A model generated the notes under the pieces. The model saw only the letters and a program-made list of their open reading frames with translations. It did not search any database and had not been told where the DNA came from. A stretch of 63,063 bases of DNA, filler included, from Methanobacteriota archaeon (lineage in GTDB: Archaea; JACRDV01): assembly GCA_024860865.1 (NCBI GenBank). It is 11 parts of 11 records of this genome, joined end to end, with 100 filler letters (N's around TTAATTAATTAA, not from the genome) between each part and the next. Parts side by side here need not be neighbours in the genome. Positions count along the whole stretch, not along the records: positions 42,510 to 45,083 come from JACRDV010000137.1; 10 more parts are not named here. One strand, 5' to 3'. The position numbers and the translations under genes are program-made. Positions 1 through 63,063 of the stretch are shown piece by piece; positions within the stretch are counted from its first letter, which is position 1, and each line of letters begins with the position of its first letter.

Positions 1-39
1 TATCCCTTTTCTTCCACCTTCTAGTATAAGTGCATCCAA
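1..39 (-). CDS. 5' fragment of a probable sugar-phosphate nucleotidyltransferase (runs off the window)
   Basis: Manual translation from TTG at 39 gives MDALILEGGRKGI, resembling the ALILAGGxGTR start of NTP transferases. It is divergent from a UDP-sugar dehydrogenase. Only 13 codons are visible. Confidence 0.3.
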   Translation of the reverse strand, partial: MDALILEGGRKGI

Positions 40-175
40 ACCAAATTTGCCCTTAAGCCATTATTCCAGTTATCAGAATTGTTTTATATATATAAAGATT
101 TTAATCTAATCATTCTTTAGGCTGTACTTCAGAACTGCATAGGAATACTTATATGTAATTTTTAGGGGGGCAAAT

Positions 176-1507
176 TTGAGAATATCAGTTATAGGCGCAG
201 GTTATGTGGGGATCGTAACAGCTGCCTGCCTGGCAGATCGAGGGATCGAAGTAATTTGCTCCACTCATAACGAAAAAAATGCTCAAATGATAAATAAAGG
301 GGCAGCACCTTTTTATGAGAAAGATTTAGAACCTATGCTTAAAAAAGCTGTCAAAAAAGGAAAACTGCATTGTACAACAAATAGAGAAGAGGCAATTCTT
401 AATACAGATATTACTTTCGTCACGGTTGGAACTCCAATGCGATCGGATGGCAGCATAGATCTCTCATTTATAGAGCAAGCAGCGCAAGAGATAGGAAAAG
501 CTCTGAAAAATAAAAGAGAATATCAGCTGATTGTGGTTCGAAGTACAGTAGTACCGGGAACCACGAGGAATCTCATTGGTAAAAAGATCGAAGAGAATGG
601 TGGTAAAAAATTGGGTGAAAGCATAGGTCTTTGTATGCAACCTGAATTTTTGCGCGAGGGGGAGGCTGTTAATGATACACTAAATCCAGATATGATTGTG
701 ATCGGTGAACTTGATAAAACAAGTGGAGATATTTTAGAAAGCCTTCAGCGCAAATTCTATGGAGAAAAGTGCCCCACAATTTTAAGAATGAATATTGAAT
801 CGGCTGAAATGGTAAAATATGCTAACAATTGCTTCTTAGCAACAAAGATCAGTTTTGCAAATGAAATTGCAAATATTTGCGAGCTTGTTCCAAGAGTTGA
901 TGTCAAAGAAGTGATGAAAGCTATTGGATTTGACCATCGAATAAATCCTAAATTTTTAGATGCTGGAGCTGGCTGGGGTGGTTCTTGCTTCGCTAAAGAC
1001 TTAAATGCAATGAAAGCATTTTCAACCAATCTAGGCTATAAACCAAAGATCATCACTGCCACTTTAGAAGTCAATGAAATGCAGGCTAAACATATTGTCG
1101 AATTAGCAGAAATGAAATTAGGAACTTTGAGAGATAAGAGAATTGCATTGCTCGGATTAAGTTTTAAACCAAACACAGATGATATGCGTGATGCTCCTTC
1201 TATTCGAATTAGTAATAATCTAGTTGAAAAAGGAGCTACTGTGGTTGGCTATGATCCATATGCTACAGAAAATGCAAAGAAAGCGATAGGTGAGAAAATT
1301 TCATATGCAAAATCTATTGATGATTGTTTAAAAGGTGCTGATTGCGCAATTCTAGTCACTGAGTGGGATGTGTTCAAAGATTTAAAACCAATAGACTTTT
1401 TGAAAAACATGAAACAACCAATATTGATAGATGCTAGGCGTATCTATAATCCTAAAGAATTCTCTAACAAATTGCAATATATTGGAATAGGAATGAGCAA
1501 TCGATAG
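176..1507 (+). CDS. ugd: UDP-glucose/GDP-mannose dehydrogenase family protein
   Basis: Rossmann GAGYVG, PEFLREG, KYANN, catalytic GGSCF and FKPNTDDMRD motifs; 443 aa. Confidence 0.92.
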   Translation: MRISVIGAGYVGIVTAACLADRGIEVICSTHNEKNAQMINKGAAPFYEKDLEPMLKKAVKKGKLHCTTNREEAILNTDITFVTVGTPMRSDGSIDLSFIEQAAQEIGKALKNKREYQLIVVRSTVVPGTTRNLIGKKIEENGGKKLGESIGLCMQPEFLREGEAVNDTLNPDMIVIGELDKTSGDILESLQRKFYGEKCPTILRMNIESAEMVKYANNCFLATKISFANEIANICELVPRVDVKEVMKAIGFDHRINPKFLDAGAGWGGSCFAKDLNAMKAFSTNLGYKPKIITATLEVNEMQAKHIVELAEMKLGTLRDKRIALLGLSFKPNTDDMRDAPSIRISNNLVEKGATVVGYDPYATENAKKAIGEKISYAKSIDDCLKGADCAILVTEWDVFKDLKPIDFLKNMKQPILIDARRIYNPKEFSNKLQYIGIGMSNR

Positions 1508-1627
1508 ATTCCGTTATAAATTTTTAACTTTCATTGAAATATTCCTCAACTAATTTGGAAATAAAGAAAAAATTTTGATGAATTTTTGGGAATGTTTTTT
1601 AATACCACCTATGATAGTAACTACCAG

Positions 1628-2460
1628 CTATGATAGCCCTTTTCTTACAGCTTGTGTTAGAATAGGATCCGAAATATAATAAAAATCGTTTTCTTTTTCA
1701 ATGAACCCGCTATTAACAAAATTCCTTAACAAATTAGCCAGAACATGAACAGTAAGTGTTCTCCCTTCTTTAGCTTCCAAATAATTTTTAATTTCACTCC
1801 ACTTTGCCCGGCCTTCAATTAGCCTTCTAAGCATCATGGAGTATCTTCTTCTGGCTATCCCTCTCATTTCTAAAAATTTATGTAGCTCACTCCTAACAAG
1901 CTCGATTCCCTTTTCAACTACTATATCAACTACCTCTTTTTTTACTCATTTTCGAAGTGCTTCAACACCGAAATAAGTGAGCCATCCTGGAACACCATTT
2001 AATTTTTTTATAGCATAATCTAATACTTCCTCGGATAGTTTAATTTTAGATTGCAAAAAGCCTTTAATTAAAAATTCTTTTGCCTGTTCATCGCTGAAGT
2101 GACCTAGTTTTATTTCCAAATATGGCCTCCCGTATAATGGTGCTTTAGGGTTGTCAAGCTGTAAAAATTGGTATAAAAGACCAACTTGAGACCCAGTTAA
2201 TATCATTGTAATATTTCTTAAATAATCATATGCATGTGCCAAAATTGGTTGGAGTGCTATGCCTCGCACTTTTCTTATTTCTTGAGCTTCATCGAAAGCG
2301 ATCACAATATGTTTTCTATTTTTCTTAGCCCATTCATTTAGACCTCTAAGTAAAGAAGCTATGCTTGTCCTACGAGTTTTATCCCATAAAAGCTGACTTC
2401 AAAATCAGCAACTCTTACCCCTCTAATTCGTTTTAAACTCAAGCTTCTTTCAGCTTGCGT
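1628..2460 (-). pseudogene. Frameshifted, 5'-truncated archaeal AAA-type ATPase with a C-terminal winged helix
   Basis: Walker B-like IAFDEAQE, TGSQVG and LYGR lie in 1946-2305. The sequence continues in other frames both upstream (LWDKTRRTSIASLL) and downstream (SKKEVVDIVVEKGIELVRSEL into 1628-1867, ending YYISDP). No Walker A is present. Confidence 0.8.
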
Positions 2461-2577
2461 TCCAATATCTGGCTCACTAGTTTTCCATCTGCGCGACCTT
2501 GAACTCTCTCCATAATTATGCCCATTAAAGGTTTCGCTGCGCGAGGCCCTTTTGATTGAATTATAGCTTTATTTTCA

Positions 2578-2677
2578 NNNNNNNNNNNNNNNNNNNNNNN
2601 NNNNNNNNNNNNNNNNNNNNNTTAATTAATTAANNNNNNNNNNNNNNNNNNNNNNNNNNNNNNNNNNNNNNNNNNNN
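2578..2677. other. Artificial contig linker
   Basis: 100 nt of Ns with a central TTAATTAATTAA (stops in all frames). Confidence 0.99.
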
Positions 2678-2691
2678 TAAAAGAAATAATC

Positions 2692-3759
2692 ATGATTACA
2701 ATGAATTTTGAAAATTTATTGGACCAATATACTAAACTAATAGACTCTACACTTGAGCCTTATCTTGACGAAATGATCCTTAGCGCTAAGCTTTATCATC
2801 CATTTATCCAAGAAATTTATGAAAATATAAAAGAATTCGTAATGAGGAAAGGAAAGCGGTTGGCTTCTTGTAGCACTTTGCTAACTTACAAGGGATATAC
2901 CAAAAAAGTTGATGAAAAAATTCTTAGGGCATGCATTGGCATCGAGCTTTACCGTCATGGTATATTAGTTCATGACGATCTCGTTGATGAAGATGAATAT
3001 AGAAGAGGCGGTAAATCATTTCATGAGATTTTTTCCGAACTTTGCTCCAAAAGGTATAGAGAATCAAAAAGATTTGGAGATTCGATATCTGTTTTTGCTG
3101 GAAATATTCTCTATGCATCAGCCTTAAAAGCTCTCGCTGATGCAGGTTTTGACCAAAACACAACTAGAAAAGTCATAGAACTGTTGAATAACGATTATTG
3201 CAACGTTAATGAAAGTCAAATACTAGATCTCCTTTTCGAATTTAAAGAGCCTGATGTTGAGGAATGGTATAGCATGGCTTCAAAAAGGGCCTCATCTCTT
3301 TTCAGGGCAACAATATTAACAGGTGCAACTCTAGCAAATGCCCCTGAAAAAGATATCTCAATATTAGAAAAATGCGCCCTTCATATTGGATATTCTTTTG
3401 ATATTCAAGATGATATAATTGGAACATTCGCAAGTGAAGAACAATATGGTAGGCCAACAAGTGGGGATATACTATTAGCTAAAAAACCGCTTCATATGGT
3501 CTACACCTATCAGCTAGCAAGTTCAAATTTAGTTAAGAAAATGAGGGAAATATTAGGAAAGGAAACCAGCGAAGATATCGAGAGGATAAAACAGATAATT
3601 AGAGAAAGCGGCGCACTAGATAAGGCAAAACAAGAATCAAAAATGCATGCAAATAAAGCGATAAAATTAATTGAAGAAACTATTCTTGATAAAGAAACAA
3701 AGGAGTTTTTTACTGGCTTTATTAATTTTGTTTCCCAAAGTCTCGATTGGTATAAGTAA
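2692..3759 (+). CDS. idsA: Polyprenyl (geranylgeranyl) diphosphate synthase
   Basis: GKRL, first Asp-rich motif HDDLVD...RRG and second motif QDDII. Confidence 0.88.
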   Translation: MITMNFENLLDQYTKLIDSTLEPYLDEMILSAKLYHPFIQEIYENIKEFVMRKGKRLASCSTLLTYKGYTKKVDEKILRACIGIELYRHGILVHDDLVDEDEYRRGGKSFHEIFSELCSKRYRESKRFGDSISVFAGNILYASALKALADAGFDQNTTRKVIELLNNDYCNVNESQILDLLFEFKEPDVEEWYSMASKRASSLFRATILTGATLANAPEKDISILEKCALHIGYSFDIQDDIIGTFASEEQYGRPTSGDILLAKKPLHMVYTYQLASSNLVKKMREILGKETSEDIERIKQIIRESGALDKAKQESKMHANKAIKLIEETILDKETKEFFTGFINFVSQSLDWYK

Positions 3760-3790
3760 GTTTTTAAGAATAAACATAAGTCCGGATTTT

Positions 3791-4036
3791 ATGGCACTGA
3801 GAAATAGAATAATATCAAAAACTGTAGATTTGAGAAATAAGTGCTGTCCAAGTCCTGTTGTTGAGATGAAACTAGCTTTTATTGGAATGAAAAGTGGAGA
3901 GATTTTAGAGATAATTATTGATTCTGATGTGCAAGTGCCACTTTTCTCTAAATTTTGCCAAAAATCAAAAGTAGAGTTTGAATGCATTGAAATTGAACAA
4001 AATAAAGTTTGGAAATTCTTAATAAAAAAACCATAG
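3791..4036 (+). CDS. TusA/SirA family sulfur carrier protein
   Basis: From ATG 3791: VDLRNKCCPSPVV (CPxP motif) and GEILEIIID; about 81 aa. Confidence 0.78.
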   Translation: MALRNRIISKTVDLRNKCCPSPVVEMKLAFIGMKSGEILEIIIDSDVQVPLFSKFCQKSKVEFECIEIEQNKVWKFLIKKP

Positions 4037-4047
4037 TGGGTTTTTAA

Positions 4048-4920
4048 ATGAATTCGTTTAAAGTTCCTCGTTCTCCAATTAATTTCTCAATTTTAATTCC
4101 AGCCTCTTTAGTTTCTGAAGTGCGTGACCTCAAAATTAGAACATTTAAAGTTGGGCAGATAGCAAGAGCTGCCGCGATATTTAGAGTGAATGAAATTGTA
4201 GTATACCATGACAATGACCCTAATGTAAAAGATCAGGAGCGCGATGGAGATTTCATTGTACTAGTCCTAAACTATATGGAGACTCCTCAATACCTGAGAA
4301 AAATTCTATTCCCAGTTCATCCATGGCTTAAATATGCTGGCGTGCTACCGCCTTTAAGGACGCCACATCATCCCATTGAGGACAAATTTTCCATGGTTCA
4401 AGCTGGAGAAATTCGAGAGGGGTGTGTTACTGAAGTTACATCAGAGGGAGCTTTAGTAGATGTCGGACTTGATCAATTGGTACTAGTAACATCACCTAAT
4501 CTAAAACCGAAAGCACGAGTTACTATTAGGATTACCGACATGGAAAGACCACTAGGAGAAATAATCCGAAGAGATGAAATATCCCAATATTGGGGATATT
4601 GCGTAAAAAACTCAAAAAAACCGCTCGGTATGACAGTAAAAGAATTGAAACCAGATTTTGTAATAGGAACATCGAAAAATGCTCCTTTTATCCAAGAACT
4701 TAAACAGGAGATATTAGAAAAACTTAAAAAGATTAAAAACTGTGTTATTCTATTTGGTTCTCCATTTGCAGGGATCGATGAGATTCTTGCGCGAGAGAAA
4801 CTTACAAGAAGCGAAATTGCAGGTATAACTATAAATACTATACCAAACCAAGGCACGGAAACTGTTCGAACACAAGAAGCTGTATTTGCAACTCTTGCTC
4901 TCTTAAACACTTTAATATGA
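4048..4920 (+). CDS. SPOUT-class RNA methyltransferase (DUF171/SPOUT1-like)
   Basis: GQIARAAAIF, ETPQYLRK, LPPLRTPHH and NTIPNQGTETVRT motifs; conserved position upstream of archaeal rpl3. Confidence 0.88.
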   Translation: MNSFKVPRSPINFSILIPASLVSEVRDLKIRTFKVGQIARAAAIFRVNEIVVYHDNDPNVKDQERDGDFIVLVLNYMETPQYLRKILFPVHPWLKYAGVLPPLRTPHHPIEDKFSMVQAGEIREGCVTEVTSEGALVDVGLDQLVLVTSPNLKPKARVTIRITDMERPLGEIIRRDEISQYWGYCVKNSKKPLGMTVKELKPDFVIGTSKNAPFIQELKQEILEKLKKIKNCVILFGSPFAGIDEILAREKLTRSEIAGITINTIPNQGTETVRTQEAVFATLALLNTLI

Positions 4921-4929
4921 GGTATAAAC

Positions 4930-5940
4930 CTGGTAAAAAGAGGACGCCCACGAAGGGGATCTTTGGCATATAGCCCAAGAAAAAGGGCTGCAAGAATGGT
5001 TGCTCGAACGAGAGCTTGGGCAAAGGTAGTGGACAAACCAACTGTACTTGGATTTGCCGGGTATAAGGCAGGTATGACCCACATTATGCTAATAGACGAC
5101 TGGCTTGATTCACCAACTCAAGGAATGGAAATTTCTGTCCCTGTTACTGTTGTTGATGTTCCTCCTATGAAAGTCGCATCAGTCCGTGCTTATGGAAACA
5201 CCCCTTATGGGCTAAGACTTTTAACTGAAGTTTGGGCTGAGGAGTCCGATGCTAATCTCAATCGAGTTTTAAATTTACCGAAAGAATATGATCAAAATAT
5301 TGCTTGGAAAAAATTTGAAGAAATAAAAAATAAAATTTCCAATCTCAGAGTTTTAGCTTATACCCGACCAACTTTAGCTGGAATTGGAAAGAAAACACCA
5401 GAAATAATTGAGTGTGAAGTTGGCGGGGGGTCAATCGACCAGCAGTTAGAATATTGTAAGAGCATTCTTGGAAAAGAAATCGAGGTAAAAAATATTTTTA
5501 AAGAAGGCGAATTAGTCGATGCTTCAGCAATAACAAAGGGCAAGGGTCTTCAAGGCCCAGTCAAAAGATGGGGGATAAAAATACAAAGCCATAAGACACA
5601 AAGATCTGGCAAGGGCAGACATGTCGGAACTTTAGGCCCCCAAACTCCGGCTCATGTTCGCTGGACCGTCCCAATGGCTGGTCAATTAGGGTTCCAACAA
5701 AGAACTGAATTTAATAAACGAATTTTAAAAATTGGAGAAAATGGGGCTGAAGTCACCCCAAAAGGCGGTTTTTTAAGGTATGGTTTAATCAAAGGAAAAT
5801 TTCTTCTAATTGAAGGGAGTGTTCCGGGGCCTACAAAACGTCTGATCAGATTTCGGCATGCAATTAGGCCGCCTGTCAAAGTTCCAAAGGCCGCTCCCGA
5901 AATTACCTACGTTAGCACTGTTTCAAAGCAAGGACTGTGA
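4930..5940 (+). CDS. rpl3: 50S ribosomal protein L3 (uL3), probable CTG start
   Basis: GFAGYKAGMTH and TKGKGLQGPVKRWG motifs. The conserved RPRRGSL N-terminus is in frame upstream of the called TTG at 4963. Confidence 0.96.
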   Translation: MVKRGRPRRGSLAYSPRKRAARMVARTRAWAKVVDKPTVLGFAGYKAGMTHIMLIDDWLDSPTQGMEISVPVTVVDVPPMKVASVRAYGNTPYGLRLLTEVWAEESDANLNRVLNLPKEYDQNIAWKKFEEIKNKISNLRVLAYTRPTLAGIGKKTPEIIECEVGGGSIDQQLEYCKSILGKEIEVKNIFKEGELVDASAITKGKGLQGPVKRWGIKIQSHKTQRSGKGRHVGTLGPQTPAHVRWTVPMAGQLGFQQRTEFNKRILKIGENGAEVTPKGGFLRYGLIKGKFLLIEGSVPGPTKRLIRFRHAIRPPVKVPKAAPEITYVSTVSKQGL

Positions 5941-5945
5941 TATAA

Positions 5946-6710
5946 ATGGCTCATGTGTATTCTCTTGAAGGACAACCAGTAAAAGAAGTGGAATTGCCTG
6001 AAGTTTTTAAAGAAGAAATTCGCCCTGATGTTATCAAACGGGCAGTTATTGCAGCTCAAACCCATAGGATCCAACCTAAGGCAACTGATGTGATGGGGGG
6101 CAAACGAACCTCTGCTTACTCCCGAGGACCTGGATATGGTATGGCAAGAATCCCAAGAATTAGAACTGGAGGTCGTGCTGCATTTGCACCAATGGCAGTT
6201 GGAGGCAGAGAAGCGCATCCTCCAAGAGTGGAGCGGAAGATTAGAGAGAAAATTAATAAAAAAGAAAGGAGGCTAGCTATTCGCTCTGCTATTGCAGCAA
6301 CTGCACTAAAAGAGCTAGTTCAAAAGCGCGGACATAAAATAGAAAAAATCTCTGAGCTTCCACTAATAGTTGAAGACGCATTCCAAACCTTAAAAAAAGC
6401 AAATGAGGTTAAGAAAGTTTTTCAAAAACTTGGCGTAATTGAAGATGTCGAACGCGCAAAAGCTAAGAAAACTATCCGAGCTGGAAAAGGAAAAATGCGG
6501 GGGCGCAAATATCGCAAAGCTAAAGGTCCGCTTGTTGTGATCGAAAAGGATGAAGGAGTTCTCCGCGCAGCAAGGAATTTACCGGGTGTCGATGTTTGTC
6601 TCGTAAATAATCTTAATGCAGAGCTATTGGCTCCTGGCACGCACTTAGGTCGCCTAGCGATTTGGACTGAATCCGCAATAGAAGGGCTCAGAAAAGGTCT
6701 ATTTACATGA
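5946..6710 (+). CDS. rpl4: 50S ribosomal protein L4 (uL4)
   Basis: IRPDVIKRA, GGREAHPP, IRAGKGKMRGR and LAPG motifs; follows rpl3. Confidence 0.97.
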   Translation: MAHVYSLEGQPVKEVELPEVFKEEIRPDVIKRAVIAAQTHRIQPKATDVMGGKRTSAYSRGPGYGMARIPRIRTGGRAAFAPMAVGGREAHPPRVERKIREKINKKERRLAIRSAIAATALKELVQKRGHKIEKISELPLIVEDAFQTLKKANEVKKVFQKLGVIEDVERAKAKKTIRAGKGKMRGRKYRKAKGPLVVIEKDEGVLRAARNLPGVDVCLVNNLNAELLAPGTHLGRLAIWTESAIEGLRKGLFT

Positions 6711-6720
6711 GGTAAAAATT

Positions 6721-6984
6721 TTGCTTGACCCTACAAAAATAATAGTTCGCCCTTATGTTTCTGAAAAAACAATGAGATTAATTGAAAAAGAAAATAAACT
6801 AGTATTTGTAGTCGATAGAAAGGCAAACAAACCAACTATCAAAGAGGCTATTGAAAAACTATACGATGTCAAAGTTGCTGACATAAATACTGAAATTACA
6901 TCTAAAGGCCTTAAAAAAGCATATGTAAAGCTTAAAACAGAATATAAAGCAAGTGATATCGCAACTAAAATTGGAGTGATTTGA
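6721..6984 (+). CDS. rpl23: 50S ribosomal protein L23 (uL23)
   Basis: PYVSEK, ENKLVFVVD and KKAYVKL motifs; operon position. Confidence 0.96.
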   Translation: MLDPTKIIVRPYVSEKTMRLIEKENKLVFVVDRKANKPTIKEAIEKLYDVKVADINTEITSKGLKKAYVKLKTEYKASDIATKIGVI

Positions 6985-6993
6985 GGGAATAAC

Positions 6994-7016
6994 ATGGGCA
7001 AGCGTTTAAAATCGCA
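6994..7016 (+). CDS. rpl2: 50S ribosomal protein L2, first codons only (contig end)
   Basis: ATG 6994 gives MGKRLKS after a GAGGG ribosome-binding site; expected position after rpl23. Confidence 0.8.
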
Positions 7017-7116
7017 NNNNNNNNNNNNNNNNNNNNNNNNNNNNNNNNNNNNNNNNNNNNTTAATTAATTAANNNNNNNNNNNNNNNNNNNNNNNNNNNN
7101 NNNNNNNNNNNNNNNN
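7017..7116. other. Artificial contig linker
   Basis: N run with TTAATTAATTAA. Confidence 0.99.
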
Positions 7117-7303
7117 AAAAAAGTTAACTTACAAGCCAATCGGACTATAGATTTTGAAAATAGGAAGAGACCATACAGAAAAATAACGCCATACGAGTTC
7201 TTCGACAAAGTTGAAAAAAGAGTACCAACTTCTCTTCCTAGAAGACTACAAATAAATACACAAAAGATTAACCAACGAGATCAAACTCTAACCACTAAGC
7301 AGA

Positions 7304-7362
7304 ACAGGCACCTACACCATCACCCTAGAATTCTGGCCCCAAAAACTCTTCTACATCGGCTC
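7304..7362 (+). repeat. 59-bp direct repeat, copy 1
   Basis: ACAGGCACCTACACCATCACCCTAGAATTCTGGCCCCAAAAACTCTTCTACATCGGCTC; 57/59 identical to 8138-8196. Confidence 0.95.
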
Positions 7363-7438
7363 TTGAGCCCCAAGAAATGGCAAGTTGCACGAAAAGGCTA
7401 TAAGTTATTATGTAGTTACATAGTTATATGGTGATATT

Positions 7439-7666
7439 TTGGGAAAGTATGCGACAATTTCGGTTCCCGTTGATGTCAAAAAGCTCTTGGAAAAGGCTAA
7501 GGGCAGAGATGAATGGGGCAGTTTTCTCCTCAAACTATACGCAGAGGTTAAGAGGTTGAAGAGTAAGAAGGCATTCGAGGAGCTGGCAAACACTCTCACT
7601 GGCGAAGACTTGAAAGCCATAATCGAATCCAGCAAAGAGTTTAGGGAAAGGTTCGCGTTCAGATGA
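7439..7666 (+). CDS. vapB: VapB-type antitoxin
   Basis: 75 aa with a ribbon-helix-helix-like start (YATISVPVDVKKLL); ATGA overlap with the PIN gene. Confidence 0.75.
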   Translation: MGKYATISVPVDVKKLLEKAKGRDEWGSFLLKLYAEVKRLKSKKAFEELANTLTGEDLKAIIESSKEFRERFAFR

Positions 7667-8031
7667 ACCTACTTGACACAGACATAATCATAGAGATACT
7701 ACGAGAGAGAAGATACGAAGTCGGAGCCATCTCAATCATAACACTTACCGAGGTGTTAAGAGGACTAGAAGCCAGAAAAAGAGCCAAAGTCAAAGAGTTA
7801 CTCGAAAAAAGCTTTAACCTACTAAATCTAGACAACGAAGTCATAGGAACCTACTGCAACCTATATTACAAGCTCAAAGAGGAAGGCACACTTATACCAG
7901 ACGCCGACCTGCTCATAGCCGCAACAACAATGTCCCACAACATGATGTTAAAAACAAAAGATGAACACTTCGAAAGATTGAGACATTTAGGCTTAAAGCT
8001 AGCACAAGCATCTCAAGAGCGGAGAGAATAG
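7663..8031 (+). CDS. vapC: VapC/PIN-domain toxin
   Basis: PIN acidic residues in LLDTDIII, TLTE, DADLLIAA and TKDEHF. Confidence 0.9.
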   Translation: MNLLDTDIIIEILRERRYEVGAISIITLTEVLRGLEARKRAKVKELLEKSFNLLNLDNEVIGTYCNLYYKLKEEGTLIPDADLLIAATTMSHNMMLKTKDEHFERLRHLGLKLAQASQERRE

Positions 8032-8107
8032 ATCAATCCCGCCCAAAAACTGGATCGCACATATCATCAGAAAACAAATACCGCACAAATAACAATTCAT
8101 AATCAAA

Positions 8108-8266
8108 GACTTCGCTAATGCTTGGTACATTAACAAGACAGGCACCTACACTGTCACCCTAGAATTCTGGCCCCAAAAACTCTTCTACATCGGCTCCACA
8201 ATATCAATAACAACCCTCACCATATGCATACTATATATCAGCAACAAGAAAGAGATAGAAAAATAA
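8108..8266 (+). pseudogene. Orphan C-terminal remnant of a membrane-anchored protein, containing repeat copy 2 (8138-8196)
   Basis: Translates as DFANAWYINKTGTYTVTLEFWPQKLFYIGSTISITTLTICILYISNKKEIEK*: a beta-strand end, a transmembrane helix and a basic tail, with no start codon. Confidence 0.6.
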
Positions 8267-8306
8267 ATTTATGAATTTTTAAGACAGGCTTATTTGGCCT
8301 CTATAG

Positions 8307-9284
8307 TTACCTAAGAATTGCAAACAAAATAGCAATCATAGCATAAACAACTTCCAATGTTAAAATGCGTTGTACTAGTTGCTTTTCATTAAGCGACCCT
8401 GAAATAAGAAATGCATGAGCTAAGGCCGGATATTGTGGCGGTGTGAGAATACCATCTTCCCTAACTTTTGTGTCTCCATAGATATATCGGCCAGCGAACG
8501 GCCTCCTTACCATCATCTTTAATGTGAAATCGATAGCATATGGAATCATTAATATTACACATATGAACTCAATTTTTCCAATAATAGCAGCGGAGGCTAT
8601 TGTAGCACCAATTAAGAGAGTTCCAGAATTGCCTGGGAAAATTTTTGCTGGATACCAATTATAGTATAAAAATGCAATCAAAGCAGCAGCCAGAGGTAAT
8701 ATTATGATTACAACCTCAAGTTTGTTAAGAATAACTGCTGCTACTGAAATAGCGCTGCAGGCAATGAAGCCAACTCCAGCTTCTAGTCCATTAAATCCGG
8801 CGAGCATATTAGTTAAGTTTGATGCAGTTGTTATAGCAAGCGGAATTAGAACAAACCAATAAAGTTGTCCAAATTCTAAAGACCCGATTAAAGGAATTGT
8901 TATAGATGTGCTTTGACCGTGGGAAGCGATAATAAGAGGATAAGAAAAAATAGCAGGAAGAAGGAACTTGTAACGTTGCCTAATTGGTCTTAAATCGTCT
9001 ATTCCTCCAAGCAGACCTATTAAAACAGCAGTTAAAATAGCGAAACTTAATTTTTCTGTGGGAAATATTGTTGGGAAAATCAACAAAGTTGTAGAGACGG
9101 CTAGAGCATAACCAAATAAAATAATAAGTCCTCCAGATGTTGGAACCCATGTTGGATTAAATTTGTGAATGTCTCTGCAAAGAAGTCCGAGTTTTCTGAA
9201 TTTATCGATTAAAACAGGTGTCGTAATATAGGTAAAGAAAAACGCTATAGTAAAAGAAGTTATAAGGGCTAAAACCATTTTCAT
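8307..9284 (-). CDS. UDP-GlcNAc:polyprenol-phosphate GlcNAc-1-phosphate transferase (MraY/AglH/DPAGT1 family)
   Basis: Multi-transmembrane; DIHK, PTSGG, GGIDD, NLTNMLAGFNGLEAG and YPAKIFPGN motifs. ATG 9284 overlaps the upstream stop (ATGA). Confidence 0.9.
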   Translation of the reverse strand: MKMVLALITSFTIAFFFTYITTPVLIDKFRKLGLLCRDIHKFNPTWVPTSGGLIILFGYALAVSTTLLIFPTIFPTEKLSFAILTAVLIGLLGGIDDLRPIRQRYKFLLPAIFSYPLIIASHGQSTSITIPLIGSLEFGQLYWFVLIPLAITTASNLTNMLAGFNGLEAGVGFIACSAISVAAVILNKLEVVIIILPLAAALIAFLYYNWYPAKIFPGNSGTLLIGATIASAAIIGKIEFICVILMIPYAIDFTLKMMVRRPFAGRYIYGDTKVREDGILTPPQYPALAHAFLISGSLNEKQLVQRILTLEVVYAMIAILFAILR

Positions 9285-9508
9285 AATTGTTGCCTTGAAA
9301 GTTTTACAACTATTTTCCAGAGGATCATGGTTCCGATGGCAAATCCAGTTATTCCACAAATCATAGTTAATAGCGCATTAGCAATGAGAGCTAAGTTATA
9401 GCTGAAAAGCCAACCGAGGTACAAACCCAAATAGCTCAGAAAAAATGTTACAAAATTAGTAATTAGTATTTTCCAAAAGTTTTTTTGTGCAAATCGCAAC
9501 TCTAGCAC
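9281..9508 (-). CDS. Small two-helix membrane protein
   Basis: 75 aa hydrophobic ORF, translationally coupled to the transferase. Confidence 0.6.
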   Translation of the reverse strand: MLELRFAQKNFWKILITNFVTFFLSYLGLYLGWLFSYNLALIANALLTMICGITGFAIGTMILWKIVVKLSRQQL

Positions 9509-9630
9509 ATCTTTAACTTGATTGATTATTATTTAAAAACAAACTATAATAATATTCACCGCATTGCCCGCATCTACAATCATATTTTCCTCGACGACTT
9601 TATCTTTTTGAGAACTTACTGAAAAGAAAA

Positions 9631-12600
9631 CTAATTTATAATAAGTTTGAAGTAAAGGTCAGTCTCATCTTTAAATATATCGTAATTACTCTTTTCAATT
9701 TTTAGAGGTTTACTGGTTATAGATGTAATAGCCATGGCTATAGCGCTGCAAAGGGGGCATCCTATTATTTCGCAGATAGATGGCTTCGTTTTACTCACGC
9801 TATCGCACACATAAGATAGTTTAGATCCTTTCAATTTTACATGAACTGTATCATCTTCTTGATGAGCATATACCTCAGTAGCAAGGTCAAGTTTGTCAAC
9901 AAGAATAGATGGTAATCTATCAATAAATTCTTCTAACGAAATGTTTTCCTTCCCCAATTCGCTCTTAATAATGTTGTAAAGATTTTCTCCAATTGGAGTC
10001 ACAACTAATTCTCCACCTTTAGTAGGCACAAGTATTTTGCCAGTTGGCAGGTAAATCCCTTTTCCAATAACTCCAATTTCTTGGAAGAGATGGCAAAAAG
10101 CATTGAGGGAGGAAACAATTCCTTGACTTGTTAAAGCGCTTCTTGTGTACATTTCTATTGCAAAATATAGTAGAATAAAGCCTATGGCAAAAGCAGATAT
10201 TACAGTGAACTCTGATGATACAGACCCAAATACAAAAGCAGTTATGGTTGCAATTGCACTTAAAATTAACAATGCCAATCCAGGTAGAAATCTCTTTTTC
10301 TTCCTCAAATACCAAACAAATTCTCTTATCTTCTCTTGTTTCTTGGCATATTCTAATTTCTTAGATAATTCAGGTATAATTGAAAAAGGTAGTTTAATTA
10401 TTTCTCCAAGTTTGAATGAAAGAATAGTTGTATTTTTCTCTGAATTGTGTTCATGTCTTTCAAGCGAGACTTGCCTGCCTGTGGCTTTGGCTATCGCTAA
10501 AGCTAGAGCACTGCATATTGGGCAACCAGTGAGATCACAAATGGAACTTTTGGCATCGGCTAATTGTTGGCAGACTTCTGAAAAGCGTGAACCACCTACG
10601 ATTATCTCAACGCTATCGCTTCCATTCTTAGTTATTTTAACCTCATCAGCTATCTCTATTCCATCTTTTAGGACGGGTGGGAGAGCATCTATTAGATAAT
10701 CAATTCCAACTCCCTGAAGGCCAGTGCCCAATTCCCTCTCTATGTTAGTGAGACTTTCCGACCCAACTGACTGAACCAGTGCTTCATTATCTGGAATAGT
10801 TGATTGGTCTTTTACACCTAAATTTGTTTTTTTGAGAAGATTTCCAAGCGATAAAAGAGGCGATAGGATTAATCTCGTTGCTACCTTTGAGGGTAAATAA
10901 CTTTCAAAGCCATGGCCTAGCAAAATTATACCCATCATAATAAAAACTACGGTAACTATTGCCCATGTAGTAGACCATTTTGAGAGAGCAATAGCCATCG
11001 TAAGAGAGCATGAACCCAAAAGAGTTAAACCAGCCAAAGAAATTTTAGATTCTTTAATTACAAACCATATAACTTTTAACTTGTCAATTGATCGCGAGAA
11101 AGGATTAAATTGTAAAGAAGGGAGAGCAGAATTCCAAATAAGCGAGGGGCTATCGCCCAACATTAAATGTCTTTTTATGAGTCCTTTATTCTCCAAACTT
11201 TCAAGAGCTTTTAGCACATTATGATCATTTAAGTAAGATGGTGGCATATTTTTATGGGCAGTGATTAAATCTAGAACTGTATTTTCATTTTCTGAAAGGT
11301 GGCGCTGAAGGAGGCGCAATCTATTTGTTCTTCTTTCAGAATGAATAGCAACTATTGCAGCGAGGACAGCTAACAAAATTGCTAAAAATACTATTGCTGG
11401 TCCAATGTTATAATAGAGAGTATAAACAAAAGCAATGGGTATAGATTGGCCTTTAATTTGCTGCCAGTGTGTGACAATAGCTTTTCCTAATTCTACAAGA
11501 ATATCTGCAACTGCCTGGTAGTCAGAAGGATCTGATATGATTCCTTTCGAGGCAAAAGTTTCAGTATAAGCTAAGAGGCTCAAACCTACTGCACGAGCTC
11601 CAGGGGCTGTGTCAGTTTTAAGAAATATTTGATCGGTAAAAGTAAACACAACTGGAGTCTGGCGAAGCGGAGTATTAAAAACTAACACATCCCCTCGCAA
11701 AAGGGGAGATTCGGCAAGCATTTTGCTCCATCGAGCATCAAGTTTCCACCCTTGCGTTACCGGTAAGCAAGCTAGCCAGCCACCCACTATATGTAGGAGC
11801 GGAGAAGTTGGAGCTGTCTCTACATACACTGTTACCATTTTATTGTCTATTGAGCCAGGAGCAATTTTTTCGTAAGCATATATGTGGGCATTTAAAGATT
11901 GATAATATCCAGATATTGGCTCAACATATGTTAGTCTCCAACCAGAGAAGTTCGCAGGGAGTAATAGCTCCGCGTCTTTTCCTTCTGGGGTATATCTTGC
12001 AACATATGCAGGGTCTAATTTTGGAACTATAATAAGTGGAACGCTTGCAAATAAGAAAAGGAGAAGGATGACTGAGAGAGCAGTGGCTTTAAAAACAATT
12101 CGAACTCCGCTAACTTTTGGTTTTGGAATTATTGAGGCTATTCTATCTATTGCTTGAGTTGATATTTTTGGACTTTTTATTATTGAAAGTGCAATCACAA
12201 TGAAAGCAGCTGTTACTGTTATTACCCATCCACCGAATAAGTGAAATGCCTCTACTGCAAATCCATTGCCATAAAGATAGCCAATACCAATTATTGCACA
12301 TATTCGAATTATGTTAAGCAAATATACTATAAGACATCCTGCGACAAATATTGAAATTTTTTTAATTAATGAACCCTTGATAATGTAAGCTAGGAAAACT
12401 CCAAATGCTATGAATCCAAGAAGTGAGTAAATCCCTGCGCATGGCAATCCTACAATAAATGATAAGGGCTCTCCAGCACGAGATACGAGATTTACAATAT
12501 AGGCTCCTTGAGAAGTTGATAGCATAAGAGGTATTCCAAGAGCTCTCAATACAAAAACAGTTACACTGGCACTGATTGCAATCGATGTAGCAGCTAATAA

Positions 12601-13228
12601 AACAATGAAACTGAGAGGTAATGGGCACATTAAAGTTAAATAACCTATTGGAAATGCTAGTGCTCGAAGTCCTTCGAATCCAAGAAAAAGAACAATGCAA
12701 CCTATAATGAACATTATAAGTGATAGTATGTGGAGTTGTAATTGAAGCAAAGAGAAAGTTCCATAGAAGTAGAGGGTAAAGGCAAATAAGCATAAGGCCA
12801 GACCAATTAAATCTTGAGGTAAGCTTGGGTCTTTGCTAAGCTGAGCTACTGCTTTTAAGGCTGCTCTTTTTCTATAAACTAGATAAGTTGCGACTATTGG
12901 TACAATTAAAATATAACGTGCATAATCGTTTAGTAGAATCTCGTGCCATAGTGCAATAAAATCTTTGTGATAAGCTATCGCAACAACAGCGGCTATGGTT
13001 AAGAACTTATAATAAACGATTATTCCTTGTTTTAATGCGATTAACCACTTGGCTTCCACCAAACGGGTGAATTCAATAATTTTCTTTTTAATCTTCTTTA
13101 ATGAATTGCGCAGATAAACAGCAAATGTAGCTAGAGCAGATGCAAGAGATCCAAGGATTGGAAATTCAGGAACGGGGACTGGGTTGGTTGAAGAGGGAAA
13201 ATAAACTAGGCTATCGCGAGTAGAACTA
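9631..13228 (-). CDS. Multidomain exosortase/archaeosortase fusion, 5'-incomplete: PEF-CTERM-like segment, sortase, EpsI-like domain, winged-helix-like segment and two TM-Cys4 modules
   Basis: Catalytic triad C (GLPCAG, 12439-12441), R (NIIRI, 12304-12306) and H (AFHLFGG, 12241-12243). The frame stays open from the called start at 13062 to the contig edge at 13228. Confidence 0.85.
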
Positions 13229-13328
13229 NNNNNNNNNNNNNNNNNNNNNNNNNNNNNNNNNNNNNNNNNNNNTTAATTAATTAANNNNNNNNNNNNNNNN
13301 NNNNNNNNNNNNNNNNNNNNNNNNNNNN
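13229..13328. other. Artificial contig linker
   Basis: N run with TTAATTAATTAA. Confidence 0.99.
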
Positions 13329-13520
13329 ACTGCTTATAGCATATGTAATAATTATCAACCCATTTATAAAAAGTGCGAGAATCCCAACAAAAGTTAAAGT
13401 TGATAGTGCTCTAAGCTTAAATTCTAATCGCCAGCTGTAAGTATAAGAAACATGGATTGCACTGAGCGCCAGCACAAAACCTGTAACCATAATGTAAAAA
13501 ACTTGAAGAGCAGTAAACAA
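13329..13520 (-). CDS. Membrane protein, 3'-truncated by the contig end
   Basis: Two hydrophobic helices; GAGGT ribosome-binding site; abuts the stop of the CcmC-like gene. Confidence 0.55.
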
Positions 13521-14180
13521 TTAGGCTACCTCTCTCTTAATGTATAACTCATACTGACAGAAATCCTCAACTAAGTATGGACAACTTAAATCTCTGCAGC
13601 GACCAATATCCATCAGAAGCTTATCTATTGGACAAATTGGAAGTTCTGCTCTCTGTTCTTTTAATTTTTGGTAAGTGTGTCTAAGGGATATGCCATACCC
13701 TGTTATTATTGCAAAAGTAGCTCCTAAACTAGTATATGTTAATGGATTCCACTGGAAAGGATGAAATTCTGGGCTATGTAACCCTGGAAGCAATTTGCTT
13801 GAGAGGTAAGTAAATACTATCCCAATAAACCCGATTATAGCAAGAAAAGCCGTTACAGTTCTTTTCTTCTCTTGACCAATAGTAAAAACTCGTGCTTGAA
13901 GGTAAGCTAAGTAAAGCAACCAAGCTATTAGATATGTTGTTACCTTAGGATCTCGTATCAACAAAAAATCCATCGGACTTAATTTCCATTGAGCATACGA
14001 CCAAAACATTCCAAGAGCTAAAGCTATCCCCATAAACACAAAACCAAATTTCATTGAGGGATAAGCTACATCATCCCACTTAGAGTCGCGATTGCTCAAA
14101 TAGAGGAGACTTGCAACTAATGTAACTCCAAGTGCAATAAAACTAGCATAAGCAAGCGACGGATGAATTATCCAAAGCAC
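13521..14180 (-). CDS. Cytochrome c assembly protein (CcmC/CcsA family) with a Cys-rich tail
   Basis: HP..AY, GMFWSYAQW...DPKVTT (degenerate WWD region) and a conserved LH; in an operon with hemA. Confidence 0.78.
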   Translation of the reverse strand: MLWIIHPSLAYASFIALGVTLVASLLYLSNRDSKWDDVAYPSMKFGFVFMGIALALGMFWSYAQWKLSPMDFLLIRDPKVTTYLIAWLLYLAYLQARVFTIGQEKKRTVTAFLAIIGFIGIVFTYLSSKLLPGLHSPEFHPFQWNPLTYTSLGATFAIITGYGISLRHTYQKLKEQRAELPICPIDKLLMDIGRCRDLSCPYLVEDFCQYELYIKREVA

Positions 14181-14237
14181 ATCTGCTATTTCGATTGTAA
14201 ACCCCCCAAGACTATGAAAAATTCTGTTCGAGCATTT

Positions 14238-15563
14238 TCAGTGACTAGATTTCCCTGAGCCCTTGCCTGCTCGATACCGTAAAATTTCAACTAATTTGCC
14301 CCCTTTAGTATCGATATCAAAAAGTTTAGCCGCATATTCAATTAATTCAATATCCCCATTATCCGCAGCCATTTTAAGGTTATTAATAACACCCAATAAC
14401 AAGCGATTTGATAAAACTCTAGTTAGATCGCATATGATCTGTCTTTCGCGCTCAGTTGGCGACCCAAACATACGCAAAGCTTTTTCAAGCTCTTTCATTC
14501 GTGTTTCCTCAGCTTTTGACAATAGTGCTGACAAAAATGGAGCTGCTTGATGCAATCTAACAAGTTGTTTATTGAATATCTTGAGGTCCTCAGCAATTAT
14601 CCTTTCGACCTTATGAATTTCTCCTTCTCTTTTTCTTTTGTTTTCCTCTGCAATTTCTCTTAAGCCATCGATGTCAAACAATTTAATTCCTGATAGAGAA
14701 CCAACTTCTTTATCAACATCTCTCGGAGTTGCTATATCAATGATCAACAACTGACTTGGCCTTTTTCTTTTTTCTAAAATCTTTCTAGCCTTATCAACAG
14801 TAATGAGCACATGGGGAGCTGCAGTTGCGCTGATTACAATATCTGAATTCGCCATTATATCATCAACCATTTCAAATTTAACTGCTTGACCACCCAACTC
14901 CTCAGCGAGCTTTACTCCTCGTTCATAAGTTCTGTTTGCAACAAAAATTCCAGCTAACTTGTATTCAGATAAAGACTTAGCAACAAGAGTTGCCATCTCA
15001 CCTGCGCCAATTAGAAGCACATTCTTGCTGGTTAAATCGCCCACAAATTTTTCAGCAAGCTCAACTGCTGCTGATCCAACAGAAACTGCGCCTTTGTTAA
15101 TCTCAGTACCTTGGCGAACTTTCTTTCCAATGATAATAGCTTTTGTGAAAATTGCTCTTAAAAAAATTCCGACTGTTTTTGCTTCTTCTGCTAGTTTAAG
15201 CGCATCTTTAACCTGGCCTAAAATTTGGTCTTCTCCAACTATCATTGATTCAAGGCCAGAGGCCAACCTAAAAAGGTGGGAAATTGCATCATCTGTTTTT
15301 ATCTCAAGAGCTTTTTCTACATCTTGAGCCTTTACACCTGCTTTTTTCAAAAGAAAATTGACGAGAGCTTTAGTTGCATCCTCTTTGTCAAGAGTAGCTA
15401 CGAAAATTTGCACTCGATTGCAAGTTTGAAGTAAAATGCATTCAACAATAGGCTCCAACGAAAAAATATTATGTAATGCTCTTTTCTGGTCTCTAAAAGT
15501 CAATGCCTCAATTACTGATAGATCTGCAGTTTTATGCGAAACCCCTATGCTAACTAATTCCAC
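14238..15563 (-). CDS. hemA: Glutamyl-tRNA reductase
   Basis: TCNR catalytic motif, GLESMIVGEDQILGQV, GAGEMA and DIATPRD. Confidence 0.96.
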   Translation of the reverse strand: MELVSIGVSHKTADLSVIEALTFRDQKRALHNIFSLEPIVECILLQTCNRVQIFVATLDKEDATKALVNFLLKKAGVKAQDVEKALEIKTDDAISHLFRLASGLESMIVGEDQILGQVKDALKLAEEAKTVGIFLRAIFTKAIIIGKKVRQGTEINKGAVSVGSAAVELAEKFVGDLTSKNVLLIGAGEMATLVAKSLSEYKLAGIFVANRTYERGVKLAEELGGQAVKFEMVDDIMANSDIVISATAAPHVLITVDKARKILEKRKRPSQLLIIDIATPRDVDKEVGSLSGIKLFDIDGLREIAEENKRKREGEIHKVERIIAEDLKIFNKQLVRLHQAAPFLSALLSKAEETRMKELEKALRMFGSPTERERQIICDLTRVLSNRLLLGVINNLKMAADNGDIELIEYAAKLFDIDTKGGKLVEILRYRAGKGSGKSSH

Positions 15564-15566
15564 TGA

Positions 15567-16217
15567 TTACCCTCCACTCAAACAAGAATCAAATATTTTT
15601 CTAACTCTAAGCTGAGCAGCCTTGATTTTGCGCTTTTTAATTAATGCTAGAGTTTGTGGGTCATTTAAAATTTTTTGATAGAACGAATTTCTTTTTCTTT
15701 GGTTTATTAATTTACCCATTTTCCTAGCTTTTGATAATAAATCAAGTAAAAAAATGTCCTCTCTTTTTATTGACTTTTCAATTCTCTGGCGCAAAAATCT
15801 TGAAAGTGCTGGGCTTTTTCCTTGTGTATAGATTCCAATTTGGATGTCCCCAATTCTTGCAATAGCTGGAATGACTATATCACAGCTTGCTATATCGTCT
15901 GCTCTATTAACCAATTTTTTGGCCCTTTGAGCAGTTTTAGTTATCTTCTCATTTAATTCACTATTGTTTGTTGCTGCAATTACAATATCAGCGCCTTTAA
16001 TTGCTTGGGCTATAGAAACTTGTTCTCCAACTGAAGCATTAATTAGTTCTAACTTTTTCTTCAATTTATTTAAGCCACTTGTAAAGCTCGAACTTATTAC
16101 TTTAACCTTAGCCCCGGCTTTTAAAAACTTTTTAGCCTTACGTTCGCTAACTGGCCCTCCGCCAATAATAGTTACATTTTTACCAGTTAAATTAAAAAAT
16201 ACTAGTAGACCTTGCAT
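15567..16217 (-). CDS. sirC: Precorrin-2 dehydrogenase / sirohydrochlorin ferrochelatase
   Basis: IIGGGPVSERK, AATNNSELN, VNRAD and TQGKSPAL motifs. Confidence 0.9.
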   Translation of the reverse strand: MQGLLVFFNLTGKNVTIIGGGPVSERKAKKFLKAGAKVKVISSSFTSGLNKLKKKLELINASVGEQVSIAQAIKGADIVIAATNNSELNEKITKTAQRAKKLVNRADDIASCDIVIPAIARIGDIQIGIYTQGKSPALSRFLRQRIEKSIKREDIFLLDLLSKARKMGKLINQRKRNSFYQKILNDPQTLALIKKRKIKAAQLRVRKIFDSCLSGG

Positions 16218-16270
16218 TAATATCTTTTAAAATTTCTTTAAGTTTCCAGTATATAGGAGCAGCGCTTAAT

Positions 16271-17660
16271 TTGAAAGGAAAGGTAGTATTGGTTGGAGCA
16301 GGTCCTGGAGACCCGGAATTAATCACTCTGAAGGCTTTAAAAGCCATTCACCAAGCCGATGTTATACTTTATGATAGATTAGTCAGTGAAGAAATTTTAA
16401 AGGAAGTCCCAAAAAATGCTGAGTTAATTTATGTCGGGAAAGAAGCTCCTAAACATACCTTTACTCAAGAACAAATCTGCGAATTATTAGTAAAACTTGC
16501 AAAAGCTGGAAAAAATGTAGTACGTTTAAAAGGAGGAGATCCTTTTGTCTTTGGCAGAGGTGGAGAAGAAGTCGCAGCATTAATACAAGCTGGTATAAAT
16601 TTTGAAATAATTCCAGGAGTTACATCTGCAATTGCAGTTCCAGCTCTTGCAGGGATACCCCTTACTCGTCGAAAATTTGCATCCTCACTTGCTATCGTTA
16701 CTGGCCATGAAGATCTGACAAAAGAAATTCAAGTTAACTGGGAGAAAATCGCAGCTGCTATTGATACTATTGTTATTCTTATGGGTATTGGCAATTTAAA
16801 GAATATAGTTGAGAGAATATTAAAAGGTGGGCGTAACCCAGAAACACCAGTAGCAATCATTGAAAGCGGTGGAACGCCAAAAGAAAGAATAACAATTGGA
16901 AAACTTTCAAATATTGTTAAAAAAGCAGAAGAAAAAAAAGTAAAAGCACCTGCAATTATTGTTATGGGTGAAGTTGTTAATTTGCGCCAAGATTTTTTGA
17001 AGAGCAAGCCATTGGCTGGAAAAGTAGTTGCTCTCACTAGGCCTGAAAAGGACTCTGCGAAATTAGCTGAAATGGTTAAGGAAAATGGTGGTATACCGTA
17101 TATTGTTCCAACATTAGAAATCGCTCCGCCTGAAAATAAAAACAAAGTCTTTGAGTTTATCTCAGACGTTCTTAATCAAAAATACGATATAGCTATATTT
17201 ACAAGTGCCAACGGGGTCCGATGGACGCTAGAGATAGCTAAAGAAATGAATAAAACCAAAGAATTTACGGATGCATTAAACAAGCTTACAGTAATTGCTG
17301 TTGGGCCAAAAACTGAAGAAGCTGCTAAAAAATTTGGAATTAAAACTGCGCTGGTTCCGGATGAATACATTGCAGAGGGTATTTTAGGCAAACTACTTGA
17401 ATTTAATCTTAAAGATAAAAGGATTGCACTTCCAAGAACACCAGCTGCAAGAGAAACTTTGCCTATTGAATTAAGGAAGCAAGGAGCAATTCCCATTGAA
17501 ATTCCAGTCTATGAATCTAAAATACCTAAAGATAAGACAAAGATTATAGAACTTATTAACAAAATAGTTCAGGGCCGAGTTGATATAATTACATTCACCA
17601 GTCCACTAACAGCACAGAATTTATTTGCTGTAGCAAAAGAGATCAATGCAGATTCAAAAC
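16271..17660 (+). CDS. cobA-hemD: Uroporphyrinogen-III C-methyltransferase / uroporphyrinogen-III synthase fusion (3'-truncated)
   Basis: GAGPGDPELIT and RLKGGDPFVFGRGGEE, followed by the HemD motifs LTRP, FTSANGV, AVGPKT and VYES. Confidence 0.93.
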
Positions 17661-17760
17661 NNNNNNNNNNNNNNNNNNNNNNNNNNNNNNNNNNNNNNNN
17701 NNNNTTAATTAATTAANNNNNNNNNNNNNNNNNNNNNNNNNNNNNNNNNNNNNNNNNNNN
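17661..17760. other. Artificial contig linker
   Basis: N run with TTAATTAATTAA. Confidence 0.99.
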
Positions 17761-19013
17761 CATTTTTGATAGAAAGCACCAAGAAAATGCTCTCTCAAAT
17801 AGGCGTGGAAACAATTGAAGTTGAAAATCTAAGCTGCTGTCCTGAGCCTATTTACCTGAGGGCATACGGCAAAGAAGCCACTTTGGCTCTCTCTGCAAGA
17901 AATTTATCGCTTGTAGAAAAGGAAGGAGACAAAATGCTCATCGTTTGCAACGGATGCTACTTAGTACTGCATGATGCGCAAAATGAATTGAAAGACCTTA
18001 ACTTGAGAGAAAAGATAAATTCGATGCTGTCAGATTCAAAATATCTAGGCAATGTTAAAACCGTTCACATCCTCGAACTTTTAAATTCGGATATTACGGC
18101 GATAAAGAGTGCGGTAAAAAATCCGTTGAGCGGTTTGAAGGTGGCGGTACACTACGGCTGCCACTGCTTATATCCACCTGCTGTGAGCACTGACAACCCT
18201 GAGAATCCAAGCTCCCTTGATACTATTGTCGAAGCTACCGGAGCAGAAAGCGTAGATTATGAAGGAAAGATTGACTGTTGCGGTGCACCTTTAATTGCAT
18301 TCGATGTGCGAGAAGCTGATGAAATCCTGCTGAATAAACTCGTAAAATTAAAAGGAAAAGTTGACTGCATAGTTACAGCCTGCCCTGGATGCTTCCTCAG
18401 GTTTGATGCAATATTGGATGAAAAAAAAGAATATGCAGTGCCAGTAATTCATTTGAGCGAACTTTTATGCTTGGCTTTCGGCATTTCTGGCGAGGAATTA
18501 TTTTTTGAAGGGCACATAACTAACGTTTCTCCAGTGCTTCAAAAAATAGGATTCAAAGAAAATTCAGAAATGGAGCTAGTTAAGAAATATTTTGATGTAA
18601 ATGCACTTGAAAGGCACTGCGGTGCTTGCAGCAAGGAGTGTACAGCATCAATAAGAACGAGAAACAGTTCGAATCCTTTCAACCCTATTGAAGTTGTTGA
18701 AAAACTAAGGGCAGGGAAATTTTACGATGTTGTAAGGGGACATGAAATTTGGTGTTGCTTGCAGTGCGGCAAATGCGAACTAAGATGCCCAAACAATACT
18801 GGCCTTAAGGAGATGTTTGCTCAACTTAGGGGGATAGCTGTCTCACATGGGGAATCTCCTAAAATTATTAATGAGAAAAGAAAAATGCTCGAGAATACTG
18901 GTTATGCCGTGCCTATAAAAAAGCACATGCGGAAAAAAATGGGCATAGGCGATGCGCCTAAAGTAGACGCCTCCGAGATTAAGAAAATAATGAGCAAAAT
19001 TGAGGGAAATTAA
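17761..19013 (+). CDS. Heterodisulfide reductase-like HdrB-HdrC fusion (5'-truncated)
   Basis: Two CCG-type domains (SCCPE...CNGC; HYGCH...DCCG...ACPGC), then an HdrC-like domain with CGACSKEC and CLQCGKCELRCP. Confidence 0.85.
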
Positions 19014-20189
19014 ATGTCTATTTTCAAAAGCCACTTTACAAGACCAAGGATATTGATGAGAAACCCAAGTGCATGCGGAATAAGTGGGGTTCTAAATATG
19101 GATGGTGAACTCATCAGTGGCAGAAAAATAAAGGAGATTATAACAGTCATGACAGAGAGAGAAAACGGTCTTGGCGCTGGGTTCGCTGTATATGGTGCAT
19201 TTCCAAAATATAAGGATGATTACTGCTTACAACTAATCCTCGAGGACACGCCAGATAGCGACCCCGCGAAAGAAAGAGTTGAAGAATTCTTAAAAGAGCA
19301 TGTTGAAATATCTAAGGACGAAAGGGTGCAGGTAAGGCAAGGGATTTTTAGAGAGCACCCAACGATATGGCGCTTCTTCATTAATCCGAAGGATGGGCAA
19401 AATCCAGACGACGTAATTAAAGATATTGCCATGTACATAAATGATAGAATAGATGGGGCATTCTGCCTGAGCTGTGGTAAAGATATGGCAGTATTTAAAG
19501 GCAACGGCTGGTCTCATGAAATCGCAGACTTCTATGAAATAGAAAAATTAAAAGGTTACATGTGGAGTTTCCATAGCAGATTTCCAACGAATACGCCAGG
19601 ATGGTGGGGGGGTGCTCACCCCTTCTCGATTCTGGGTCACGCTATTATACACAACGGTGAAATCACCTCTTACGGTACAAATGTAAATTATTTAAAGGAA
19701 TTGGGATACGTCTGCAAGCTGCTAACGGACACAGAAGTAGTTGCATATCTATTCGATTTTCTTGTAAGGAAGAGCGGATATCCAAAAGAGATAGCTTACG
19801 AAATTGCAGCTATGGCTCTTTCTCCACCATACTGGCGTGAGATAGAAAGAATGCCTCCCGAAATAAGAAAGTGGGCAACAGCAATCAGGATTACCCATAG
19901 AAAAGCTATGGCAAACGGACCATTCAGCGTCATCATAACCACGGATTACCCAAAGCCCACTATGATTGGACATTCGGATAGGAAAAAATTGAGGCCGTTA
20001 ATAGCAGCGGTCTCTGAAGATGAAAAAACGTTCTACTTATCAAGCGAACTCAATGCAATACATGCTGTAGACGATACCCGAAATTTCTGGCAGCCAGATC
20101 CGGGCAAGGCAGCAATCGCGACAATTGGTGGCGTGATAAAAAAAGGTACAGAAAAGCCATTCGAAAATATAAGCGAAAAACTTGGGTGA
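19014..20189 (+). CDS. gltB1: Glutamate synthase amidotransferase subunit (GltB1)
   Basis: Ntn nucleophile ACGISG after a propeptide; ERENGLGAG, HSRFPTNT, HNGEI and NGPF motifs. Confidence 0.9.
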   Translation: MSIFKSHFTRPRILMRNPSACGISGVLNMDGELISGRKIKEIITVMTERENGLGAGFAVYGAFPKYKDDYCLQLILEDTPDSDPAKERVEEFLKEHVEISKDERVQVRQGIFREHPTIWRFFINPKDGQNPDDVIKDIAMYINDRIDGAFCLSCGKDMAVFKGNGWSHEIADFYEIEKLKGYMWSFHSRFPTNTPGWWGGAHPFSILGHAIIHNGEITSYGTNVNYLKELGYVCKLLTDTEVVAYLFDFLVRKSGYPKEIAYEIAAMALSPPYWREIERMPPEIRKWATAIRITHRKAMANGPFSVIITTDYPKPTMIGHSDRKKLRPLIAAVSEDEKTFYLSSELNAIHAVDDTRNFWQPDPGKAAIATIGGVIKKGTEKPFENISEKLG

Positions 20190-20193
20190 GAAG

Positions 20194-21726
20194 ATGCTAA
20201 AAACAGTACCAAGGTTTAAAGTCAATATAGATTATGAAAAATGCATAAAGTGTGGCAGGTGTAGTGAGAACTGCACATACGGAGCGATAACTTTTGACAG
20301 AGAACAAGATAAGCCTCTTGTAAAGAATAATGCAAACTGCGTTTCCTGCCAGAGGTGCGTGCTCTTCTGCCCGAAGGAAGCTATAAACATATCTCAGTAT
20401 CCTGTAACCTATGCGCCTCACGGAACTTGGATGCCCTACTACATACGCGCGATAAACGAGCAGGCGGAAACAGGTGGAGTTCTGCTTTCAGGGATGGGTA
20501 ATGATATGTCCTATCCTATGGTATTTGACTACTTGGTATGGGATGCCTGCCAAGTTACAAACCCCGCAATCGATGCGCTACGCGAACCTGTAGAAACTAG
20601 GACATATCTCGGAAGAAAATCAAAAAATTTGCACATCAGCGAGATAGAAGGAAAGTTTGAACTAGAAGATTTGCCGCCAAATGTAGTGCTTTCTACTCCA
20701 ATAGTCATTGGGCACATGTCTCTGGGTTCAATAAGCTACAACGCGATTACTGCAATGTATAGGGCTGTTAAAGAAGTGGGAACTCTAATGGGCACAGGCG
20801 AGGGCGGTCTACATAGGGACCACTATCAGTTCCGCTCAAATCTAATAGGTGAAGTTGCAAGCGGAAGATTTGGAGTAAACTCAGAATATCTTGAATGTGC
20901 AGCTTTAGAAATCAAAATAGGGCAGGGGGCAAAACCTGGACATGGCGGGCAGCTGCCAGGGGAGAAAGTAAATAAGCTCATTTCGGAAACAAGGGGAATC
21001 CCCTTGGGCACAGATGCTTTGAGTCCTAATCCCCAGCATGATATTTACTCTATAGAAGATTTGAAGACGCTAATAGCTGCACTACACGAGGCAAGCGAAT
21101 ATAAAGTACCGGTTGGCGTAAAAATTGCGGCAGTAAACAACGTTGCTGCTATTGCTTCTGGTATAGTTAGAGCAGGGGCAGATTTCATAACAATCGATGG
21201 CTTTAGAGGTGGTACTGGAGCAGCGCCAAGAGTCATAAGAGACAATGCCGGAATACCTATCGAGCTTGCTGTAGCAGCTGTAGACCAGCATCTGACCGAA
21301 GAGGGAATAAGGCACGAGGTTACCATACTCGCAGGGGGTACCTTGCGCTCATCTTCTGACCTTATTAAAATAATTGCCCTTGGAGCAGATGTCGGTATGA
21401 TTGCAACTGCCCCTTTGATTGCTCTGGGATGCAAGGTATGCCAGCAATGCCCGACAGGCAAATGCTCTTGGGGTATAGCCACAAGTGATCCGATACTAGC
21501 TCAGCGTGTTGATATTGAGTATGGAGCGCGGAGGGTAGTTAATTTACTTCGTGCATGGACACATGATTTGGAAGAAGTCCTCGGAACTATGGGTATAGAC
21601 GCTGTTGAAAGTTTCGTAGGAAATAGGGACAGGCTACGCTACCTCGGTCCAAATCCAAAAGAAGCGGAGATACTTGGAGTAAAACACGCTGGCGATAGAC
21701 TGAAACTTGGTTCTTGCGCATCATAA
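20194..21726 (+). CDS. gltB2: Glutamate synthase FMN/Fe-S subunit (GltB2) with an N-terminal 2x[4Fe-4S] domain
   Basis: Two CxxCxxCxxxC motifs, GTGEGG, EIKIGQGAKPG, HDIYSIEDL, DGFRGGTGAAP and CxxCxxCxxxxC. ATG 20194 follows a GGGTGA ribosome-binding site. Confidence 0.94.
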   Translation: MLKTVPRFKVNIDYEKCIKCGRCSENCTYGAITFDREQDKPLVKNNANCVSCQRCVLFCPKEAINISQYPVTYAPHGTWMPYYIRAINEQAETGGVLLSGMGNDMSYPMVFDYLVWDACQVTNPAIDALREPVETRTYLGRKSKNLHISEIEGKFELEDLPPNVVLSTPIVIGHMSLGSISYNAITAMYRAVKEVGTLMGTGEGGLHRDHYQFRSNLIGEVASGRFGVNSEYLECAALEIKIGQGAKPGHGGQLPGEKVNKLISETRGIPLGTDALSPNPQHDIYSIEDLKTLIAALHEASEYKVPVGVKIAAVNNVAAIASGIVRAGADFITIDGFRGGTGAAPRVIRDNAGIPIELAVAAVDQHLTEEGIRHEVTILAGGTLRSSSDLIKIIALGADVGMIATAPLIALGCKVCQQCPTGKCSWGIATSDPILAQRVDIEYGARRVVNLLRAWTHDLEEVLGTMGIDAVESFVGNRDRLRYLGPNPKEAEILGVKHAGDRLKLGSCAS

Positions 21727-21793
21727 ATTATTTCTTTACAAGAACTAGTACACAATCTTGAGTTTACACCATCAAACTGTGGGTCATAGTAAT

Positions 21794-22639
21794 ATGTCTT
21801 TACAAGAGGTAAAAAAAATTACTATCGACGCAAAACCAAAGGGCAATAACCTGCACTATAAAGAGCTGAACAAACAAATCAGAGATGCACTCAGAGATGG
21901 TCATAACTGGATAGTAGTAGAGAATGTCAGCGGGCAGAGGTACATAGGAGCTGGAATAAAAGAAAAAGTAACTATCGAGATTTTTGGCGATGTGGGTTTG
22001 GATCTTGGTGCCTTTTCTGAAGGTTTGACTATAATAGTGCACGGAAATTCTGAATACCTGCTCGGGAATACCCTCAATGAGGGGGAACTTGTTGTCTATG
22101 GCGACTCGTGGGATATCACAGGTATGGGCGCTAGAGGCGGAAGGATATTTGTAATGGGCAATGGTGGCAGCAGAGTAGGGATACACATGAAGGAGTTTAA
22201 AGATAAAAAACCAGCAATAATATACGGTGGCAAAGTGAAACAATATTGCGGAGAATATATGGCGGGTGGCTTAATTTTAGTGCTTGGCTTAAACTTTAAG
22301 GATGCTGTAATAGATACTAAAAAACCAATTGGCAGGGATAACATAGACCCATTAAAAGTGAAAGATATCGAAGGGGAAATAGTCCAATCGGATTTAGGAG
22401 GGGGAATGCACGGTGGGGCAATATACATTAGAGGCGAAGTCCCGGATGAATACCTCGGCGTTTATGCTACAAAGAAAGGATTTACAGAAGAGGACAAAAT
22501 AATTATCACCCCGATAGTCGAAAGGTTTTGCGAGTTATTTAATGTACCTCCAGAGTTAGTGTGGGGTAAAAAATTTACAAAAATAGTGCCAGTTTCCCAC
22601 AGACCTTTTGGGAAACAATATGTGACTACGCCTATCTAA
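21794..22639 (+). CDS. gltB3: Glutamate synthase GXGXG subunit (GltB3)
   Basis: GQRYIG, RVGIHMK, GEYMAGG and GMHGGAIYIRG motifs. Confidence 0.9.
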   Translation: MSLQEVKKITIDAKPKGNNLHYKELNKQIRDALRDGHNWIVVENVSGQRYIGAGIKEKVTIEIFGDVGLDLGAFSEGLTIIVHGNSEYLLGNTLNEGELVVYGDSWDITGMGARGGRIFVMGNGGSRVGIHMKEFKDKKPAIIYGGKVKQYCGEYMAGGLILVLGLNFKDAVIDTKKPIGRDNIDPLKVKDIEGEIVQSDLGGGMHGGAIYIRGEVPDEYLGVYATKKGFTEEDKIIITPIVERFCELFNVPPELVWGKKFTKIVPVSHRPFGKQYVTTPI

Positions 22640-22952
22640 AAACAAATTCAACAGTATTAATTTTAAAATATAATTTATAAAATTTTCGTTTATGAATTTT
22701 AAATTTTTTAGTGAGTTTTAAAGCCAATTTACTTGCTATATGCTCTTCTTCTTTCCACTTTATATTTTTAAGAATTCTGGTCGTCTCTTCCAATGGCTCT
22801 AGCTCACCAAAAGTAAGTTCTATTTTTTTATCAGCATAAGATGGAAGAAGATAAGCTTTCATTCCCTTTTTAATTCCAAATCTTTTTCGAATTTCCCGCG
22901 GAATAAGAATACGTCCTTTAGAATCTACTTCAACTATAGCCAAATTTCCCAC
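22632..22952 (-). CDS. AbrB/MazE/SpoVT-family DNA-binding protein (orphan antitoxin)
   Basis: VEVDSKGRILIPREIRKRFGI motif. Confidence 0.8.
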   Translation of the reverse strand: MGNLAIVEVDSKGRILIPREIRKRFGIKKGMKAYLLPSYADKKIELTFGELEPLEETTRILKNIKWKEEEHIASKLALKLTKKFKIHKRKFYKLYFKINTVEFVFR

Positions 22953-23245
22953 TAAATTTTTATTTGTAACAAAAAATATTTAAATGTTAGAATTAAAGTC
23001 TCACAAAACATCAGGGGCAGACAGAATTAAGCTCTTTGCAACCTTAGAGAGATATATTGACCTGTTAGCATCGCAGCATCTATAGAAACAATAGGTTTAG
23101 AAAAAAAGTTGATTTTGATGCATGAATAGCCTGGATTAGCCCAAATCAGAAAAGCAGTTTCGATGAAATCGGACTTCCACGAGAATGGTAACAATAGCTA
23201 AAATTGTTTTAACAACTTTTTAGGAATTATTTATAGGGAAATACG

Positions 23246-24835
23246 TTGTGCGGAATCGTCGGTATTATCTCAAAAAGTCAGAGTGTTGTTGATCTCCTCT
23301 GGAATATGCTAACCACGATAGAACATAGAGGGCCAGATGGAGTTGGTGTTTTTATTGGAGATAAAATAGTCAAAGCTGAAAAATTGGAAAAACTTGAGCT
23401 CGAAAAACTAAAAGGAAATCTAGGAATAGGCCATGTAAGGTTGAAGATAGTCGGAACTCAAGTTGGCATTCAACCATTTTTAGATTGTATGTACAGCTTA
23501 ATTTTAGTCCATAATGGCGAAATTTACAATTACCAAGAGCTAAAAAAAGATCTGAAAAACCACAAATTTGAAACTGATGCTGACAGCGAGGTTATAGTTC
23601 ATCTAATTGAACAAAATTTTAATGGCAATTTAATTGACGCTGTTAAAAAATCGCTGCCTAAACTCGATGGAGATTATGCTTTTGCAGTTACTGATGGAAA
23701 AACAATTGTAATTGCTAGAGACCCAATTGGAATTAAACCAGTTTATCTAGGAGAGAGCAAGCAACTGTTTGCTTTCGCATCAGAACGAAAAGCATTGTGG
23801 TCAATTGGCATAAAAGAAACTTGGGCATTAGAACCAAGAAACTTGGCCATTCTTACAATTGGTGGAATCAGTGTTCAAGAGGGTTTTATTTTTCCTAAAC
23901 CTCCAATAACAAAAATTTTAGAAACTAAAGCAATTGAAAAGCTTAGTCAGATTTTTAGGGAAGCTATTGAGAAAAGAGTGCAGAATTTAGAAAAAGTTGG
24001 AATAATTTTTTCTGGCGGGATTGACAGCTCACTAGTTGCAAAATTTGCAAGTGATAGTGAGGTTAAAGTAACTCTTTATACATCTGGCATGGCCGGTTCT
24101 GAAGATTTGATTCATGCTGAGAGAGTAGCCGGAGATTTAGGATTATCAATAAAGCTCAATGAATTAGATTTAGATAAATTTGAGCCATTGATTCCAAAAA
24201 CACTGTATGCAATCGAAGAAATCAGCCCAATCCAAGTTGGAATTGCACTTCCAATCTATGCTGCTGCAACATTAGCACATAGCGATGGACAAAAAGTAAT
24301 TTTGACTGGACAAGGTGCGGATGAATTGTTTGGAGGATACTATCGTTACCATAAAATTTTGGAAGATAAAGGTGATAAAGAGCTAGAGGCTCTTTTCTGG
24401 ACCGATTTGTGTAATATTTACCAAATAAACTTGCAACGAGATGATGCTACAATGATGGCAAACTCACTGGAGCTGCGAGTTCCATTCCTAGACTTAGCTG
24501 TTGTAAACTTTGCTTTAAGTCTACCTATTGAATTAAAGATTCGAACTGAAAATGGTTTTCAGAGCAAATATATCTTAAGAAAGCTTGGGGATAAAGTTGG
24601 ATTGCCAAAATATGTTGTTACAAGGCCAAAGAGGGCGATACAATATGGAGCTAGAACTCAAAAGGCACTTAAGAGAGTAGCTAAAAAAAGTGGTTTTAAC
24701 AAATATTTACCGAAAAAAGTAAGTTTTAGCGGAGACTTCATCTCGCTATATCTTAACATACTTGCTTATCAATTAGGGATTCCAATTCCAAATGAAATTC
24801 AAAAAATTGTAAAGGCTTTAGGCGAAATGAAATGA
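23246..24835 (+). CDS. asnB: Asparagine synthetase B (glutamine-hydrolysing)
   Basis: MCGIVG, HRGPD, HNGEIYN, FSGGIDSS, GQGADELFGGY and LRVPFLD motifs. Confidence 0.93.
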   Translation: MCGIVGIISKSQSVVDLLWNMLTTIEHRGPDGVGVFIGDKIVKAEKLEKLELEKLKGNLGIGHVRLKIVGTQVGIQPFLDCMYSLILVHNGEIYNYQELKKDLKNHKFETDADSEVIVHLIEQNFNGNLIDAVKKSLPKLDGDYAFAVTDGKTIVIARDPIGIKPVYLGESKQLFAFASERKALWSIGIKETWALEPRNLAILTIGGISVQEGFIFPKPPITKILETKAIEKLSQIFREAIEKRVQNLEKVGIIFSGGIDSSLVAKFASDSEVKVTLYTSGMAGSEDLIHAERVAGDLGLSIKLNELDLDKFEPLIPKTLYAIEEISPIQVGIALPIYAAATLAHSDGQKVILTGQGADELFGGYYRYHKILEDKGDKELEALFWTDLCNIYQINLQRDDATMMANSLELRVPFLDLAVVNFALSLPIELKIRTENGFQSKYILRKLGDKVGLPKYVVTRPKRAIQYGARTQKALKRVAKKSGFNKYLPKKVSFSGDFISLYLNILAYQLGIPIPNEIQKIVKALGEMK

Positions 24836-25428
24836 TTGATACAGTTGCATTTTTCCAGGCATTCATTGCTTTATTCGTGATTTTAGACCCAATTGCAAAT
24901 ATTCCTGTTTTTCTAACTTTAACTGAGAAGATGGATAAAAAAGATAGGCGTAGTACTGTAAACCAAGCTATTATAGTGGCATTTGCGCTGCTCTTTGCTT
25001 TTGCACTTCTTGGAGATTATATAATCAAATTCTTGGGAATTAAACTGGAAAGTTTTATGATTGCAGGCGGGTTGTTGTTATTAGTTATTTCATTTGATAT
25101 GTTAAAGGGTGAATTACCAAAAACTAGGCATGTAATCAAAGAAGAGGTTTCAATTGTGCCGATGGCTACGCCGTTGCTCGCCGGACCTGGGGCAATTACC
25201 ACCACAATTTACTTTATTAATACAATGGGCACGCTGATTACTGTGCTAGCTGTTGTTTCAGCGATTATTGCATCAGCTATACTGTTACATCTTGGCGAAG
25301 GACTCCATAATTTATTAGGACCTAACGCTTCTCGTGGACTTACGCGAATTATGGGGTTAATCCTAGCTGCTTTTGCAGTTGATTTAATGCGGAAAGGAAT
25401 ATTTGGGCTTTGGAGCGGGGGTATTTGA
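24832..25428 (+). CDS. MarC family membrane protein
   Basis: LDPIANIP, IAGG and PMATPLLAGPGAITT motifs. Confidence 0.93.
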   Translation: MIDTVAFFQAFIALFVILDPIANIPVFLTLTEKMDKKDRRSTVNQAIIVAFALLFAFALLGDYIIKFLGIKLESFMIAGGLLLLVISFDMLKGELPKTRHVIKEEVSIVPMATPLLAGPGAITTTIYFINTMGTLITVLAVVSAIIASAILLHLGEGLHNLLGPNASRGLTRIMGLILAAFAVDLMRKGIFGLWSGGI

Positions 25429-25661
25429 AGCGCGAAGAAATTGAAAAGCGTGGAGAAGAATTAATAAAAGAATTTTCAGAAGCAATTGCAGATGTAAAAG
25501 AAGAAGTTGAAACGTATTATGTTAGCGAGCTAGTAAATGTTGTGCGAATTGATTCTGAGCCGGTTCAAAAAAAAGATTTTAAAGACAAAATGCTAAAAAT
25601 TGCACCAAGTGTTGATGAAGAAGGCAACATTCGAGTTGAGATTGGCAAGTGGGTCGGTTAA
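25425..25661 (+). CDS. gatC: Asp/Glu-tRNA amidotransferase subunit C
   Basis: Small acidic protein (ETYYV...NVVRID...W) directly before gatA. TTG 25425 overlaps the marC stop. Confidence 0.8.
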   Translation: MKREEIEKRGEELIKEFSEAIADVKEEVETYYVSELVNVVRIDSEPVQKKDFKDKMLKIAPSVDEEGNIRVEIGKWVG

Positions 25662-25664
25662 AAA

Positions 25665-27065
25665 GTGGAAAATATCTTTTCTATTTCTGTTAAGGATAAG
25701 TTGGAACAGATTAAGTCAAGAAAACTGACTGCTATTGAGAACACTGAAGCTGCATTAGCTAGAATTAAAAACTTAAACCCAAAGATCAATGCTTTTATCG
25801 AACTTAATGAAAAAGGGGCATTAGACACAGCTAAGTGGATTGATGAAAAAATAAAACAAGGCAAGAAGGTTGGCAAATTAGCTGGCTTAATTGTTGCAGT
25901 TAAATCAAATATCAACGTTACTGGACTCCATATCACGTGCGCTTCAAAGACACTAGAAGATTATGTTGGAACCTTTGATGCAGCAGTAGTTCAGAGAATT
26001 AAATCTGAAGACGGAATTATAATCGGTATGACAAATATGGATGAGTTCGCAGCTGGCTCTTCAGGTGAAACATCTGCTTGGGGACCAACAGATAATCCTT
26101 CTGCATTGGGACACATTCCAGGTGGATCAAGTTCTGGTTCAGCTGCTGCTGTCGCTGTTGGCATTTGTGATCTAGCAATCGGTTCAGACACGGGTGGCTC
26201 TATTAGAAATCCAGCCAGCCATTGTGGAATTGTTGGATTAAAACCAACTTACGGTCTCGTGCCTAGGCATGGTTTAATTGATTTAGCAATGAGTTTGGAC
26301 CAAATAGGCCCTATGGCAAGGGATGTTTATGGCTGTGCTTTGTTGTTGGAAGTTATTGCTGGTTATAATCCAAGAGAATGCACAACACTTAAAGTTGATT
26401 TAAAGGATTTTACTAAAAAGGTCGGTGCAGATATTAAAGGATTAAAAATTGGGATTGCTCCTCAATACGAGGAAGTCACTGTCGATAAGAAGATTTACCA
26501 AAAAATTGAAAGAGCAATAGAAATTTTAAAGGATTTAGGAGCTAGAGTAGTTCAAGTGAATCTCCCAAACTTAAAACGTGCGCTCCCTGCTTATTATTTG
26601 ATTAACTATGTAGAATTCTTCTCTGCTACAAGAAGGTTCGATGGGAGAAGATATGGAAAACGAATTGAGGATGTCTGTGGTGAGGAAGTTTTGCGCAGAA
26701 TTTTACTAGGAAGCTATATTTCACAAAAAGAATATCGAGGAAAATACTATCACAAAGCAATCAAAACTAGGTCAGTTATCAAACATGAGACTCTAGAAGC
26801 CTTTAAACAAGCCGATGTTTTAATCAGCCCTACTGTTCCAAAACTGCCTCACAAATTTGGAGCAAAATTGACTCCATTTGAAATGTATGGTTATGATCTC
26901 TTCACGGTTCCCACGAATTTATCAGGAATTTGTGCCGGCGTTGTACCAGTTGGAAAAATAGATGGAATTCCAATTGGGCTTCAAATACAAGGAAAACCAC
27001 TCGACGAATTAACTATATTTAAGATAATGGAAGCATACGAGAAAAGCACTCGAGAATTATCCTAG
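25665..27065 (+). CDS. gatA: Asp/Glu-tRNA amidotransferase subunit A
   Basis: Amidase signature NMDEFA, PGGSSSGSA and GSDTGGSIR; EVLRRILLG. Confidence 0.96.
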   Translation: MENIFSISVKDKLEQIKSRKLTAIENTEAALARIKNLNPKINAFIELNEKGALDTAKWIDEKIKQGKKVGKLAGLIVAVKSNINVTGLHITCASKTLEDYVGTFDAAVVQRIKSEDGIIIGMTNMDEFAAGSSGETSAWGPTDNPSALGHIPGGSSSGSAAAVAVGICDLAIGSDTGGSIRNPASHCGIVGLKPTYGLVPRHGLIDLAMSLDQIGPMARDVYGCALLLEVIAGYNPRECTTLKVDLKDFTKKVGADIKGLKIGIAPQYEEVTVDKKIYQKIERAIEILKDLGARVVQVNLPNLKRALPAYYLINYVEFFSATRRFDGRRYGKRIEDVCGEEVLRRILLGSYISQKEYRGKYYHKAIKTRSVIKHETLEAFKQADVLISPTVPKLPHKFGAKLTPFEMYGYDLFTVPTNLSGICAGVVPVGKIDGIPIGLQIQGKPLDELTIFKIMEAYEKSTRELS

Positions 27066-27218
27066 ATTTAATGATTAGATTAATTATATTCACTAGAAAT
27101 TGGACAGTGAACTAACCAAATTTCACGGTATTTAGTCAAGCAATATCCCAAAAATAGTAAAAATTGGTAAGATTATTAACTAAATCTTTGCTGAACGAAG
27201 TTTTAAAGGGAGAATCTT

Positions 27219-28586
27219 ATGGAAGTTCTTATTGGACTCGAAATTCACGAGCAAATAAATACGAAATCAAAGCTTTACTGCGATTGCCCAACCAATTATC
27301 GAGATGTCTCGCCGAATACTAATGTATGCGAGATTTGTACTGGTTGTCCTGGAGCTAAACCAATGCCTCCTAATCAAGATGCGTTAGATGCTGTGATTGC
27401 AATCTCGCTTATGCTCGATTGTGAAGTTTTAACAAATAGGCCCGTATATATTCAACGAAAACACTATGATTATCCTGATTTGCCCAGTGGATATCAAAGG
27501 ACAAGCTTGCCAATCGGAATAAATGGAAAAGTTAATGGAACTCGAATTAGAGAAGTACACATGGAGGAAGACCCGGGTCAATATGACCCAGTGAGTGGGA
27601 TCGTTGATTACAATCGATCGGGTGTGCCATTGGTTGAAATAACAACTGAGCCTGATTTGCGGTCTCCTGAAGAGGCTCGTCTCTTTTTAAGAGCATTGTA
27701 TAGAATACTGGATTTTAGCGGAAAAGCAAGAGAAGAGCCGGGAACTTTAAGAGTTGATGCAAATATTTCTATGGCTGGCGGAGCTCGAGTTGAAATTAAA
27801 AATATAAATTCAGTTAAAGGGGTATATCGCGCTCTGAAATATGAAATCACTCGCCAAAAAAGTTTGTTAACTAGAGGAGAAGCAGTAAGAAGAGAGACAA
27901 GAGCTTATCTTGAAAGCCAAATGATTACCGTTCCTATGCGGACCAAAGAACTTGAAGCAGATTATAGGTATATACCTGATCCAGATATTTTTCCTCTTGT
28001 AATTGATTCTAACAAAGTTGAAGCGATTAAAGCAAGTTTGCCTGAAGCTCCGCACATGAGGGAAAAACGTCTCATTCAGCAGTATGGTATTGCACCACTG
28101 CATGCTAAAGTTTTAACAAGTGAGTTGGCTTTAGCTGATTTATTTGAAGCGGTTGCAAAAAAAATTGACCCAAAGATCGCAGCTCTTTGGTTAAGGGATA
28201 AATTGAAAAACGTTTTAAACTACTATGGAATCCGCTGTGCTGAAAGCTTATTAATCCCAGAGCACATGATTGAATTACTTAAATTAGTTCAAAGTGGCTC
28301 GATTACACCAGAAACTGGTGAAAAGTTGCTCCAAAGAATGGTTAAGGAACCAGTTTCTCCACTTAAGTTAGTTGAAGAACTTAAATTGACCAAAATTGTG
28401 GAAGAAAAGTTGCTTGAAGAAGCTATAACAAAAGCAATTGCTCAAAATCCACAGGCTGTTAAAGATTATCTTTCTGGAAAGAGCGAGGCTTTAAATTTTT
28501 TAATGGGCCGAGTTATGAAGATAACGCAAAGTCGTGCTGATTCAAAAGTGGTAATTCAATTGCTCAAACAAAAGCTAAAGAGATGA
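27219..28586 (+). CDS. gatB: Asp/Glu-tRNA amidotransferase subunit B
   Basis: IGLEIH, RKHYDYPDLP, HMEEDPG, NRSGVPLVEI, RVEIKN and DYRYIPDPD motifs. Confidence 0.96.
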   Translation: MEVLIGLEIHEQINTKSKLYCDCPTNYRDVSPNTNVCEICTGCPGAKPMPPNQDALDAVIAISLMLDCEVLTNRPVYIQRKHYDYPDLPSGYQRTSLPIGINGKVNGTRIREVHMEEDPGQYDPVSGIVDYNRSGVPLVEITTEPDLRSPEEARLFLRALYRILDFSGKAREEPGTLRVDANISMAGGARVEIKNINSVKGVYRALKYEITRQKSLLTRGEAVRRETRAYLESQMITVPMRTKELEADYRYIPDPDIFPLVIDSNKVEAIKASLPEAPHMREKRLIQQYGIAPLHAKVLTSELALADLFEAVAKKIDPKIAALWLRDKLKNVLNYYGIRCAESLLIPEHMIELLKLVQSGSITPETGEKLLQRMVKEPVSPLKLVEELKLTKIVEEKLLEEAITKAIAQNPQAVKDYLSGKSEALNFLMGRVMKITQSRADSKVVIQLLKQKLKR

Positions 28587-28742
28587 AGTATAGCTTTGTT
28601 TAAAGCTTTTTGATGATAATATCGATAATCCACAAGTAAAAATTAAAGAAAGGAGATAATCTTATTTATTGGCAATAATATCACTAACGAGGCATTAAGG
28701 CTATAAAGCAAATAAAAATGAATAAGAATGTAAGGGATTAGG

Positions 28743-28988
28743 ATGGAGGAGTACCTTTTAAAGCGTATTGAAGTAAATCCTAAGATAATGATTGGCAAGC
28801 CTGTGATTAAAGGAACTAGGATCCCAGTGGACCTTATAGTAAGACTTTTTGCTACTGGTTTATCTATGCAGGATATACTCGAGGATTACCCTCAGCTTAC
28901 TGAAGAAGACATAAAGGCGGCTCTCCTTTATGCATCCAAAGTCGTCGCAAACGAAGAGGTTCTTCTTACTGTTGTTGGAGAGAGCTAG
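28743..28988 (+). CDS. DUF433 antitoxin
   Basis: NPKIMIGKPVIKGTRIPV and DYPQLTEEDIKAAL motifs. Confidence 0.92.
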   Translation: MEEYLLKRIEVNPKIMIGKPVIKGTRIPVDLIVRLFATGLSMQDILEDYPQLTEEDIKAALLYASKVVANEEVLLTVVGES

Positions 28989-28993
28989 CGATT

Positions 28994-29123
28994 GTGAAAT
29001 TCATCATTGACGAGAGTACTGGCGTTAAAGTAGCTGAGACATTAAAGGCTATGGGATTTGATGTTATCTCAGTTACAAAGGAAATGCGAGGAGCTGAGGA
29101 TACAGAAGTTTTAGAACGAGCTA
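28994..29123 (+). CDS. DUF5615 PIN-like toxin (3'-truncated)
   Basis: MKFIIDE...GAEDTEVL; the usual partner of DUF433. Confidence 0.85.
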
Positions 29124-29223
29124 NNNNNNNNNNNNNNNNNNNNNNNNNNNNNNNNNNNNNNNNNNNNTTAATTAATTAANNNNNNNNNNNNNNNNNNNNN
29201 NNNNNNNNNNNNNNNNNNNNNNN
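29124..29223. other. Artificial contig linker
   Basis: N run with TTAATTAATTAA. Confidence 0.99.
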
Positions 29224-29441
29224 TCTAAAAAGAGAAACATGCTGAAAGAGGTCAAGCTAAAGTTTTTGTTTTATAATTCAATAATTAAGTTCGATCATAC
29301 TGGAAAGGTTCCTTGGAGAAATTAAAAAATTTTGGGAACAAATAGTTAAAAATCCATCAAAAGGTAGTTATGCAACAAAGCAGAAAAGTGAAAATGTTTA
29401 TATTGGTTAAAGGTCCAATGATTTTTTAAAAGGTGAATAAA

Positions 29442-29633
29442 ATGCCTATATCTGCTGTATACAGAAAAGGAGTCATTAAACCTTTAATTGAGGTTGATTT
29501 AAAGGAGAACGAAGAGATTGAGATAGAGATAAAGAGGAAAAAGAGTGTTGTGGACGAGCTTGCAGGCTTAATTAAGGCAAAACCCGAAATCGTAGATGAA
29601 GTTGTAGAAAATGAAGAGCTCTACGAATTCTAG
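29442..29633 (+). CDS. DUF104 (AF2212-like) antitoxin
   Basis: ISAVYRKGVIKPL...LKENEEI motif. Confidence 0.85.
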   Translation: MPISAVYRKGVIKPLIEVDLKENEEIEIEIKRKKSVVDELAGLIKAKPEIVDEVVENEELYEF

Positions 29634-29634
29634 T

Positions 29635-30128
29635 TTGGAGGAAATTCCATCTGGCGTTTTAGTCTATATTGATTCCAACATTTTTATATACCATGCTACT
29701 GGGCATGCCAAATACTCCACATCCTGCGAAAAGTTTCTGAGGAGGGTGGAGGAGGGCAACTTAGAGGGTATAACATCTGCAGTTACTCTTAGCGAAGTTT
29801 TGCAGAAGCTTATTTTGATAGAAGTTTCTGAAAGAGAGAACATAAAACCGTGGCAGGTTTTGAGACGTATAAAGCAAGTGCCTGAGATTTTAGCCATTTT
29901 GGACAAACCTACAGAAGCGATAGAGAAAATTGAGAAGATTAAAAACTTGAGAATTGTTCCGCTTACAAAGAAATTGTAGAATCTGCCAGAACTTACATTA
30001 AGAGTGCACATCTAATGTCAATTGATTCTACGCATGCTGCTACTGCAAAAACTTACAACATATCTAACATTGCAACTAACGACATTGACTTCGAAAGGGT
30101 AGAGTTCCTGAAAGTATGGAAGCCCTGA
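29635..30128 (+). pseudogene. PIN toxin with a 1-nt frameshift
   Basis: YIDSNIF N-terminus. After about 29968 the C-terminal PIN motifs (IDSTHAA...IATNDIDFERV...VWKP*) lie in a different frame. Confidence 0.85.
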
Positions 30129-30189
30129 AAGATAACTTGAGATTTAAACCTAAGGAAAAGTGGAATATAAAATGAAACTATTTTCAAAA

Positions 30190-30870
30190 TTAATCAATTT
30201 TTTTGCTTATATCAACCAATTTGCTGATAACTTCATAAGCTTCAATTGCTTTTTTGCCCTCAACAATAAATGTAGTGTGAGTAAAACTTGACACCAACTC
30301 AACCACACTTATATTATATCTCGCTAAGACAATAGCCATTTCAGATATAACACCGGGCGTCTCAGCAATTTCCTCTGGACTATCAATAAGAATTGCTGCG
30401 AGATTTTTTCTTAATTGAAGAATGCTTTCTTTTTTTAAAAACTTTAGAATTTCATTTAAATAGCGTTGATTAACTACTATTGTTACTGCACTAGGATTTT
30501 GAATTGTATAAAATAATTCGCCACCACGCTTTGAAACAGCTTCTCTTAGCTTTTCTAGTTGTTTAGGTAGCTCCCAACTCATTTTTATAGTTAAAACTGC
30601 AATATCCCGCTGTAAACCTACAGAACTTTTACTAAGTACTTTAAATCTAGGTGCAACTTTGGTTTCTTTTCCTTTAAACGAATTGGCATATCTCCGAACA
30701 ACAGTAGAAATTGTTTCTAAATTGACCTTTTTCGTACAAAGCTCTCTTGCAACATCCTCTTCGATAGCTCTGGCTAGACCTCGGTAATTAATAGCTCCTG
30801 ATTTTAAGTAATCTTCAATAAATGGAAATTTGATCAAAGCTTTTCTAGTGGCTTCTGCCAGTGAAACCAA
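30190..30870 (-). CDS. ACT-domain protein, putative amino-acid-sensing regulator
   Basis: N-terminal helical domain (GAINYRGLAR...VRRY) and a C-terminal ACT domain (ETPGVI...NISVVELVSSFT). Confidence 0.75.
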   Translation of the reverse strand: MVSLAEATRKALIKFPFIEDYLKSGAINYRGLARAIEEDVARELCTKKVNLETISTVVRRYANSFKGKETKVAPRFKVLSKSSVGLQRDIAVLTIKMSWELPKQLEKLREAVSKRGGELFYTIQNPSAVTIVVNQRYLNEILKFLKKESILQLRKNLAAILIDSPEEIAETPGVISEMAIVLARYNISVVELVSSFTHTTFIVEGKKAIEAYEVISKLVDISKKID

Positions 30871-30992
30871 GGTAACACCTGGGTCTTTTTTTGTTTTATT
30901 TTAGACTTTTTATGTCTTAAATGTCTTCTATATGACGCAAATTATATAAGATAAGTTCTTATTCAATGATTTTTTTAGGGTAACAAAAAACA

Positions 30993-32081
30993 ATGAAAGC
31001 AACACTCGCCTTAGAAGATGGAACCATAGTAAAAGGAACCGGTTTTGGCGCTGAAAAAGAATCCTTAGGCGAGGTTGTTTTTAATACATCTATGTGCGGC
31101 TATGTTGAATCATTGACTGACCCCTCTTATAACGGCCAAATTTTAATGTCAACTTATCCTTTAATTGGAAATTATAAGGTTGATGAAGATTGGTTTGAGT
31201 CGCATCGAATTTGGGTCGAGGGTTTCATAGTAAGAGAAGTTTGCGAAAAGCCATCTCATTGGAAAGCAGTTAAAATTCTCGATGAATTTTTAAGAGAATA
31301 CGGCATCCCTGGGATGCAGGGCGTTGATACGAGAGCACTAACGATTAAAATCCGAAAGTATGGAGTAATGAAAGGAGCCCTGTTAACTTACACAGGTGCT
31401 GATCCAGATTTTAATGAATTACTCGAAAAAGCTAGAAGACAACCTTCTACTTCTGAAATAGATCTCGTGGCTGAAGCTACGCGCGATAAGATTACTCGTT
31501 TTGATGCTAAAGGTGAGTTTGAAGTAGTTTTAATTGATTGTGGTGTAAAACTTAACATCGTTCGAAGTTTATTGAAACGAGGAATCTCAGTTATTGCGGT
31601 ACCAGCGAAAACTCCTGCAAGTGAAATTAAAGCTTTTAATCCAGATGGTATCGTAATTTCAAATGGTCCGGGCGACCCAGCTGTTATAACTTATGTTCAT
31701 GAAACAGTCAAGAAACTGCTTCCTAATTATCCTATTATAGGAATTTGTCTTGGACACCAAATTCTTGCGCTAGCTTCTGGAGCTAAAACATACAAATTAA
31801 AGTTTGGACATCGAGGTGTAAATGTTCCAGTTGGTGATATAGTCACTGAAAAAGTCTATATCACTACACAAAACCATGGCTTTGCGGTAAATGCAAGCTC
31901 ATTAGATAGAACTGACTTCAAAATCAAATACAAAAATCTTAATGACAATAGCGTAGAAGGAATGACGCATAAGGAATTACCCATAATAAGTGTCCAATGG
32001 CATCCAGAACATTCGCCCGGTCCTCAAGATACAAACTTTCTTTTTGATGATTTTTTAGAAGTGGTTAAGGAGTATCAATAA
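30993..32081 (+). CDS. carA: Carbamoyl-phosphate synthase small subunit
   Basis: GEVVFNT, LTDPSY, SNGPGDP, GICLGHQ and QWHPE motifs. Confidence 0.97.
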   Translation: MKATLALEDGTIVKGTGFGAEKESLGEVVFNTSMCGYVESLTDPSYNGQILMSTYPLIGNYKVDEDWFESHRIWVEGFIVREVCEKPSHWKAVKILDEFLREYGIPGMQGVDTRALTIKIRKYGVMKGALLTYTGADPDFNELLEKARRQPSTSEIDLVAEATRDKITRFDAKGEFEVVLIDCGVKLNIVRSLLKRGISVIAVPAKTPASEIKAFNPDGIVISNGPGDPAVITYVHETVKKLLPNYPIIGICLGHQILALASGAKTYKLKFGHRGVNVPVGDIVTEKVYITTQNHGFAVNASSLDRTDFKIKYKNLNDNSVEGMTHKELPIISVQWHPEHSPGPQDTNFLFDDFLEVVKEYQ

Positions 32082-32153
32082 TGTCACGAGAAAAAGGAAT
32101 GGTTGAGAGAAGACTGCAGAAAAATCGTACTATCTATATGGGATTAGGACTTT

Positions 32154-35100
32154 ATGCCTAAACGAAAAGATCTTAAGAAAATCATGGTAATTGGGTCTGG
32201 ACCGATCCAGATTGGTCAGGCGGCAGAATTCGACTACTCTGGATCCCAAGCCTGTAAAGCGTTGCGTGAAGAAGGAGTGACTACTGTTCTAGTTAATTCA
32301 AATCCTGCTACTATCCAAACAGATACCGATATTGCTGATATCGTTTACATTGAGCCCTTAGTGCCTGAAACAGTAGCAGAGATAATTAGAAAAGAAAAGC
32401 CGGATGCATTGCTCCCAACTATGGGTGGGCAAACTGGACTAAACTTGGCTGTCCAACTCAAAGAGATCGGTGTCTTAGATGAAGTTGGAGTTGAAGTAAT
32501 TGGTAGTTCAATTGAATCAATTGTAGCTGCTGAAGATAGAAAACAGTTCAATGATCTGATGATAAGGATTGGCGAACCAGTACCAAAGTCAGTTGAAATT
32601 CATTCTCTTGAAGAAGCACTATCTGTTGTTGATGAATTAGGCGGTTATCCGCTCCTTTGTAGACCAAGCTTTTGTTTAGGTGGAACCGGATCTGGAGTTG
32701 CTCATAATGAAGAAGAATTGAAAAGAATAGTCAGATATGGTTTAGACGTCAGTTTGAACAAAACAGTAGCTATGGACCAATGCGTGCTGGGTTGGAAAGA
32801 ATTTGAATATGAAGTGATGAGAGATTCTGCTGATAATTGTATCACAGTTTGTAATATGGAAAATATTGATCCAATGGGAATTCATACTGGAGAGAGCATT
32901 GTAGTTGCTCCAGCTCAAACCCTTGCTGATAATGAACATCAAATATTGCGGTCAGTTGCATTAAAAGTTATTAGAACCTTAAAACTAAACGGCGGATGCA
33001 ATATTCAGTTTGCTGTTAATCCTGAAAAATTTGAATACTATGTTATTGAAGTTAATCCTAGGGTCAGCCGCTCTTCTGCTCTTGCTTCAAAAGCAACCGG
33101 TTATCCAATTGCTAGAATCGGAGCTAAATTAGCACTTGAGATGACTTTGGACAAAATTCCAAATGATGTTACAAAAGAAACACCAGCTTCATTTGAACCA
33201 ACGCTTGATTATGTTGTAGTAAAAATCCCTCGTTGGCCCTTTGACAAATTTAGGGAAGCTGATCAAACAATCGGAACTCAAATGAAATCGACTGGAGAAG
33301 TAATGGCTATTGGGAGAACTTTCGAAGAAGCACTCCAAAAAGCAATTAGATCCCTTGATATCGGAAGGTTTGGGCTCGGAGCAGACGGAAAAGATCAGCC
33401 TATTGCTGATATCAACCAACTTAAGAAATTGCTCGCTCACCCAACCGATAAAAGAATTTTCCATATAAGAGATGCTTTAAAACTTGGCTTGTCAGTTGAA
33501 GAAATTTATAAAATAACGAATATCGACCCTTGGTTTATTTGGAAGATTAAAAGCATACTTAATATAGAGGAAAACCTGCAAAGCAAAAGCATACATGACA
33601 AAGATATGCCAAAACTGCTGAAGCAAGCGAAGAGAATTGGATTTTCTGATAGACAGCTCGCATTTTTGTTAAAAACAAATGAAAAAACAATTCGAGAACT
33701 TAGAAAAAAGGATCAAATAACTACTTACAAAATGGTTGATACCTGCTCTGCTGAATTCGAAGCTAAAACACCATATTACTACTCAACATACGAGGAAGTA
33801 GATGAAGTTCCTATTTCAAAAAGAAAAAAGGTAATGATAATCGGCGGCGGGCCAATTAGGATTGGTCAAGGAATTGAGTTTGACTATTGCTGTGTGCACG
33901 CTGTTTTTGCGCTACGTGAGGAAGGGATTGAAGCAATCATAATTAACAACAATCCAGAAACTGTATCAACGGATTATGATACTTCAGACAAACTTTACTT
34001 TGAGCCTCTTATTTTTGAAGATGTAATGAATGTAATTGAAAAAGAAAAACCATATGGCGTAATTGTCCAATTTGGCGGCCAAACTCCCCTTAATTTAGCT
34101 GTTCCTCTTGCAAATGCTGAGGTAAATATTCTTGGGACTTCAGCTGAGAATATCGATATCGCAGAGGATAGAGAACGGTTTAATAAATTGCTTAGAAAGC
34201 TAAACATCCCCCAGCCAGAAGGTGGCACAGGTTTTTCACTTGAGGATTGTAAGAGCATTGCATCGAAGTTGGGTTATCCCGTATTGGTTAGGCCAAGCTA
34301 TGTACTTGGTGGACGCGCAATGGTTCGTGTGCATGACGAAACGGAGCTTGAACGTTACATAGAGGAAGCAGTGAGAGTTTCTGAAGAACATCCAATTTTA
34401 GTTGACAAGTTTATTTCACAAGCAATTGAAGTAGATGTTGACGCAGTTTCGGATGGAAAAAGGACATTCATCGGTGGAATATTAGAACATATTGAAGAAG
34501 CTGGAGTGCACTCTGGCGATGCTGCCATGGTTATGCCTCCTCAAACTCTAAGCGAAAAAGCAATTAAAACAATCAAGGACTATACGATTAGACTAGCTAA
34601 AGAGTTAAGTGTAATTGGATTAATGAACGTACAATATGCTGTTAAAAATGATTTTGTTTATGTACTTGAAGTCAATCCAAGAGCTAGCAGGACTGTTCCA
34701 TTTATAAGCAAAGCAATTGGAATTCCTCTCGCTAAAGTTGCAACAAAAGTTATGTTGGGTTACACGCTCGATGATCTCGGAATCCCAGAAGAAGTTAGCT
34801 ATCCCTATGTTTGTGTTAAGGAGTCAGTTTTTCCCTTTATTAAGCTGCCAGGAGTTGATCCCGTTCTCGGACCTGAAATGAAATCTACTGGAGAAGTAAT
34901 GGGAATTGATGAAGACTTTGGAAAAGCGTATTTTAAGGCACAGCTAGCTGCTGGAAACAAGATTCCAGTTAAAGGCAAGATTTTCATCAGCATCAGAAAA
35001 GAAGATCAACCAGAAATAATTCCGATTGCTAAGAAATTTATAGAATTTGGATTCGAAATACTCGCAACTGACGGCACTGCCGAAGCGCTTAAAAAAGCAG

Positions 35101-35417
35101 GTATAGACTCAAGGGTTGTGCTAAAAGTTTCACAAGGGCGGCCAAATATCGTCGATTATATTAGGGGCGATGGTCTCCATCTAATAATTAATACTCCAAC
35201 AGTTGGAAAAGATCCAGCAAGGGATGGTTATACAATTAGAAGAGCAGCTGTTGACTTTGGAATACCATATATAACAACAATTGCCAGCGCAGAAGCTGCA
35301 GTTCAAGCTTTAGAAAGCGTATTAAAAGGAAAAATCTCAATTGGATCAATTAATGAATATCATAAAGAGGTTACGAGAATATTCGTTGCTGAAAAAGCTA
35401 ATGCTGTTACTAGTTGA
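32154..35417 (+). CDS. carB: Carbamoyl-phosphate synthase large subunit
   Basis: GQAAEFDYSGSQA, duplicated ATP-grasp domains and an MGS domain; 1087 aa. Confidence 0.98.
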   Translation: MPKRKDLKKIMVIGSGPIQIGQAAEFDYSGSQACKALREEGVTTVLVNSNPATIQTDTDIADIVYIEPLVPETVAEIIRKEKPDALLPTMGGQTGLNLAVQLKEIGVLDEVGVEVIGSSIESIVAAEDRKQFNDLMIRIGEPVPKSVEIHSLEEALSVVDELGGYPLLCRPSFCLGGTGSGVAHNEEELKRIVRYGLDVSLNKTVAMDQCVLGWKEFEYEVMRDSADNCITVCNMENIDPMGIHTGESIVVAPAQTLADNEHQILRSVALKVIRTLKLNGGCNIQFAVNPEKFEYYVIEVNPRVSRSSALASKATGYPIARIGAKLALEMTLDKIPNDVTKETPASFEPTLDYVVVKIPRWPFDKFREADQTIGTQMKSTGEVMAIGRTFEEALQKAIRSLDIGRFGLGADGKDQPIADINQLKKLLAHPTDKRIFHIRDALKLGLSVEEIYKITNIDPWFIWKIKSILNIEENLQSKSIHDKDMPKLLKQAKRIGFSDRQLAFLLKTNEKTIRELRKKDQITTYKMVDTCSAEFEAKTPYYYSTYEEVDEVPISKRKKVMIIGGGPIRIGQGIEFDYCCVHAVFALREEGIEAIIINNNPETVSTDYDTSDKLYFEPLIFEDVMNVIEKEKPYGVIVQFGGQTPLNLAVPLANAEVNILGTSAENIDIAEDRERFNKLLRKLNIPQPEGGTGFSLEDCKSIASKLGYPVLVRPSYVLGGRAMVRVHDETELERYIEEAVRVSEEHPILVDKFISQAIEVDVDAVSDGKRTFIGGILEHIEEAGVHSGDAAMVMPPQTLSEKAIKTIKDYTIRLAKELSVIGLMNVQYAVKNDFVYVLEVNPRASRTVPFISKAIGIPLAKVATKVMLGYTLDDLGIPEEVSYPYVCVKESVFPFIKLPGVDPVLGPEMKSTGEVMGIDEDFGKAYFKAQLAAGNKIPVKGKIFISIRKEDQPEIIPIAKKFIEFGFEILATDGTAEALKKAGIDSRVVLKVSQGRPNIVDYIRGDGLHLIINTPTVGKDPARDGYTIRRAAVDFGIPYITTIASAEAAVQALESVLKGKISIGSINEYHKEVTRIFVAEKANAVTS

Positions 35418-35484
35418 TTAAGAATTTAAATATATTTTAAGTTACAATTACATTGAACACTTTCGTTTTAAAGGAGGCTAACAC

Positions 35485-36684
35485 TTGAAAGCTGTTCTCG
35501 CTTTTTCAGGCGGACTTGATACAAGCGTCGCAATTAGGATACTTCAAGAAAAATATGATTGTGATGTTATTACAGTAACGGTTGATGTGGGACAACCTAA
35601 AGCAAGTATTAAAGAAGCTGAAATTAAAGCAAAAAAACTTGGTGTTATAAAACACTACACAATTGATGCGAAAGCGGAATTTACAAGAGAATTTTTGTTC
35701 CCAGCAATAAAGGCCAATGCAACTTACGAAGGGTATCCTCTGGGAACGGCACTCGCAAGACCTTTGATTGCAGTGAAAACGATTGAAGTTGCTGGCAAAG
35801 AAAATGCTGAGGCCATTGCCCACGGTTGCACAGGCAAAGGAAATGATCAGTTTAGATTTGAGTTTACTATTAGAACAAAAGCTCCTGGGCTAAAAATAAT
35901 TGCACCAATCAGAGACCTTAACCTAACACGCAAAGAGGAAATCGAGTATGCAAAAGAAAAAGGAATTCCAATCCAAGTTGATCTTAATAAACCATTTTCA
36001 GTAGATGAAAATCTCTGGAGCCGCTCAATTGAAGGTGGAATTCTAGAGGATCCGGCAATTAGACCTAAAGAAACCATTTACGAATGGACCATTTCTGCAG
36101 AAAAGGCCCCAGATAAACCCAAAATAATCGAAATAAAATTTGAAAGGGGAGTACCGGTCTCTCTCGATGGTAAAAAAATGGCTCCTGTAGAATTAATTCA
36201 GGTTCTTAGAGCATTGGCAGGTAAGCATGGTATCGGCAGAATCGACATTATAGAAAATAGAATTATTGGACTAAAGGCAAGAGAAGTTTATGAAGCTCCA
36301 GCTGCTTTGACATTAATTACTGCTCATAAGCAACTTGAAAGTTTAGTCTTAACTAAGGATGAACTTAAATTTAAAGAAGTGGTCGACTCAACTTGGTCTG
36401 AGCTTACATATAAAGGGCTCTGGTTTGATCCATTTAAAGAAGATCTAGATGCATATATTAATAAAACCCAAGAAAGGGTGACTGGTGAGACTACAATCAA
36501 GCTTTTTAAGGGCGCTCTTCTGTCTCTTGCTCGCAGTTCACCTTTTGCACTGTATGCGCCTGAGGTTGTAAGTTTTGATGTTAAAAGTTTTGATCAACGT
36601 GAAGTAGCTGGCATGTTAAAGTTCCATGGATTTCAAGCTCAGCTATTCGAGTCTAAAAGAAAGAAGCTAAAAAGTAAACCTTAA
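35485..36684 (+). CDS. argG: Argininosuccinate synthase
   Basis: [26 protein letters not shown] and REVYEAP motifs. Confidence 0.97.
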
Positions 36685-36711
36685 CTCCACCAAATTAAAA
36701 TTGCCGGAGAA

Positions 36712-36811
36712 NNNNNNNNNNNNNNNNNNNNNNNNNNNNNNNNNNNNNNNNNNNNTTAATTAATTAANNNNNNNNNNNNNNNNNNNNNNNNNNNNNNNNN
36801 NNNNNNNNNNN
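36712..36811. other. Artificial contig linker
   Basis: N run with TTAATTAATTAA. Confidence 0.99.
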
Positions 36812-37308
36812 AAGTACAAATTTGATCAACTTTTCCAGTATTTCGAAGGTGCAAATGAAAAACTAGCATCGATATAAATGAGAGATTTACTTCCTGCAAA
36901 ATCCAAGAGAAACTTAGGCATCTCCTACCTTGGATACTTTTTTCTGTAATAATAGTTAAAAGCTCAGGATCTAGGGTTGCAAAGGTTACTTCATCTTCAT
37001 CAGCTGGGCCTAAAATACCCGCTGTTTCTTTTACTTTCATTTCTTTAACAGGCTTCATTAGCCCTAACACCTTATCATAGATAATTTCTAACTCATCGTT
37101 TTCCTTATTTTTTTGGCGGTAAAACTTTTTCAGCATATGTGTTTCTTTCAATTTTTCTCAAATCTTAACAATTTTTTCTTTATTCTCTATTTAATAGAAG
37201 GTTCCTATGAAAAATATTTGCGAAATCTTATGGTTCGCACCCACTTTTTCATTTAGTTTTAAATGAACTCGCTCAATGTATGGTTGCTTTATTTCGCGAT
37301 AATTTTTA

Positions 37309-39033
37309 CTACATTTCAGTGGGAGCAGCAATTCCCAGTAAATCTAAAGAATTAGCTAACACTTGCCGTACACAATTAACTAAAGCCAATCTTGCGGAGA
37401 ATAATTCTGGTGTTTCAGCCTTAAGCACAGGCACAAATCGATAAAATTTATTAAACTCATCAGCAAGAGCTTGGGCATATATCGCTACCAAGTAAGGCTT
37501 CCTTGTTTGAGCTGCCTCTTCAACTACACTTGGATATTTTGCTAAAAGTTTAACTAACCTTTTTTCATAAGAAGATAGAAGCAACTGATAATTGGTTTCC
37601 TTTGGTAGCTTAGCTTTCTCAAGAATTCTGCAAGCTCGAGCATGTGCATACTGAATAAAAGGCGCTCCAATTCGTTCAAAGTCTAAAGCTTCTTCCCATT
37701 TGAAAACCATTGGCTTCTCCGGCGCAACCTTGACTATATTGTATTTTATTGCTCCAATTCCAACCATTTCCGCTGTTTTTGCCTTGAAAATTTCTAAGGC
37801 TTCTGTTCGCCTTTTTTCAACTTCTTTTTTGGCTCGATCAATTGCTTCATCTACTAACTCATCAACCGAAATGAATCTACCGGCTCTTGTAGACATTTTT
37901 CCAAATGGCAGGCTAACAAACTCAAAGATTATTACTTCCGGCATTTGTTGCTGGCCAAGAATTTGCAACGCAAGCTTTAGTTGTTGCATTGGAAGTTTAT
38001 GATCTGCTCCAACTATATCGACTACCTGGTTGGCCTGACTAAACTTCCAAAAGTGATAGGCAATATCCCTAGTTGTATAGAGAGTTGTTCCATCGCCTCT
38101 AGTTAGAACCAATGCTTTTTCGACACCAAACTTGGCTAAATCGAGGATTAATGCCCCAGCCTCTTCTTTTGCATGTGCTGTTTTTCCTAATTGCTCTAGA
38201 ATTTTTTGAACTGAACCATTTCTGACAAAAGTGCTTTCCCAGATAAACTTATCGTGTCTAACTCCTAATCTTGTCAGTGTTTGGACAATTCCTTTTATAC
38301 AAAAATTAACAGCAAACTTAAATTGCTCTACTACCTTAGGATCATTTGCTTCATATTTGCGAAGTAATTCATTCACTTGATTCTCAATCGTTGGATCTTG
38401 CCCTAATCGTTTATTTGCTTCAATATAAACATCAACGATTTTATGGTCTGGCTTTTTATCTTCAGTCAGCTGAGCTTTTAGATTTAAAATTCCCCAAACA
38501 ACCAGAGCAATTTGTCTTCCCATATCGTTAATGTAATATTGAACTTCAACTTGATAGCCAGCTGCTCTTAAAATCCGAGCCAGAGAATCTCCGATGACTA
38601 AATTTCTTAAATGGCCAACGTGTAATGGCCCGTCTGGGTTGGCACTTGTGTGCTCTAGTAACAAAATTACTTCTTTCCCAACATCAGACGAGCCATATTT
38701 TGAGCCTAGTTCATGAATTGACTCCAGTGTTATTTGAGCTAGTTTGGGATAATTAACAAAGAAATTAATATAACCAGGGTCAGCTGCATTAACTCTTTCA
38801 ATTAAACTATCTGGTTGAATTTCAATTTGTTCAACTAGTTCATCAGCAAAAACCGTCGGAGCCTTTCCTAATTTTTTTGCTAGCTCAAGGCAAATTGGAG
38901 TCGCTAACTCACCAAATGATTCTTCAGTTGGCTCCTCGAATTTAATTTCAGCTGGTTTTAGACCTAATTTATCAAACGCTCCAAATAAAATCTGCTTAGC
39001 TTGAGCTTGAATGGTAGAGTAAGGATTGCTCAT
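37309..39033 (-). CDS. argS: Arginine-tRNA ligase
   Basis: EHTSANPDGPLHVGHLRN (HIGH), DMGRQ, KMSTR and QYAHAR motifs. Confidence 0.97.
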   Translation of the reverse strand: MSNPYSTIQAQAKQILFGAFDKLGLKPAEIKFEEPTEESFGELATPICLELAKKLGKAPTVFADELVEQIEIQPDSLIERVNAADPGYINFFVNYPKLAQITLESIHELGSKYGSSDVGKEVILLLEHTSANPDGPLHVGHLRNLVIGDSLARILRAAGYQVEVQYYINDMGRQIALVVWGILNLKAQLTEDKKPDHKIVDVYIEANKRLGQDPTIENQVNELLRKYEANDPKVVEQFKFAVNFCIKGIVQTLTRLGVRHDKFIWESTFVRNGSVQKILEQLGKTAHAKEEAGALILDLAKFGVEKALVLTRGDGTTLYTTRDIAYHFWKFSQANQVVDIVGADHKLPMQQLKLALQILGQQQMPEVIIFEFVSLPFGKMSTRAGRFISVDELVDEAIDRAKKEVEKRRTEALEIFKAKTAEMVGIGAIKYNIVKVAPEKPMVFKWEEALDFERIGAPFIQYAHARACRILEKAKLPKETNYQLLLSSYEKRLVKLLAKYPSVVEEAAQTRKPYLVAIYAQALADEFNKFYRFVPVLKAETPELFSARLALVNCVRQVLANSLDLLGIAAPTEM

Positions 39034-39078
39034 AAATACTATGTGGAGTTCTTCAATTAAATTAATTTAGGTGATAAA

Positions 39079-39249
39079 ATGAAAAACCCAAATTATGTTG
39101 GATTGGATGTACATAAAAGCTTTACTCATGTTACAGCATTAAATGGTGGAGAAGTAGCTAAGCTTAAAAATTTCAGCAAGGAATTCTATAACTTCTTTGA
39201 GAGCTTATCAAAAAGAGCTAGGGTTGAAGTAGCCATAGAATCTACAGAT
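39079..39249 (+). mobile_element. IS110-family transposase 5' remnant
   Basis: YVGLDVHK...EVAIEST matches the N-terminal DEDD/RuvC-like part; similarity stops at about 39249. Confidence 0.75.
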
Positions 39250-39590
39250 GTTCTCATGCGTTCGGTTGCTATGAAAAAGATTAATTGCTTGATTTGCCTT
39301 TTTTAGCTCAATTTGCTTTAAATTGCCGATTTAGCCTTCAATTTTTTTCATTTGTTCTTCTAATGGCGCAGCCAATGTCTTGTTGGTGTACTTTTTGGTG
39401 TACTTTTTATGATTTGCTCTAAAAACAAAAATTTTCTCATTTTCCCGCGAGTTTTTTCCCTTCAGTTTGAATCTTGAGCCACTTTTTCTTTAACTGAGAG
39501 AACTTTTCAAAAATTTTTTTAAAAAATTGCTTTGCTACGGCATAGAAGCTAGCTAAAATTTCTAACCACCCACCGAAGACGCATGAGAAC
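39250..39590. mobile_element. Putative MITE-like element with imperfect terminal inverted repeats
   Basis: Left end GTTCTCATGCGT--TCGGT (39250-39266) versus the reverse complement of the right end, GTTCTCATGCGTCTTCGGT (39572-39590); non-coding interior. Confidence 0.55.
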
Positions 39591-39728
39591 CTTAAAAGGA
39601 GCTTTTTCTAATCACCAACCGGGGATGCATAAGAATGTACGTACAATCAGACTAATATAGGATTGAAATTAAGTAATTTATTTGAGAAAAGTTGAAGTTG
39701 AGCAAATAATGGAAGGTAGGGAAGCTAA

Positions 39729-40160
39729 TTATGGATCTATTTTATTCTTCTTACAAAATTCTAACAAACTTTTCAAAGTTCTCTCTAAAGTATCAATGAA
39801 CTCATTCAAATTTTCATGAATTATTTCAGCTTTTACATCCGCGTACATGTGAACTATTATATTCCTTATGCCTATAAGATCTTCTATACTCTTGCCTAAT
39901 TTATTTTCTAAGATCTTATTCTCCCTCAAGATCCTCACAGTATCTTTGTAGGCAGAAGGAACTTTCAAAGCCATTTTTGATATTATGACATTTGACAAAT
40001 CTATTATAGCTTCTGTACAAACTTGCAGATTCCTTTCAGCTATTGACTGAAGTTTTAAACTTTTTGAATAATCATCGAAGCTTACTTTAGTAATTTCCCT
40101 GAGAAGTTTTACACCTTCTTCAAACCTTTCTATTCGTCTAAGAGTACTTTCACTTACCAT
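39729..40160 (-). CDS. hepT: HEPN (DUF86/HepT) ribonuclease toxin
   Basis: ERNLQ...EAIID and RNIIVHMY (Rx4H); coupled to the MNT gene. Confidence 0.9.
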   Translation of the reverse strand: MVSESTLRRIERFEEGVKLLREITKVSFDDYSKSLKLQSIAERNLQVCTEAIIDLSNVIISKMALKVPSAYKDTVRILRENKILENKLGKSIEDLIGIRNIIVHMYADVKAEIIHENLNEFIDTLERTLKSLLEFCKKNKIDP

Positions 40161-40575
40161 GTAATAACCTTTCAACTTTTTCTTCCCAATGTCTTTGAAT
40201 GTAGTACTTAAAATCAAGATACTTTTTTATTATGCCAGTTTTTTCTTCCACAAACTTTTCCTCATCCGAAGCAAAAATTTTTACACCTGTAGAGAAGATC
40301 TCATACAATAAGCCTTCATTAGCTTTATTTAAAATTACTATATCAACACTTCTTTTCAATTCATCTTCAAGTATTTCCTTTATTTTTATTATCTTATCTA
40401 ATAAAATTTTTGAACTGGTAGGAAGTTGTTTAAATTTTATTCCTATATCTACATCACTTTCTTGGTTTAGTTTTCCTCTAATAGCTGAGCCAAAAATGAT
40501 AGCATAATCTATTCCAAGATCGGCTCCAACTTTATTTAAAACTTTTTTGCTTTTTTCGACGAACTCCACTACCAT
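40150..40575 (-). CDS. mntA: Minimal nucleotidyltransferase antitoxin (MntA)
   Basis: IFGS...SDVDI...VDIV motifs. Confidence 0.9.
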   Translation of the reverse strand: MVVEFVEKSKKVLNKVGADLGIDYAIIFGSAIRGKLNQESDVDIGIKFKQLPTSSKILLDKIIKIKEILEDELKRSVDIVILNKANEGLLYEIFSTGVKIFASDEEKFVEEKTGIIKKYLDFKYYIQRHWEEKVERLLHGK

Positions 40576-40789
40576 CTTTAATTACTCTTTATTTTACTTT
40601 AAAAAACTTAATAGCTCAATATCCATCACTTTTTCCAACTCTATTTCATTGATACTTTCTACTTTATTCCAAATTACTTCTGAATTTTGTATTTCTCTCT
40701 CCTTTATCCACGTTTTAAAATCTTTTAATTCTTTGTAGAAATGTTCACATATTTTCCTTTAATCCTATCTGAAACAAAATCATAAGAAC

Positions 40790-40951
40790 AGTTAAATTCC
40801 AGCCGAAACTCCTTTACAGCTTTCATCTTACATCTTGGACAAACATGTCTTTGCTTTTCTATAGCCTCGATTTTAGCAATTTTTGCCCTTGCCTTTTTTC
40901 CATATCTCGAGCCAAACCTTCCAGCAGTTCCAACTTTTTTTTCTTACCCAT
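40790..40951 (-). pseudogene. rpl37ae: Decayed ribosomal protein L37Ae (eL43)
   Basis: [51 protein letters not shown]. There is a frameshift in an A8 run and a second lesion before the missing second CxxC. Confidence 0.82.
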
Positions 40952-40954
40952 ACA

Positions 40955-41213
40955 CTACCTAATTATTTTAAATTTTTTCCCAGAAGTTAATTGGCTTAAC
41001 ATTTCTCAGCTCTTCATCTGTAATTAATCGCTTAATTTGTCCAGCCTGATAGAGTTGAACCAAATAAAGTTCTATCTGGGTTGCTAACTCAGGTTTAACA
41101 ACCTTTACTCTCCCTAGCCTTTCTCTAGCTTCTTTTGTAACACTTTTCCCAATACCTCTTTCTTCAGAGCTTCTAGTTGAGCTAACTCATAAGGTGTAAA
41201 TTGAATCTTCCAT
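40955..41213 (-). pseudogene. Decayed PDCD5-like DNA-binding protein
   Basis: Read across frameshifts: QLEALKKEVLGKVL/TKEARERLGRVKVVKPELATQIELYLVQLYQAGQIKRLITDEELR/LSQLTSGKKFKIIR*. Confidence 0.8.
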
Positions 41214-41273
41214 AAATTAATATAATAATAAAACCAATCCTCTTAATAATTATTGGTACAGAAAACAAAAAGG

Positions 41274-42409
41274 CTAAGCACGATACCTCAGAATAGCAGC
41301 AACTCCACCAAAGGAGTTTAAAAGTTGCCCCCCTTCTTCCGTATCAACTGATATCATTTCAACTGAAGCACCAGTTTTTTCAGCCAGATCAGAAAGTTCA
41401 TCAACAACATCTTTGGCTTCAACAACTATCAACTGGCTTTTGATATTCAAAGTGCTTTCGCATTTTGGACATACTCCTAACTCTTCTTTAAACTGCTCTA
41501 CATCAGAAACTGTTTTTTCAAATCCATAATCGCAACTTTGGTTAGAGCATTTTACTTTTACTCTAAATTTTCTTAGAGCCTCTGATAATAACAAGATCTC
41601 AACTGAGCCTGCACTTAGGAAATGCCTAACTTCTGCCTCACCATAAGTAGCTAATCCTTTATCTTTAACAACTTCAGCAAAGAAGCGCTGGACTAGCTTC
41701 TTTTCCTTAGTTATATCGAGCTCTTCAATAACTTCACTCGCCTTATTCACAAGCTCTTGAATTCCATATTCATCAGTATAACCAGTATCGATTAGACCGA
41801 TCACCTTTTCTTTAAGGCGGTAATCGAGGTAGTCCTTGCTTGAGAATTCTTCTTTGGTTGGACCTGGGCCGCCTATGATAACTCCTTTTAGCTCTGGTAC
41901 GCCGAGAAACAGCTCATTTGCTTTCTTTCCCAAGCGATCGAAAAACTCATGTACTGCTTGTTCTATTAAGCGTTCGAAACGTTTTGCACTTTGTCCCCCG
42001 GCATCGTGTTTCCCCATAACACCAGAAGTCAACTTTTTCAAAACTTCAACATGCTTTCCTCTAAGAGTTCCAATTGTAGCTTCTTTTCTATCAATGACAA
42101 GCAATCCAAAGGTCTCTTTTTCCTTTATCATGTCTTTTAATGGATCTAAGAAAAACTTTTCATCACAGCGATACAAATAAACTCCGACTGGCTCTGGGGG
42201 CTCAACCAAATATATTTCCATCTTTTCAGTAATTGGTCCAGTAGGTATAGTTCCACAAAAAATTGCCAATCCATTTTCAGGCGGTTTATTGAATAATTTT
42301 AACCTCTGTAAAATCATTGAGATTGCTCCTTGAACGTTTGTTCTTGTTCGCTTTGACTTTATGTTCCCAGCTTGAGCATACTCAGCTCTCATTTGATTTG
42401 TAACATCTG
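41274..42409 (-). CDS. prf1: Peptide chain release factor aRF1 (5'-truncated)
   Basis: NIKS, YRCD and GGQS motifs, a zinc-ribbon insert and GGVAAILRY. Confidence 0.97.
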
Positions 42410-42509
42410 NNNNNNNNNNNNNNNNNNNNNNNNNNNNNNNNNNNNNNNNNNNNTTAATTAATTAANNNNNNNNNNNNNNNNNNNNNNNNNNNNNNNNNNN
42501 NNNNNNNNN
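42410..42509. other. Artificial contig linker
   Basis: N run with TTAATTAATTAA. Confidence 0.99.
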
Positions 42510-42897
42510 AATTGCTAACCCAGATAAATTGAAAGATCTCCCTTCTGGTTCTACAATAGTGCTTTACCCAGTTTTAATTGAAAAAAAGCCCTCCACAACT
42601 GCCATAGAAGCCTGATGACTTCTTCGCTAATTGATAAACTTCGTTTGCTAGTTCAAACGCTAGTATAAAGCTAAAAGGGCCCGCTTAATCTTAATTGCTT
42701 TTTAATGTCGCCTTGTATGGGTATTTTTATTTCTTGCGTAGAAAGCTCGTTCGGGTCTCGCACGTCAGAAGCTGATGCCCTGCAGTGAGCGCAGCGCAAA
42801 TTGCAGCTCCCGGTAAGCTCCTATGCTATAAACCTTGGCAGAAATTCGTGCATGCAATTAGCGTTAAAACTGACAAAGGAAAAAAATTCAGAATTTC

Positions 42898-42971
42898 ATA
42901 TAACGTCTTGCGTGTTTGCGAAGTGTGAAGCATTTGGGCGAACGCAGTGAGCCGCAAACATGCTGTTATTG
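42898..42971 (-). mobile_element. Integron attC-like site 1
   Basis: Minus strand: CAATAAC-AGCATGTTTGCG...CGCAAACACGC-AAGAC-GTTATAT. Imperfect palindrome with AAC/GTT cores, 13 nt after the restored stop of the toxin gene. Confidence 0.75.
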
Positions 42972-42984
42972 AAAGTTGCACCAT

Positions 42985-43316
42985 TCACTGCCGTAATATA
43001 TCCATTATTCTGTCGATCACTTCATTGACTTTTTCAGGTTTAAGGTTGCAACCCGATATAAGATAATCTGCTGATCAGCTGTAAAGATGCGATTGGGTCT
43101 AACATTGCTCCTTTGTTTAAGAGTCCCGGTTTGAAAGTCGCTCTCATCGATTGGGATGGCATATCTATCTCCTATCTGCTGGCTGGTTATCTGGCAGAGA
43201 ATCAGGTCGTCTCCTTCTAATTTGGCAATAACCAGAGCTGGTCGTCTTTTGGCTTGCGTTAGATCCGAGAAAGGGAAGGGAACAACGACTACATCACCTT
43301 TCACAAATCTCGCCAA
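42985..43316 (-). pseudogene. mazF: MazF/PemK toxin with a 1-nt frameshift near the C-terminus
   Basis: KGDVVVVPFPFSD...KRRPALV...QITS. The typical last helix (LKPEKVNEVIDRIMDILRQ*) is in a shifted frame after about 43048. Confidence 0.85.
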
Positions 43317-43495
43317 GCCTCGTCCTCCTCTTTGCTGAGCCAATCTTTTCTCAGAGAAGATTCGCTTGCGATTGCCGTTTCCATCCCCTGCCTCAAGGTT
43401 TTTGCTTTCAAAAAACGTATGAAATCCAATATCTCCTTCAGGAATGGCTCAGGAATCTTTTCAATTTCATTTAAGATTACTTCCTTTGTGGCCAT
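43301..43495 (-). CDS. DUF2281-family antitoxin
   Basis: LKEILDFIRFL and ASESSLRKDWLSKEEDEAW motifs; overlaps the toxin start. Confidence 0.85.
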   Translation of the reverse strand: MATKEVILNEIEKIPEPFLKEILDFIRFLKAKTLRQGMETAIASESSLRKDWLSKEEDEAWRDL

Positions 43496-43557
43496 AATTC
43501 CACCTTATATTACGTCTTAATAGTCGTAACGTTTAAAAGTTTTACTGCGGTAGTTTC

Positions 43558-43645
43558 GCCTAACGTATGCGATTATAAGACGTTGCCAAAGGCAATGTGG
43601 CGAAGGACAAGGACGAAAGCCCGTAGCATATATGCTGTGTTATCT
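43558..43645 (-). mobile_element. Integron attC-like site 2
   Basis: Minus strand: AGATAAC-ACAGCATATATG...CTTATAATCGCATAC-GTTAGGC. GTTAGGC matches the GTTRRRY consensus; internal hairpin CATTGCCTTTGGCAACG. Confidence 0.75.
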
Positions 43646-43666
43646 GCTGTTCTGGGCATCTATATT

Positions 43667-43807
43667 TCACTTATGCTCAATCTTACTGCAAACCAATTTT
43701 TCGCCTGGATATAAGGTAACTACCATAATTTTTCCCTCACTCTCTTCGTATACTATTCTTAATATTAAATCATCGGGTTTTTCAATGATTTCCAAAACCT
43801 TCTGCTT
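43667..43807 (-). pseudogene. DUF4258-like toxin remnant with an internal deletion
   Basis: KQKVLEIIEKPD-DLILRIVYEESEGKIMVVTLYP; no start codon. Confidence 0.6.
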
Positions 43808-43995
43808 ATAGCCTGAATTTCCTTCAAAGCCTTTGCAACTTCGCATGAGCTTAAGCTCGGCCCAAACTTTATTATCGTGTGCACGTGATCTCTATCAAAC
43901 CAACTTCTTTTATTTCTGCCCCAATTCTCCGCCTGTTTCTAAAAGTATTATAGCATCAGTATGAAAAAGTATGAAAATAAACTAGACCAAATTAC

Positions 43996-44397
43996 TTGAG
44001 AAAATCCGTTAGTTTTTTATCACTTGAAAGCCAATTTCTGGCGAGAAGCTTGACTAACAAATCTGATATAGAAGAGCTTGAAAACTTAATTTTAGAACTA
44101 GAAGATTCTGTAAAACAACTTATAGATGCGCTAGCTCAGCAATCGCCCCAATTGCTTGCTTATTTTGAAGACTTATTGATAAAAGCTCGTCTGCCTTATC
44201 GCAAAATTTTGAGAACTGACCTTGAAAATGCCCTATCAAAAGGGGAAATTGAAATGCTTTTGTCAAATATCGATCACTTGGCCTTAATGGCGCACTTAAA
44301 CTATCGTGAAAATAGGTTAGCACTTTTGCCTGAGTTACTAACTTTAATGCAGAAAGATATCAAAACATGTCTAGAAATAATCAAAAGCCAAAAATAA
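43996..44397 (+). CDS. Hypothetical helical protein
   Basis: 133-aa open frame with an amphipathic helical pattern; no recognised motif. Confidence 0.55.
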   Translation: MRKSVSFLSLESQFLARSLTNKSDIEELENLILELEDSVKQLIDALAQQSPQLLAYFEDLLIKARLPYRKILRTDLENALSKGEIEMLLSNIDHLALMAHLNYRENRLALLPELLTLMQKDIKTCLEIIKSQK

Positions 44398-44583
44398 TTA
44401 GATTTCAGCTAAAACTGGACAAAGCTTGCATTCCTTTGGCGGATTATCTACATCGATAACTTCAGGGCAATCTGGATACAACCCCTTGCAGTTTGGAAAT
44501 TGCAAGCTCTTTGCTCTTCTTATCATCCTTTCGCTTAAGGAGGTTCTCTTAACCTTTGGACGCTTTCTAACTCTTCTGCCCAT
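44398..44583 (-). CDS. Small basic protein with four cysteines
   Basis: ATG preceded by GGTGG; Arg/Lys-rich N-terminus and a Cx6C...Cx2C pattern. Confidence 0.6.
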   Translation of the reverse strand: MGRRVRKRPKVKRTSLSERMIRRAKSLQFPNCKGLYPDCPEVIDVDNPPKECKLCPVLAEI

Positions 44584-45083
44584 TAAACCACCAATTATTA
44601 TTCTATTCCCTTGGTAATATAGATTAATTGTAACTATTTGGCGATATGAAGTTGATTTTATTGCATCTGCTAACTAATTTAAGGCACTTTAATGGAATAA
44701 TATTTTTGCTACAAGTTAGCACATCATCAATTTTGACGATCTGATGCACTTTAATGCAGAATTCACTTCAAATGGCTAAATAGATACGATTAATTTTTAG
44801 TTTGGAAAAAACCTTCTAAATTTCAATTAACTAAAATTCTTATGGTGGGTAGTATATTAGAATTCGGTTGTAGCTGGTCTAGGCAGACATAATGCTAACT
44901 TATGAAATATTTTTTAATAAATTAAATTAAAAAAAAAGCTCATTAGCATTAAGTAATCATGGGAAATACCTGAGCGCAAATCATTGGGTTAAAGCGGAAT
45001 GTCCTGTTTGTAGGAACAAATTCTATATACCATCCAAATGGTGTCCAGGAATGGCTCCAGATTCTGTTATTGCAAAATGTAGT

Positions 45084-45183
45084 NNNNNNNNNNNNNNNNN
45101 NNNNNNNNNNNNNNNNNNNNNNNNNNNTTAATTAATTAANNNNNNNNNNNNNNNNNNNNNNNNNNNNNNNNNNNNNNNNNNNN
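45084..45183. other. Artificial contig linker
   Basis: N run with TTAATTAATTAA. Confidence 0.99.
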
Positions 45184-45185
45184 AT

Positions 45186-45707
45186 AATGATATTTTTTTA
45201 ATTGTAGATGCTGGATTTAAATCTCTTTTAGAGATAAACAACTATCTAGCAGTTGGTATTGATAAAATAATATTTGGCACCGAAACACTTACTGATATTA
45301 ATTTATTGAAACAAGCGAAAGAAAAATTTGGAAGAGAAAAAATTTTAGTTAGCATGGACATGAAAAATGGAAAAACTCTTTCAAAAATACAGGAATTTCA
45401 ACATATTTCTCCGATTAAGCTTGCAACATATATGCAGCATTTTGTTCATGAGTTAATTTTACTTGATATTTCAAGGGTTGGAACTTTAGTGGGATCAGAT
45501 ACGAATTTAGTTCGCTCAATAGTTAAAGCGGTTGATGTTCCCATTATCGTTGGAGGAGGTATCAAGGACATTCAAGAACTGAGAGGACTTAAAAAATTAG
45601 GGGTAAATGGGGCTCTTATTGGAACTGCATTGCATATGGGGTTGATTCCAAAAAAAGTTTTGTTGGAATTTGATTCTTGTAATATAAAGTATAGAGTAAA
45701 ATTGTGA
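45186..45707 (+). CDS. HisA/HisF-related TIM-barrel protein (5'-truncated)
   Basis: Frame open from the contig start: VDAG, IFGTETL, VSMD, LLDISRVGT, VGGGI and GALIGTALH motifs. Confidence 0.8.
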   Translation, partial: NDIFLIVDAGFKSLLEINNYLAVGIDKIIFGTETLTDINLLKQAKEKFGREKILVSMDMKNGKTLSKIQEFQHISPIKLATYMQHFVHELILLDISRVGTLVGSDTNLVRSIVKAVDVPIIVGGGIKDIQELRGLKKLGVNGALIGTALHMGLIPKKVLLEFDSCNIKYRVKL

Positions 45708-45884
45708 CCGCAACTCATAAGTATCAGATTTACTGTCTCCTTGAATATGGGATTCTTGCCCTAACAGCGTCTTTTATCCACTCCCGCTGCTTTGCAACGC
45801 GCTTCCTGATTACTGCAATATTATAAAATTACTTGCGCTGGAGCAGGAAAATAATTTAAGGCGTGCAGGGTATTATTCTACGCT

Positions 45885-46322
45885 ATGCCGCGAGTCTACT
45901 TAGACGCAAACGTTTGGGGGCGCATATTCGACGAGCAGACACAGCTAAGAATTGTTAAAGAGAAAGACGCATTTTTGGAAATACTTCGCATCTCGCGCGG
46001 AGCGAAAATCGAGATTGTTTCCTCGGCTATCCTTGAGAAAGAAATCGAAGACATAGCTGAGGATGATAAAAGAATTTTGATTCTGAGAATAATCGGTTTG
46101 TTCGCCATAGAAAGAATAAATCATATTCCCGCAGCATATGAAGAAATTATGAATTCCACAAACCTAAAACCAAAAGATGCTGCGCACATCGCATCTGCGG
46201 TTGAGCTTAATGCAGAATACTTTATAACCGTTGATGATGCTATATTAAAGAGAGGCAAAGAAATAGAAAGACTGTATAAGCTCAAAGTCTGTAACCCTGT
46301 TAAATTCCTAAAGGAGATCTGA
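45885..46322 (+). CDS. PIN-domain protein (toxin)
   Basis: VYLDAN, KDAAHIASA, FITVDD and NPVKF motifs. Confidence 0.85.
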   Translation: MPRVYLDANVWGRIFDEQTQLRIVKEKDAFLEILRISRGAKIEIVSSAILEKEIEDIAEDDKRILILRIIGLFAIERINHIPAAYEEIMNSTNLKPKDAAHIASAVELNAEYFITVDDAILKRGKEIERLYKLKVCNPVKFLKEI

Positions 46323-46325
46323 AAT

Positions 46326-46535
46326 ATGGCAACTGTGGAGCTGAAAGCCAAAGTTCTTGAGAAAGTCCTTGACATAGCGCAAAAGGAGCTTGACCCGATG
46401 GAGTACGTTTATTTTCTGGACATAATCGCGCCAAAGGTTGGAGACCTCGCCAAGGACTTGAGGAAGACGCGCGACGCAGAGACTAGAGAAGATTTTCTGA
46501 AGTGGGCGAGGAAGAAAAGCATCGCGGTGAAGTAG
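46326..46535 (+). CDS. Small partner protein (probable antitoxin, toxin-first order)
   Basis: 69 aa, GGAG ribosome-binding site, directly after the PIN gene. Confidence 0.6.
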   Translation: MATVELKAKVLEKVLDIAQKELDPMEYVYFLDIIAPKVGDLAKDLRKTRDAETREDFLKWARKKSIAVK

Positions 46536-46602
46536 GCTGCTGACTGAACAGAAAATCCTAATCACCTTTTTCGCTCAAATACAAGATTTCGTTCAACAAT
46601 CC

Positions 46603-46887
46603 TTACATCATCTTTGAATAGTCCCATGAATGGATTTTCTTCAGAGTTATTCTTATCAAGACTCCTTCTTTTTTCTGCCTTTCCATTATCTGCCTTGCCA
46701 TCGGATGCTCTGGCGAGCCAAAATACTTTGTCATAAATTTAGAGATGCCAGAGTTCATAATGCGCAGCGCATCCTCCAGTTTGGCGACGAGATTCGCTTT
46801 TCCCTCTATGAGCACACTTTTAATATCCTGATAACTCTCCCCCGAATCCACAACCAAGGCTACGCAGTCGTTTTCTTTTAGTTTTTT
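46603..46887 (-). pseudogene. C-terminal half of a pyridoxamine 5'-phosphate oxidase-like (split barrel) protein
   Basis: LKENDCVALVVDSGESY...VLIEGKA...KY...IHSWDYSK; the N-terminal half is missing. Confidence 0.65.
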
Positions 46888-46889
46888 AT

Positions 46890-47243
46890 CTATTTTTTTA
46901 ATGCATCTCGAATTTCTTTTAACACGATAATAACTTCATCAAAATGTTTGTTCATCGTATCACTTAAAACATCAAAACGCTTATTCATTTCTGAACAAAT
47001 AATTACAGTTTTTCTATCAACTCTAACCAAAATTTGGATAGAGCTCATAAGCGTGATCCATAATGAGATAGCAGCACCTATAATCGTTATTACAATTCCA
47101 AGCTCCTTGATTATACCCAGAATTTCAAGTATCGCAGCTATAATAGCAATTGCTAAAAAAATTGCAGAGAGAATAAGATACACTTTATCCCATTTCCTTC
47201 CAGCATCAATCTTTCTTATTTCTTCTTCCCACGTTTCGACCAT
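46890..47243 (-). CDS. Two-helix membrane protein with a short coiled-coil repeat tail
   Basis: Two hydrophobic helices followed by MNKRFD/MNKHFD repeats. Confidence 0.6.
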   Translation of the reverse strand: MVETWEEEIRKIDAGRKWDKVYLILSAIFLAIAIIAAILEILGIIKELGIVITIIGAAISLWITLMSSIQILVRVDRKTVIICSEMNKRFDVLSDTMNKHFDEVIIVLKEIRDALKK

Positions 47244-47391
47244 AATAAACTCAACTTTTTTATTTAATTTTACTTGTTGTTAAAATAATACTTATCTGCT
47301 TTATATTGAATTCAATATTTTATTAACCTCTGAATTATTATATAAGATTTAGCTAAAAATAATTTAGAAAATACTACACATAGGTAGAAAA

Positions 47392-48690
47392 ATGTTAAAT
47401 CAAATTCTGCACATCGGTCTTGACGACACCGACTCCAAAGATGGAATGTGTACAACTTATATTGGGGCGGTTGTGGTTGATAAATTAAAAGAAGTTGGAA
47501 TAAAATTAATCGATTTTCCCTATCTAATCCGATTAAACCCCAATTGGATTTTAAAAACTCGGGGGAATTGTGCGATTGTCATCAGAGTTCAAGCAACTGA
47601 TGAACAAATTCCAATTATAAAACAAATTACTTTAGAAACAGTTGAAAAACTAGCTGAGCTTCATCATGAAACAACAAATCCTGGCGTTGTATTTTATCAA
47701 GCAAAAGAAATTCCAGAGAAATTAAAAATATTTTCAAAAAAAGTTATTCAAGATGTAGTTACTTTAGAAGAAGCAGAAAAATTAGCTAGAGAAATTGGAG
47801 CTGAAATTCATAAGTTTAAACTTGGAAGAGGAATTATTGGAGCACTTGCAGCTATTGGAGAAACTCTCAAGCATGATAAAACATTTGAGCTAATAGCCTA
47901 TCGAACTCCGAACAATTGGGGAACAAAACGAAGAATTGATGAAAAATCTGTATTTAAAATGAACGAATTAACTTTTCCTGAAACATTTGACAATCTGGAC
48001 CCCACTACTGGCGAAATTAGAATTACACCTCACACGCCTTGCCCAGTTTTATATGGGATTCGTTCAGAAAAACCGATAGTAGCACAAAAAGCGCATAACT
48101 TAGTCAAAGTATTTGAACCAATTGAGAGATTTGTAATTTACAAGACAAATCAAGGAACCGACGAGCACCTCAGAGAAGCCAAAGTCACCGGGATAAAGCC
48201 ATTTTGGTCGGTTATTGTTAAAGGAACCGTTTCGGGAAAACCGAGAGTAATAACCGGTGGCCATGTAATTTTTAAAATGAGAGATGAAACAGGAGAAATC
48301 GATTGCGCTGCCTATGAGCCAACCAGAAAATTTAGAATAGTAGTTAAAAAACTGACAGTTGGAGATGTTATCAGAGCATATGGTGGAGTTAAGCCAAAGC
48401 CTGAGCTACCGTTAACTATAAATTTAGAAAAAATCGAAATTTTAAAGCTTAACCCTATTTTAAAGAAAGCGAATCCAATTTGTCCAAAATGCAATAAACG
48501 GACAAAATCAGCTGGGAAAAACAAGGGTTATGTTTGCAAACGATGTAAACAAAAATTTCCAAAAGAAGCAGCAAAATTAGAAGAAATCCCTCGAGAAATC
48601 GAGCGAGGGTTATTCGAAGTTCCTCCAAGAGCTCGCAGGCACTTGGCTAAACCGATTGTTCGTGTTTCATTTCCAAAAAGAGCATATTAA
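47392..48690 (+). CDS. tiaS: tRNA(Ile2) agmatidine synthetase
   Basis: HIGLDDTDS...CTTY, RLNPN...KTRGN, GRGIIGALAA, PHTPCPVLYGIR, an OB fold, a zinc ribbon and RRHLAKP. Confidence 0.95.
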   Translation: MLNQILHIGLDDTDSKDGMCTTYIGAVVVDKLKEVGIKLIDFPYLIRLNPNWILKTRGNCAIVIRVQATDEQIPIIKQITLETVEKLAELHHETTNPGVVFYQAKEIPEKLKIFSKKVIQDVVTLEEAEKLAREIGAEIHKFKLGRGIIGALAAIGETLKHDKTFELIAYRTPNNWGTKRRIDEKSVFKMNELTFPETFDNLDPTTGEIRITPHTPCPVLYGIRSEKPIVAQKAHNLVKVFEPIERFVIYKTNQGTDEHLREAKVTGIKPFWSVIVKGTVSGKPRVITGGHVIFKMRDETGEIDCAAYEPTRKFRIVVKKLTVGDVIRAYGGVKPKPELPLTINLEKIEILKLNPILKKANPICPKCNKRTKSAGKNKGYVCKRCKQKFPKEAAKLEEIPREIERGLFEVPPRARRHLAKPIVRVSFPKRAY

Positions 48691-48725
48691 TATAGGAACA
48701 ATAAAAATCAAACGAAGGCAATGCT

Positions 48726-49280
48726 ATGGAAGCAAAACTTACCGTTAAAGATGCAATGGCTCGTGGCGTAATAACCATAAAACCTTCAGCTACTATTGCT
48801 GAAGCAGCCAAAGTTATGAACGAGAATGATGTTGGCTGTTTAGTAGTTGTTGAAAATAATCGACCAGTAGGAATAATTACTGATACTGATGTTCTTGCTC
48901 GGGTTGTTTCTAAGGATTTAAAACCCAGCAAAGTAAAGGTAAAAGATGTAATGTCAACACCGCTTGTTACAGTCGACCCTGATTCAGATATTAGTGAAGC
49001 TGCGCGAGTAATGGAGCGGGCTCATATTAGGCGGTTGCCAGTTATGAAAAATAATCGCCTTGTTGGGTTTCTTTCTACGACTGATTTGGCTGCCATGTGC
49101 CCAGTTTTAGTTGAATACAGCGGAATGGCTGGCGAACGGAGAGAATTGGTTGCTCGACCAGTAGTAGCCGTTCCTACCGAACTAGGAATTTGTGAGAATT
49201 GTGGAACCTATACAGATACTTTGTATGATGTTGATGGGCAGCTAGTTTGTGAGACTTGCAAAGAAGAATTAACCAAGTAA
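48726..49280 (+). CDS. CBS-pair protein with a C-terminal zinc ribbon
   Basis: Two CBS repeats and GICENCG...LVCETC. Confidence 0.9.
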   Translation: MEAKLTVKDAMARGVITIKPSATIAEAAKVMNENDVGCLVVVENNRPVGIITDTDVLARVVSKDLKPSKVKVKDVMSTPLVTVDPDSDISEAARVMERAHIRRLPVMKNNRLVGFLSTTDLAAMCPVLVEYSGMAGERRELVARPVVAVPTELGICENCGTYTDTLYDVDGQLVCETCKEELTK

Positions 49281-49304
49281 ATTGAATTTGTTTTTGGTGG
49301 TTTT

Positions 49305-50252
49305 GTGTTCGGAAGAAAAGGCATTACTACTCTTTATAAGGGGGCTCGCGTGCGTGCAAAAGATCGTGGTCCAGTGCATTTTAAAACTCCATTGACTGTC
49401 CATGAAGGAGACATAATGAGCATAGCGAAAAGAAATGTAGTAACAATAACGCCAATTACTGCTATCAAAACAGCTGCTTCGATTATGGTCAAGCATAGCT
49501 TTAGAAGACTTCCAATTGTTGACGCTGGAACAAATTTGCTTCTTGGAATTATAACAAGCACAGATATTGTAGATTTTTTTGGTGGCGGCGATAAGTTTCA
49601 GATAATTCGCGAAAGGTATCAAGGAAACCTGTTGGCTGCTTTTAATGAGGCTGTACGAGAAATAATGGTAAAAGATGTTGTGACAATCACTAATACAGCT
49701 TCAATTAATGAAACGCTTGAGAAAATGTTCATAAATAGCATCGGAGGAGTCCCTGTCGTTACTCATGATTACAAAGTTGTTGGAATTGTAACCGAAATGG
49801 ATTTTGTTAAACTTCTAACTGACAAATTCACTGGTAAGAAAGTTGAAGAATTGATGACAATAGAAGTTATAACAGCTCCTCCAGGCATGAGTATTTTGGA
49901 TGCAGCTCGTTTGATGATTCGAAATGGTTTTAGAAGGTTGCCTGTTGTTAGAGATGAAAACTTAATTGGAATTTTGACATCAACCGATATTATTGCTTTC
50001 ATTGGGAAGAACATAGTATTTAAAAAAATTTCAACAACCCAAGCTGAAGAGGCTTTAAAGACTAGAATTGAAGAAATTATGACAGAGGGAGTAATGACAA
50101 CTGAACCTTCAGCTGATTTGGGGTCAGTAGCGAAAACAATGATTGAAAGGCACACCGGTGCATTGCCAGTTGCTGAAGATGAAAAATTAGTTGGACTAAT
50201 TACTGAACGCGATTTGTTATTTTCTTTAATACAGGAGGTTGCTCCCACTTGA
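49305..50252 (+). CDS. Four-CBS-domain protein
   Basis: Four RRLPxV/GIxTxxD repeats and FFGGG. Confidence 0.9.
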   Translation: MFGRKGITTLYKGARVRAKDRGPVHFKTPLTVHEGDIMSIAKRNVVTITPITAIKTAASIMVKHSFRRLPIVDAGTNLLLGIITSTDIVDFFGGGDKFQIIRERYQGNLLAAFNEAVREIMVKDVVTITNTASINETLEKMFINSIGGVPVVTHDYKVVGIVTEMDFVKLLTDKFTGKKVEELMTIEVITAPPGMSILDAARLMIRNGFRRLPVVRDENLIGILTSTDIIAFIGKNIVFKKISTTQAEEALKTRIEEIMTEGVMTTEPSADLGSVAKTMIERHTGALPVAEDEKLVGLITERDLLFSLIQEVAPT

Positions 50253-51112
50253 AAGTAGCCGACATTATGACCGATGAGATAGTTATTGTTAAGCCAACTG
50301 AGCCATTAGCTCATATAAGGAAACTTCTGCTTAAGCATGAGATCAGCAGGTTGGTCGTTGTGGATGATATGTTTAATCCAATTGGGATAATATCTAAGCA
50401 CGATATTGCGCGAGCAACCTCAAAAGGAGGGCCACCTTGGCGACGGCGACCCATTGATAGAATTCCTGCTCAGCGATTGATGACTTCAAACATTAAAACT
50501 ATAGATTTAGACCTACCGGTAAAAGAAGTTGCACAAATTATGTTGAGCAATAAGCTTGGAGGTTTACCAGTAATTGAGGATAACAAATTAGTTGGAATTA
50601 TTACGAAAACAGATATGACTCGATTCTATGCTGAAAATGGGAAATCTAAGGCAAAAATTGTTGATTTAATGACTAATAACGTTATAACGGTCAATAACCT
50701 CCATAGTTTATCCCATGTTATTAAGACCTTAAATAAACACAAAATAGCTAGGTTAGTTGTCGTTGGAGGGGTCAATCAACCTGTTGGAATTTTGACTCTC
50801 TCTGATCTATCTTTCGCTTTTCTAGAAAGACCAACTGAGGGTATACCAATAAAGAAAGTACAGTACACTAGAAAAGCTGAACACGCTGGTCGACCTATAT
50901 TTAGGCATGTTAAATCCTTTGCTTTATTAACAGCTGAGGATGCAATGACTCCAAACCCAATTACAATAAATGAGGCTCAAGATGCTGTCGAAGGAGCTGA
51001 CATAATGATTAAACGTGGAATTAGCGGACTACCTGTTTTAAATGAAAATGATGAACTTGTTGGCATAATTACAAAAACTGATTTTGTAAAAGGTATCGCA
51101 ACGCTATTTTGA
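50249..51112 (+). CDS. Four-CBS-domain protein
   Basis: CBS repeats and PPWRRRPID; TTGA overlap with the previous gene. Confidence 0.9.
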   Translation: MKVADIMTDEIVIVKPTEPLAHIRKLLLKHEISRLVVVDDMFNPIGIISKHDIARATSKGGPPWRRRPIDRIPAQRLMTSNIKTIDLDLPVKEVAQIMLSNKLGGLPVIEDNKLVGIITKTDMTRFYAENGKSKAKIVDLMTNNVITVNNLHSLSHVIKTLNKHKIARLVVVGGVNQPVGILTLSDLSFAFLERPTEGIPIKKVQYTRKAEHAGRPIFRHVKSFALLTAEDAMTPNPITINEAQDAVEGADIMIKRGISGLPVLNENDELVGIITKTDFVKGIATLF

Positions 51113-51121
51113 GGGGAAAGA

Positions 51122-51913
51122 ATGGAAATTAGAGAAGCAATATCCAAACCGCCTATTACAATTGATAAAGATGCTAATCTTTCACATGCTTTGGAGATAA
51201 TGAAAAAAAATAACATTTCAAGATTAATTGTAATTGAAAATGGAAAGCTAGTGGGAATTATTACTGAAATAGATATAGCAAAAAAGCTCGGCTCATCGAA
51301 AGCTGGAAAAGTTTCATCCGAACGTTTGCATGTTTCGGCTGCCATGACAGAGAAGCCTATAACTATTTCATTGAATTCCAGCATTTCTGAAGTTGCACAG
51401 TTAATGTTAGAACATAGAATTAGTGGATTGCCAGTTATGGATAATGATAAAATTGTTGGTATAATCACTAGAAGTGACTTGATTAAGGCTTGCGTGGATA
51501 ATACACAGCCAATTGAACAAATTATGACCAAAAATCCAGCAACAGTTTCCGCATCTACTCGTGCTGTTCATGCAAGAAGGATTTTATTAGACAGGAAAAT
51601 CAGCAGACTGCCGGTTGTAGAAGAGGGAAAATTAATTGGCATTGTTACTGAAGAAGACTTTGCTAAATACATGGGGGCATTCAAAAAAGTTGTTCCAGAC
51701 CGATTTAAGTATTCAAGAATCAGGAAATTGCTAGTTGAGGATATAATGACTCAAAATGTCCAGTCCGTTAAACAATCTGCTACTGTAGGGGAAGTTGCAA
51801 AATTAATGCTTGATTACAGTTTCAGCGGGGTGCCAATTGTGGACAAAGATGATAGAATTATAGGTATAGTTACAAAAACTGATTTACTTAAATCTATTGC
51901 ACAAAAAAGTTGA
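51122..51913 (+). CDS. Four-CBS-domain protein
   Basis: Four CBS repeats. Confidence 0.9.
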   Translation: MEIREAISKPPITIDKDANLSHALEIMKKNNISRLIVIENGKLVGIITEIDIAKKLGSSKAGKVSSERLHVSAAMTEKPITISLNSSISEVAQLMLEHRISGLPVMDNDKIVGIITRSDLIKACVDNTQPIEQIMTKNPATVSASTRAVHARRILLDRKISRLPVVEEGKLIGIVTEEDFAKYMGAFKKVVPDRFKYSRIRKLLVEDIMTQNVQSVKQSATVGEVAKLMLDYSFSGVPIVDKDDRIIGIVTKTDLLKSIAQKS

Positions 51914-51918
51914 GTTAG

Positions 51919-53073
51919 ATGGAAAGTTCAATCCCACTTGAAGGGATTTCAGCTCTGGTTAAAATTCCAGTTTACTACCTTAAAGGTGCGCTGCAAAAAG
52001 GTTCAATTCAACTTATTACTGATTTTTTGATTCCTTACTTGAGATTTAAGAAAGATATAAAACATCTTGAGAGGGGAACCGTAATTTTTCTTGGAAATGG
52101 AATCAGTGTAATTCGTGGTTTCCCGAGGATAAGGAGAGCACTTATTTTAAGCGCTGCATTAAGGAGATACTTCAAAACAGAAGTTGCTGTTGAAGAAAAA
52201 ATGAATGGCTATAATGTTCGATTAGCAGCAATTCAAAATGGAATTGTAGCTTTAACTCGCGGCGGATTTGTTTGCCCATTTACTACTGAGAAAGCAAAAG
52301 AATTATTGCATCTGCAGGCTTTTTTCAAAGATCATCCTAATCTTACGATTTGTGCAGAGATGGTGGGGGAAGAAAGCCCTTATGTTGTTCATAAATATGA
52401 GGAAGCAGATCACTTTGGAATCTTTATTTTCGATGTTCGTGAGCACTTAACTAATAAGCCATTGCCTTTATTAGAACGCAGAAAATTAATTGAAGAATAC
52501 AATCTTCCCCAAGTTAGATTTTTTGGGATATACTATGTTAACGAAGCCAGCTCAAAAATCATGGAAATCATTAAACAGCTAAATGTAACCAACCGTGAGG
52601 GAGTTGTAATAAAAGATCCGAAGATGGAAGCTCCTCCTATAAAATATACTTGTTCAAGATCGAACGCTGGTGATTTGGAATATGCTTTTAGGTTTTTCTT
52701 TGATTATGGAAAAGATTTTTTCTTTAGCAGAGTAATTAGAGAAGGTTTTCAAGCAGTAGAGCTAAGAGAAAAAGAGCCAGAGCTTGAAAGACGAGCGTTG
52801 CAACTTGGTAAAGGCATATTGTATCCAATGGTTAATTCAATCCAAAAAGTTGCATCGGGTGAGGAAGTGGTTGAGCCAGTTGTAATCAAAGTTCGAGAAG
52901 TTGAAACTGCTGAGAACTTCATTAAACATTTAAGGCGCATGGGAGTCATAGCTGCAATCGACAGAGTTGAAGTGCAAAAAGATGGAACTAGTTTAGTTCA
53001 TTTAAAACGCATGCATCAAGCCACTACTAATAAAATTAAGGCATTTTTGGTGGGAATGGGCGGTTTAGATTAA
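51919..53073 (+). CDS. Archaeal ATP-dependent RNA ligase (Rnl3/Pab1020 family)
   Basis: RGFPRIRR, motif I EEKMNGYNVR, TRGGFVCPFTT, EGVVIKD and IKY. Confidence 0.92.
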   Translation: MESSIPLEGISALVKIPVYYLKGALQKGSIQLITDFLIPYLRFKKDIKHLERGTVIFLGNGISVIRGFPRIRRALILSAALRRYFKTEVAVEEKMNGYNVRLAAIQNGIVALTRGGFVCPFTTEKAKELLHLQAFFKDHPNLTICAEMVGEESPYVVHKYEEADHFGIFIFDVREHLTNKPLPLLERRKLIEEYNLPQVRFFGIYYVNEASSKIMEIIKQLNVTNREGVVIKDPKMEAPPIKYTCSRSNAGDLEYAFRFFFDYGKDFFFSRVIREGFQAVELREKEPELERRALQLGKGILYPMVNSIQKVASGEEVVEPVVIKVREVETAENFIKHLRRMGVIAAIDRVEVQKDGTSLVHLKRMHQATTNKIKAFLVGMGGLD

Positions 53074-53099
53074 TTTCATCAATATTTGCTCTCTAAGTT

Positions 53100-54455
53100 T
53101 TGGAGGAAAAAATTCAGTTGGTTGATCTAGCAATAAAAGGCGGAAAAATCGTTTTTCCAGATGGAATTGTTAATGCCAATTTATTAATCGATCGAGGAAG
53201 GGTCATAAAGTTAACGAAAATACTTCATCCCGCTGATAAGATTGTAAACGTTAAAAATAAGCTAATTTTACCTGGTCTTATTGATTCTCACGTTCATCTC
53301 AGGGACCCAGGACTAACATACAAAGAAGATTTTTACACGGGTACAATGGCCGCGGCAGCTGGTGGTGTAACATCAGTTTTCGACATGTCAAACAATAATC
53401 CATTAACGATCACGTTAAAGGCCTTTCAACAAAAAAGAAAAATTGCTGAAAAAAAAGCAGTTGTTGATTTTGGATTAGCCGCTGGAGTGAGTTCAAACAC
53501 ACTAGAAGAGATTCCAAAGTTAGCAAAAGCAGGAGCTATATTTTTTGGAGAAATCTATTTAGCAGATTTAACAAATTTGTTAGTTGATGAATCAACATTA
53601 GCAAAGGCACTTAAAATTATAAAAAAAGTAAATTCAATTGCTGCTATACATGCGGAGAGTGAAAATATTTGTTCTAGTTTATTTGAAATTTATAAAAAAG
53701 AAACAAAGGACCCATTACTTCATTTAAAAACTCGTCCGAATGTTGCTGAAGCCGATGCTGTTTTTAAAACACTGCTCCTCTTATCAAAGGAAAAGATAAA
53801 TACTCGAGTACATTTCTGCCACATATCTGCTCGCGAAAGCATTGAAATTTTGGAGCAAATGAAAAACAAACTGCCATTTACAGTCGAAGTAACTCCGCAT
53901 CACCTCTTGTTAACCGCTGATGATTTAAAATGTATGAAGGGGTTCGCAAAGACGAATCCACCTTTAAGATCAAAGCAAGATCAAGAAGCTCTGTGGAAAG
54001 GAATTCGAAGTGGATTAATTACTACAATTGCTTCAGATCATGCGCCACACTCAAAAGAAGAAAAAGAATCAGAGAATATTTGGAAAGTTCCTAGTGGAAT
54101 TCCCGGTCTTGAAACGATGTTAATGCTAATGCTTACCATGGTGAATAAAAAAAGGCTTAATCTCACGAAACTAGTGCAGTTAACTTCAGAGAATCCAGCC
54201 AGAATTTTCGGCCTTTATCCAAGAAAGGGGTCGCTGAAAAAGGGTTCAGATGCTGATTTAGTCATAGTTGACCTCAAGAAAAAAACCAAAATAAAAAGCG
54301 ATAAGTTCTATAGCAAGTCCAAACTCACTCCATTTGAGGGATGGATAGTCCAAGGTGTCCCAGTAATGACATTCGTTCGTGGGCAATTAGTAATGGAAGA
54401 TGGCACGGTATACGGGCAAAGGGGCTACGGCAAATTCCTCCATCCGCAAAGTTAA
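53100..54455 (+). CDS. pyrC: Dihydroorotase (multifunctional-complex type)
   Basis: DSHVHLRDPG, HAE, EVTPHHL, NPPLR, ASDHAPH and SGIPGLET motifs. Confidence 0.88.
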   Translation: MEEKIQLVDLAIKGGKIVFPDGIVNANLLIDRGRVIKLTKILHPADKIVNVKNKLILPGLIDSHVHLRDPGLTYKEDFYTGTMAAAAGGVTSVFDMSNNNPLTITLKAFQQKRKIAEKKAVVDFGLAAGVSSNTLEEIPKLAKAGAIFFGEIYLADLTNLLVDESTLAKALKIIKKVNSIAAIHAESENICSSLFEIYKKETKDPLLHLKTRPNVAEADAVFKTLLLLSKEKINTRVHFCHISARESIEILEQMKNKLPFTVEVTPHHLLLTADDLKCMKGFAKTNPPLRSKQDQEALWKGIRSGLITTIASDHAPHSKEEKESENIWKVPSGIPGLETMLMLMLTMVNKKRLNLTKLVQLTSENPARIFGLYPRKGSLKKGSDADLVIVDLKKKTKIKSDKFYSKSKLTPFEGWIVQGVPVMTFVRGQLVMEDGTVYGQRGYGKFLHPQS

Positions 54456-54913
54456 AGGCGAAACATTCCTACTCAAGGTTCTAAAAACTAATTTATTTAC
54501 CCTCAGATGGTTGCACATCTTGGGCTAAGCTTAAGATTTTTTGTCCTAGTCTAAGTCTTTTATAATTTCTAGCACGCCAGGCAGATTGCAAGACACAAAG
54601 AGAGAAAGCAAGGCTCCGGAGATATTATGAAATTTCTCTTCGGGTAAGGCTTTCTTTATCTTTATTTTTTAGTGCTCAAAATGCAAAACAACGGAAAATA
54701 TGATTTACATATTTCGATTCCGGTTGGTCTGATGTCAATTCTAATTCATCATCAATTTTTTTGCTCGTTCTTGTATGTTCCTAAAATAGCCATGTAGTTC
54801 TTAAATTCTCTCTCACTGAGCCCGACCGTTTCCCAGGCTTTTTGTTCAATCTCAATGAGCTGCCGATCTGTTAGCAAACTTTTTAATCAAAAAAGGTTTT
54901 TTCTGAGACCTAA

Positions 54914-55013
54914 NNNNNNNNNNNNNNNNNNNNNNNNNNNNNNNNNNNNNNNNNNNNTTAATTAATTAANNNNNNNNNNNNNNNNNNNNNNNNNNNNNNN
55001 NNNNNNNNNNNNN
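54914..55013. other. Artificial contig linker
   Basis: N run with TTAATTAATTAA. Confidence 0.99.
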
Positions 55014-55185
55014 CGGCGCCGGCCGCAACGTAAGCGCGGTGGATATTAAGGATCGCCTCCGGCCGGTCAAAATTTTGCGCTTCAAAGCATTCTCCCGGCC
55101 GCATCCCCTGCTCCATCAATTGCGTTCCCATGGCGCCGTCCATGACCAAAACGCGCCGCCGAATCTCGGATAGAAAATTATTCAC
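55014..55185 (-). CDS. Homocysteine S-methyltransferase (MetH-type) N-terminus, truncated and GC-rich
   Basis: VLVMDGAMGTQL...IHRAYVAAGA motif. Confidence 0.8.
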
Positions 55186-55615
55186 CCGGGAGTCTCCTCA
55201 TCACTAAAGCATCTTCACCATCGGGATAATGCCCTTTCTCCACACCAATTTCTTTAAATCCTAACTTAGAATAAAAATATTGAGCAGCTGAATTGCTTGC
55301 TTTTACTTCTAAATATACTCGCTTTGCTCCCCTACTTTTTAATCTATTTATGATATTGGTCATTAAAACAGTTCCGATGCCTTTTTTCCTATAACTGGGG
55401 TCTACTGCTATTGCTAGAATGTAACCTTCTCCTTTCCATCTAATTGTCCCAATGATACCAACTACATATCCAACTACTAGCCCATCTATTTCCGCAACAA
55501 GAAAACCAGAGGGGGTAATTCCATAATACCTCGAGAGCAATGAAAGCGGGGTTAAATGATCAATTGAGGCTTTTTCAATTTCTAAGATACTATCTCTATC
55601 TCTTAATTCATGCAT
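55178..55615 (-). CDS. rimI: RimI/Ard1-like N-acetyltransferase
   Basis: IAVDPSYRKKGIG, LEVKASN..A..FY..LGF and YPDGEDALVM motifs. Confidence 0.9.
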   Translation of the reverse strand: MHELRDRDSILEIEKASIDHLTPLSLLSRYYGITPSGFLVAEIDGLVVGYVVGIIGTIRWKGEGYILAIAVDPSYRKKGIGTVLMTNIINRLKSRGAKRVYLEVKASNSAAQYFYSKLGFKEIGVEKGHYPDGEDALVMRRLPGE

Positions 55616-55654
55616 TCTGATAATAATGGAGTTTCCGATATTGATGCACCGTTA

Positions 55655-57835
55655 TCAATATCTCTCTTTAAATTCTTCCATTAGTCTTTGATACTGTTCT
55701 AATTGTTTCGTTCCTATAGGTTTCACTTTCTTTAGCGCTTCTTCAAAATGTTTCTTTAAAATCTTAAAATCTAAGCGCCCTTGGCTATTATGGTTTATGA
55801 ATTCTCTAATAGCTAGCATAGAAGCCTCTCTACAAACAACTTCAATATCTGCACCAACATAATTTTCAGTTTGCTCGGCTAGAGCATTTATGTTTACATC
55901 GTTGTCCAAGGGCATACCACATGTATGAATCTTAAAGATTTCCTCTCTTGTTTCTCTATCTGGAGGAGGTATGTAAATTAATCTATCAAATCTTCCAGGT
56001 CTTAAAATAGCAGGGTCTACAATATCTGGTCGATTAGTCGCAGCTAATACGACGCATCCATGCAACTCTTCAAGTCCATCAAGCTCAGTTAAAAGTTGGC
56101 TGACCACTCTTTCTGTAACATGTGAATCTTCATGTTCAATCCCTCTCCTCGGGGCTATGGCATCGATCTCATCAAAGAAAATAACACATGGAGCAGCTTG
56201 TTTTGCTTTTTTAAATACTTCTCGAATGGCTTTTTCTGATTCTCCGACAAATTTTGAGAAAAGCTCAGGTCCTTTAATAGAGATGAAATTGGCTTCAGTT
56301 TGAGTTGCAACCGCCTTTGCAAGCATAGTTTTCCCGGTACCTGGTGGACCATAAAGCAGAATCCCTTTTGGAGGCTTAGTTTTAGCATACTTAAAAACGT
56401 CTGGATATTTAAAAGGCCATTCAATCGCTTCAATCAGTTCTTGTTTAGCATCTTCTAGTCCACCGATGTCTTCCCATTTAACATTTGGAACCTCAACAAA
56501 TACTTCCCTTAAAGCAGAAGGCTCAATCTCTTTTAAAGCATTTACAAAATCACTCATGGTTACTTTTAGTTTAGTAAGAACTTCAGGTGGTATTAATTCA
56601 ATTTCAAGGTCGATCTCAGGAAGCACTCTTCGCAGTGCATGCATAGCCGCTTCTTTACATAAAGCCGCGATATCAGCACCAACAAATCCGTGGGTAACAT
56701 CAGCAAGTTTTTCAAGGTCAACATTTTCAGATAATGGCATACCGCGGGTATGGATTTGAAGGATTTCTTTTCTTCCATTTCTATTTGGAACTCCAATGAC
56801 TATTTCTCTATCAAAGCGACCAGGTCTTCTAAGTGCCGGGTCAAGAGCATTCGGTCGATTGGTAGCACCGATAACTATGATTTTACCTCTAGATTCTAAG
56901 CCATCCATTAATGCAAGCAATTGGGCAACAACTCTTTTTTCAACCTCACCAGTAACTTCTTCTCTCTTTGGTGCAATTGCATCAAGCTCATCAATAAAAA
57001 TTATACTTGGAGCAAGCCTATTCGCATCATCAAAAATTTCTCTAAGCCTAGCCTCGCTTTCACCATAATACTTGTTTATTATTTCTGGTCCATTGATATC
57101 TATGAAATGTGCATCAGTCTCATTGGCAACAGCTTTAGCAATCAGGGTTTTGCCAGTTCCAGGTGGTCCGTGCAGCAATACTCCCTTAGGAGGCTCAATC
57201 CCAAGTTGTTTAAAGACCTCTGGATGCCTTAAAGGCAGCTCAATCATTTCTCTGATTTTTTGGATTTCATTGTGGAGTCCTCCGATATCTTCATAAGTTA
57301 TTGCAATTCTTTCTGCGACTTCAGCAGGTTTTTCACTTATTTTAATGATTGTATCAGAGCAAACAAGTAAAGCCTCTGCTTTAGGTTTCAAATCAATAAC
57401 AACGAGTTGAACAAATGATCCGAAAAAATTTATTCGTATTTTATCTCCTTCAACTAAAGGTAAGCCCTCCAGTAAACTTTTAACGCTTTCTGAAATATCT
57501 CTTATAAATGGCGACCTAACTTGTCCAATTAAAGCTAGGATAACTTTAGCAGCTTTTTCTGCTCTAATTTTTTGAATGCGAACTCTATCATCGAGCCTTA
57601 TCTCTGCGTTGCTTCTTGTAATCCCATCAATTTGAATGATATCTTTTCCGCGATCTTGTGGATATGTAGGCATAACCTTTGCAGCTGTCTTTCTTTTGCC
57701 AATGATTGCAATTACATCTCCTGTTTGTAATCCAATTGTTTTCATATCTTCCGGATCTATTCTAGCTATTCCTCTGCCAACGTCTCTTGCGGTCGTCTCA
57801 GTTACTCGAAGAACTAATTCGGTATTAGTTAACAT
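55655..57835 (-). CDS. cdc48: Cdc48/VAT AAA+ ATPase
   Basis: N-domain [10 protein letters not shown]; two AAA modules ([23 protein letters not shown]). Confidence 0.96.
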
Positions 57836-57922
57836 AAAGATCTCTCAGACATATTTAATATGATTCTTGGGACCCCGGTAATTTTTTCGAGTTCCGGTAG
57901 TGCCCGAATTTAAGTTAATTTA

Positions 57923-58624
57923 CTATTTACTCAAGTATAAGTGTACCCCATGAATGAGAGGTGGAGATAATACAATGGCCTTCGGAGATAAAATGCTCAG
58001 CCATTTACCTTTACTATTTGCGACTCCAACTGTAACAAATCCAGTTCCAGAAGTCCAAATTTCAGGAATCTCGCACTTTAGCAAATAAGTTTTGGTTTCT
58101 CTTGGAGGTAGCTGAACATCTTCACTTATCCAAAACTCCTTACCTTTTGAAGATGTAATGCGAATATGTAGTTTACTATCAGAAAGTAAAACTGTCCCTG
58201 TATTTTTGACTGTTACGGAAAAATTTAAATCTTCACCCACTCTAGCGTCAGAAATATCGAATGATATCACATCTGCATCCTCAATGGACTTGACTTTAAA
58301 GATGATTTTAAGACTGCTTTCTTTAGAAGGATCTCCCTTTGATTTCCCATTAACAATGATTGGAGTTTGATCTCCACCTAAAGCTTGTATGGGAGCTGTA
58401 ACTTTAATTGTTAAATAATAAATTTCACGCGAGTCCAGTAGTATATCAAATGGAGGAATTTTCTCAGCCGTTTTATCATAGATTTTTGCACCCCATGCCT
58501 CATGAACTTGCGAAATATCCCAAGATATTTCTATCTCATCTTTTACACTACCAACATTTTCAACAGCTAGCGTATAGGTTAATGTTTGTCCCGGTGCTAT
58601 GTCAATGGATATTTCCTCAGGCAT
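57923..58624 (-). CDS. Two-domain Ig-like (CARDB/NEW3-like) protein without a signal peptide
   Basis: Two Ig-fold signatures: PGQTLTYTLAVENVG and GEDLNFSVTVKNTG. Confidence 0.7.
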   Translation of the reverse strand: MPEEISIDIAPGQTLTYTLAVENVGSVKDEIEISWDISQVHEAWGAKIYDKTAEKIPPFDILLDSREIYYLTIKVTAPIQALGGDQTPIIVNGKSKGDPSKESSLKIIFKVKSIEDADVISFDISDARVGEDLNFSVTVKNTGTVLLSDSKLHIRITSSKGKEFWISEDVQLPPRETKTYLLKCEIPEIWTSGTGFVTVGVANSKGKWLSILSPKAIVLSPPLIHGVHLYLSK

Positions 58625-59331
58625 ATAGCCACCCCGTGCATAGGTTTAGATAATAAAATCTTCATCAAAGAAATAAGCTGGTCTGCCTCAATTCTAAAAA
58701 ATTCCACCTCCTTTTTAGCGCGATCTATGATAAGTGCAACTGTTTTTGGGTAAAGCTTTTGATAAGCAAGTTGAGTCAGTATGTCGCGCATGGACATGGA
58801 AGTTCCATTTCTCAGGTGCGAATGATACCAACCTACTACGTAGTTCTTTCCATTTCTAAGTTCTTCTGCTTTATTAGCTATTTTAACAGGGTCTAAATCC
58901 ACCGATACTGAATCTCCCTCAGCGATTGCCACGGAATTAGTAATTTGCAATTTATCTTCAGCAACCTCACCAATCAACAAACCGCCAACTTCTTTATCAA
59001 CGTATTTTTGAGCATGCGTGAAACACTTCTTAAGTACTTCTTCTTTTATTTGGAGGACTTTTGATTCAGCAAGCTTTTTTCTTAGATATACTCTTCGATT
59101 AGTCCTTTTTACACCTATACACAAAGTTAGATTATCTATATTTTGAACTCTGAGATTTTTTTCGCCCTTAAGGTTAAGTTTTTTTCCTTGGTGAACAAGT
59201 ATAACTTCTTCATCCGCATCTATTTTAAGAAAATCTACGAGACGCTGCGTGATATAGTCCAAAGTATAATCTGGATGAACCTTCAACCTCAGTGGAGTTG
59301 GATTACCGAAAGCAGGAAATATCTTGACCAT
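58597..59331 (-). CDS. Ubiquitin-like domain fused to a JAMM/MPN+ metalloprotease
   Basis: JAMM motif E (KEVGG)...HSH-x7-S-x2-D is intact. The N-terminal 75 aa look like a beta-grasp (VHPDYTL...ILVHQGKKL). Confidence 0.8.
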   Translation of the reverse strand: MVKIFPAFGNPTPLRLKVHPDYTLDYITQRLVDFLKIDADEEVILVHQGKKLNLKGEKNLRVQNIDNLTLCIGVKRTNRRVYLRKKLAESKVLQIKEEVLKKCFTHAQKYVDKEVGGLLIGEVAEDKLQITNSVAIAEGDSVSVDLDPVKIANKAEELRNGKNYVVGWYHSHLRNGTSMSMRDILTQLAYQKLYPKTVALIIDRAKKEVEFFRIEADQLISLMKILLSKPMHGVAICLRKYPLT

Positions 59332-59353
59332 TTATTTAGACTCTAATAATTTT

Positions 59354-60313
59354 TTATTTGGAAGCCACGAAAGCTAATTTTTGCGCTTCTTCAAGTCTTT
59401 TGAAAACGAGCTTTCCTCCGCAAGCCAAACATCTTGCTACAAAATTCGTGTGCGCATGCTTGCAGGTGGAGCAGATCCATATGTACATCTTATCACCTCC
59501 TTTTTCATTTTTTAACGGTTCTTTTTTATTTTTATTTAGAAAATACTCTGAAATATCTCCTTTCAAGATTTTTTGCTTGTATTCGTTTGTAGCCTCGATG
59601 CACGTCTGAAATTTTATCTGAGTATCCTTTCTGGTGATATAGTTAAGCATAGCCTTCAACATTAGGATATACCCTGCTCTTCCAACACAAGTAGGATGCA
59701 TTAGCAACAAAAAGTAGGACTCTCCAGTATTGATTGCACTCCGACAGGCGCAATCAAATCTTCTCATCCAAGCCAACAACACAGATCTTACTCCTATTTT
59801 GTAGGCAGCTGAATCGAAATCTCCACAATTCATTGGAAAAACAACTATATCATTCTTCAAAAAAGGTTGGAAATTAAATTCTTTTTGTGAGCTATCGTAA
59901 AAGAAATCAAGTTTTTTTAATGATATATAAAGAGCTTCATTCCAAAGCATGTTAGGGGCTCTAAATCCTTTTGGATCAAAATTAGGAATAATTTCGCGTA
60001 TCATGCTAATAGCATTTTGTATTCTTGTGATTTGTGTTTGAGTCTCATGTAAAAAATGTAAAATTTTAGGATTTTGCTGAGTGCCATAACCAAAGTGGAA
60101 ATCACTGTGGACTGCGAGTTCAAATCCATTTTCACTTAGTAACTTAATGCTCTCTGGATATCTCAATGCAGTTTCGGCATCTAGGAAGAAAGTTGCTGGA
60201 AAGCCATTAAGGATATTCATAATCCTCTCAATTTTGCCATTAAGATCCCCGAAGTATTCATATTCCTCTACATCAAAGGTAAGCAATAAATGTATTAACG
60301 GTTTCTCAGTCAT
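59354..60313 (-). CDS. Polysaccharide deacetylase (CE4/NodB) with a C-terminal zinc ribbon
   Basis: LTFDVEE, ATFF, ELAVHSDFH, GFRAP, YDSS and LMHP motifs; tail CSTC...CLACGG. Confidence 0.85.
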   Translation of the reverse strand: MTEKPLIHLLLTFDVEEYEYFGDLNGKIERIMNILNGFPATFFLDAETALRYPESIKLLSENGFELAVHSDFHFGYGTQQNPKILHFLHETQTQITRIQNAISMIREIIPNFDPKGFRAPNMLWNEALYISLKKLDFFYDSSQKEFNFQPFLKNDIVVFPMNCGDFDSAAYKIGVRSVLLAWMRRFDCACRSAINTGESYFLLLMHPTCVGRAGYILMLKAMLNYITRKDTQIKFQTCIEATNEYKQKILKGDISEYFLNKNKKEPLKNEKGGDKMYIWICSTCKHAHTNFVARCLACGGKLVFKRLEEAQKLAFVASK

Positions 60314-60359
60314 TTTTTGCCTCTTTCAATCAAGCGATTTTTGCTTAATTCATTTGATA

Positions 60360-60459
60360 NNNNNNNNNNNNNNNNNNNNNNNNNNNNNNNNNNNNNNNNN
60401 NNNTTAATTAATTAANNNNNNNNNNNNNNNNNNNNNNNNNNNNNNNNNNNNNNNNNNNN
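60360..60459. other. Artificial contig linker
   Basis: N run with TTAATTAATTAA. Confidence 0.99.
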
Positions 60460-60856
60460 CAAACTATGGAAAAACTAAATTTATGGAAGTCAAACCTGTA
60501 AAAAAGACACAGCAAGAATTCTAAATGCAGAGAAAACAACTTCGCATTTGCTCTCTGAAGCGTCTAAAAAATTAGATGCACTTGAAGAAGCTATAAAAGC
60601 TAAAAACCAACTTTAAAAGAAAAAGCAATTCGCCCCAAAAGAAGGGTGAAACGAAAGCGCCCTAAATGATCAAAATAATTTGAGCCTTTCTTTTTCCCTC
60701 TTCATTTTCCTAAAGGTTTTTCTCAGAACGAGCTGATTCGCAACTCTTCCTCGCATGGCCTTTAATTGGTCGTTGTTAGGATTAATTTCTCAGTTAAAAT
60801 ATTTAGTAATAGTAAATGTTTTATACTCCATGGATATATGCAGTTTGGGTGAGACA

Positions 60857-61477
60857 ATAGGACTGGTTGAAATAGCGAAGGGTATTATGCTATCCCCAAA
60901 GGATACACTAGCAAAGCTCAAACCAGAGAAAGTAAGTACTAATGATTTGCTCCTCAAATATGTGGCCATTCTAGCTGTTTTACCGTTTATTGGAACGTTA
61001 ATTGGTTACTCTTTCGTTGGATTTTCTGTGGGCTGGGGTTTTGCAGCTTTCACTCTTCCAATACAATATGCTTTGATCCTTGCTATAGTTACGTATGTTC
61101 TGACCATAGCTGGAGTTTTTGTTGAAGGTTTTGTAATTAATGCTTTAGCTCCAACATTCTCAGCAAAACAAGATCAAATGCAAGCCATGAAAGTGGCTGC
61201 ATATGCAAGCACTCCCTGGTTAGTAGCTGGAATTTTAAACATTGTGCCAGTGTTGAGCATACTAGTATTGATAGCAGGCCTATATGGTTTGTACATAGCT
61301 TACTTAGGATTGCTTAGCCTGATGGAAACTCCTAAAGAAAAAGTGTTAGGTTACCTGATTGCTGTGATCGTAGTAGTTATAGTAGTGTGGGCTGTCATAG
61401 GTTTTGCTTCAAGCCGTTTAGTGTGGAGTTTTTATGCTCCACCAACTCCATTTGGTTACGGCAGATTTGGGTATTAA
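60857..61477 (+). CDS. Yip1-family membrane protein (start uncertain)
   Basis: IMLSPK, INALAPTF, KVAAYASTP and LYGLYIAYLG motifs; five transmembrane helices. Confidence 0.85.
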   Translation: MGLVEIAKGIMLSPKDTLAKLKPEKVSTNDLLLKYVAILAVLPFIGTLIGYSFVGFSVGWGFAAFTLPIQYALILAIVTYVLTIAGVFVEGFVINALAPTFSAKQDQMQAMKVAAYASTPWLVAGILNIVPVLSILVLIAGLYGLYIAYLGLLSLMETPKEKVLGYLIAVIVVVIVVWAVIGFASSRLVWSFYAPPTPFGYGRFGY

Positions 61478-61646
61478 TACCTCTTGAGAAAGCGAACGAT
61501 CACTAAAGTCACTTTTTCGTATGTGACTATATTGAGTACTACTATAGCTAACTCTAACTTGCGACTTTTATTTTAATATTTTAATAAAAATTTTCAAAGA
61601 AGAGAATTTTAAATACAACAAAGCAATAGTATCCTTTTGGTGATGC

Positions 61647-62261
61647 ATGAAAATGAAAATTTTTCCAAAAATCTTGATTGGATTGCTTTTATTGGGAATG
61701 ATAATTGCAAGCGGATGCATAGGGGGGCCGGCACCACCTAAAGAACAACCGCCTTCAGAAAAACCTCCAACAGAAAAGCCACCTGCCGAGAGACCCGCAC
61801 CTGGCAGTGTAGAGGCAATTCACTTCAGCAAGCTTATAGAGTTTTTACCACCAGCGCCTTCAGGTTGGGAGGGGGGAGAACCCCAAGGTTTCATTTTTAC
61901 TATAGAGAATGGATCTTGGAGCCAGGCTGTTAAGAGCTATACGAAGAAAGGCACAGAAGAATCCGAGAACCCTGTAACCGCTCAGGTAGGAATAATGGAT
62001 TCTGCATATTATACCGTGGGTTGGTGGGCAGTTTGGAAAGGATTCTATAAGTGGGAAACAACAGAAGGATATGCCAAAACTACAACTGTCAAAGGATATT
62101 CAGCATTTGAAGTTTATAACAAACCTGGCAAAGACTATGCTTTATATGTCGGGATGAAGGATAGGTTCATGGTGTTTATAACCACCAAAAACAGCGATAG
62201 AGATACTCTATATGACTTCGCAAATTCTATAAATTACAACGGAATCGCTGCACTAGGATGA
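61647..62261 (+). CDS. Putative lipoprotein with a Pro-rich linker
   Basis: Signal peptide ending IASGC (lipobox-like), PP.EK repeats, then a globular domain. Confidence 0.75.
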   Translation: MKMKIFPKILIGLLLLGMIIASGCIGGPAPPKEQPPSEKPPTEKPPAERPAPGSVEAIHFSKLIEFLPPAPSGWEGGEPQGFIFTIENGSWSQAVKSYTKKGTEESENPVTAQVGIMDSAYYTVGWWAVWKGFYKWETTEGYAKTTTVKGYSAFEVYNKPGKDYALYVGMKDRFMVFITTKNSDRDTLYDFANSINYNGIAALG

Positions 62262-62368
62262 GTCAAATACTCCAATGAAAGGCCGTATGAGGAGTACAGT
62301 TTGAAGTCTTTGATTTTCAACTGACTTCCTAAGCAACTTTATATTTCCTAAATAATTATTAAGTACCT

Positions 62369-62659
62369 ATGAAAAAAGTTCTAGTAACTGGCGGTGCCGG
62401 TTTTATAGGCAGCCATCTTGTAGATTCATTGGTATTGAAAAATATTAAAGTAAATGTGTTAGATAACCTGAGTTCAGGTAAGATTGAAAATATTCGGCAT
62501 TGGACTAAAAACAAGCTATTCAATTTTTTTGTTAATGATTTGTTAAAAAAAGAAGGCATTTCAGAAGCTATCCAGGGATGCGATACTGTTTTTCACTTAG
62601 CCGCGAATCCAGAAGTACGAGTTGGAACGCAATCACCAAAACCTCCACTCGCTAAATAA
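62369..62659 (+). pseudogene. Truncated NAD-dependent epimerase/dehydratase
   Basis: VTGGAGFIGSHL, DNLSSG and VFHLAANP, then a stop at 96 aa with no YxxxK catalytic half. Confidence 0.85.
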
Positions 62660-62735
62660 TTTTTTACCAGGTTAAAATTTTTAATCAGGGAAAAATTTCA
62701 ATAACCGGGAATTATAAATTAATACTGGTGAAATA

Positions 62736-62957
62736 ATGGCTGAGGGCAAAATATCAAAGAAATTTGCTCTTTATCCTCCTAAGAGCATGTTGGGAGCCTT
62801 AGGGCTCAAAGAAGGGGAAAAAGTAAGATATAAGATCGAAAAAGGCAAACTTATAATTGAGCCGATTCAAGACCCTCTTTCTCTTGCATTAAAGATAAGA
62901 AAATGGAACAAAACTAGCGTTAAGGAATTAGAGAGAGTCAGAAGAGATGCAAAATGA
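62736..62957 (+). CDS. AbrB/MazE-family antitoxin (C-terminus probably frameshifted)
   Basis: KISKKFALYPPK...LGLKEGE. An ELERESEEMQNE-like tail is recoverable in another frame at the GAGAGAG run. Confidence 0.75.
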   Translation: MAEGKISKKFALYPPKSMLGALGLKEGEKVRYKIEKGKLIIEPIQDPLSLALKIRKWNKTSVKELERVRRDAK

Positions 62958-62966
62958 GCTTCTACA

Positions 62967-63063
62967 GTTAAAGTCCTTTTAGACTCTATCTTCTTACTCC
63001 CAACGATTGGAGTTCAAGTCAAAGAGATAAGCGAGCATGATTTAAAATCCTTAGCAAAATTCA
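62967..63063 (+). CDS. PIN toxin N-terminus (runs off the window)
   Basis: Manual translation VKVLLDSIFLLPTIGVQV; no clear start codon. Confidence 0.6.

Follow-up and report, generated by a model that had tools for sequence, protein, structure and literature searches.

Can a sorting enzyme and the signal that it recognises be encoded as one polypeptide? The question is raised by a minus-strand ORF at the edge of a contig within a 63,063-nt stretch of archaeal DNA (hereafter the window), which comprises 11 contigs separated by 10 N...TTAATTAATTAA...N spacers. The contig concerned spans 7117-13228, and position 13228 is its true end. An initial annotation had proposed that the ORF continues past 13062 with no stop up to the contig edge, and this proved correct: the frame runs without a stop from 13227 to the stop codon at 9631-9633, a total of 1198 codons. 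The first 55 codons were also reproduced as previously read: after a linker come VPEF, a helix of 17 residues and a cluster rich in Lys, and an intact exosortase domain follows directly. The features of the locus are collected in Table 1.

Table 1. Coordinates of features of the fused ORF and its surroundings, in window positions and in the order in which the ORF is read.
Feature	Position	Strand	Remarks
Artificial N/TTAATTAATTAA spacer	13229..13328	.	DNA past the spacer is not contiguous with the fusion
Passenger end, 19 residues, Ser/Thr/Pro-rich linker	13171..13227	-	ORF leaves the contig here
PEF motif, preceded by V-P-V	13162..13170	-	P and E align with the (near-)invariant P-E of relatives' C-terminal signals
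Hydrophobic helix, 17 residues	13111..13161	-	Abuts the motif without a spacer; layout as in 68 relatives' tails
Basic cluster RNSLKKIKKK, predicted cytoplasmic	13081..13110	-	K/R clusters also end relatives' tails
Six-codon in-frame spacer	13063..13080	-	In relatives a stop codon and 21-310 intergenic nt lie here
TTG-GTG, sole candidate internal starts	13057..13062 (TTG 13060-13062)	-	At homologues' N-terminal start; no SD-like 4-mer upstream
Exosortase (EpsH) domain, residues 80-347	12187..12990	-	PF09721, TIGR04178, conserved columns
TM helix (residues 383-401) and ~200-residue extracellular domain	11401..12081	-	Position of the family's conserved ectodomain; no HMM family match
TM helix (residues 610-628) and conserved family cytoplasmic C-terminal domain	11083..11400	-	Winged-helix-like by eye
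Two tandem putative DUF7982 (PF25939) modules, each 2 TM helices and C-x4-GCPxCS	9634..11082	-	Fused at the enzyme C-terminus
Glycosyltransferase family 4 gene (polyprenyl-phosphate sugar-phosphate transferase type)	8307..9359	-	PF00953, 129.2 bits; same strand, downstream

Both remaining minus-strand frames of 13063-13228 contain stops, and none of the 55 additional codons is an in-frame ATG, GTG or TTG. For comparison, 32 other stop-bounded ORFs of at least 200 aa in the window have a median of 3 codons from the preceding stop to the first start; the longest such gap is 19 codons, and 0 of 32 reach 55. At the given composition, 55 random codons would stay open with a probability of ~0.035. 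A stop or indel across the junction, which the initial annotation had proposed to look for, was sought in a Logan unitig from an independent assembler (run X1, record 3), which covers 12998-13228 with 0 indels and stops at the same base as the contig, 13228. This record represents a second haplotype with 3 substitutions in 12998-13228, whose positions are unlisted and one of which could be a stop. None of the Logan contigs of runs X1-X4 extends beyond 13228, and they showed no loose ends. Depth at the junction is ~4-6x, and the fusion lies within the last 166 bases of one contig. Since the frame is open to the edge, would rarely be so by chance and is matched by a unitig without indels, the fusion is counted as probably real. 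Stop-codon reassignment was rejected as an explanation because the ORF has 0 in-frame stops under table 11. An Rfam scan of the window returned 0 matches.

The N-terminal segment had been described as a PEF-CTERM-like sorting signal. The tripartite layout is present, with PEF at residues 20-22, the helix at 23-39 and RNSLKKIKKK at 40-49, and the PEF motif falls at the coordinates that the initial annotation had given it. Only the last 19 residues of the passenger are known; its start codon and any signal peptide would lie beyond the contig edge. In an alignment of 21 sequences P20 does not vary, and the columns of E21 and G26 are at least 90% conserved. A profile of 68 relatives' C-terminal tails, built with the query left out, matched query residues 18-37 with 15.2 bits (E 0.013, 20,096 six-frame ORFs), and its maximum on the reversed database was 9.0 bits. 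In 151 further family proteins, which total 90,038 residues and abound in TM helices, 12 bits was reached only by the C-terminal signal of P0130. The window signal differs in position, with 1161 residues after it against no more than 45 for the other 91 profile matches of at least 12 bits. Curated CTERM models, including PEF-CTERM, matched residues 1-61 with 0 families at E<=10, and so the earlier description stands for layout and family profile but not for the curated PEF-CTERM models. This miss says little, since the substrates of 9 of 10 relatives likewise escape these models. The sole pass of the 10 was the L008 tail (VVPEP), with 21.7 bits against a PEP-CTERM cut-off of 16; the same tail scored 20.5 bits with Pfam PF07589 (cut-off 20.7). 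Taken together, these comparisons support the reading of the segment as a true tripartite sorting signal, N-terminal to an intact exosortase-family domain and in its frame, and of the same type as that of the substrates encoded beside this enzyme family in relatives. The predicted topology is coherent, with the motif outside and both the basic cluster and the enzyme N-terminus inside.

The enzyme domain scored 119.6 bits with PF09721 (cut-off 25.7) and 50.7 bits with the generic signature TIGR04178 (cut-off 23). A Cys-Arg-His triad, claimed previously, was located at C263 (12439-12441), R308 (12304-12306) and H329 (12241-12243), in columns at least 90% conserved among 26 aligned members; R308 is invariant in this alignment, and N305/R308 span 12304-12315. 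The membrane core of ~8 TM helices was seen as 7 clear hydropathy peaks in residues 68-350 and a shorter helix at ~104-118 recognised by eye. The label of archaeosortase could not be retained, as the best NCBIfam matches were exosortases W, A and D, all under cut-off, and no archaeosortase model matched at E<=1. Scores against subfamily cut-offs were 104.8/425 bits for XrtW, 96.2/208 for XrtA, 78.5/400 for XrtD and 70.2/105.55 for 8TM_EpsH. By profile comparison, the enzyme is a member of an unnamed exosortase-like clade and not a named archaeosortase. The Zn-ribbon of most relatives is absent from the window protein. A predicted complex between the exosortase domain and the signal segment, run without controls, scored 0.00; it gave no answer and was used neither way.

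The two modules at the C-terminus form an internal repeat (33% identity, E 6e-27). Their assignment to DUF7982 is suggested by a precomputed PF25939 listing and by Atlas feature matches of 0.90 to DUF7982 clusters, while the local Pfam scan returned no match. DUF7982 is encoded by a separate neighbouring gene in 42 of 73 relatives' loci, and in P0031 the exosortase is fused to one DUF7982. The glycosyltransferase gene downstream suits a surface glycoprotein locus.

The comparison set consisted of 73 related Bathyarchaeia loci and 151 other family proteins. A motif-blind search of the 73 loci for C-terminal helices followed by K/R tails identified 55 ORFs, most with (V/I)PE before the helix. 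Neighbouring genes ending in (V/I)PE-x, helix and K/R were found in 54/73 loci, and because such ORFs cluster beside exosortase genes the window signal is counted as the probable cognate of its enzyme. In the 29 loci with full flanks, 10 signal-bearing ORFs lay within 2 kb upstream of the exosortase gene and 17 within 2 kb downstream, against 1-5 per other 2-kb bin. In at least 13/73 loci a substrate gene stands directly upstream on the same strand, at a gap of 21-310 nt, an arrangement that is the split form of the window ORF. The pair at L063 shares a frame across a gap of just 21 nt, and therefore one substitution would fuse it.

A substrate-then-enzyme fusion was found in 0/73 loci and 0/151 other proteins, so that the order in the window is unique among the 73 relatives' loci. 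Uniformly split close relatives had been named beforehand as a sign of recent stop loss; every relative is indeed unfused in this order, but the nearest shares only 39% identity, a distance at which 'recent' is not judgeable. No relative above 39% identity was present in any collection searched. Residues 1-200 gave 594 pattern matches in JGI metagenome contigs, of which 0 were confirmed; a word-based search with residues 1-150 for shorter proteins gave 1192 candidates, with 0 at E<=0.001. Only 2 relatives are of near length, at 26-27% identity. The window holds no second signal-bearing ORF of this type, and tblastn of 68 relatives' substrates against it, in search of a passenger on another contig, gave no match. 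Fusions of other kinds do occur in the family. An N-terminal fusion to a Wzx-type flippase is seen in P0008, P0076 and L018, and exosortase, subtilase and (V/I)PE-x signal form a single uninterrupted ORF in L074, L075, L076, L077 and L078 (54-100% identity to P0130), whereas in the related L080-L084 the genes are kept separate. Going by these predicted ORFs, gene fusion is a habit of this exosortase family, and stable enzyme-substrate fusions exist elsewhere in it in the opposite order.

The explanation that we prefer, and to which we give roughly even chances, is a true in-frame fusion in a Bathyarchaeia groundwater lineage, by which a (V/I)PE-x substrate gene, its exosortase and two DUF7982 modules would have become one ORF. 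Of the ancestral pair, the substrate would have been small and secreted, with a (V/I)PE-x signal at its C-terminal end. The fused product would be a single polytopic membrane protein with the passenger outside and VPEF at the outer membrane face; after the signal helix would come a Lys-rich cytoplasmic loop of ~25 residues and then the 8-TM exosortase, whose Cys263/Arg308/His329 would lie on the outer side of the membrane. Cleavage at or near VPEF by an exosortase active site, whether of the same molecule or of another copy, would proceed as with a separate substrate, freeing the passenger for anchoring and leaving the signal helix on the enzyme as an additional N-terminal TM segment. We infer that translation of the fused form may give a single chain and that this chain may be cleaved, with self-cleavage in cis or activation as the candidate outcomes. 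A further reading, that Bathyarchaeia exosortase loci repeatedly collapse into surface 'polyproteins' uniting enzyme, substrate and accessory DUF7982 modules and that the window enzyme cuts its own passenger at VPEF in cis, in a single turnover and as a zymogen-like maturation coupled to anchoring, seems doubtful. We know of no sortase-like system that matures by a cis cut of its own N-terminal passenger.

The same locus could in fact hold two genes, an ordinary substrate and an exosortase starting from TTG/GTG, the long ORF being an artefact of sequencing or assembly, or else a very recent, selectively irrelevant stop loss or 1-nt indel in a population of low coverage. This is rather unlikely in our judgement, even though every relative is split in this order and the fusion is found where a contig ends, at low depth and with 3 variant positions unlisted. 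Several tail codons (AAA, AAG, GAA and TTA) are one substitution short of a stop, and a 1-nt shift in the A-runs at 13081-13095 leads to a stop after 4-13 codons in both shifted frames; therefore one mutation or error in this Lys-codon region is enough to make or unmake the fusion, and a single substitution would likewise join the L063 pair. The alignment of TTG/GTG with homologues' N-termini also agrees with two genes. Two assemblers concur, with 0 indels, and the intergenic spacer of relatives is missing, both of which speak for a fusion. The enzyme part has no nearby in-frame ATG, whereas 62/73 relatives have one at the N-terminus, and no SD-like motif precedes its TTG/GTG. An SD-like 4-mer stands upstream in 17/51 relatives against a background of 0.12, and its absence here is weak evidence. 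The second, internal and well-covered fusion in the same ORF, that of the DUF7982 modules, and the stable retention of enzyme-substrate fusions elsewhere in the family likewise count against separate genes.

If the fusion is real in the DNA, the locus might still function as two cistrons, with the exosortase made mainly from TTG 13062 or GTG 13059, an internal promoter perhaps being located in the A/T-rich Lys codons, and the upstream frame read as a substrate whose long extension is seldom completed. Since TTG/GTG stands at the family's usual N-terminus, separate translation of the enzyme is possible, and an A/T-rich ATTAAAAAG (~13084-13092) is centred ~26 nt upstream of the TTG, the distance at which an archaeal TATA box precedes a leaderless start. 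Such a stretch would be expected here in any case because Lys codons are A-rich, and the upstream regions of 51 relatives' exosortase genes yielded no positional promoter or SD consensus with which to compare it. With the SD-like motif absent and a ribosome arriving from upstream meeting no stop, we consider a two-cistron locus improbable. Least credible, and in our view very improbable, is that the segment is simply one more TM helix in a larger membrane protein and PEF a chance tripeptide. The lack of a curated CTERM match would agree with it, as would the moderate hydrophobicity of the helix (under the 1.6 threshold in a 19-residue scan, with a hand-summed 17-residue mean of ~1.7) and the family's other N-terminal fusions, which go to a flippase and not to a substrate. 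It is opposed by the profile score, which exceeds both the best of the 20,096 reversed ORFs and the TM helices of 150 other exosortase proteins (<12 bits), by P, E and G in (near-)invariant columns of relatives' tails, and by the failure of the curated models on most true relatives.

The fusion reading was set against known systems. Bacterial PEP-CTERM/exosortase systems (EpsH, XrtA-type) share the Exosortase_EpsH domain and Cys/Arg/His, the best alignments being to XrtW, XrtA and XrtD; their substrates are alike in having a motif abutting a helix and a basic tail, and an extra extracellular domain after the enzyme recalls EpsI, which follows some exosortases as an extra domain (PMC1569441, in the part consulted). 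The present family differs in its archaeal host (Bathyarchaeia), in an enzyme under every subfamily cut-off, in a motif of (V/I)PE plus F/Y/V/L/I/P/S instead of a strict PEP, and in the addition of a Zn-ribbon, an ectodomain and a cytoplasmic domain to a total of ~680 aa; in the window the signal is, moreover, placed ahead of the enzyme. With archaeosortases ArtA-ArtE (PGF-CTERM, PEF-CTERM) it shares the superfamily signature TIGR04178 and the same proposed Cys/Arg/His chemistry. In the accounts consulted, these enzymes remove a C-terminal helix and the protein is anchored, and they are placed in a subset of Euryarchaeota, halophiles and methanogens (PMC6098224; bioRxiv 10.1101/2023.06.07.544157). 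The window enzyme, in contrast, matches no archaeosortase subfamily model at E<=1, has a tag missed by curated CTERM models and comes from another phylum.

The initial annotation knew of no described case of this architecture. A fused internal archaeosortase signal has in fact been published, as an ArtA substrate of Haloferax volcanii with an internal PGF tripartite signal and a strain-specific fusion to a downstream NifU-domain gene (Abdul Halim et al. 2017, as reported in PMC6098224). According to the same account, the internal signal is still recognised and cut, and N- and C-terminal fragments were detected (PMC6098224). Both cases have a sorting signal moved inward by in-frame fusion to the next gene; there the partner is unrelated and cytoplasmic and the enzyme acts in trans, whereas in the window it is to the sorting enzyme itself that the signal is joined, and to that extent the earlier claim holds. 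Cis cleavage would therefore be possible, with the enzyme as the 'leaving group'.

Dedicated one-to-one pairs of sorting enzyme and target in consecutive genes have been described (bioRxiv 10.1101/2023.06.07.544157, in the portion consulted), and in relatives of the window ORF the substrate gene likewise adjoins the exosortase gene, with enrichment within 2 kb. Pairing in this family is not strictly one-to-one because more than one substrate is encoded at many loci, with as many as 4 in a single 20-kb locus, and in the window enzyme and substrate share one ORF. The fusions of P0130 and L074-L078 belong to the same superfamily (P0130 only distantly, at 28% identity) and also combine the enzyme and a (V/I)PE-x protein in one ORF, but with the enzyme first and the substrate last, so that the signal remains at the true C-terminus. 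Separation of their parts would need signal-peptidase-type cleavage at a retained signal peptide and not the exosortase, and their enzyme is short (~310-320 aa), without ectodomain or cytoplasmic domain. An exosortase fused to a CAAX-type protease domain has been used in a 'Rosetta stone' argument (Haft 2006, PMC1569441, in the part consulted); that partner is also functionally linked, but it is a second protease and neither a substrate nor a signal.

Whether archaeosortases are one-step transpeptidases was still described as unclear in the consulted part of a 2023 preprint (bioRxiv 10.1101/2023.06.07.544157). One chain with an enzyme and its cognate signal, or the conserved exosortase-subtilase fusions, may offer a self-contained assay for that question, and a rare natural enzyme-substrate fusion could ease the assay of a little-studied enzyme class. 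Were the window ORF a mere stop loss, it would still offer a natural parallel to the internal-signal substrate of Haloferax. No prior paper on this clade, on the (V/I)PE-x signal or on the link to DUF7982 was found in the open-access literature. For the family, the analysis defines an exosortase-like clade that is almost wholly confined to Bathyarchaeia, together with a (V/I)PE-x signal that curated models mostly miss, and ties the clade to DUF7982 through a 'Rosetta stone' fusion.

The window joins 11 contigs through 10 spacers, each a run of Ns around an all-frame stop (TTAATTAATTAA), and the adjacency of contigs in it does not imply adjacency in the genome. ORFs that touch a spacer are artefacts, for example a 79-aa ORF at 13281-13520 on the minus strand that starts inside one. 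The fusion is located on the contig at 7117-13228, where the minus-strand frame of P0001, the ORF combining a signal, an exosortase and DUF7982, is open from its stop at 9631-9633 up to 13227 (1198 codons). ORF-listing rules place the start at TTG 13062, giving 1143 aa, but, as the initial annotation noted, the frame does not begin there: the 55 codons above the TTG lack stops as well as ATG, GTG and TTG codons, and both remaining frames across the stretch carry stops. For the 32 other stop-bounded ORFs of at least 200 aa in the window, the first start is preceded by a median of 3 open codons and never by more than 19, and the chance of 55 random codons without a stop at this composition is ∼0.035. 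At the junction, a unitig assembled independently by Logan from groundwater metagenome run X1 covers 12998-13228 with zero indels and the same end base, differs from the contig at three positions, and lies in a region with a read depth of only ∼4-6. The open reading frame into the signal segment is thus confirmed, on the evidence of the final 166 bases of a single contig with low coverage.

The 55 codons encode the Pro-rich linker, PEF motif, helix and basic cluster originally described ahead of the enzyme. A motif-blind scan of 73 relatives' loci, requiring only ORFs of at least 150 aa with a C-terminal hydrophobic stretch and K/R residues, returned 55 ORFs, the majority with (V/I)-P-E immediately ahead of the helix, and a motif-aware scan returned 68 tails. 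The profile built from these 68 tails, with the query left out, gave a score of 15.2 bits on P0001 residues 18-37, with an E-value of 0.013 in the 20,096 six-frame ORFs from the window and loci, as compared to a top score of 9.0 in the reversed database. In the 151 further proteins of the exosortase family (90,038 TM-rich residues), the sole match at 12 bits or more was the true C-terminal signal of P0130, a distant relative. Query residues P20, E21 and G26 fall in invariant or ≥90% conserved columns of a 21-sequence tail alignment. Curated CTERM models gave no match to the tag at E≤10; this is of little weight, since they also miss nine of ten tested relatives' substrates, only a VVPEP tail passing PEP-CTERM. 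The earlier reading of the segment as a CTERM signal is borne out by the family profile, and the tag is a real sorting signal, cognate to this enzyme family.

Features of the P0001 locus and of related fusions (coordinates are window positions unless a locus is named)
Feature	Position	Strand	Remarks
Ser/Thr/Pro-rich linker		(-)	first element of 55-codon segment, then V-P-V-PEF
PEF	13162-13170	(-)	in V-P-V-PEF
Hydrophobic helix	13111-13161	(-)	17 residues
Basic cluster RNSLKKIKKK	13081-13110	(-)	
Six-residue spacer		(-)	between RNSLKKIKKK and TTG 13062
Two tandem DUF7982 (PF25939) modules	9634-11082	(-)	C-terminal 480 residues; C-x4-GCPxCS motif
Glycosyltransferase family 4 gene	8307-9359	(-)	PF00953, 129 bits; directly downstream of P0001, same strand
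75-aa ORF and overlapping 122-aa ORF	7439-8031	(+)	two-gene pair
Spacers with TTAATTAATTAA	2622, 7061, 13273, 17705, 29168, 36756, 42454, 45128, 54958, 60404		
Exosortase-subtilase ORF, L074	L074:1195-3954		88% identity to P0130
Exosortase-subtilase ORF, L075	L075:5992-8745		100% identity to P0130
Exosortase-subtilase ORF, L076			82% identity to P0130; truncated by contig end
Exosortase-subtilase ORF, L077	L077:1203-4535		54% identity to P0130; 1110 aa
Exosortase-subtilase ORF, L078	L078:2850-6182		54% identity to P0130; 1110 aa
Polysacc_synt_3 + Exosortase_EpsH, flippase N-terminal	L018 ∼8435-12100		also P0008, P0076

The sortase domain with a Cys-Arg-His triad was borne out: residues 80-347 match Pfam Exosortase_EpsH (119.6 bits, cut-off 25.7), and Cys263, Asn305/Arg308 and His329 occupy invariant or ≥90% conserved columns of a 26-sequence family alignment. 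Its designation as an archaeosortase was not, since only the generic exosortase/archaeosortase signature TIGR04178 is passed (50.7 against 23) and no archaeosortase model matches at E≤1; of the named subfamilies, the domain aligns best with the bacterial exosortases W, A and D, in each case far under cut-off. Exhaustive searching without a profile yielded 2461 relatives at E≤0.001, the nearest of which share just 37-39% identity, and the 73 loci, taken from species-representative genomes, are nearly all from Bathyarchaeia MAGs. A few members come from MAGs assigned to Methanocella, Nanoarchaeia and Peribacteria (L063, L024 and L073), which could reflect mis-binning or gene transfer. The usual member, of ∼680 aa, comprises exosortase, Zn-ribbon, TM helix, ∼200-aa ectodomain, TM helix and a conserved cytoplasmic domain. 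The CxxC...CxxCG zinc-ribbon, which lies between the exosortase core and the following TM helix in most members of the alignment, is missing from P0001 (residues ∼350-380; 12100-12190, minus strand).

Signal-bearing ORFs were present in 54 of the 73 loci, with up to four per 20-kb locus (L007, L013). In 2-kb bins flanking the exosortase gene (29 loci with both 10-kb flanks), 10 lie directly upstream and 17 downstream, as against 1-5 in other bins. Passengers in relatives matched Ig-like and MG2-type domains weakly, below threshold, and in one case an ice-binding-like domain was clear, as expected of surface proteins, and the family 4 glycosyltransferase downstream of P0001 fits glycosylation of sorted surface proteins. 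The pair at 7439-8031 looks by eye like a putative VapB/VapC (PIN-domain) toxin-antitoxin. In at least 13 loci the exosortase gene is immediately preceded, in the same orientation and 21-310 nt ahead of its start, by a signal-bearing gene; four of these loci (L039, L045, L047 and L066) share nearly the same tail and do not count as independent. The signal profile added L049, L056 and L065 to the set. P0001 is such a pair minus the stop and all intergenic DNA. At most 45 residues follow the aligned signal in 91 of 92 profile matches of 12 bits or more; in the query 1161 do. An internal signal ahead of the enzyme, sought elsewhere as the initial annotation suggested, occurred neither in any exosortase ORF of the 73 loci nor in any of the 151 further proteins, so that among those examined the signal-then-exosortase order is split everywhere except in P0001.

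Even so, gene fusions recur in this exosortase family. P0001 itself runs beyond the usual C-terminus into two predicted DUF7982 modules, assigned from an internal repeat (33% identity, E 6e-27), Atlas DUF7982 matches (0.90) and a precomputed PF25939 listing. DUF7982 is a separate neighbour gene of the exosortase in 42 of 73 loci and is fused as one copy to the family member P0031, linking the domain to exosortase-dependent sorting. P0130 (914 aa, 28% identity) consists of exosortase, subtilase propeptide, Peptidase_S8, PPC domain and a C-terminal IPE-L signal, and this enzyme-then-substrate order is a single uninterrupted ORF on five contigs. It is retained at 54% identity and so is not an assembly error; the related loci L080-L084 instead carry three separate genes, for a 320-aa exosortase, a ParB-like protein and a 791-822-aa subtilase bearing that signal. 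Long N-terminal extensions in the family are Wzx/MurJ-type flippase fusions, which connect the system with the export of glycans, as is the case for EPS loci in bacteria.

Three other readings of P0001 were considered. That PEF is a chance tripeptide on an ordinary helix is very improbable given the profile controls. Independent initiation of the enzyme at an internal start seems unlikely. The window's TTG/GTG stands exactly at the homologues' N-terminal position, all 25 aligned homologues beginning 10-45 residues ahead of the first exosortase helix. An ATG near the exosortase start, found in 62 of 73 relatives, is absent in P0001, and an SD-like motif, found in 17 of 51 relatives against a background of 0.12, does not precede the TTG/GTG; both absences weakly fit translation from upstream. 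The single ORF being an artefact or a very recent stop loss is somewhat less improbable. To bring back a stop would take a single substitution, at any of several codons for Lys, Glu or Leu, or a 1-nt change within the A-runs (13081-13095), and the low coverage and three variant positions leave room for this, against which stands the indel-free unitig. Near-length and shorter-protein searches and JGI metagenome contigs yielded no closer relative by which to date the fusion.

For a continuous signal-exosortase chain, we infer a topology coherent under the positive-inside rule. The signal helix would run from outside to inside, terminating in the Lys cluster, and the first exosortase helix would turn back outward ∼25 residues later; the RKR loop past helix 2 would be inside, and Cys263 at the outer end of its own helix, followed by an inside KGSLIKK. 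These orientations would place VPEF and the catalytic Cys on the same membrane face, and the length of the cytoplasmic loop should allow the signal helix access to the active site of the same chain or of a neighbouring one. In an H. volcanii substrate, according to section 15 of PMC6098224, a PGF signal made internal by fusion to the downstream gene is still cut by ArtA; by this analogy cleavage at or near VPEF is expected. After such a cut the passenger would become available for anchoring, and the enzyme would retain one additional N-terminal helix.

The P0001 system probably works like the PEP-CTERM/exosortase and archaeosortase systems and belongs to the same superfamily, yet it reaches no named subfamily's cut-off and its tag is not recognised by the curated CTERM models. 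No publication on Bathyarchaeia exosortases or enzyme-substrate fusions of this kind was found in the main texts of the open-access papers searched. Although the sequence support for its own fusion is thin, P0001 is of real specialist interest as a natural single-chain enzyme-substrate construct, and a dedicated profile for Bathyarchaeia (V/I)PE-[FYVLIPS] signals would annotate many surface proteins.

Follow-up and report, generated by a model that had tools for sequence, protein, structure and literature searches.

The window that we analyzed (the whole stretch of DNA, 63,063 nt) is a concatenation of MAG contigs with N44-TTAATTAATTAA-N44 linkers between them, so only positions 42510-45083, which have such linkers on both flanks, represent the true contig under study (C97, 2574 bp). 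On its minus strand this contig carries a DUF2281 antitoxin gene (43301-43495, 64 aa; PF10047, 28.9 bits, cut-off 26.5) followed by a MazF/PemK-type toxin gene (43017-43343, 108 aa; PF02452, 36.9 bits, cut-off 23.1). The two genes are adjacent, overlap by 43 nt and both pass the Pfam cut-offs, and we identified them as a type II toxin-antitoxin pair. An intact attC-like site (site 1, 42898-42971, 74 nt, minus strand) begins 45 nt after the mazF stop codon, and a decayed one (site 2, 43558-43645, 88 nt, minus strand) lies on the other side of the pair. The leader between site 2 and the antitoxin start codon (43496-43563, minus strand) runs from the T that follows the putative crossover (43563) and contains the ribosome-binding site AAGGTGG at 43500-43506. 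A sequence-only reading of this DNA had described two imperfect palindromes of 74 and 88 nt with AAC...GTT cores, one of them ending in GTTAGGC, that sit after co-oriented genes and bracket the minus-strand pair on a contig without integrase, and we found all of these features in place. Its DUF4258 remnant had to be given up, since the frame in question, the remnant of a frameshifted gene on the upstream side of site 2 (43765-43938, minus strand), had zero Pfam support for that family and gave instead a weak IS200-type match below the cut-off (PF01797 Y1_Tnp, E 1e-3, 19.6 bits; 17.4 bits in a genome-wide search). Downstream of site 1 we noted the N-terminal fragment of a radical-SAM gene (42671-42820, minus strand, encoding CNLRCAHC), with a sub-threshold match to PF04055 (18.8 bits, E 2e-3). 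Stop codons disrupt this fragment, which probably represents the next cassette in a decayed state.

On the minus strand, site 1 has CAATAAC as R'' (42965-42971), GTTATAT as R' (42898-42904) and AAGAC as the 3' spacer. Its 11-bp stem contains a single A.C mismatch, which on the bottom strand is a G.T pair, and its loop contains GGCTCACTGCGTTCGCCCAAAT; the crossover would fall between G42904 and T42903. A homologous site is present in locus L098, and a 17-mer is held in common with L099. Site 2 has AGATAAC as R'' and GTTAGGC as R', and several of its stem pairs are broken or non-standard in the alignment to R3, the covariance model of the site family. The 3' arm of site 2 shares homology (a 14-mer match) with that of another site in the same genome (C36:5912-6002), so that site 2 might be a two-site hybrid. 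The plus-strand DNA folds of the sites had z-scores of about -2.3. A second palindrome (ACGTCTTA...TAAGACGT, 43512-43589), detected by folding, overlaps both site 2 and the leader and may serve as an operator of the toxin-antitoxin genes or represent one more decayed site; an assignment of site 2 itself to the palindrome at 43512-43583 was dropped, the family model placing the site at 43558-43645. The 12-mer ATATWACGTCTT occurs twice in the whole genome, at 42898 and 43507. When contig C97 was searched against Rfam (4227 families, E<=10), only noise was returned and neither site was matched, and a blastn-short search of the genome with both sites found no sequence-level repeats.

For R3 we used 18 sites from metagenomes (A4) and excluded C97. 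In a scan of the whole window with filters off, site 1 reached 44.6 bits (E 4e-7) and site 2, a weak match, 23.3 bits (E 0.015); the next match had only 12.9 bits (E 2.4). Genome-wide, R3 found 11 sites at E<=1 and one more at 39.5 bits, the C36 site already mentioned, which makes 12 family sites of 74-93 nt that occur singly or in pairs. These adjoin archaeal core genes (Ftr, EMG1/Rpr2/S19e, AlaRS, SMC and pyrBI), and since sister sites of the same genome lie beside S19e, Rpr2, EMG1, Ftr and AlaRS, we regard the sites as truly archaeal. A contig of just 2.6 kb that lacks a marker gene might be a bacterial sequence mis-binned into an archaeal MAG, or its palindromes might be due to chance. We give this explanation almost no weight, as the R3 E-values refute it, other contigs of the genome carry another 11 family sites by archaeal core genes, and the GC content of the contig is 0.379 as compared to 0.365 for the genome.

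The R3 family was present in 17 of 151 archaeal genomes, spread over many families. The largest array that we describe, on contig C15 of genome G005, has 8-9 sites, each placed after co-oriented ORFs, and smaller arrays were found in G079, G070 and G001; the genes held within arrays are unrelated to one another. Integrons in Archaea were reported only in 2022, in ~1% of genomes and with tools tuned to classical attC (PMC9668308), and the frequency of the R3 family in the sampled archaeal genomes is ten-fold above that figure. Both palindromes on C97 probably belong to a widespread archaeal family of attC-like sites, one member being intact and the other decayed.

Structure was assessed over 46 family sites in an alignment fitted to the model. 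The AAC core was present in all 46 and the GTT core in 44-46, in keeping with the inverse R''/R' cores of attC (RYYYAAC and GTTRRRY). Paired cells amounted to 88.8% versus 67.2% in shuffles, with 0 of 500 shuffles as high, and covariation was 0.539 versus 0.158 in shuffles and at most 0.09 in slid controls. All nine pairs of the main helix varied on both sides, indicating that the structure is kept by compensatory change, as in attC. Bulge position, judged by hand, left top and bottom strands ambiguous; they were set by homology boundaries together with fold energies, and the bottom strand folded more stably in 45 of the 46 sites. The 5' spacer between R'' and the stem was 1 nt long in every site, and the 3' spacer between the stem and R' was 5 nt in 33 sites, 4 nt in nine, 3 nt in three and 6 nt in one. 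No L'' bulge column was seen in the 46-site alignment. A loop motif (..CGCCCAAAT..) was conserved and common to the 17 genomes.

The boundaries of the toxin-antitoxin unit were examined among its relatives. We found 80 MazF homologues in metagenomes (68-80% identity), with the antitoxin homologue upstream in all 80 loci. Homology among these loci begins at G|TTATCGGAAATTGC, where leaders comparable to that on C97 start, and the sites upstream of it vary from locus to locus; the downstream site is common within groups, with divergence past GTTA. The breaks fall exactly at G|TT, and the unit between the two sites behaves as a cassette, as the sequence-only reading had supposed. By these homology boundaries, the stretch from 42904 to 43563 (660 nt, minus strand) that comprises the leader, the gene pair and site 1 as far as its final G would be one DUF2281-MazF gene cassette. 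Contigs of four public runs (X1-X4) aligned to C97 contained no joints across the cassette. One 1711-nt contig of run X1 covers 42865-44574, and X1 may be the sample of origin. Other contigs match only the site 1 loop and continue into unlike sequence with GTTAGGC- or GTTATAC-type ends, which points to relatives of the site in those runs and does not amount to excision.

The AAC...GTT cores, the covarying stems, the stabler bottom strand and the breaks at G|TT together lead us to conclude that the sites behave like attC. Every site lies directly 3' of a gene, as would be expected if they were immobile structures such as terminators or mRNA-stabilizing hairpins inherited vertically with the neighboring genes, and the palindrome in the toxin-antitoxin leader could be an operator. 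This account is highly improbable given that the cores are invariant, the loop motif recurs in 17 genomes of many families, homology breaks exactly at G|TT, the arrays contain unrelated genes, and the better-folding strand is the one opposite the mRNA.

Y1 (HUH) enzymes also act on folded single strands, and extragenic hairpins of the REP/REPIN and RAYT kind or the ends of IS200/IS605 elements are alike in this respect to the sites described here. The sites could be repeats of such a system, with genes trapped between copies, and the weak Y1_Tnp-like fragment that adjoins site 2, together with one intact Y1_Tnp gene in the genome (on contig C7), fits this idea. Nevertheless, Y1_Tnp (E<=1e-8) was found in only 2 of the 17 site-bearing genomes versus 18 of the 151 overall, and R3 at E<=5 detected no site around the C7 transposase gene. 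Copies of REP/REPIN and IS200/IS605 share sequence, and these families use tetranucleotide guides. In contrast, the stems of our sites differ by compensatory change, with only the cores and the loop motif kept, and their termini are AAC and GTT. We found neither an association with Y1 nor sequence-sharing copies, and we consider a Y1-driven origin very unlikely.

Integrons are the textbook bacterial gene-capture device, and the sequence-only reading had taken C97 for integron-type, CALIN-like DNA. We tested the sites against our own proxy models (R1 and R2), which stand in for IntegronFinder's model and were derived from class-1-associated attCs (104 for R2), with R100 (NC_002134) as the plasmid used. 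The proxies scored class-1 attCs at 24-74 bits, with 104 matches that were all on the expected strand. R1 and R2 scans of the window and of contig C97 gave zero matches; at the C97 sites R2 reached only 3.8-5.2 bits (E above 1), which, for a classical attC model, is the missing covariance-model match that the sequence-only reading had itself named as refuting it. The highest R2 score at R3 sites in 19 loci was 10.7 bits, and R2 matched 0 of the 151 archaeal genomes, versus 17 for R3. Conversely, R3 found 0 sites in 35 class-1 integron loci; the present family and classical class-1 sites, as represented by the R2 proxy, therefore do not recognize each other. L''/L' boxes with an extrahelical base and an unpaired ~5 x 5-6-nt spacer in the center, which characterize attC, were likewise absent. 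The sites are not classical attC, and since the classical-attC proxy model fails on them, calling them attC rests on analogy. What stands of the integron-type reading is that hairpin sites bound a cassette and that two of them lie within 4 kb; the classical geometry and model do not hold. A CALIN requires two or more attC sites within 4 kb of one another and no neighboring intI. The C97 contig has two family sites whose starts are 660 nt apart and no integrase, and would be a small CALIN-like cluster by the 4-kb rule if its sites count as attC.

A genome-wide search for IntI and more sites yielded the 12 family sites and no IntI with its hallmark insert. The IntI model TIGR02249 was not matched above its cut-off in this genome or in any of 401 archaeal genomes, and a complete integron with an intI carrying the additional domain was not found in either set. 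All TIGR02249 matches skip model positions about 176-236, which correspond to the IntI-specific insert. This insert contacts the extrahelical bases of attC.

We also considered that C97 is an ordinary integron remnant, i.e., a CALIN of divergent classical attCs that are moved by an unsampled or trans-acting canonical IntI. Canonical R boxes occur in many copies of the family (e.g., GCCTAAC...GTTAGGC at C70:689-768), a classical attC of 34.4 bits comes after one of the related toxin-antitoxin units (L169), and the genome is 92% complete. Published archaeal CALINs mostly lack IntI as well (PMC9668308). Against this, the proxy scores are low throughout, R3 is blind to class-1 sites, the 5' spacer is 1 nt in all sites and TIGR02249 passes its cut-off in none of the 401 genomes. 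Moreover, the nine archaeal attCs (of 539) assayed by Ghaly et al. 2022 all have classical geometry, with 5-nt spacers and an L'' bulge (PMC9668308). On balance this explanation appears unlikely, more plausible though it is than the others above.

The most likely partner of the sites is an IntI-like, Xer-sized recombinase (~270-290 aa) without the IntI insert. This candidate belongs to the tyrosine recombinases, carries a SAM-like domain at its N-terminus and has 33% identity to IntI1 by BLASTP, with the IntI insert region gapped. Its score on the IntI model is high for an archaeal protein, split into two pieces (e.g., 132.8 and 102.1 bits in G001) and never at the 265-bit cut-off. Searching the metagenome loci (+/-3 kb) with IntI1 by tblastn gave short C-terminal fragments only (L146, L120/L124, L106 and L099). 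Of 25 integrase loci of the subfamily, at least 14 have on their upstream side a palindrome followed by TAGTTG|TTA that resembles attI, and two contigs with this attI-like site end exactly at GTTA. In G089, a 272-aa integrase gene diverges from the attI-like GTTGTTATACGAAAT, which is followed by a 109-aa ORF and then by an R3 site. A GTTA-core site just upstream of, and divergent from, a tyrosine recombinase gene is the arrangement of IntI and attI; the candidate is unlike IntI in having no insert and, in three genomes, an extra 21-nt motif 3' of the gene (G000, on C36 and C40; G077; and diverged in G015). Decayed integrase copies on C40 and C36 adjoin sites or this common motif, and integrase was found at 0 of the 19 other motif loci examined. 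Because the genome has only decayed integrase copies, the cassettes in it probably no longer move, or do so only in trans.

Integrase of the G015 type (E<=1e-40) was found in 8 of the 17 site-bearing genomes versus 20 of the 134 site-less ones, a comparison in which related genomes are not independent. Integrase and sites are on separate contigs in most genomes, and R3 with filters off found 0 sites at 17 integrase loci (L224-L240). The link between integrase and sites is thus thin, and the attI-like site may alternatively represent an operator or a site of the dif type. The dif site is a single-copy duplex of 28-31 bp, and XerS/difSL and XerH/difH are single-recombinase systems in which the site lies beside the gene. 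They resemble the present case in the Xer-sized recombinase and the conserved palindromic site directly upstream of the gene. Unlike dif, however, there are here 12 hairpin sites of 74-93 nt in a single genome, cassettes are bounded by them, and the site is a point at which contigs break.

A mechanism can be proposed from these observations. Each site would form the 3' end of a mobile gene cassette, and the strand complementary to the genes, i.e., the bottom strand, would fold into a hairpin whose base is an R box of 7-8 bp in which RYYYAAC pairs with GTTRRRY. A tyrosine recombinase would then swap strands at G|TT, which would allow cassettes to leave, enter and change order as they do in integrons. 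C97 would carry the 660-nt DUF2281-MazF cassette with a decayed cassette on either side, and the 12 or more sites of the genome would have been inserted between archaeal housekeeping genes. The likeness to integron attC and CALINs lies in imperfect palindromes with inverse cores, in sites placed in arrays directly after co-oriented, mostly promoterless genes, in the putative G|TT crossover, in toxin-antitoxin and defense-type cargo and in the lack of integrase at most loci. The differences are the spacers of 1 x mostly 5 nt, the absent L'' bulge and the conserved loop motif.

We tentatively propose, at somewhat less than even confidence, that the sites are part of a self-contained archaeal gene-capture system that is parallel to the integron and not one itself, composed of the insert-less recombinase, the attI-like site and hairpin sites without the extrahelical-base geometry. 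Such a system would follow the same logic as integrons (a folded single strand, AAC/GTT cores, arrays) with another geometry and without classical IntI, and the absent protein insert and the absent DNA feature would be two sides of one difference. Its cargo would be mostly toxin-antitoxin, restriction-modification and defense-like genes, and the system, largely invisible to attC models, could be a sister or ancestor of bacterial integrons. If the insert-less recombinase is indeed the partner, the system would allow a direct test of integrase and site co-evolution (insert versus extrahelical bases) and would open a new searchable class of archaeal mobile cassettes, mostly of toxin-antitoxin and defense genes. 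In the available parts of the archaeal integron and CALIN literature from 2023 on, we found no variant archaeal attC-type site. For the window itself the result is more modest, as it holds an integrase-less, partly decayed remnant with two sites. By analogy with chromosomal integrons, we assume that the toxin-antitoxin pair on it probably stabilizes the locus.

We analyzed the 2574-bp contig C97 (window 42510-45083, GC 0.379), for which the sequence-only reading had proposed two integron-type palindromes, and found both exactly where it had placed them, at 42898-42971 (site 1, 74 nt, CAATAAC...GTTATAT) and 43558-43645 (site 2, 88 nt, AGATAAC...GTTAGGC). Following the minus strand, on which all these features lie, the contig carried a frameshifted gene remnant (43667-43938), site 2, a DUF2281 antitoxin gene (43301-43495; PF10047, 28.9 bits), a MazF/PemK toxin gene (43017-43343; PF02452, 36.9 bits), site 1 and a radical-SAM N-terminal fragment with internal stop codons (42671-42820). 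The remnant had been read as DUF4258, a label that we could not support since neither its 59-aa nor its 74-aa frame had a Pfam match; a frame beside them matched IS200-type Y1_Tnp, but weakly and short of the Pfam cut-off (E 1e-3). The 63-kb window is not one molecule, its eleven contigs being joined by ten N44-TTAATTAATTAA-N44 linkers (2578-2677, 7017-7116, 13229-13328, 17661-17760, 29124-29223, 36712-36811, 42410-42509, 45084-45183, 54914-55013 and 60360-60459), and anything that apparently spans a linker is an artefact.

An Rfam scan of C97 at E<=10 returned only noise and no matching family. As a proxy we started from intI1 of plasmid R100, collected 80 intI1 loci from species genomes and obtained 15 non-redundant classical attCs from these loci by a strict rule-based scan. 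Covariance model R1, built from nine short classical attCs (alignment A1), retrieved 104 sites from 81 loci (24-74 bits), every one in the orientation that arrays upstream of intI1 should have, and model R2 was built from these 104 sites. With filters off, neither model matched site 1 or site 2. R2 gave two unrelated matches across the whole window (E>3), and on C97 alone it reached 5.2 bits (43558-43601) and 3.8 bits (42898-42931), both through the R boxes only. At these scores the classical attC reading fails the covariance-model check that the sequence-only reading had itself set, R2 being a proxy and not attC_4.cm.

A protein search with MazF identified 80 metagenome loci (68-80% identity), and the antitoxin lay upstream of the MazF homologue in all 80. 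At locus L169 a classical attC (1018-1080; R2 34.4 bits) directly followed the toxin gene (69% identity), indicating that ordinary integron cassettes carry members of this toxin-antitoxin family as well. Many other loci had the unit flanked by hairpins of a different, uniform design, 5'-xxTAAC-A-stem(10-12 bp)-loop containing ..CTTCG..CGCCCAAAT..-stem-GRAAC-GTTAxxx-3', whose stems varied among copies with compensating changes. Model R3, built from 18 such sites in 11 loci with C97 excluded (alignment A4), gave 44.6 bits for site 1 (E 4e-7) and 23.3 bits for site 2 (E 0.015). Third in the window came 50674-50723 (minus strand, TAATAACA...AACGTTATTA), which reached 12.9 bits (E 2.4) through the R boxes only and is probably due to chance.

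We then compared 46 sites, comprising the 18 seeds and 28 new ones, from 96 sources after removal of three duplicate loci. The AAC and GTT triplets were invariant or nearly so; 88.8% of pairing cells were paired as against 67.2% in shuffles, in an alignment that was fitted to the model and so favours structure, and in the same model-fitted alignment all nine pairs of the main helix varied on both sides. Slid controls collapsed. Site length was 65-113 nt, and the 3' spacer was 5 nt in 33 sites, 4 in nine, 3 in three and 6 in one. The strand opposite the genes folded better in 45 of the 46 (mean -14.7 vs -12.4 kcal/mol). The 5' spacer was 1 nt in every site, whereas classical attCs have a bulged L'' and, on either side, a spacer of ~5 nt, as seen in the aadA1 site of R100, in our 15 classical seeds and in the nine archaeal attCs that Ghaly et al. 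tested experimentally and list in Data S9 (PMC9668308). The two models did not cross-detect: across 19 loci the R3 sites scored no more than 10.7 bits with R2, and R3 found nothing in 35 class-1 loci (640 kb). Among 151 archaeal genomes (a sample labelled only 'same domain'), R3 sites at E<=1e-3 occurred in 17, our own included, and R2 found none. The main live rival is that the sites are simply attCs of the classical family that have diverged, and that IntegronFinder's own model might yet call them. The geometry was not found described in the literature surveyed or in the available parts of PMC9668308, whose 539 archaeal attCs, not given in full in its supplement, may overlap with these sites.

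The genome comprises 1.54 Mb in 160 contigs (GC 0.365, completeness 92%, contamination 0.7%), and since a binned contig of 2.6 kb could be foreign, we explicitly checked the origin of C97. R3 identified 11 sites in this genome at E<=1, and a twelfth lay at C36:5912-6002 (39.5 bits). Family sites neighboured Ftr on C53, EMG1, Rpr2 and S19e on C77, HflX, NikR and KaiC on C54, NfeD and SMC on C128, AlaRS on C38 and pyrBI on C36, and two site pairs enclosed other toxin-antitoxin modules (DUF2281 on C70, MNT-HepT on C36). Because these sites adjoin archaeal genes, C97 is no bacterial stray; together with the R3 scores on C97, they exclude chance palindromes or a mis-binned contig as the explanation.

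Related toxin-antitoxin units started at G|TTATCGGAAATTGC, the preceding hairpins being unrelated between loci, and lost homology immediately past GTTA. The downstream hairpin was common within groups (C97 with L098; L099 with L119 and L121), and a 17-mer in the loop was common to C97 and L099. These boundaries imply crossover at the 3' core in gene-sense orientation, as in integrons. Another archaeal contig (G005:C15; L196, 1-12000) had an array of 8-9 sites, each right behind co-oriented ORFs encoding HD, cytidine deaminase, PD-(D/E)XK, PNP_UDP phosphorylase, DUF6236 and unknown proteins. The cassettes of this array look defence-like, and at its end were an N6/N4 DNA methylase and a pPIWI-associated-nuclease-like gene. 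Elsewhere we found three sites with a glyoxalase-family gene (G079:C4), a PIN-toxin unit between two sites, with V-ATPase genes on one side and kae1-bud32 on the other (G070:C31), and RmuC, MNT-HepT and a restriction-modification unit as cargo in G001. A role as terminators or operators does not explain why the cores are invariant, why homology breaks at G|TT, why there are arrays or why the non-transcribed strand folds better. A Y1 (HUH) transposase hairpin system is also unlikely: Y1_Tnp occurred in 18 of the 151 genomes yet in just two of the 17 site-bearing ones, the single intact Y1_Tnp locus of our genome had no family site, and the stems covary rather than being copied.

For the recombinase, the 265-bit cut-off of TIGR02249 was never reached in our genome or in 401 archaeal genomes, and all strong matches were in two pieces that skipped model positions of about 176-236, the IntI-specific insert. 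Our genome had two decayed copies of one insert-less recombinase: on C40 a catalytic domain of 174 aa preceded by a frameshifted N-terminus, and on C36 a C-terminal fragment of 55-66 aa. An intact homologue in genome G015 (276 aa) was 84% identical across the 174-aa domain and aligned to IntI1 at 33% identity, with a gap at the insert region. In favour of a link between this enzyme and the sites, genome G089 had the layout of a complete integron, with a 272-aa integrase divergent from GTTGTTATACGAAAT, then a 109-aa ORF and an R3 site (42.5 bits), and in G001:C32 a 349-aa integrase was followed by a same-strand restriction-modification unit and two sites. Against the link, R3 found no site at 17 integrase loci. 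Co-occurrence of the G015-type integrase (E<=1e-40) with family sites was partial, at eight of 17 site-bearing genomes vs 20 of 134 others, related genomes not being independent. We tentatively propose, at a little under an even chance, that this insert-less Xer-like subfamily is the enzyme of the family sites. By what it appears to work like, C97 is an integron cassette cluster; measured against the classical family, it fails on two defining features, namely site geometry together with recognition by the proxy model R2, and possession of an insert-bearing IntI.

Also favouring the link, a conserved palindrome, TTAAACGnn...nnCGCTTAA, then TAGTTG|TTAxxx-xCAAT, preceded the integrase gene at 14 or more of the 25 loci of the subfamily. 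It covaries (L224-L247, e.g. L224:83, L229:2450 and L234:89; L195:2060-2120) and is a candidate attI, but could instead be a dif-like site or operator. Contigs often stopped at this site or close by: many of these integrase genes were 130-380 nt away from where a contig begins, and two contigs ended exactly at ...GTTA, as expected if population variation starts at attI. A 21-nt motif, CAACWATAAGTTAACAGAACC, occurred at 36 places in 25 of 401 archaeal genomes (reversed control, 1), including C53:251, C77:4743, C36:6394 and C40:7891(-) of our genome and L209, L213, L216 and others. It stood directly behind the GTTATAC or GTTATAT of the last site at C53, C77, G079, G063 and G025, and 50-140 nt past integrase remnants at C36, C40 and G077, which again favours the link; against it, no integrase was present at any of the 19 other motif loci examined. 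Read on the opposite strand, the motif is similar to the left arm of the attI-like site, and it may mark array ends or serve for docking.

At TATAAC (G|TTATAC on the opposite strand; L002:1440-1470, own C36:6110-6140) the C36 integrase fragment ceases to be homologous to its C40 counterpart, and this breakpoint adjoins a short segment ending in a family site. From the sequence, it looks as if a cassette had inserted into the C36 gene at a secondary GTT site. Site 2 is decayed. Its 3' arm and that of the C36 site match, suggesting that site 2 is a hybrid produced by deletion between two sites. The cassettes on either side of the toxin-antitoxin cassette are pseudogenes, neither integrase copy is intact, and a frozen remnant is the best reading of the C97 locus. 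There was no direct sign of movement here, and contigs from four public runs gave no joint across the cassette.

Overlapping site 2 and the toxin-antitoxin leader is a second palindrome, ACGTCTTA...TAAGACGT (43512-43589), which could represent an operator or another site that has decayed; 43512-43583 was ruled out as the second site since R3 puts site 2 at 43558-43645. The 12-mer ATATWACGTCTT occurs twice in the 1.54-Mb genome (42898-42909 and 43507-43518), at the plus-strand 5' edges of site 1 and of this palindrome. A 54-nt element at 44668-44721 has a perfect 7-bp inverted repeat, TGCTAAC...GTTAGCA, without an inner stem (R2 6.6 bits, E 1.2; no R3 match). At C77:3990-4050 (L178, about 840-900), where the small cassette cluster beside EMG1 has its upstream edge, lie a 3' piece of a tRNA, ..GGGTTCAAATCCCGGCGGCCGCACCA, and a miniature AAC/GTT palindrome, TATAACGGACGTTAT. 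In metagenome locus L106 (about 2700-3500), a homologous toxin-antitoxin unit lies between two tRNA 3'-half copies ending GGTTCGAGTCCC...CACCA, which looks like a tRNA-targeting integrative element, another route of moving the same module.

Follow-up and report, generated by a model that had tools for sequence, protein, structure and literature searches.

A putatively split Ubl-JAMM-Ig-Ig gene next to cdc48 on a contig of a Methanobacteriota archaeon, and its fused archaeal relatives

A run of genes in a metagenome-assembled genome (MAG) of a Methanobacteriota archaeon encodes a ubiquitin-fold (Ubl) domain joined to a JAMM metalloprotease, a protein with two Ig-like domains, a Cdc48-type ATPase and a GNAT N-acetyltransferase. 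The sequence-only reading of this locus had proposed a possibly undescribed archaeal Cdc48 adaptor, with the Ubl-JAMM protein as an Npl4-like cofactor, the Ig protein as a substrate adaptor and a defence role as an alternative. The question is which genes the Ubl-JAMM and Ig genes go with, and whether Cdc48 is one of them. The analysed stretch of 63,063 nucleotides (the window) consists of MAG contigs chained with N-spacers, and the gene run lies on a single 5346-bp contig (55014-60359); the sequence beyond these positions therefore contains no real neighbours of the run.

Genes and domains of the contig

Five genes make up the run, in the order CE4 deacetylase, Ubl-JAMM, Ig protein, Cdc48 and GNAT. 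The co-oriented ORFs described earlier were confirmed in place on the minus strand, as is the case for every feature given below. The deacetylase (59354..60313, 319 aa; Pfam Polysacc_deac_1, 5.4e-10) is a CE4-type protein of the polysaccharide deacetylase family, which lacks a signal peptide and has an additional C-terminal CxxC...CxxC zinc-ribbon-like tail. Its stop is 22 nt from the start of the Ubl-JAMM ORF, and it lies 46 nt from the edge of the contig; the MAG is 92% complete. At the other end of the run is the RimI-like GNAT (55178..55615, 145 aa; TIGR01575 rimI, 105.8 bits, cut-off 86.4); the genome has two further paralogues of it, on contigs C108 (43%) and C88 (34%). The contig end next to it (55014..55185) encodes an N-terminus named by eye as homocysteine S-methyltransferase-like. 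Its GC content is 57.6%, compared with 37.1% across the remaining contig, and it is possibly a chimeric contig end outside the module.

The Ubl-JAMM ORF (58597-59331) is 244 aa in length. Its residues 1-77 (59101..59331) had been taken for a beta-grasp domain, and this is borne out by the AF2 model (pLDDT 80, reaching 84-92 across most residues of the domain; pTM 0.80; strand/helix order bb-a-bb-b) and by structural similarity to the parkin Ubl, USP7 UBL, midnolin Ubl and ubiquitin (VIA Z 7.3-7.8). A profile of the family's N-domains matches ubiquitin, the USP9X UBL (9e-7) and the Caldiarchaeum Ub-like protein (2-4e-5), while no UBX domain occurs among the 60 best chains of this search. The absence of Gly-Gly between the Ubl and JAMM domains was confirmed from the sequence and the family alignment. 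The GIH and TPP(L/I)P motifs are conserved in the family and lost from the window copy.

The Rpn11-type JAMM/MPN+ domain (58654..59061, residues about 91-226) matches Pfam JAB at 3.8e-15 (56.2 bits, cut-off 22.5). The motif E114...H170-S-H172-x7-S180-x2-D183 is complete, so that the description of an intact JAMM protease stands, and the catalytic columns are kept across the whole family alignment. The closest solved relative is the Caldiarchaeum Rpn11 homologue (phmmer 6.3e-16; Foldseek 2.8e-11, 34% identity, rmsd 1.9), and the yeast Rpn11 is also similar (VIA Z 14.9). The match to the NCBIfam desampylase model is weak (40.5 bits, cut-off 130).

The 233-aa Ig ORF (57923-58624) overlaps the Ubl-JAMM ORF by 28 nt (58597..58624) in the three-frame translation. 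It lacks an N-terminal hydrophobic stretch, gives weak DUF11, CARDB, Transglut_C and NEW3 matches, and has GGGGTGG 4 nt upstream of its ATG; both the missing signal and the overlap had been reported correctly. A -1 frame change near 58612, past an AAA codon, would merge the two ORFs into a protein of ~468 aa, collinear with the fused relatives described below. The contigs of run X1 leave positions 58563-58868, the region of the putative frame change, uncovered.

Fused relatives and their gene neighbourhood

An exhaustive HMMER search of 1.84 billion representatives gave 436 matches at E <= 0.001, only four of which (P0002-P0005, 468-486 aa) share the whole architecture with the query; P0002-P0004 align over both N-terminal domains. 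A word-based search found the query alone at similar length (one of 429 candidates), and, when longer proteins were included, six fused ones (476-483 aa). All 15 full-length rows (13 distinct) are single chains of 468-486 aa consisting of a ubiquitin-fold domain, an Rpn11-type JAMM, a flexible linker and two Ig-like beta-sandwiches, Ig1 then Ig2. The proposal that the Ig protein works in the same machine as Ubl-JAMM agrees with their fusion in 13/13 distinct full-length relatives, and by sequence comparison the two ORFs of the window appear as two halves of one gene. This copy is the sole split one among the full-length members seen and the most divergent, with at most 42% identity to any relative; it departs from the family at positions that are conserved in the Ubl and linker (P10, S32, I39, P81 and A116). 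Seven family members appeared in name-bearing searches without a source name, and the literature search found no paper describing a Ubl-JAMM-Ig-Ig family, which is in keeping with the earlier suggestion of a possibly undescribed module. None of 15 pattern matches in viral contigs is a family relative. The best reading is that Ubl-JAMM-Ig-Ig proteins are a small, rare, unnamed archaeal family with a new architecture of a cytoplasmic Rpn11-type isopeptidase.

The order of the Ig domains differs in the window copy. Residues 9-95 of the Ig ORF (58340..58600) correspond to Ig2 of the fused relatives (39% identity to P0002 residues 390-476, 4e-21, BLASTP), and residues 115-233 (57926..58282) to Ig1 (40% identity to P0002 residues 264-385, 1e-22). 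The JAMM ORF tail aligns to the Ig1-to-Ig2 linker of the relatives (MAFFT), and the crossed pattern is repeated against 15/15 family rows. Judged from these alignments, the Ig pair is circularly permuted relative to the fused family, and the swapped order would most simply have arisen by a duplication and a subsequent deletion. No direct DNA repeat of at least 12 nt that might cause misassembly was found within 57850-58750. The P0002 model shows each of the two Ig domains as a beta-sandwich (pLDDT about 90), for which Foldseek ranks the C-terminal barrels of transglutaminases highest.

Neighbourhoods were counted by tblastn across 11 related loci. L036-L039 are close kin (82-98% identical), so the 11 loci represent fewer independent cases. 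A GNAT gene and a CE4 deacetylase gene are beside the fusion gene in nine of them; they are missing from L041, where the upstream flank is 482 nt only, and from L042, where neither occurs within 9.5 kb upstream. The window deacetylase is 45-52% identical, and the window GNAT 44-53% identical, to the fusion-adjacent counterparts of these nine loci, and this GNAT is the paralogue that is syntenic with the fusion gene elsewhere. In L035, L036, L037, L038 and L040, the GNAT gene lies upstream of the fusion gene, with a gap of 6-21 nt; the deacetylase is transcribed divergently in L035-L038 and in the same direction in L040 and L044. The linkage of the three genes holds through three different arrangements, including that of the window. 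Deacetylase ORFs called in five loci are 267-271 aa in four of them and 311 aa in L040.

Gas-vesicle (gvp) genes matching PF00741 or PF06386 above the cut-off are present in seven of the 11 loci (L009, L035, L036, L040, L042, L043 and L044), whose fusion proteins have 41-63% mutual identity where both are full length. The clusters hold GvpA/J, GvpF/L, GvpG, GvpK and Hsp20, and the GNAT, CE4 and fusion genes are mostly within or adjoining them, together with wHTH/PadR regulators. The short flanks of L037 and L038 contain neither GvpA nor GvpF/L; downstream there are only an Hsp20-type gene and ParB. The conserved neighbours of the family are a RimI-like GNAT, a CE4 deacetylase and gas-vesicle genes, and Cdc48 is not among them. 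Known gas-vesicle accessory proteins include GvpF/L, GvpG, GvpH/Hsp20, GvpK, the AAA+ protein GvpN and the GvpD/E regulators. No GvpN-type gene was found among the scanned ORFs of the family's gvp loci, and the available portions of the gas-vesicle literature found mention neither a protease nor a ubiquitin-fold, GNAT or CE4 component. In the window genome, no gvp genes were detected by Pfam family search, which is a weak negative as control genomes were also unmatched, or by tblastn with the L035 and L040 Gvp proteins; the gas-vesicle link is therefore one seen in the relatives, with the reservation for this copy that its contig stops 46 nt past the deacetylase and that 92% of the genome is present in the MAG.

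Cdc48 and the competing explanations

The Cdc48/VAT-type AAA+ ATPase (55655..57835, 726 aa) has the N-D1-D2 organization with CDC48_N, CDC48_2 and two AAA domains in Pfam. It scores 1076 bits with TIGR01243 (cut-off 803), and it is the full Cdc48 claimed earlier; the GNAT of the earlier reading is confirmed as well. The 87-nt spacer that precedes it (57836..57922) contains an AT-rich TATA-like element, ATATTAAATAT, which was read by eye and ends 15 nt upstream of the Cdc48 ATG; this suggests that Cdc48 has its own putative promoter. Its N-domain was matched at E <= 1e-10 in 40/40 other archaeal genomes searched, and 21 aligned archaeal N-domains are 33-48% identical to it (20 of them 37-48%), while the second Cdc48 of the genome (contig C152) matches only residues 6-101. 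The window Cdc48 is probably a housekeeping paralogue. With tblastn, it found a match in one of the 11 loci, L042, 4.4 kb away on the opposite strand. The L042 protein has an N-domain 33% identical to that of the window and an additional C-terminal HExxH region, and on these sequence differences it is to be considered a different paralogue.

These observations bear directly on the Npl4-like cofactor, in which the Ubl would dock on the Cdc48 N-domain and the Ig protein would bring substrates to a quality-control module. The genes do adjoin and are co-oriented in the window, the N-domain has a ubiquitin-type fold N-terminal to an MPN domain as in Npl4, a Cdc48/p97 cofactor, and Npl4 chains are among the structural matches of the MPN part (VIA Z 9.4-11.6; Foldseek rank 12); the L042 Cdc48-like gene might be added to this. 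However, ten of the 11 related loci have no Cdc48, the one in L042 is a different paralogue, and the window Cdc48 is of a widely conserved type preceded by its own spacer. The Npl4 matches rank beneath at least 16 Rpn11/CSN5/BRCC36-type rows. Npl4 has a UBX-like domain, a catalytically dead MPN domain, zinc fingers and a C-terminal domain, whereas the MPN+ motif of the family is intact and its Ubl is of ubiquitin type and not UBX type. A conserved Ubl-JAMM/Ig/cdc48 neighbourhood had been set in advance as a test, and among the loci compared the Cdc48 adjacency proved unique to this contig; the core of the adaptor proposal is not upheld, and we regard it as quite unlikely.

Another candidate is a second, targeted desampylase resembling HvJAMM2, which would strip SAMPs from substrates passing to Cdc48/PAN and the proteasome, with the Ig domains selecting them. 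The genome encodes five ThiS-family proteins, two E1-like ThiF proteins, each beside a ThiS gene, a second small JAMM (contig C74), 20S alpha and beta subunits and two Cdc48 proteins; ubiquitin (by Pfam) and E2 were not found in it. According to the available part of Fu et al. 2016 (PMC4895103), HvJAMM2 is a JAMM/MPN+ homologue suggested to need partners, and loss of JAMM2, Cdc48c, PAN2 or UbaA stabilises TBP2 in H. volcanii. It is likewise an archaeal Rpn11-related JAMM functionally tied to a Cdc48-type ATPase and proteasomal turnover; however, the tie to Cdc48c/PAN2 is genetic and not one of gene order, the modifier is a ThiS/MoaD-type SAMP, and that part of the account mentions neither a Ubl nor an Ig domain. 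Besides the weak desampylase match, which favours this role, one has to consider that the Rpn11/eukaryote-like JAMM type goes with Ub-E1-E2-E3 operons and not with SAMP systems in the available text of Fuchs et al. 2018 (PMC6043591). ThiS and ThiF are absent (Pfam) from the contig and the scanned flanks of L009, L035-L038, L040 and L042, and a desampylase would not account for the recurring GNAT, CE4 and gvp neighbours, which makes this role doubtful. Decay is similarly unlikely: the copy would be an accessory gene rearranged and frame-shifted after loss of its gvp cluster and becoming a pseudogene, with a meaningless Cdc48 adjacency. The split, the deviating conserved positions, the divergence and the lack of detected gvp genes all fit this; yet the two ORFs otherwise run uninterrupted for 244 and 233 codons and preserve the complete catalytic set, the Ig ORF starts at an ATG of its own that is closely preceded by GGGGTGG, the contig still carries the deacetylase and GNAT partners, and, with 3-5x depth, an assembly error may account for the frame change. 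As for an anti-virus module of the bacterial Ubl/JAB kind (CBASS Cap3, Bil-type), weak PADLOC JAB matches (best 31.7 bits) and a weak NCBIfam match to the 6A-MBL cap2_3 model (18.6 bits, cut-off 320) are lower than the generic Pfam JAB match, and PADLOC is blank for the Ig, GNAT and deacetylase proteins. No E1/E2, cyclase or effector is encoded on the contig or in the Pfam-scanned flanking ORFs of the relatives, their neighbours are gas-vesicle and housekeeping genes, and the viral contigs contributed no relative. Nothing past generic JAB/AAA similarity was found, and the defence alternative is very improbable.

Proposed role and closest known systems

Taken as a whole, one split gene of the Ubl-JAMM-Ig-Ig family, linked in its relatives to GNAT, CE4 and gvp genes, is the best explanation, with a probability of roughly 0.55. 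The fusion protein is predicted to be a cytoplasmic zinc isopeptidase or peptidase because its catalytic motif is intact, and the Ig pair would select the target. Since Gly-Gly is lacking and TPP(L/I)P is conserved after the Ubl in relatives, the Ubl would remain permanently in cis, as a regulator of the active site or as a docking domain of the enzyme, and would not be released as a modifier. Non-cleavable ubiquitin-fold domains are likewise built into the chains of the deubiquitinases USP14/Ubp6, USP7 and USP9X, where they dock or regulate the enzyme, and the USP9X (9e-7) and USP7 (Z 7.7) UBLs are among the best N-domain matches; these are, however, eukaryotic cysteine proteases, whereas the family consists of archaeal JAMM metalloproteases. 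For the relatives, a gas-vesicle protein or a regulator of the gvp cluster is the probable target, and the GNAT/CE4 pair might set an acetyl mark on it.

The nearest solved archaeal relatives of both N-terminal domains are CsUb and CsRpn11 of Caldiarchaeum subterraneum (PDB 6FNN/6FJV). CsRpn11 has 34-36% identity to the family JAMM, an rmsd of 1.9 A and the same catalytic motif, and CsUb-type chains are matched by the family Ubl profile at 2-4e-5. In the accessible part of their description (Fuchs et al. 2018, PMC6043591), the two are separate proteins encoded in or beside a Ub-E1-E2-E3 operon, and CsUb ends in Gly-Gly once processed. Unlike them, the family has a single chain, no Gly-Gly, two Ig domains, GNAT/CE4/gvp neighbours and no adjoining E1/E2/E3, neither E1 nor E2 being found among the flanking ORFs of relatives scanned with Pfam.

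The window copy may have another substrate, such as conjugates of the ThiS/MoaD-type proteins of this genome, or may be decaying; its lost Ubl motifs and frame shift fit decay as well as changed function. On its contig, the fusion gene is separated from the GNAT by the Cdc48, apparently of housekeeping type. Both the window, where they are adjacent, and L042, at a distance of 4.4 kb, place a family gene near a Cdc48-type ATPase, and there may be a link to an unfoldase.

Gene run on contig C99

The 63-kb window does not represent one chromosomal stretch; it consists of MAG contigs placed end to end with N-spacers between them. The source genome is archaeal, 1.54 Mb in length, consists of 160 contigs, and is 92% complete. 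The true neighbours of the genes considered here are located on contig C99 alone (window positions 55014–60359, 5346 bp), which carries six ORFs, all on the minus strand according to the ORF list. The ORF at 59354–60313 (−) encodes a CE4 polysaccharide deacetylase family protein (Pfam, 5.4e-10) with a zinc-ribbon-like tail. Next to it lie the Ubl-JAMM gene (58597–59331, −; 244 aa), assigned by its Pfam JAB match, an AlphaFold2 model and structure matches, and the gene of a 233-aa Ig-like protein (57923–58624, −), which shows weak DUF11, CARDB, Transglut_C and NEW3-type matches and has no N-terminal hydrophobic segment. These two ORFs share 28 nt.

The next gene, with an 87-nt spacer ahead of it in which a TATA-like element can be noted by eye, encodes a Cdc48/VAT AAA+ ATPase (55655–57835, −; 726 aa). 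It scores 1076 bits with TIGR01243 (cut-off 803) and has an N-D1-D2 layout with CDC48_N, CDC48_2, two AAA domains and two lid domains. The ORF at 55178–55615 (−) encodes a GNAT belonging to the RimI/Nat-type N-acetyltransferases, since its family-model score exceeds the curated cut-off (TIGR01575, 105.8 versus 86.4 bits). The description of this run in the sequence-only reading was correct in its positions, the intact JAMM, the signal-less Ig protein, the 28-nt overlap, the Cdc48 and the GNAT.

The sixth ORF lies in a GC-rich fragment at the contig end (55014–55185, −), distinguished by composition and coding content. These first 172 bases of C99 have a GC content of 57.6% versus 37.1% in the remainder, encode a homocysteine S-methyltransferase-like N-terminus, and overlap the GNAT stop; the fragment looks like a chimeric contig end. 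The window deacetylase (319 aa) carries an extra CxxC...CxxC zinc-ribbon-like tail of about 60 C-terminal residues (59354–59540), while the five deacetylase ORFs called in the relatives' loci are 267–271 aa in four cases and 311 aa in locus L040. On another contig of the genome, C98, the ORF list shows, at window 49305–51913 and 51919–53073, three consecutive multi-CBS-domain genes and then a gene resembling an RNA/DNA ligase.

A ubiquitin fold joined to an Rpn11-like JAMM

An AlphaFold2 model of the Ubl-JAMM protein was built from a 14-row family alignment (mean pLDDT 80, pTM 0.80). Residues 1–77 follow the beta-grasp order of strands and helix in this model, and comparison with the Ubl of parkin, the UBL of USP7, the Ubl of midnolin, SUMO and ubiquitin yielded VIA Z values of 7.3–7.8 and an rmsd of 1.6–2.8 Å. 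A profile of 12 aligned N-domains matched single ubiquitin chains at about 18–21 bits and the USP9X UBL at 9e-7, and the ubiquitin-like protein of Caldiarchaeum (6FNN chain C among its entries) was matched at 2–4e-5; no UBX domain was found among the 60 best rows of this search. The beta-grasp proposed from the sequence is thus borne out by the model, the VIA structure comparison and the profile search, which agree, and the fold of the N-domain is of the ubiquitin type rather than of the ThiS/MoaD or UBX kind.

The absence of a di-Gly at the Ubl/JAMM junction extends beyond the window: there is no Gly-Gly past the last Ubl strand either in the window protein or in any of the 12 aligned N-domains. 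The N-domain has no conjugation-competent C-terminus. In the relatives, a conserved TPP(L/I)P follows the last Ubl strand, which has been lost from the window copy. Release of the Ubl by its own JAMM is unlikely because of the missing Gly-Gly and the TPP(L/I)P at the relatives' junction.

Against Pfam JAB, the JAMM domain reaches 56.2 bits (cut-off 22.5), and it contains the full motif E114, H170-x-H172, S180, D183 (pattern E ... H-x-H-x7-S-x2-D), the columns of which are invariant or nearly so over 14 family rows. Among solved structures, its best relatives are the Caldiarchaeum Rpn11 homologue CsRpn11 (phmmer 6.3e-16; Foldseek 2.8e-11 with 34% identity and rmsd 1.9 Å; VIA Z 13.8–14.1) and eukaryotic Rpn11 (phmmer 5.5e-11; VIA Z 14.9), and CSN5 is also found there. 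By motif, fold and model score, this is a JAMM/MPN+ metalloprotease of the Rpn11-like branch with an intact active site.

Fused relatives and the permuted window copy

An exhaustive HMMER search returned 436 matches at E ≤ 0.001; apart from the query, the whole architecture is present in only four of these proteins (P0002–P0005, 468–486 aa). P0002–P0004 can be aligned over residues 3–216, and the best stretch of P0005 is the JAMM part; its full architecture was established from sequence and alignment. A word-based search at similar length found the query alone (1 of 429 candidates), and a search among longer proteins added six fused proteins of 476–483 aa, all nameless. The one-genome-per-species contigs contained 26 loci with one full-length relative (L009, labelled as an uncultured Nitrosopumilales MAG), and metagenome contigs contributed ten relatives (L035–L044) among the 80 loci kept. 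The remaining loci, 25 from genomes and 70 from metagenomes, have the JAMM only and were left out of all counts; two opened from the metagenome set, L065 and L085, contain CSN5-like genes on eukaryote-like contigs. In 40 other archaeal genomes, related to that of the window at the domain level only, two matches were found, both JAMM proteins with a C-terminal membrane helix. These have no Ubl and thus a different architecture, so they were rejected as family members. No relatives were found in viral contigs.

All 15 full-length rows (13 distinct) consist of the Ubl, the JAMM, a linker, Ig1 and Ig2, and their C-terminal halves are homologous to the Ig protein of the window. The structure model of P0002 (pLDDT 83.5, pTM 0.50) shows a floppy linker at residues ~240–260 (pLDDT ~45–55) and two Ig beta-sandwiches (pLDDT ~90), which Foldseek matched best to the barrel pair at the C-terminus of transglutaminases. 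The window Ubl-JAMM protein is 32–42% identical to 14 of the 15 family rows over residues 2–216 (for P0005, only over 103–222), and each half of the window Ig protein is 24–42% identical to an Ig domain in every row. Judging by these alignments, the window copy is homologous to the family in all four domains.

The order of the Ig domains is reversed, however. In the relatives, the first Ig domain is the counterpart of residues 115–233 of the window Ig protein (40% identity, 1e-22), and the second is that of residues 9–95 (39% identity, 4e-21); this crossed pattern is repeated against every family row. The strand linking Ig1 and Ig2 in the relatives has its aligned counterpart in the end of the JAMM ORF. 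A −1 frame change after the AAA codon at ~58612 would lead into the Ig ORF with the exact spacing of the relatives, giving a protein of ~468 aa. Since the copy consists of two ORFs in different frames with a reversed Ig order, it is, as assembled, a split and permuted variant. In the simplest history, duplication of the Ig pair would have been followed by loss of Ig1 from the front copy and of Ig2 from the rear copy, and then by a one-base indel.

Misassembly as the source of the permutation was rejected because direct repeats of at least 12 nt are absent from the Ig region. The only run containing the stretch is a DNA run, X1, from a groundwater metagenome, at a depth of 3–5x with contigs that skip 58563–58868; no RNA run with it was listed, and the indel may or may not be real. 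Programmed −1 frameshifting, which follows the X-XXY-YYZ slippery heptamer rule, is not supported, as such a heptamer is absent from the 28-nt overlap, but it may still occur. Separate translation of the Ig ORF is possible, as it starts with an ATG of its own just behind a GGGGTGG.

Gene neighbourhood and possible function

The neighbourhoods of the 11 related loci (L009 and L035–L044) were compared using tblastn with the window proteins. The CE4 deacetylase (45–52% identical) and the GNAT (44–53% identical) lie beside the fusion gene in nine of them, the exceptions being L041, which has just 482 nt of upstream flank, and L042. The distance from the GNAT end to the fusion gene start is only 6–21 nt in L035, L036, L037, L038 and L040, and three transposase genes separate the two in L009. 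The L009 transposases (6622–9818 and 12309–13115; DDE_5/DDE_Tnp_1, DDE_Tnp_1 and Mutator-type) are insertions that surround the fusion gene. Three arrangements of the deacetylase, GNAT and fusion genes can be distinguished: the deacetylase is divergent in L035–L038 and co-oriented upstream in L040 and L044, and the window has its own order of deacetylase, fusion, Cdc48 and GNAT. The persistence of this linkage through rearrangement argues for a functional tie.

Gas-vesicle genes verified by Pfam above the cut-off (GvpA/J PF00741 or GvpF/L PF06386) were found in seven of the 11 loci (L009, L035, L036, L040, L042, L043 and L044), L039 and L041 having flanks very short for such a judgement. In L035 the gas-vesicle cluster is whole, with GvpF/L in two copies, an Hsp20 with a weak GvpH match, a weak GvpG-like match, GvpK and three GvpA/J genes. 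The latter (L035:3206–4843 and 6849–7001) include two with long C-terminal extensions, and one of the GvpA/J proteins ends in a Cys-rich zinc-ribbon-like segment. In L040, a GvpF/L gene starts 30 nt past the fusion gene. The interval separating the gvp genes from the deacetylase repeatedly contains regulators of the wHTH and PadR types. The downstream flanks of L037 and L038 (2.6 kb) contain only a ParB-like gene (ParB_N plus HTH_ParB) and an Hsp20-type gene (L037:5060–6097 and L038:3739–4779); these two loci are closely related. L036–L039 are close kin; the fusion proteins of the gvp-bearing loci share 41–63% identity where full length, so they do not represent one recent lineage.

In the window genome, no gvp genes were detected by the Pfam family search, in which the control genomes were also silent, or by tblastn with the Gvp proteins of L035 and L040, and none is present on the 5.3-kb contig. 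C99 ends 46 nt past the deacetylase, exactly where the relatives run on into regulators and gvp genes, so the window's organism may still have gvp genes.

The sequence-only reading had regarded the Ubl-JAMM protein as an Npl4-like Cdc48 cofactor and the Ig protein as a substrate adaptor. An unfoldase link is plausible in principle, since the archaeon Haloferax offers a case of a JAMM and a Cdc48 sharing a degradation pathway (PMC4895103). The comparison of loci does not support the adaptor: co-occurrence is not conserved, a Cdc48-like gene is present in only one of the 11 loci (L042), and it is a distinct paralogue located 4.4 kb away on the opposite strand, with an N-domain 33% identical to that of the window. 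The expected Ubl-JAMM/Ig/cdc48 order is not kept, and the partners are the GNAT, the CE4 deacetylase and mostly gvp genes. The N-domain of the window Cdc48 is matched in all 40 of the comparison archaeal genomes at E ≤ 1e-10 (33–48% identity in 21 aligned matches); a second Cdc48 of the genome, on contig C152, is 57% identical overall, with the N-domain match limited to residues 6–101. The window Cdc48 looks like a housekeeping gene now located between the fusion gene and the GNAT; its position there appears to reflect rearrangement at this locus and does not argue for an archaeal Npl4. Npl4 combines an inactive MPN with zinc fingers and a C-terminal domain, and UBX-type cofactors carry a UBX signature, whereas the window protein has a catalytic MPN+ motif, a ubiquitin-type N-domain without UBX among the 60 best profile rows, and two Ig domains that follow.

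Defence, the other reading offered earlier, was rejected. The JAMM does give PADLOC matches, but these are generic or weak JAB ones only; CBASS Cap2/Cap3 and Bil partners (an E1/E2 fusion, a Gly-ended Ubl, an effector or cyclase) were not found on C99 or the scanned flanks, and the viral contigs gave no match. Nor were E1 or E2 genes found on C99 or in the Pfam-scanned flanking ORFs of L009, L035–L038, L040 and L042.

The L042 Cdc48-like ORF (L042:2241–5081, −; 946 aa, N-D1-D2) continues at its C-terminus for another ~220 aa, a segment that includes a zincin-like HExxH motif and has no Pfam match. Fusion of an AAA+ unfoldase with a metalloprotease is a possible reading of this ORF. An Hsp20-like gene directly precedes it, and a GvpA gene is located nearby.

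UBL-bearing deubiquitinases keep their ubiquitin fold in place for regulation or docking. By analogy, the Ubl studied here would be a permanent domain with such a role, in a predicted cytoplasmic zinc (iso)peptidase that is presumably aimed by its Ig pair. The enzyme would work together with the acetyltransferase/deacetylase pair, and in the relatives its targets would be gas-vesicle proteins or their regulators. A bolder reading, which we consider unlikely, is a gas-vesicle-directed, conjugation-free descendant of archaeal Ub/Rpn11: the Ig domains would hold on to the shell or a Gvp protein, the JAMM would trim or release Gvp, and an AAA+ unfoldase would take hold of the protein by its permanent Ubl (in the window Cdc48, in L042 the Cdc48-HExxH fusion), with the co-transcribed GNAT and CE4 switching the process on and off by acetylation. 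If true, archaea without E1/E2/E3 would possess an organelle-specific ubiquitin-like assembly or recycling system.

As described in the accessible part of Fuchs et al. 2018, the archaeal Rpn11-type JAMMs nearest to eukaryotes so far occur in complete Ub-E1-E2-E3 operons (PMC6043591), whereas C99 has none of these conjugation genes beside its Rpn11-like JAMM. Here the same two blocks, ubiquitin and Rpn11, are joined in one chain, with conjugation chemistry lost and Ig-like targeting domains gained, and the fusion has apparently been recruited to gas-vesicle clusters in several diverged lineages together with the acetyltransferase/deacetylase pair. The available part of Makarova and Koonin's survey of archaeal Ubl proteins includes Ubl-E1 and Jab-E1 fusions, and a Ubl-Jab-Ig protein was not met there (PMC2948915). 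Gas-vesicle genes are reported from a few Thaumarchaeota (PMC3835317, PMC7554672). In the partly accessible literature, with subscription journals thinly covered, nothing was found that describes the Ubl-JAMM-Ig-Ig architecture or ties JAMM, ubiquitin-like domains, Cdc48, GNAT or CE4 to gas vesicles. The novelty lies in a combination: a JAMM of the Rpn11 type carries its own ubiquitin fold together with Ig domains, and its genomic surroundings are new for such an enzyme. Should the association with gas-vesicle clusters prove functional, gas-vesicle biogenesis, a biotechnologically interesting field, would gain a layer of proteolysis and acetylation. There would also be a natural prokaryotic example of the ubiquitin fold as a fixed handle, and a demonstration of how readily parts of the ubiquitin system are re-used.

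The window copy may be read in three ways. Decay may be one; this copy is the most divergent member (at most 42% identity to any relative) and differs at several Ubl and linker positions that the family otherwise conserves. The others may be another substrate, such as SAMP conjugates, or a real Cdc48 link. Neither Pfam ubiquitin nor UQ_con (PF00179) was matched in the window genome, with the E2 control genomes also silent. This genome encodes 20S alpha and beta subunits, three RimI-like GNAT paralogues, five ThiS-family genes and two ThiF genes, each adjoining a ThiS gene. A second small JAMM is present on the contig of one ThiF-ThiS pair: this stand-alone protein (a 147-aa ORF on C74) is encoded ~4.5 kb from the pair, and together they make up a conventional SAMP-type set (loci L002, L007 and L146). 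The second ThiF-ThiS pair is located on C28, where the ThiF match has one TAA.
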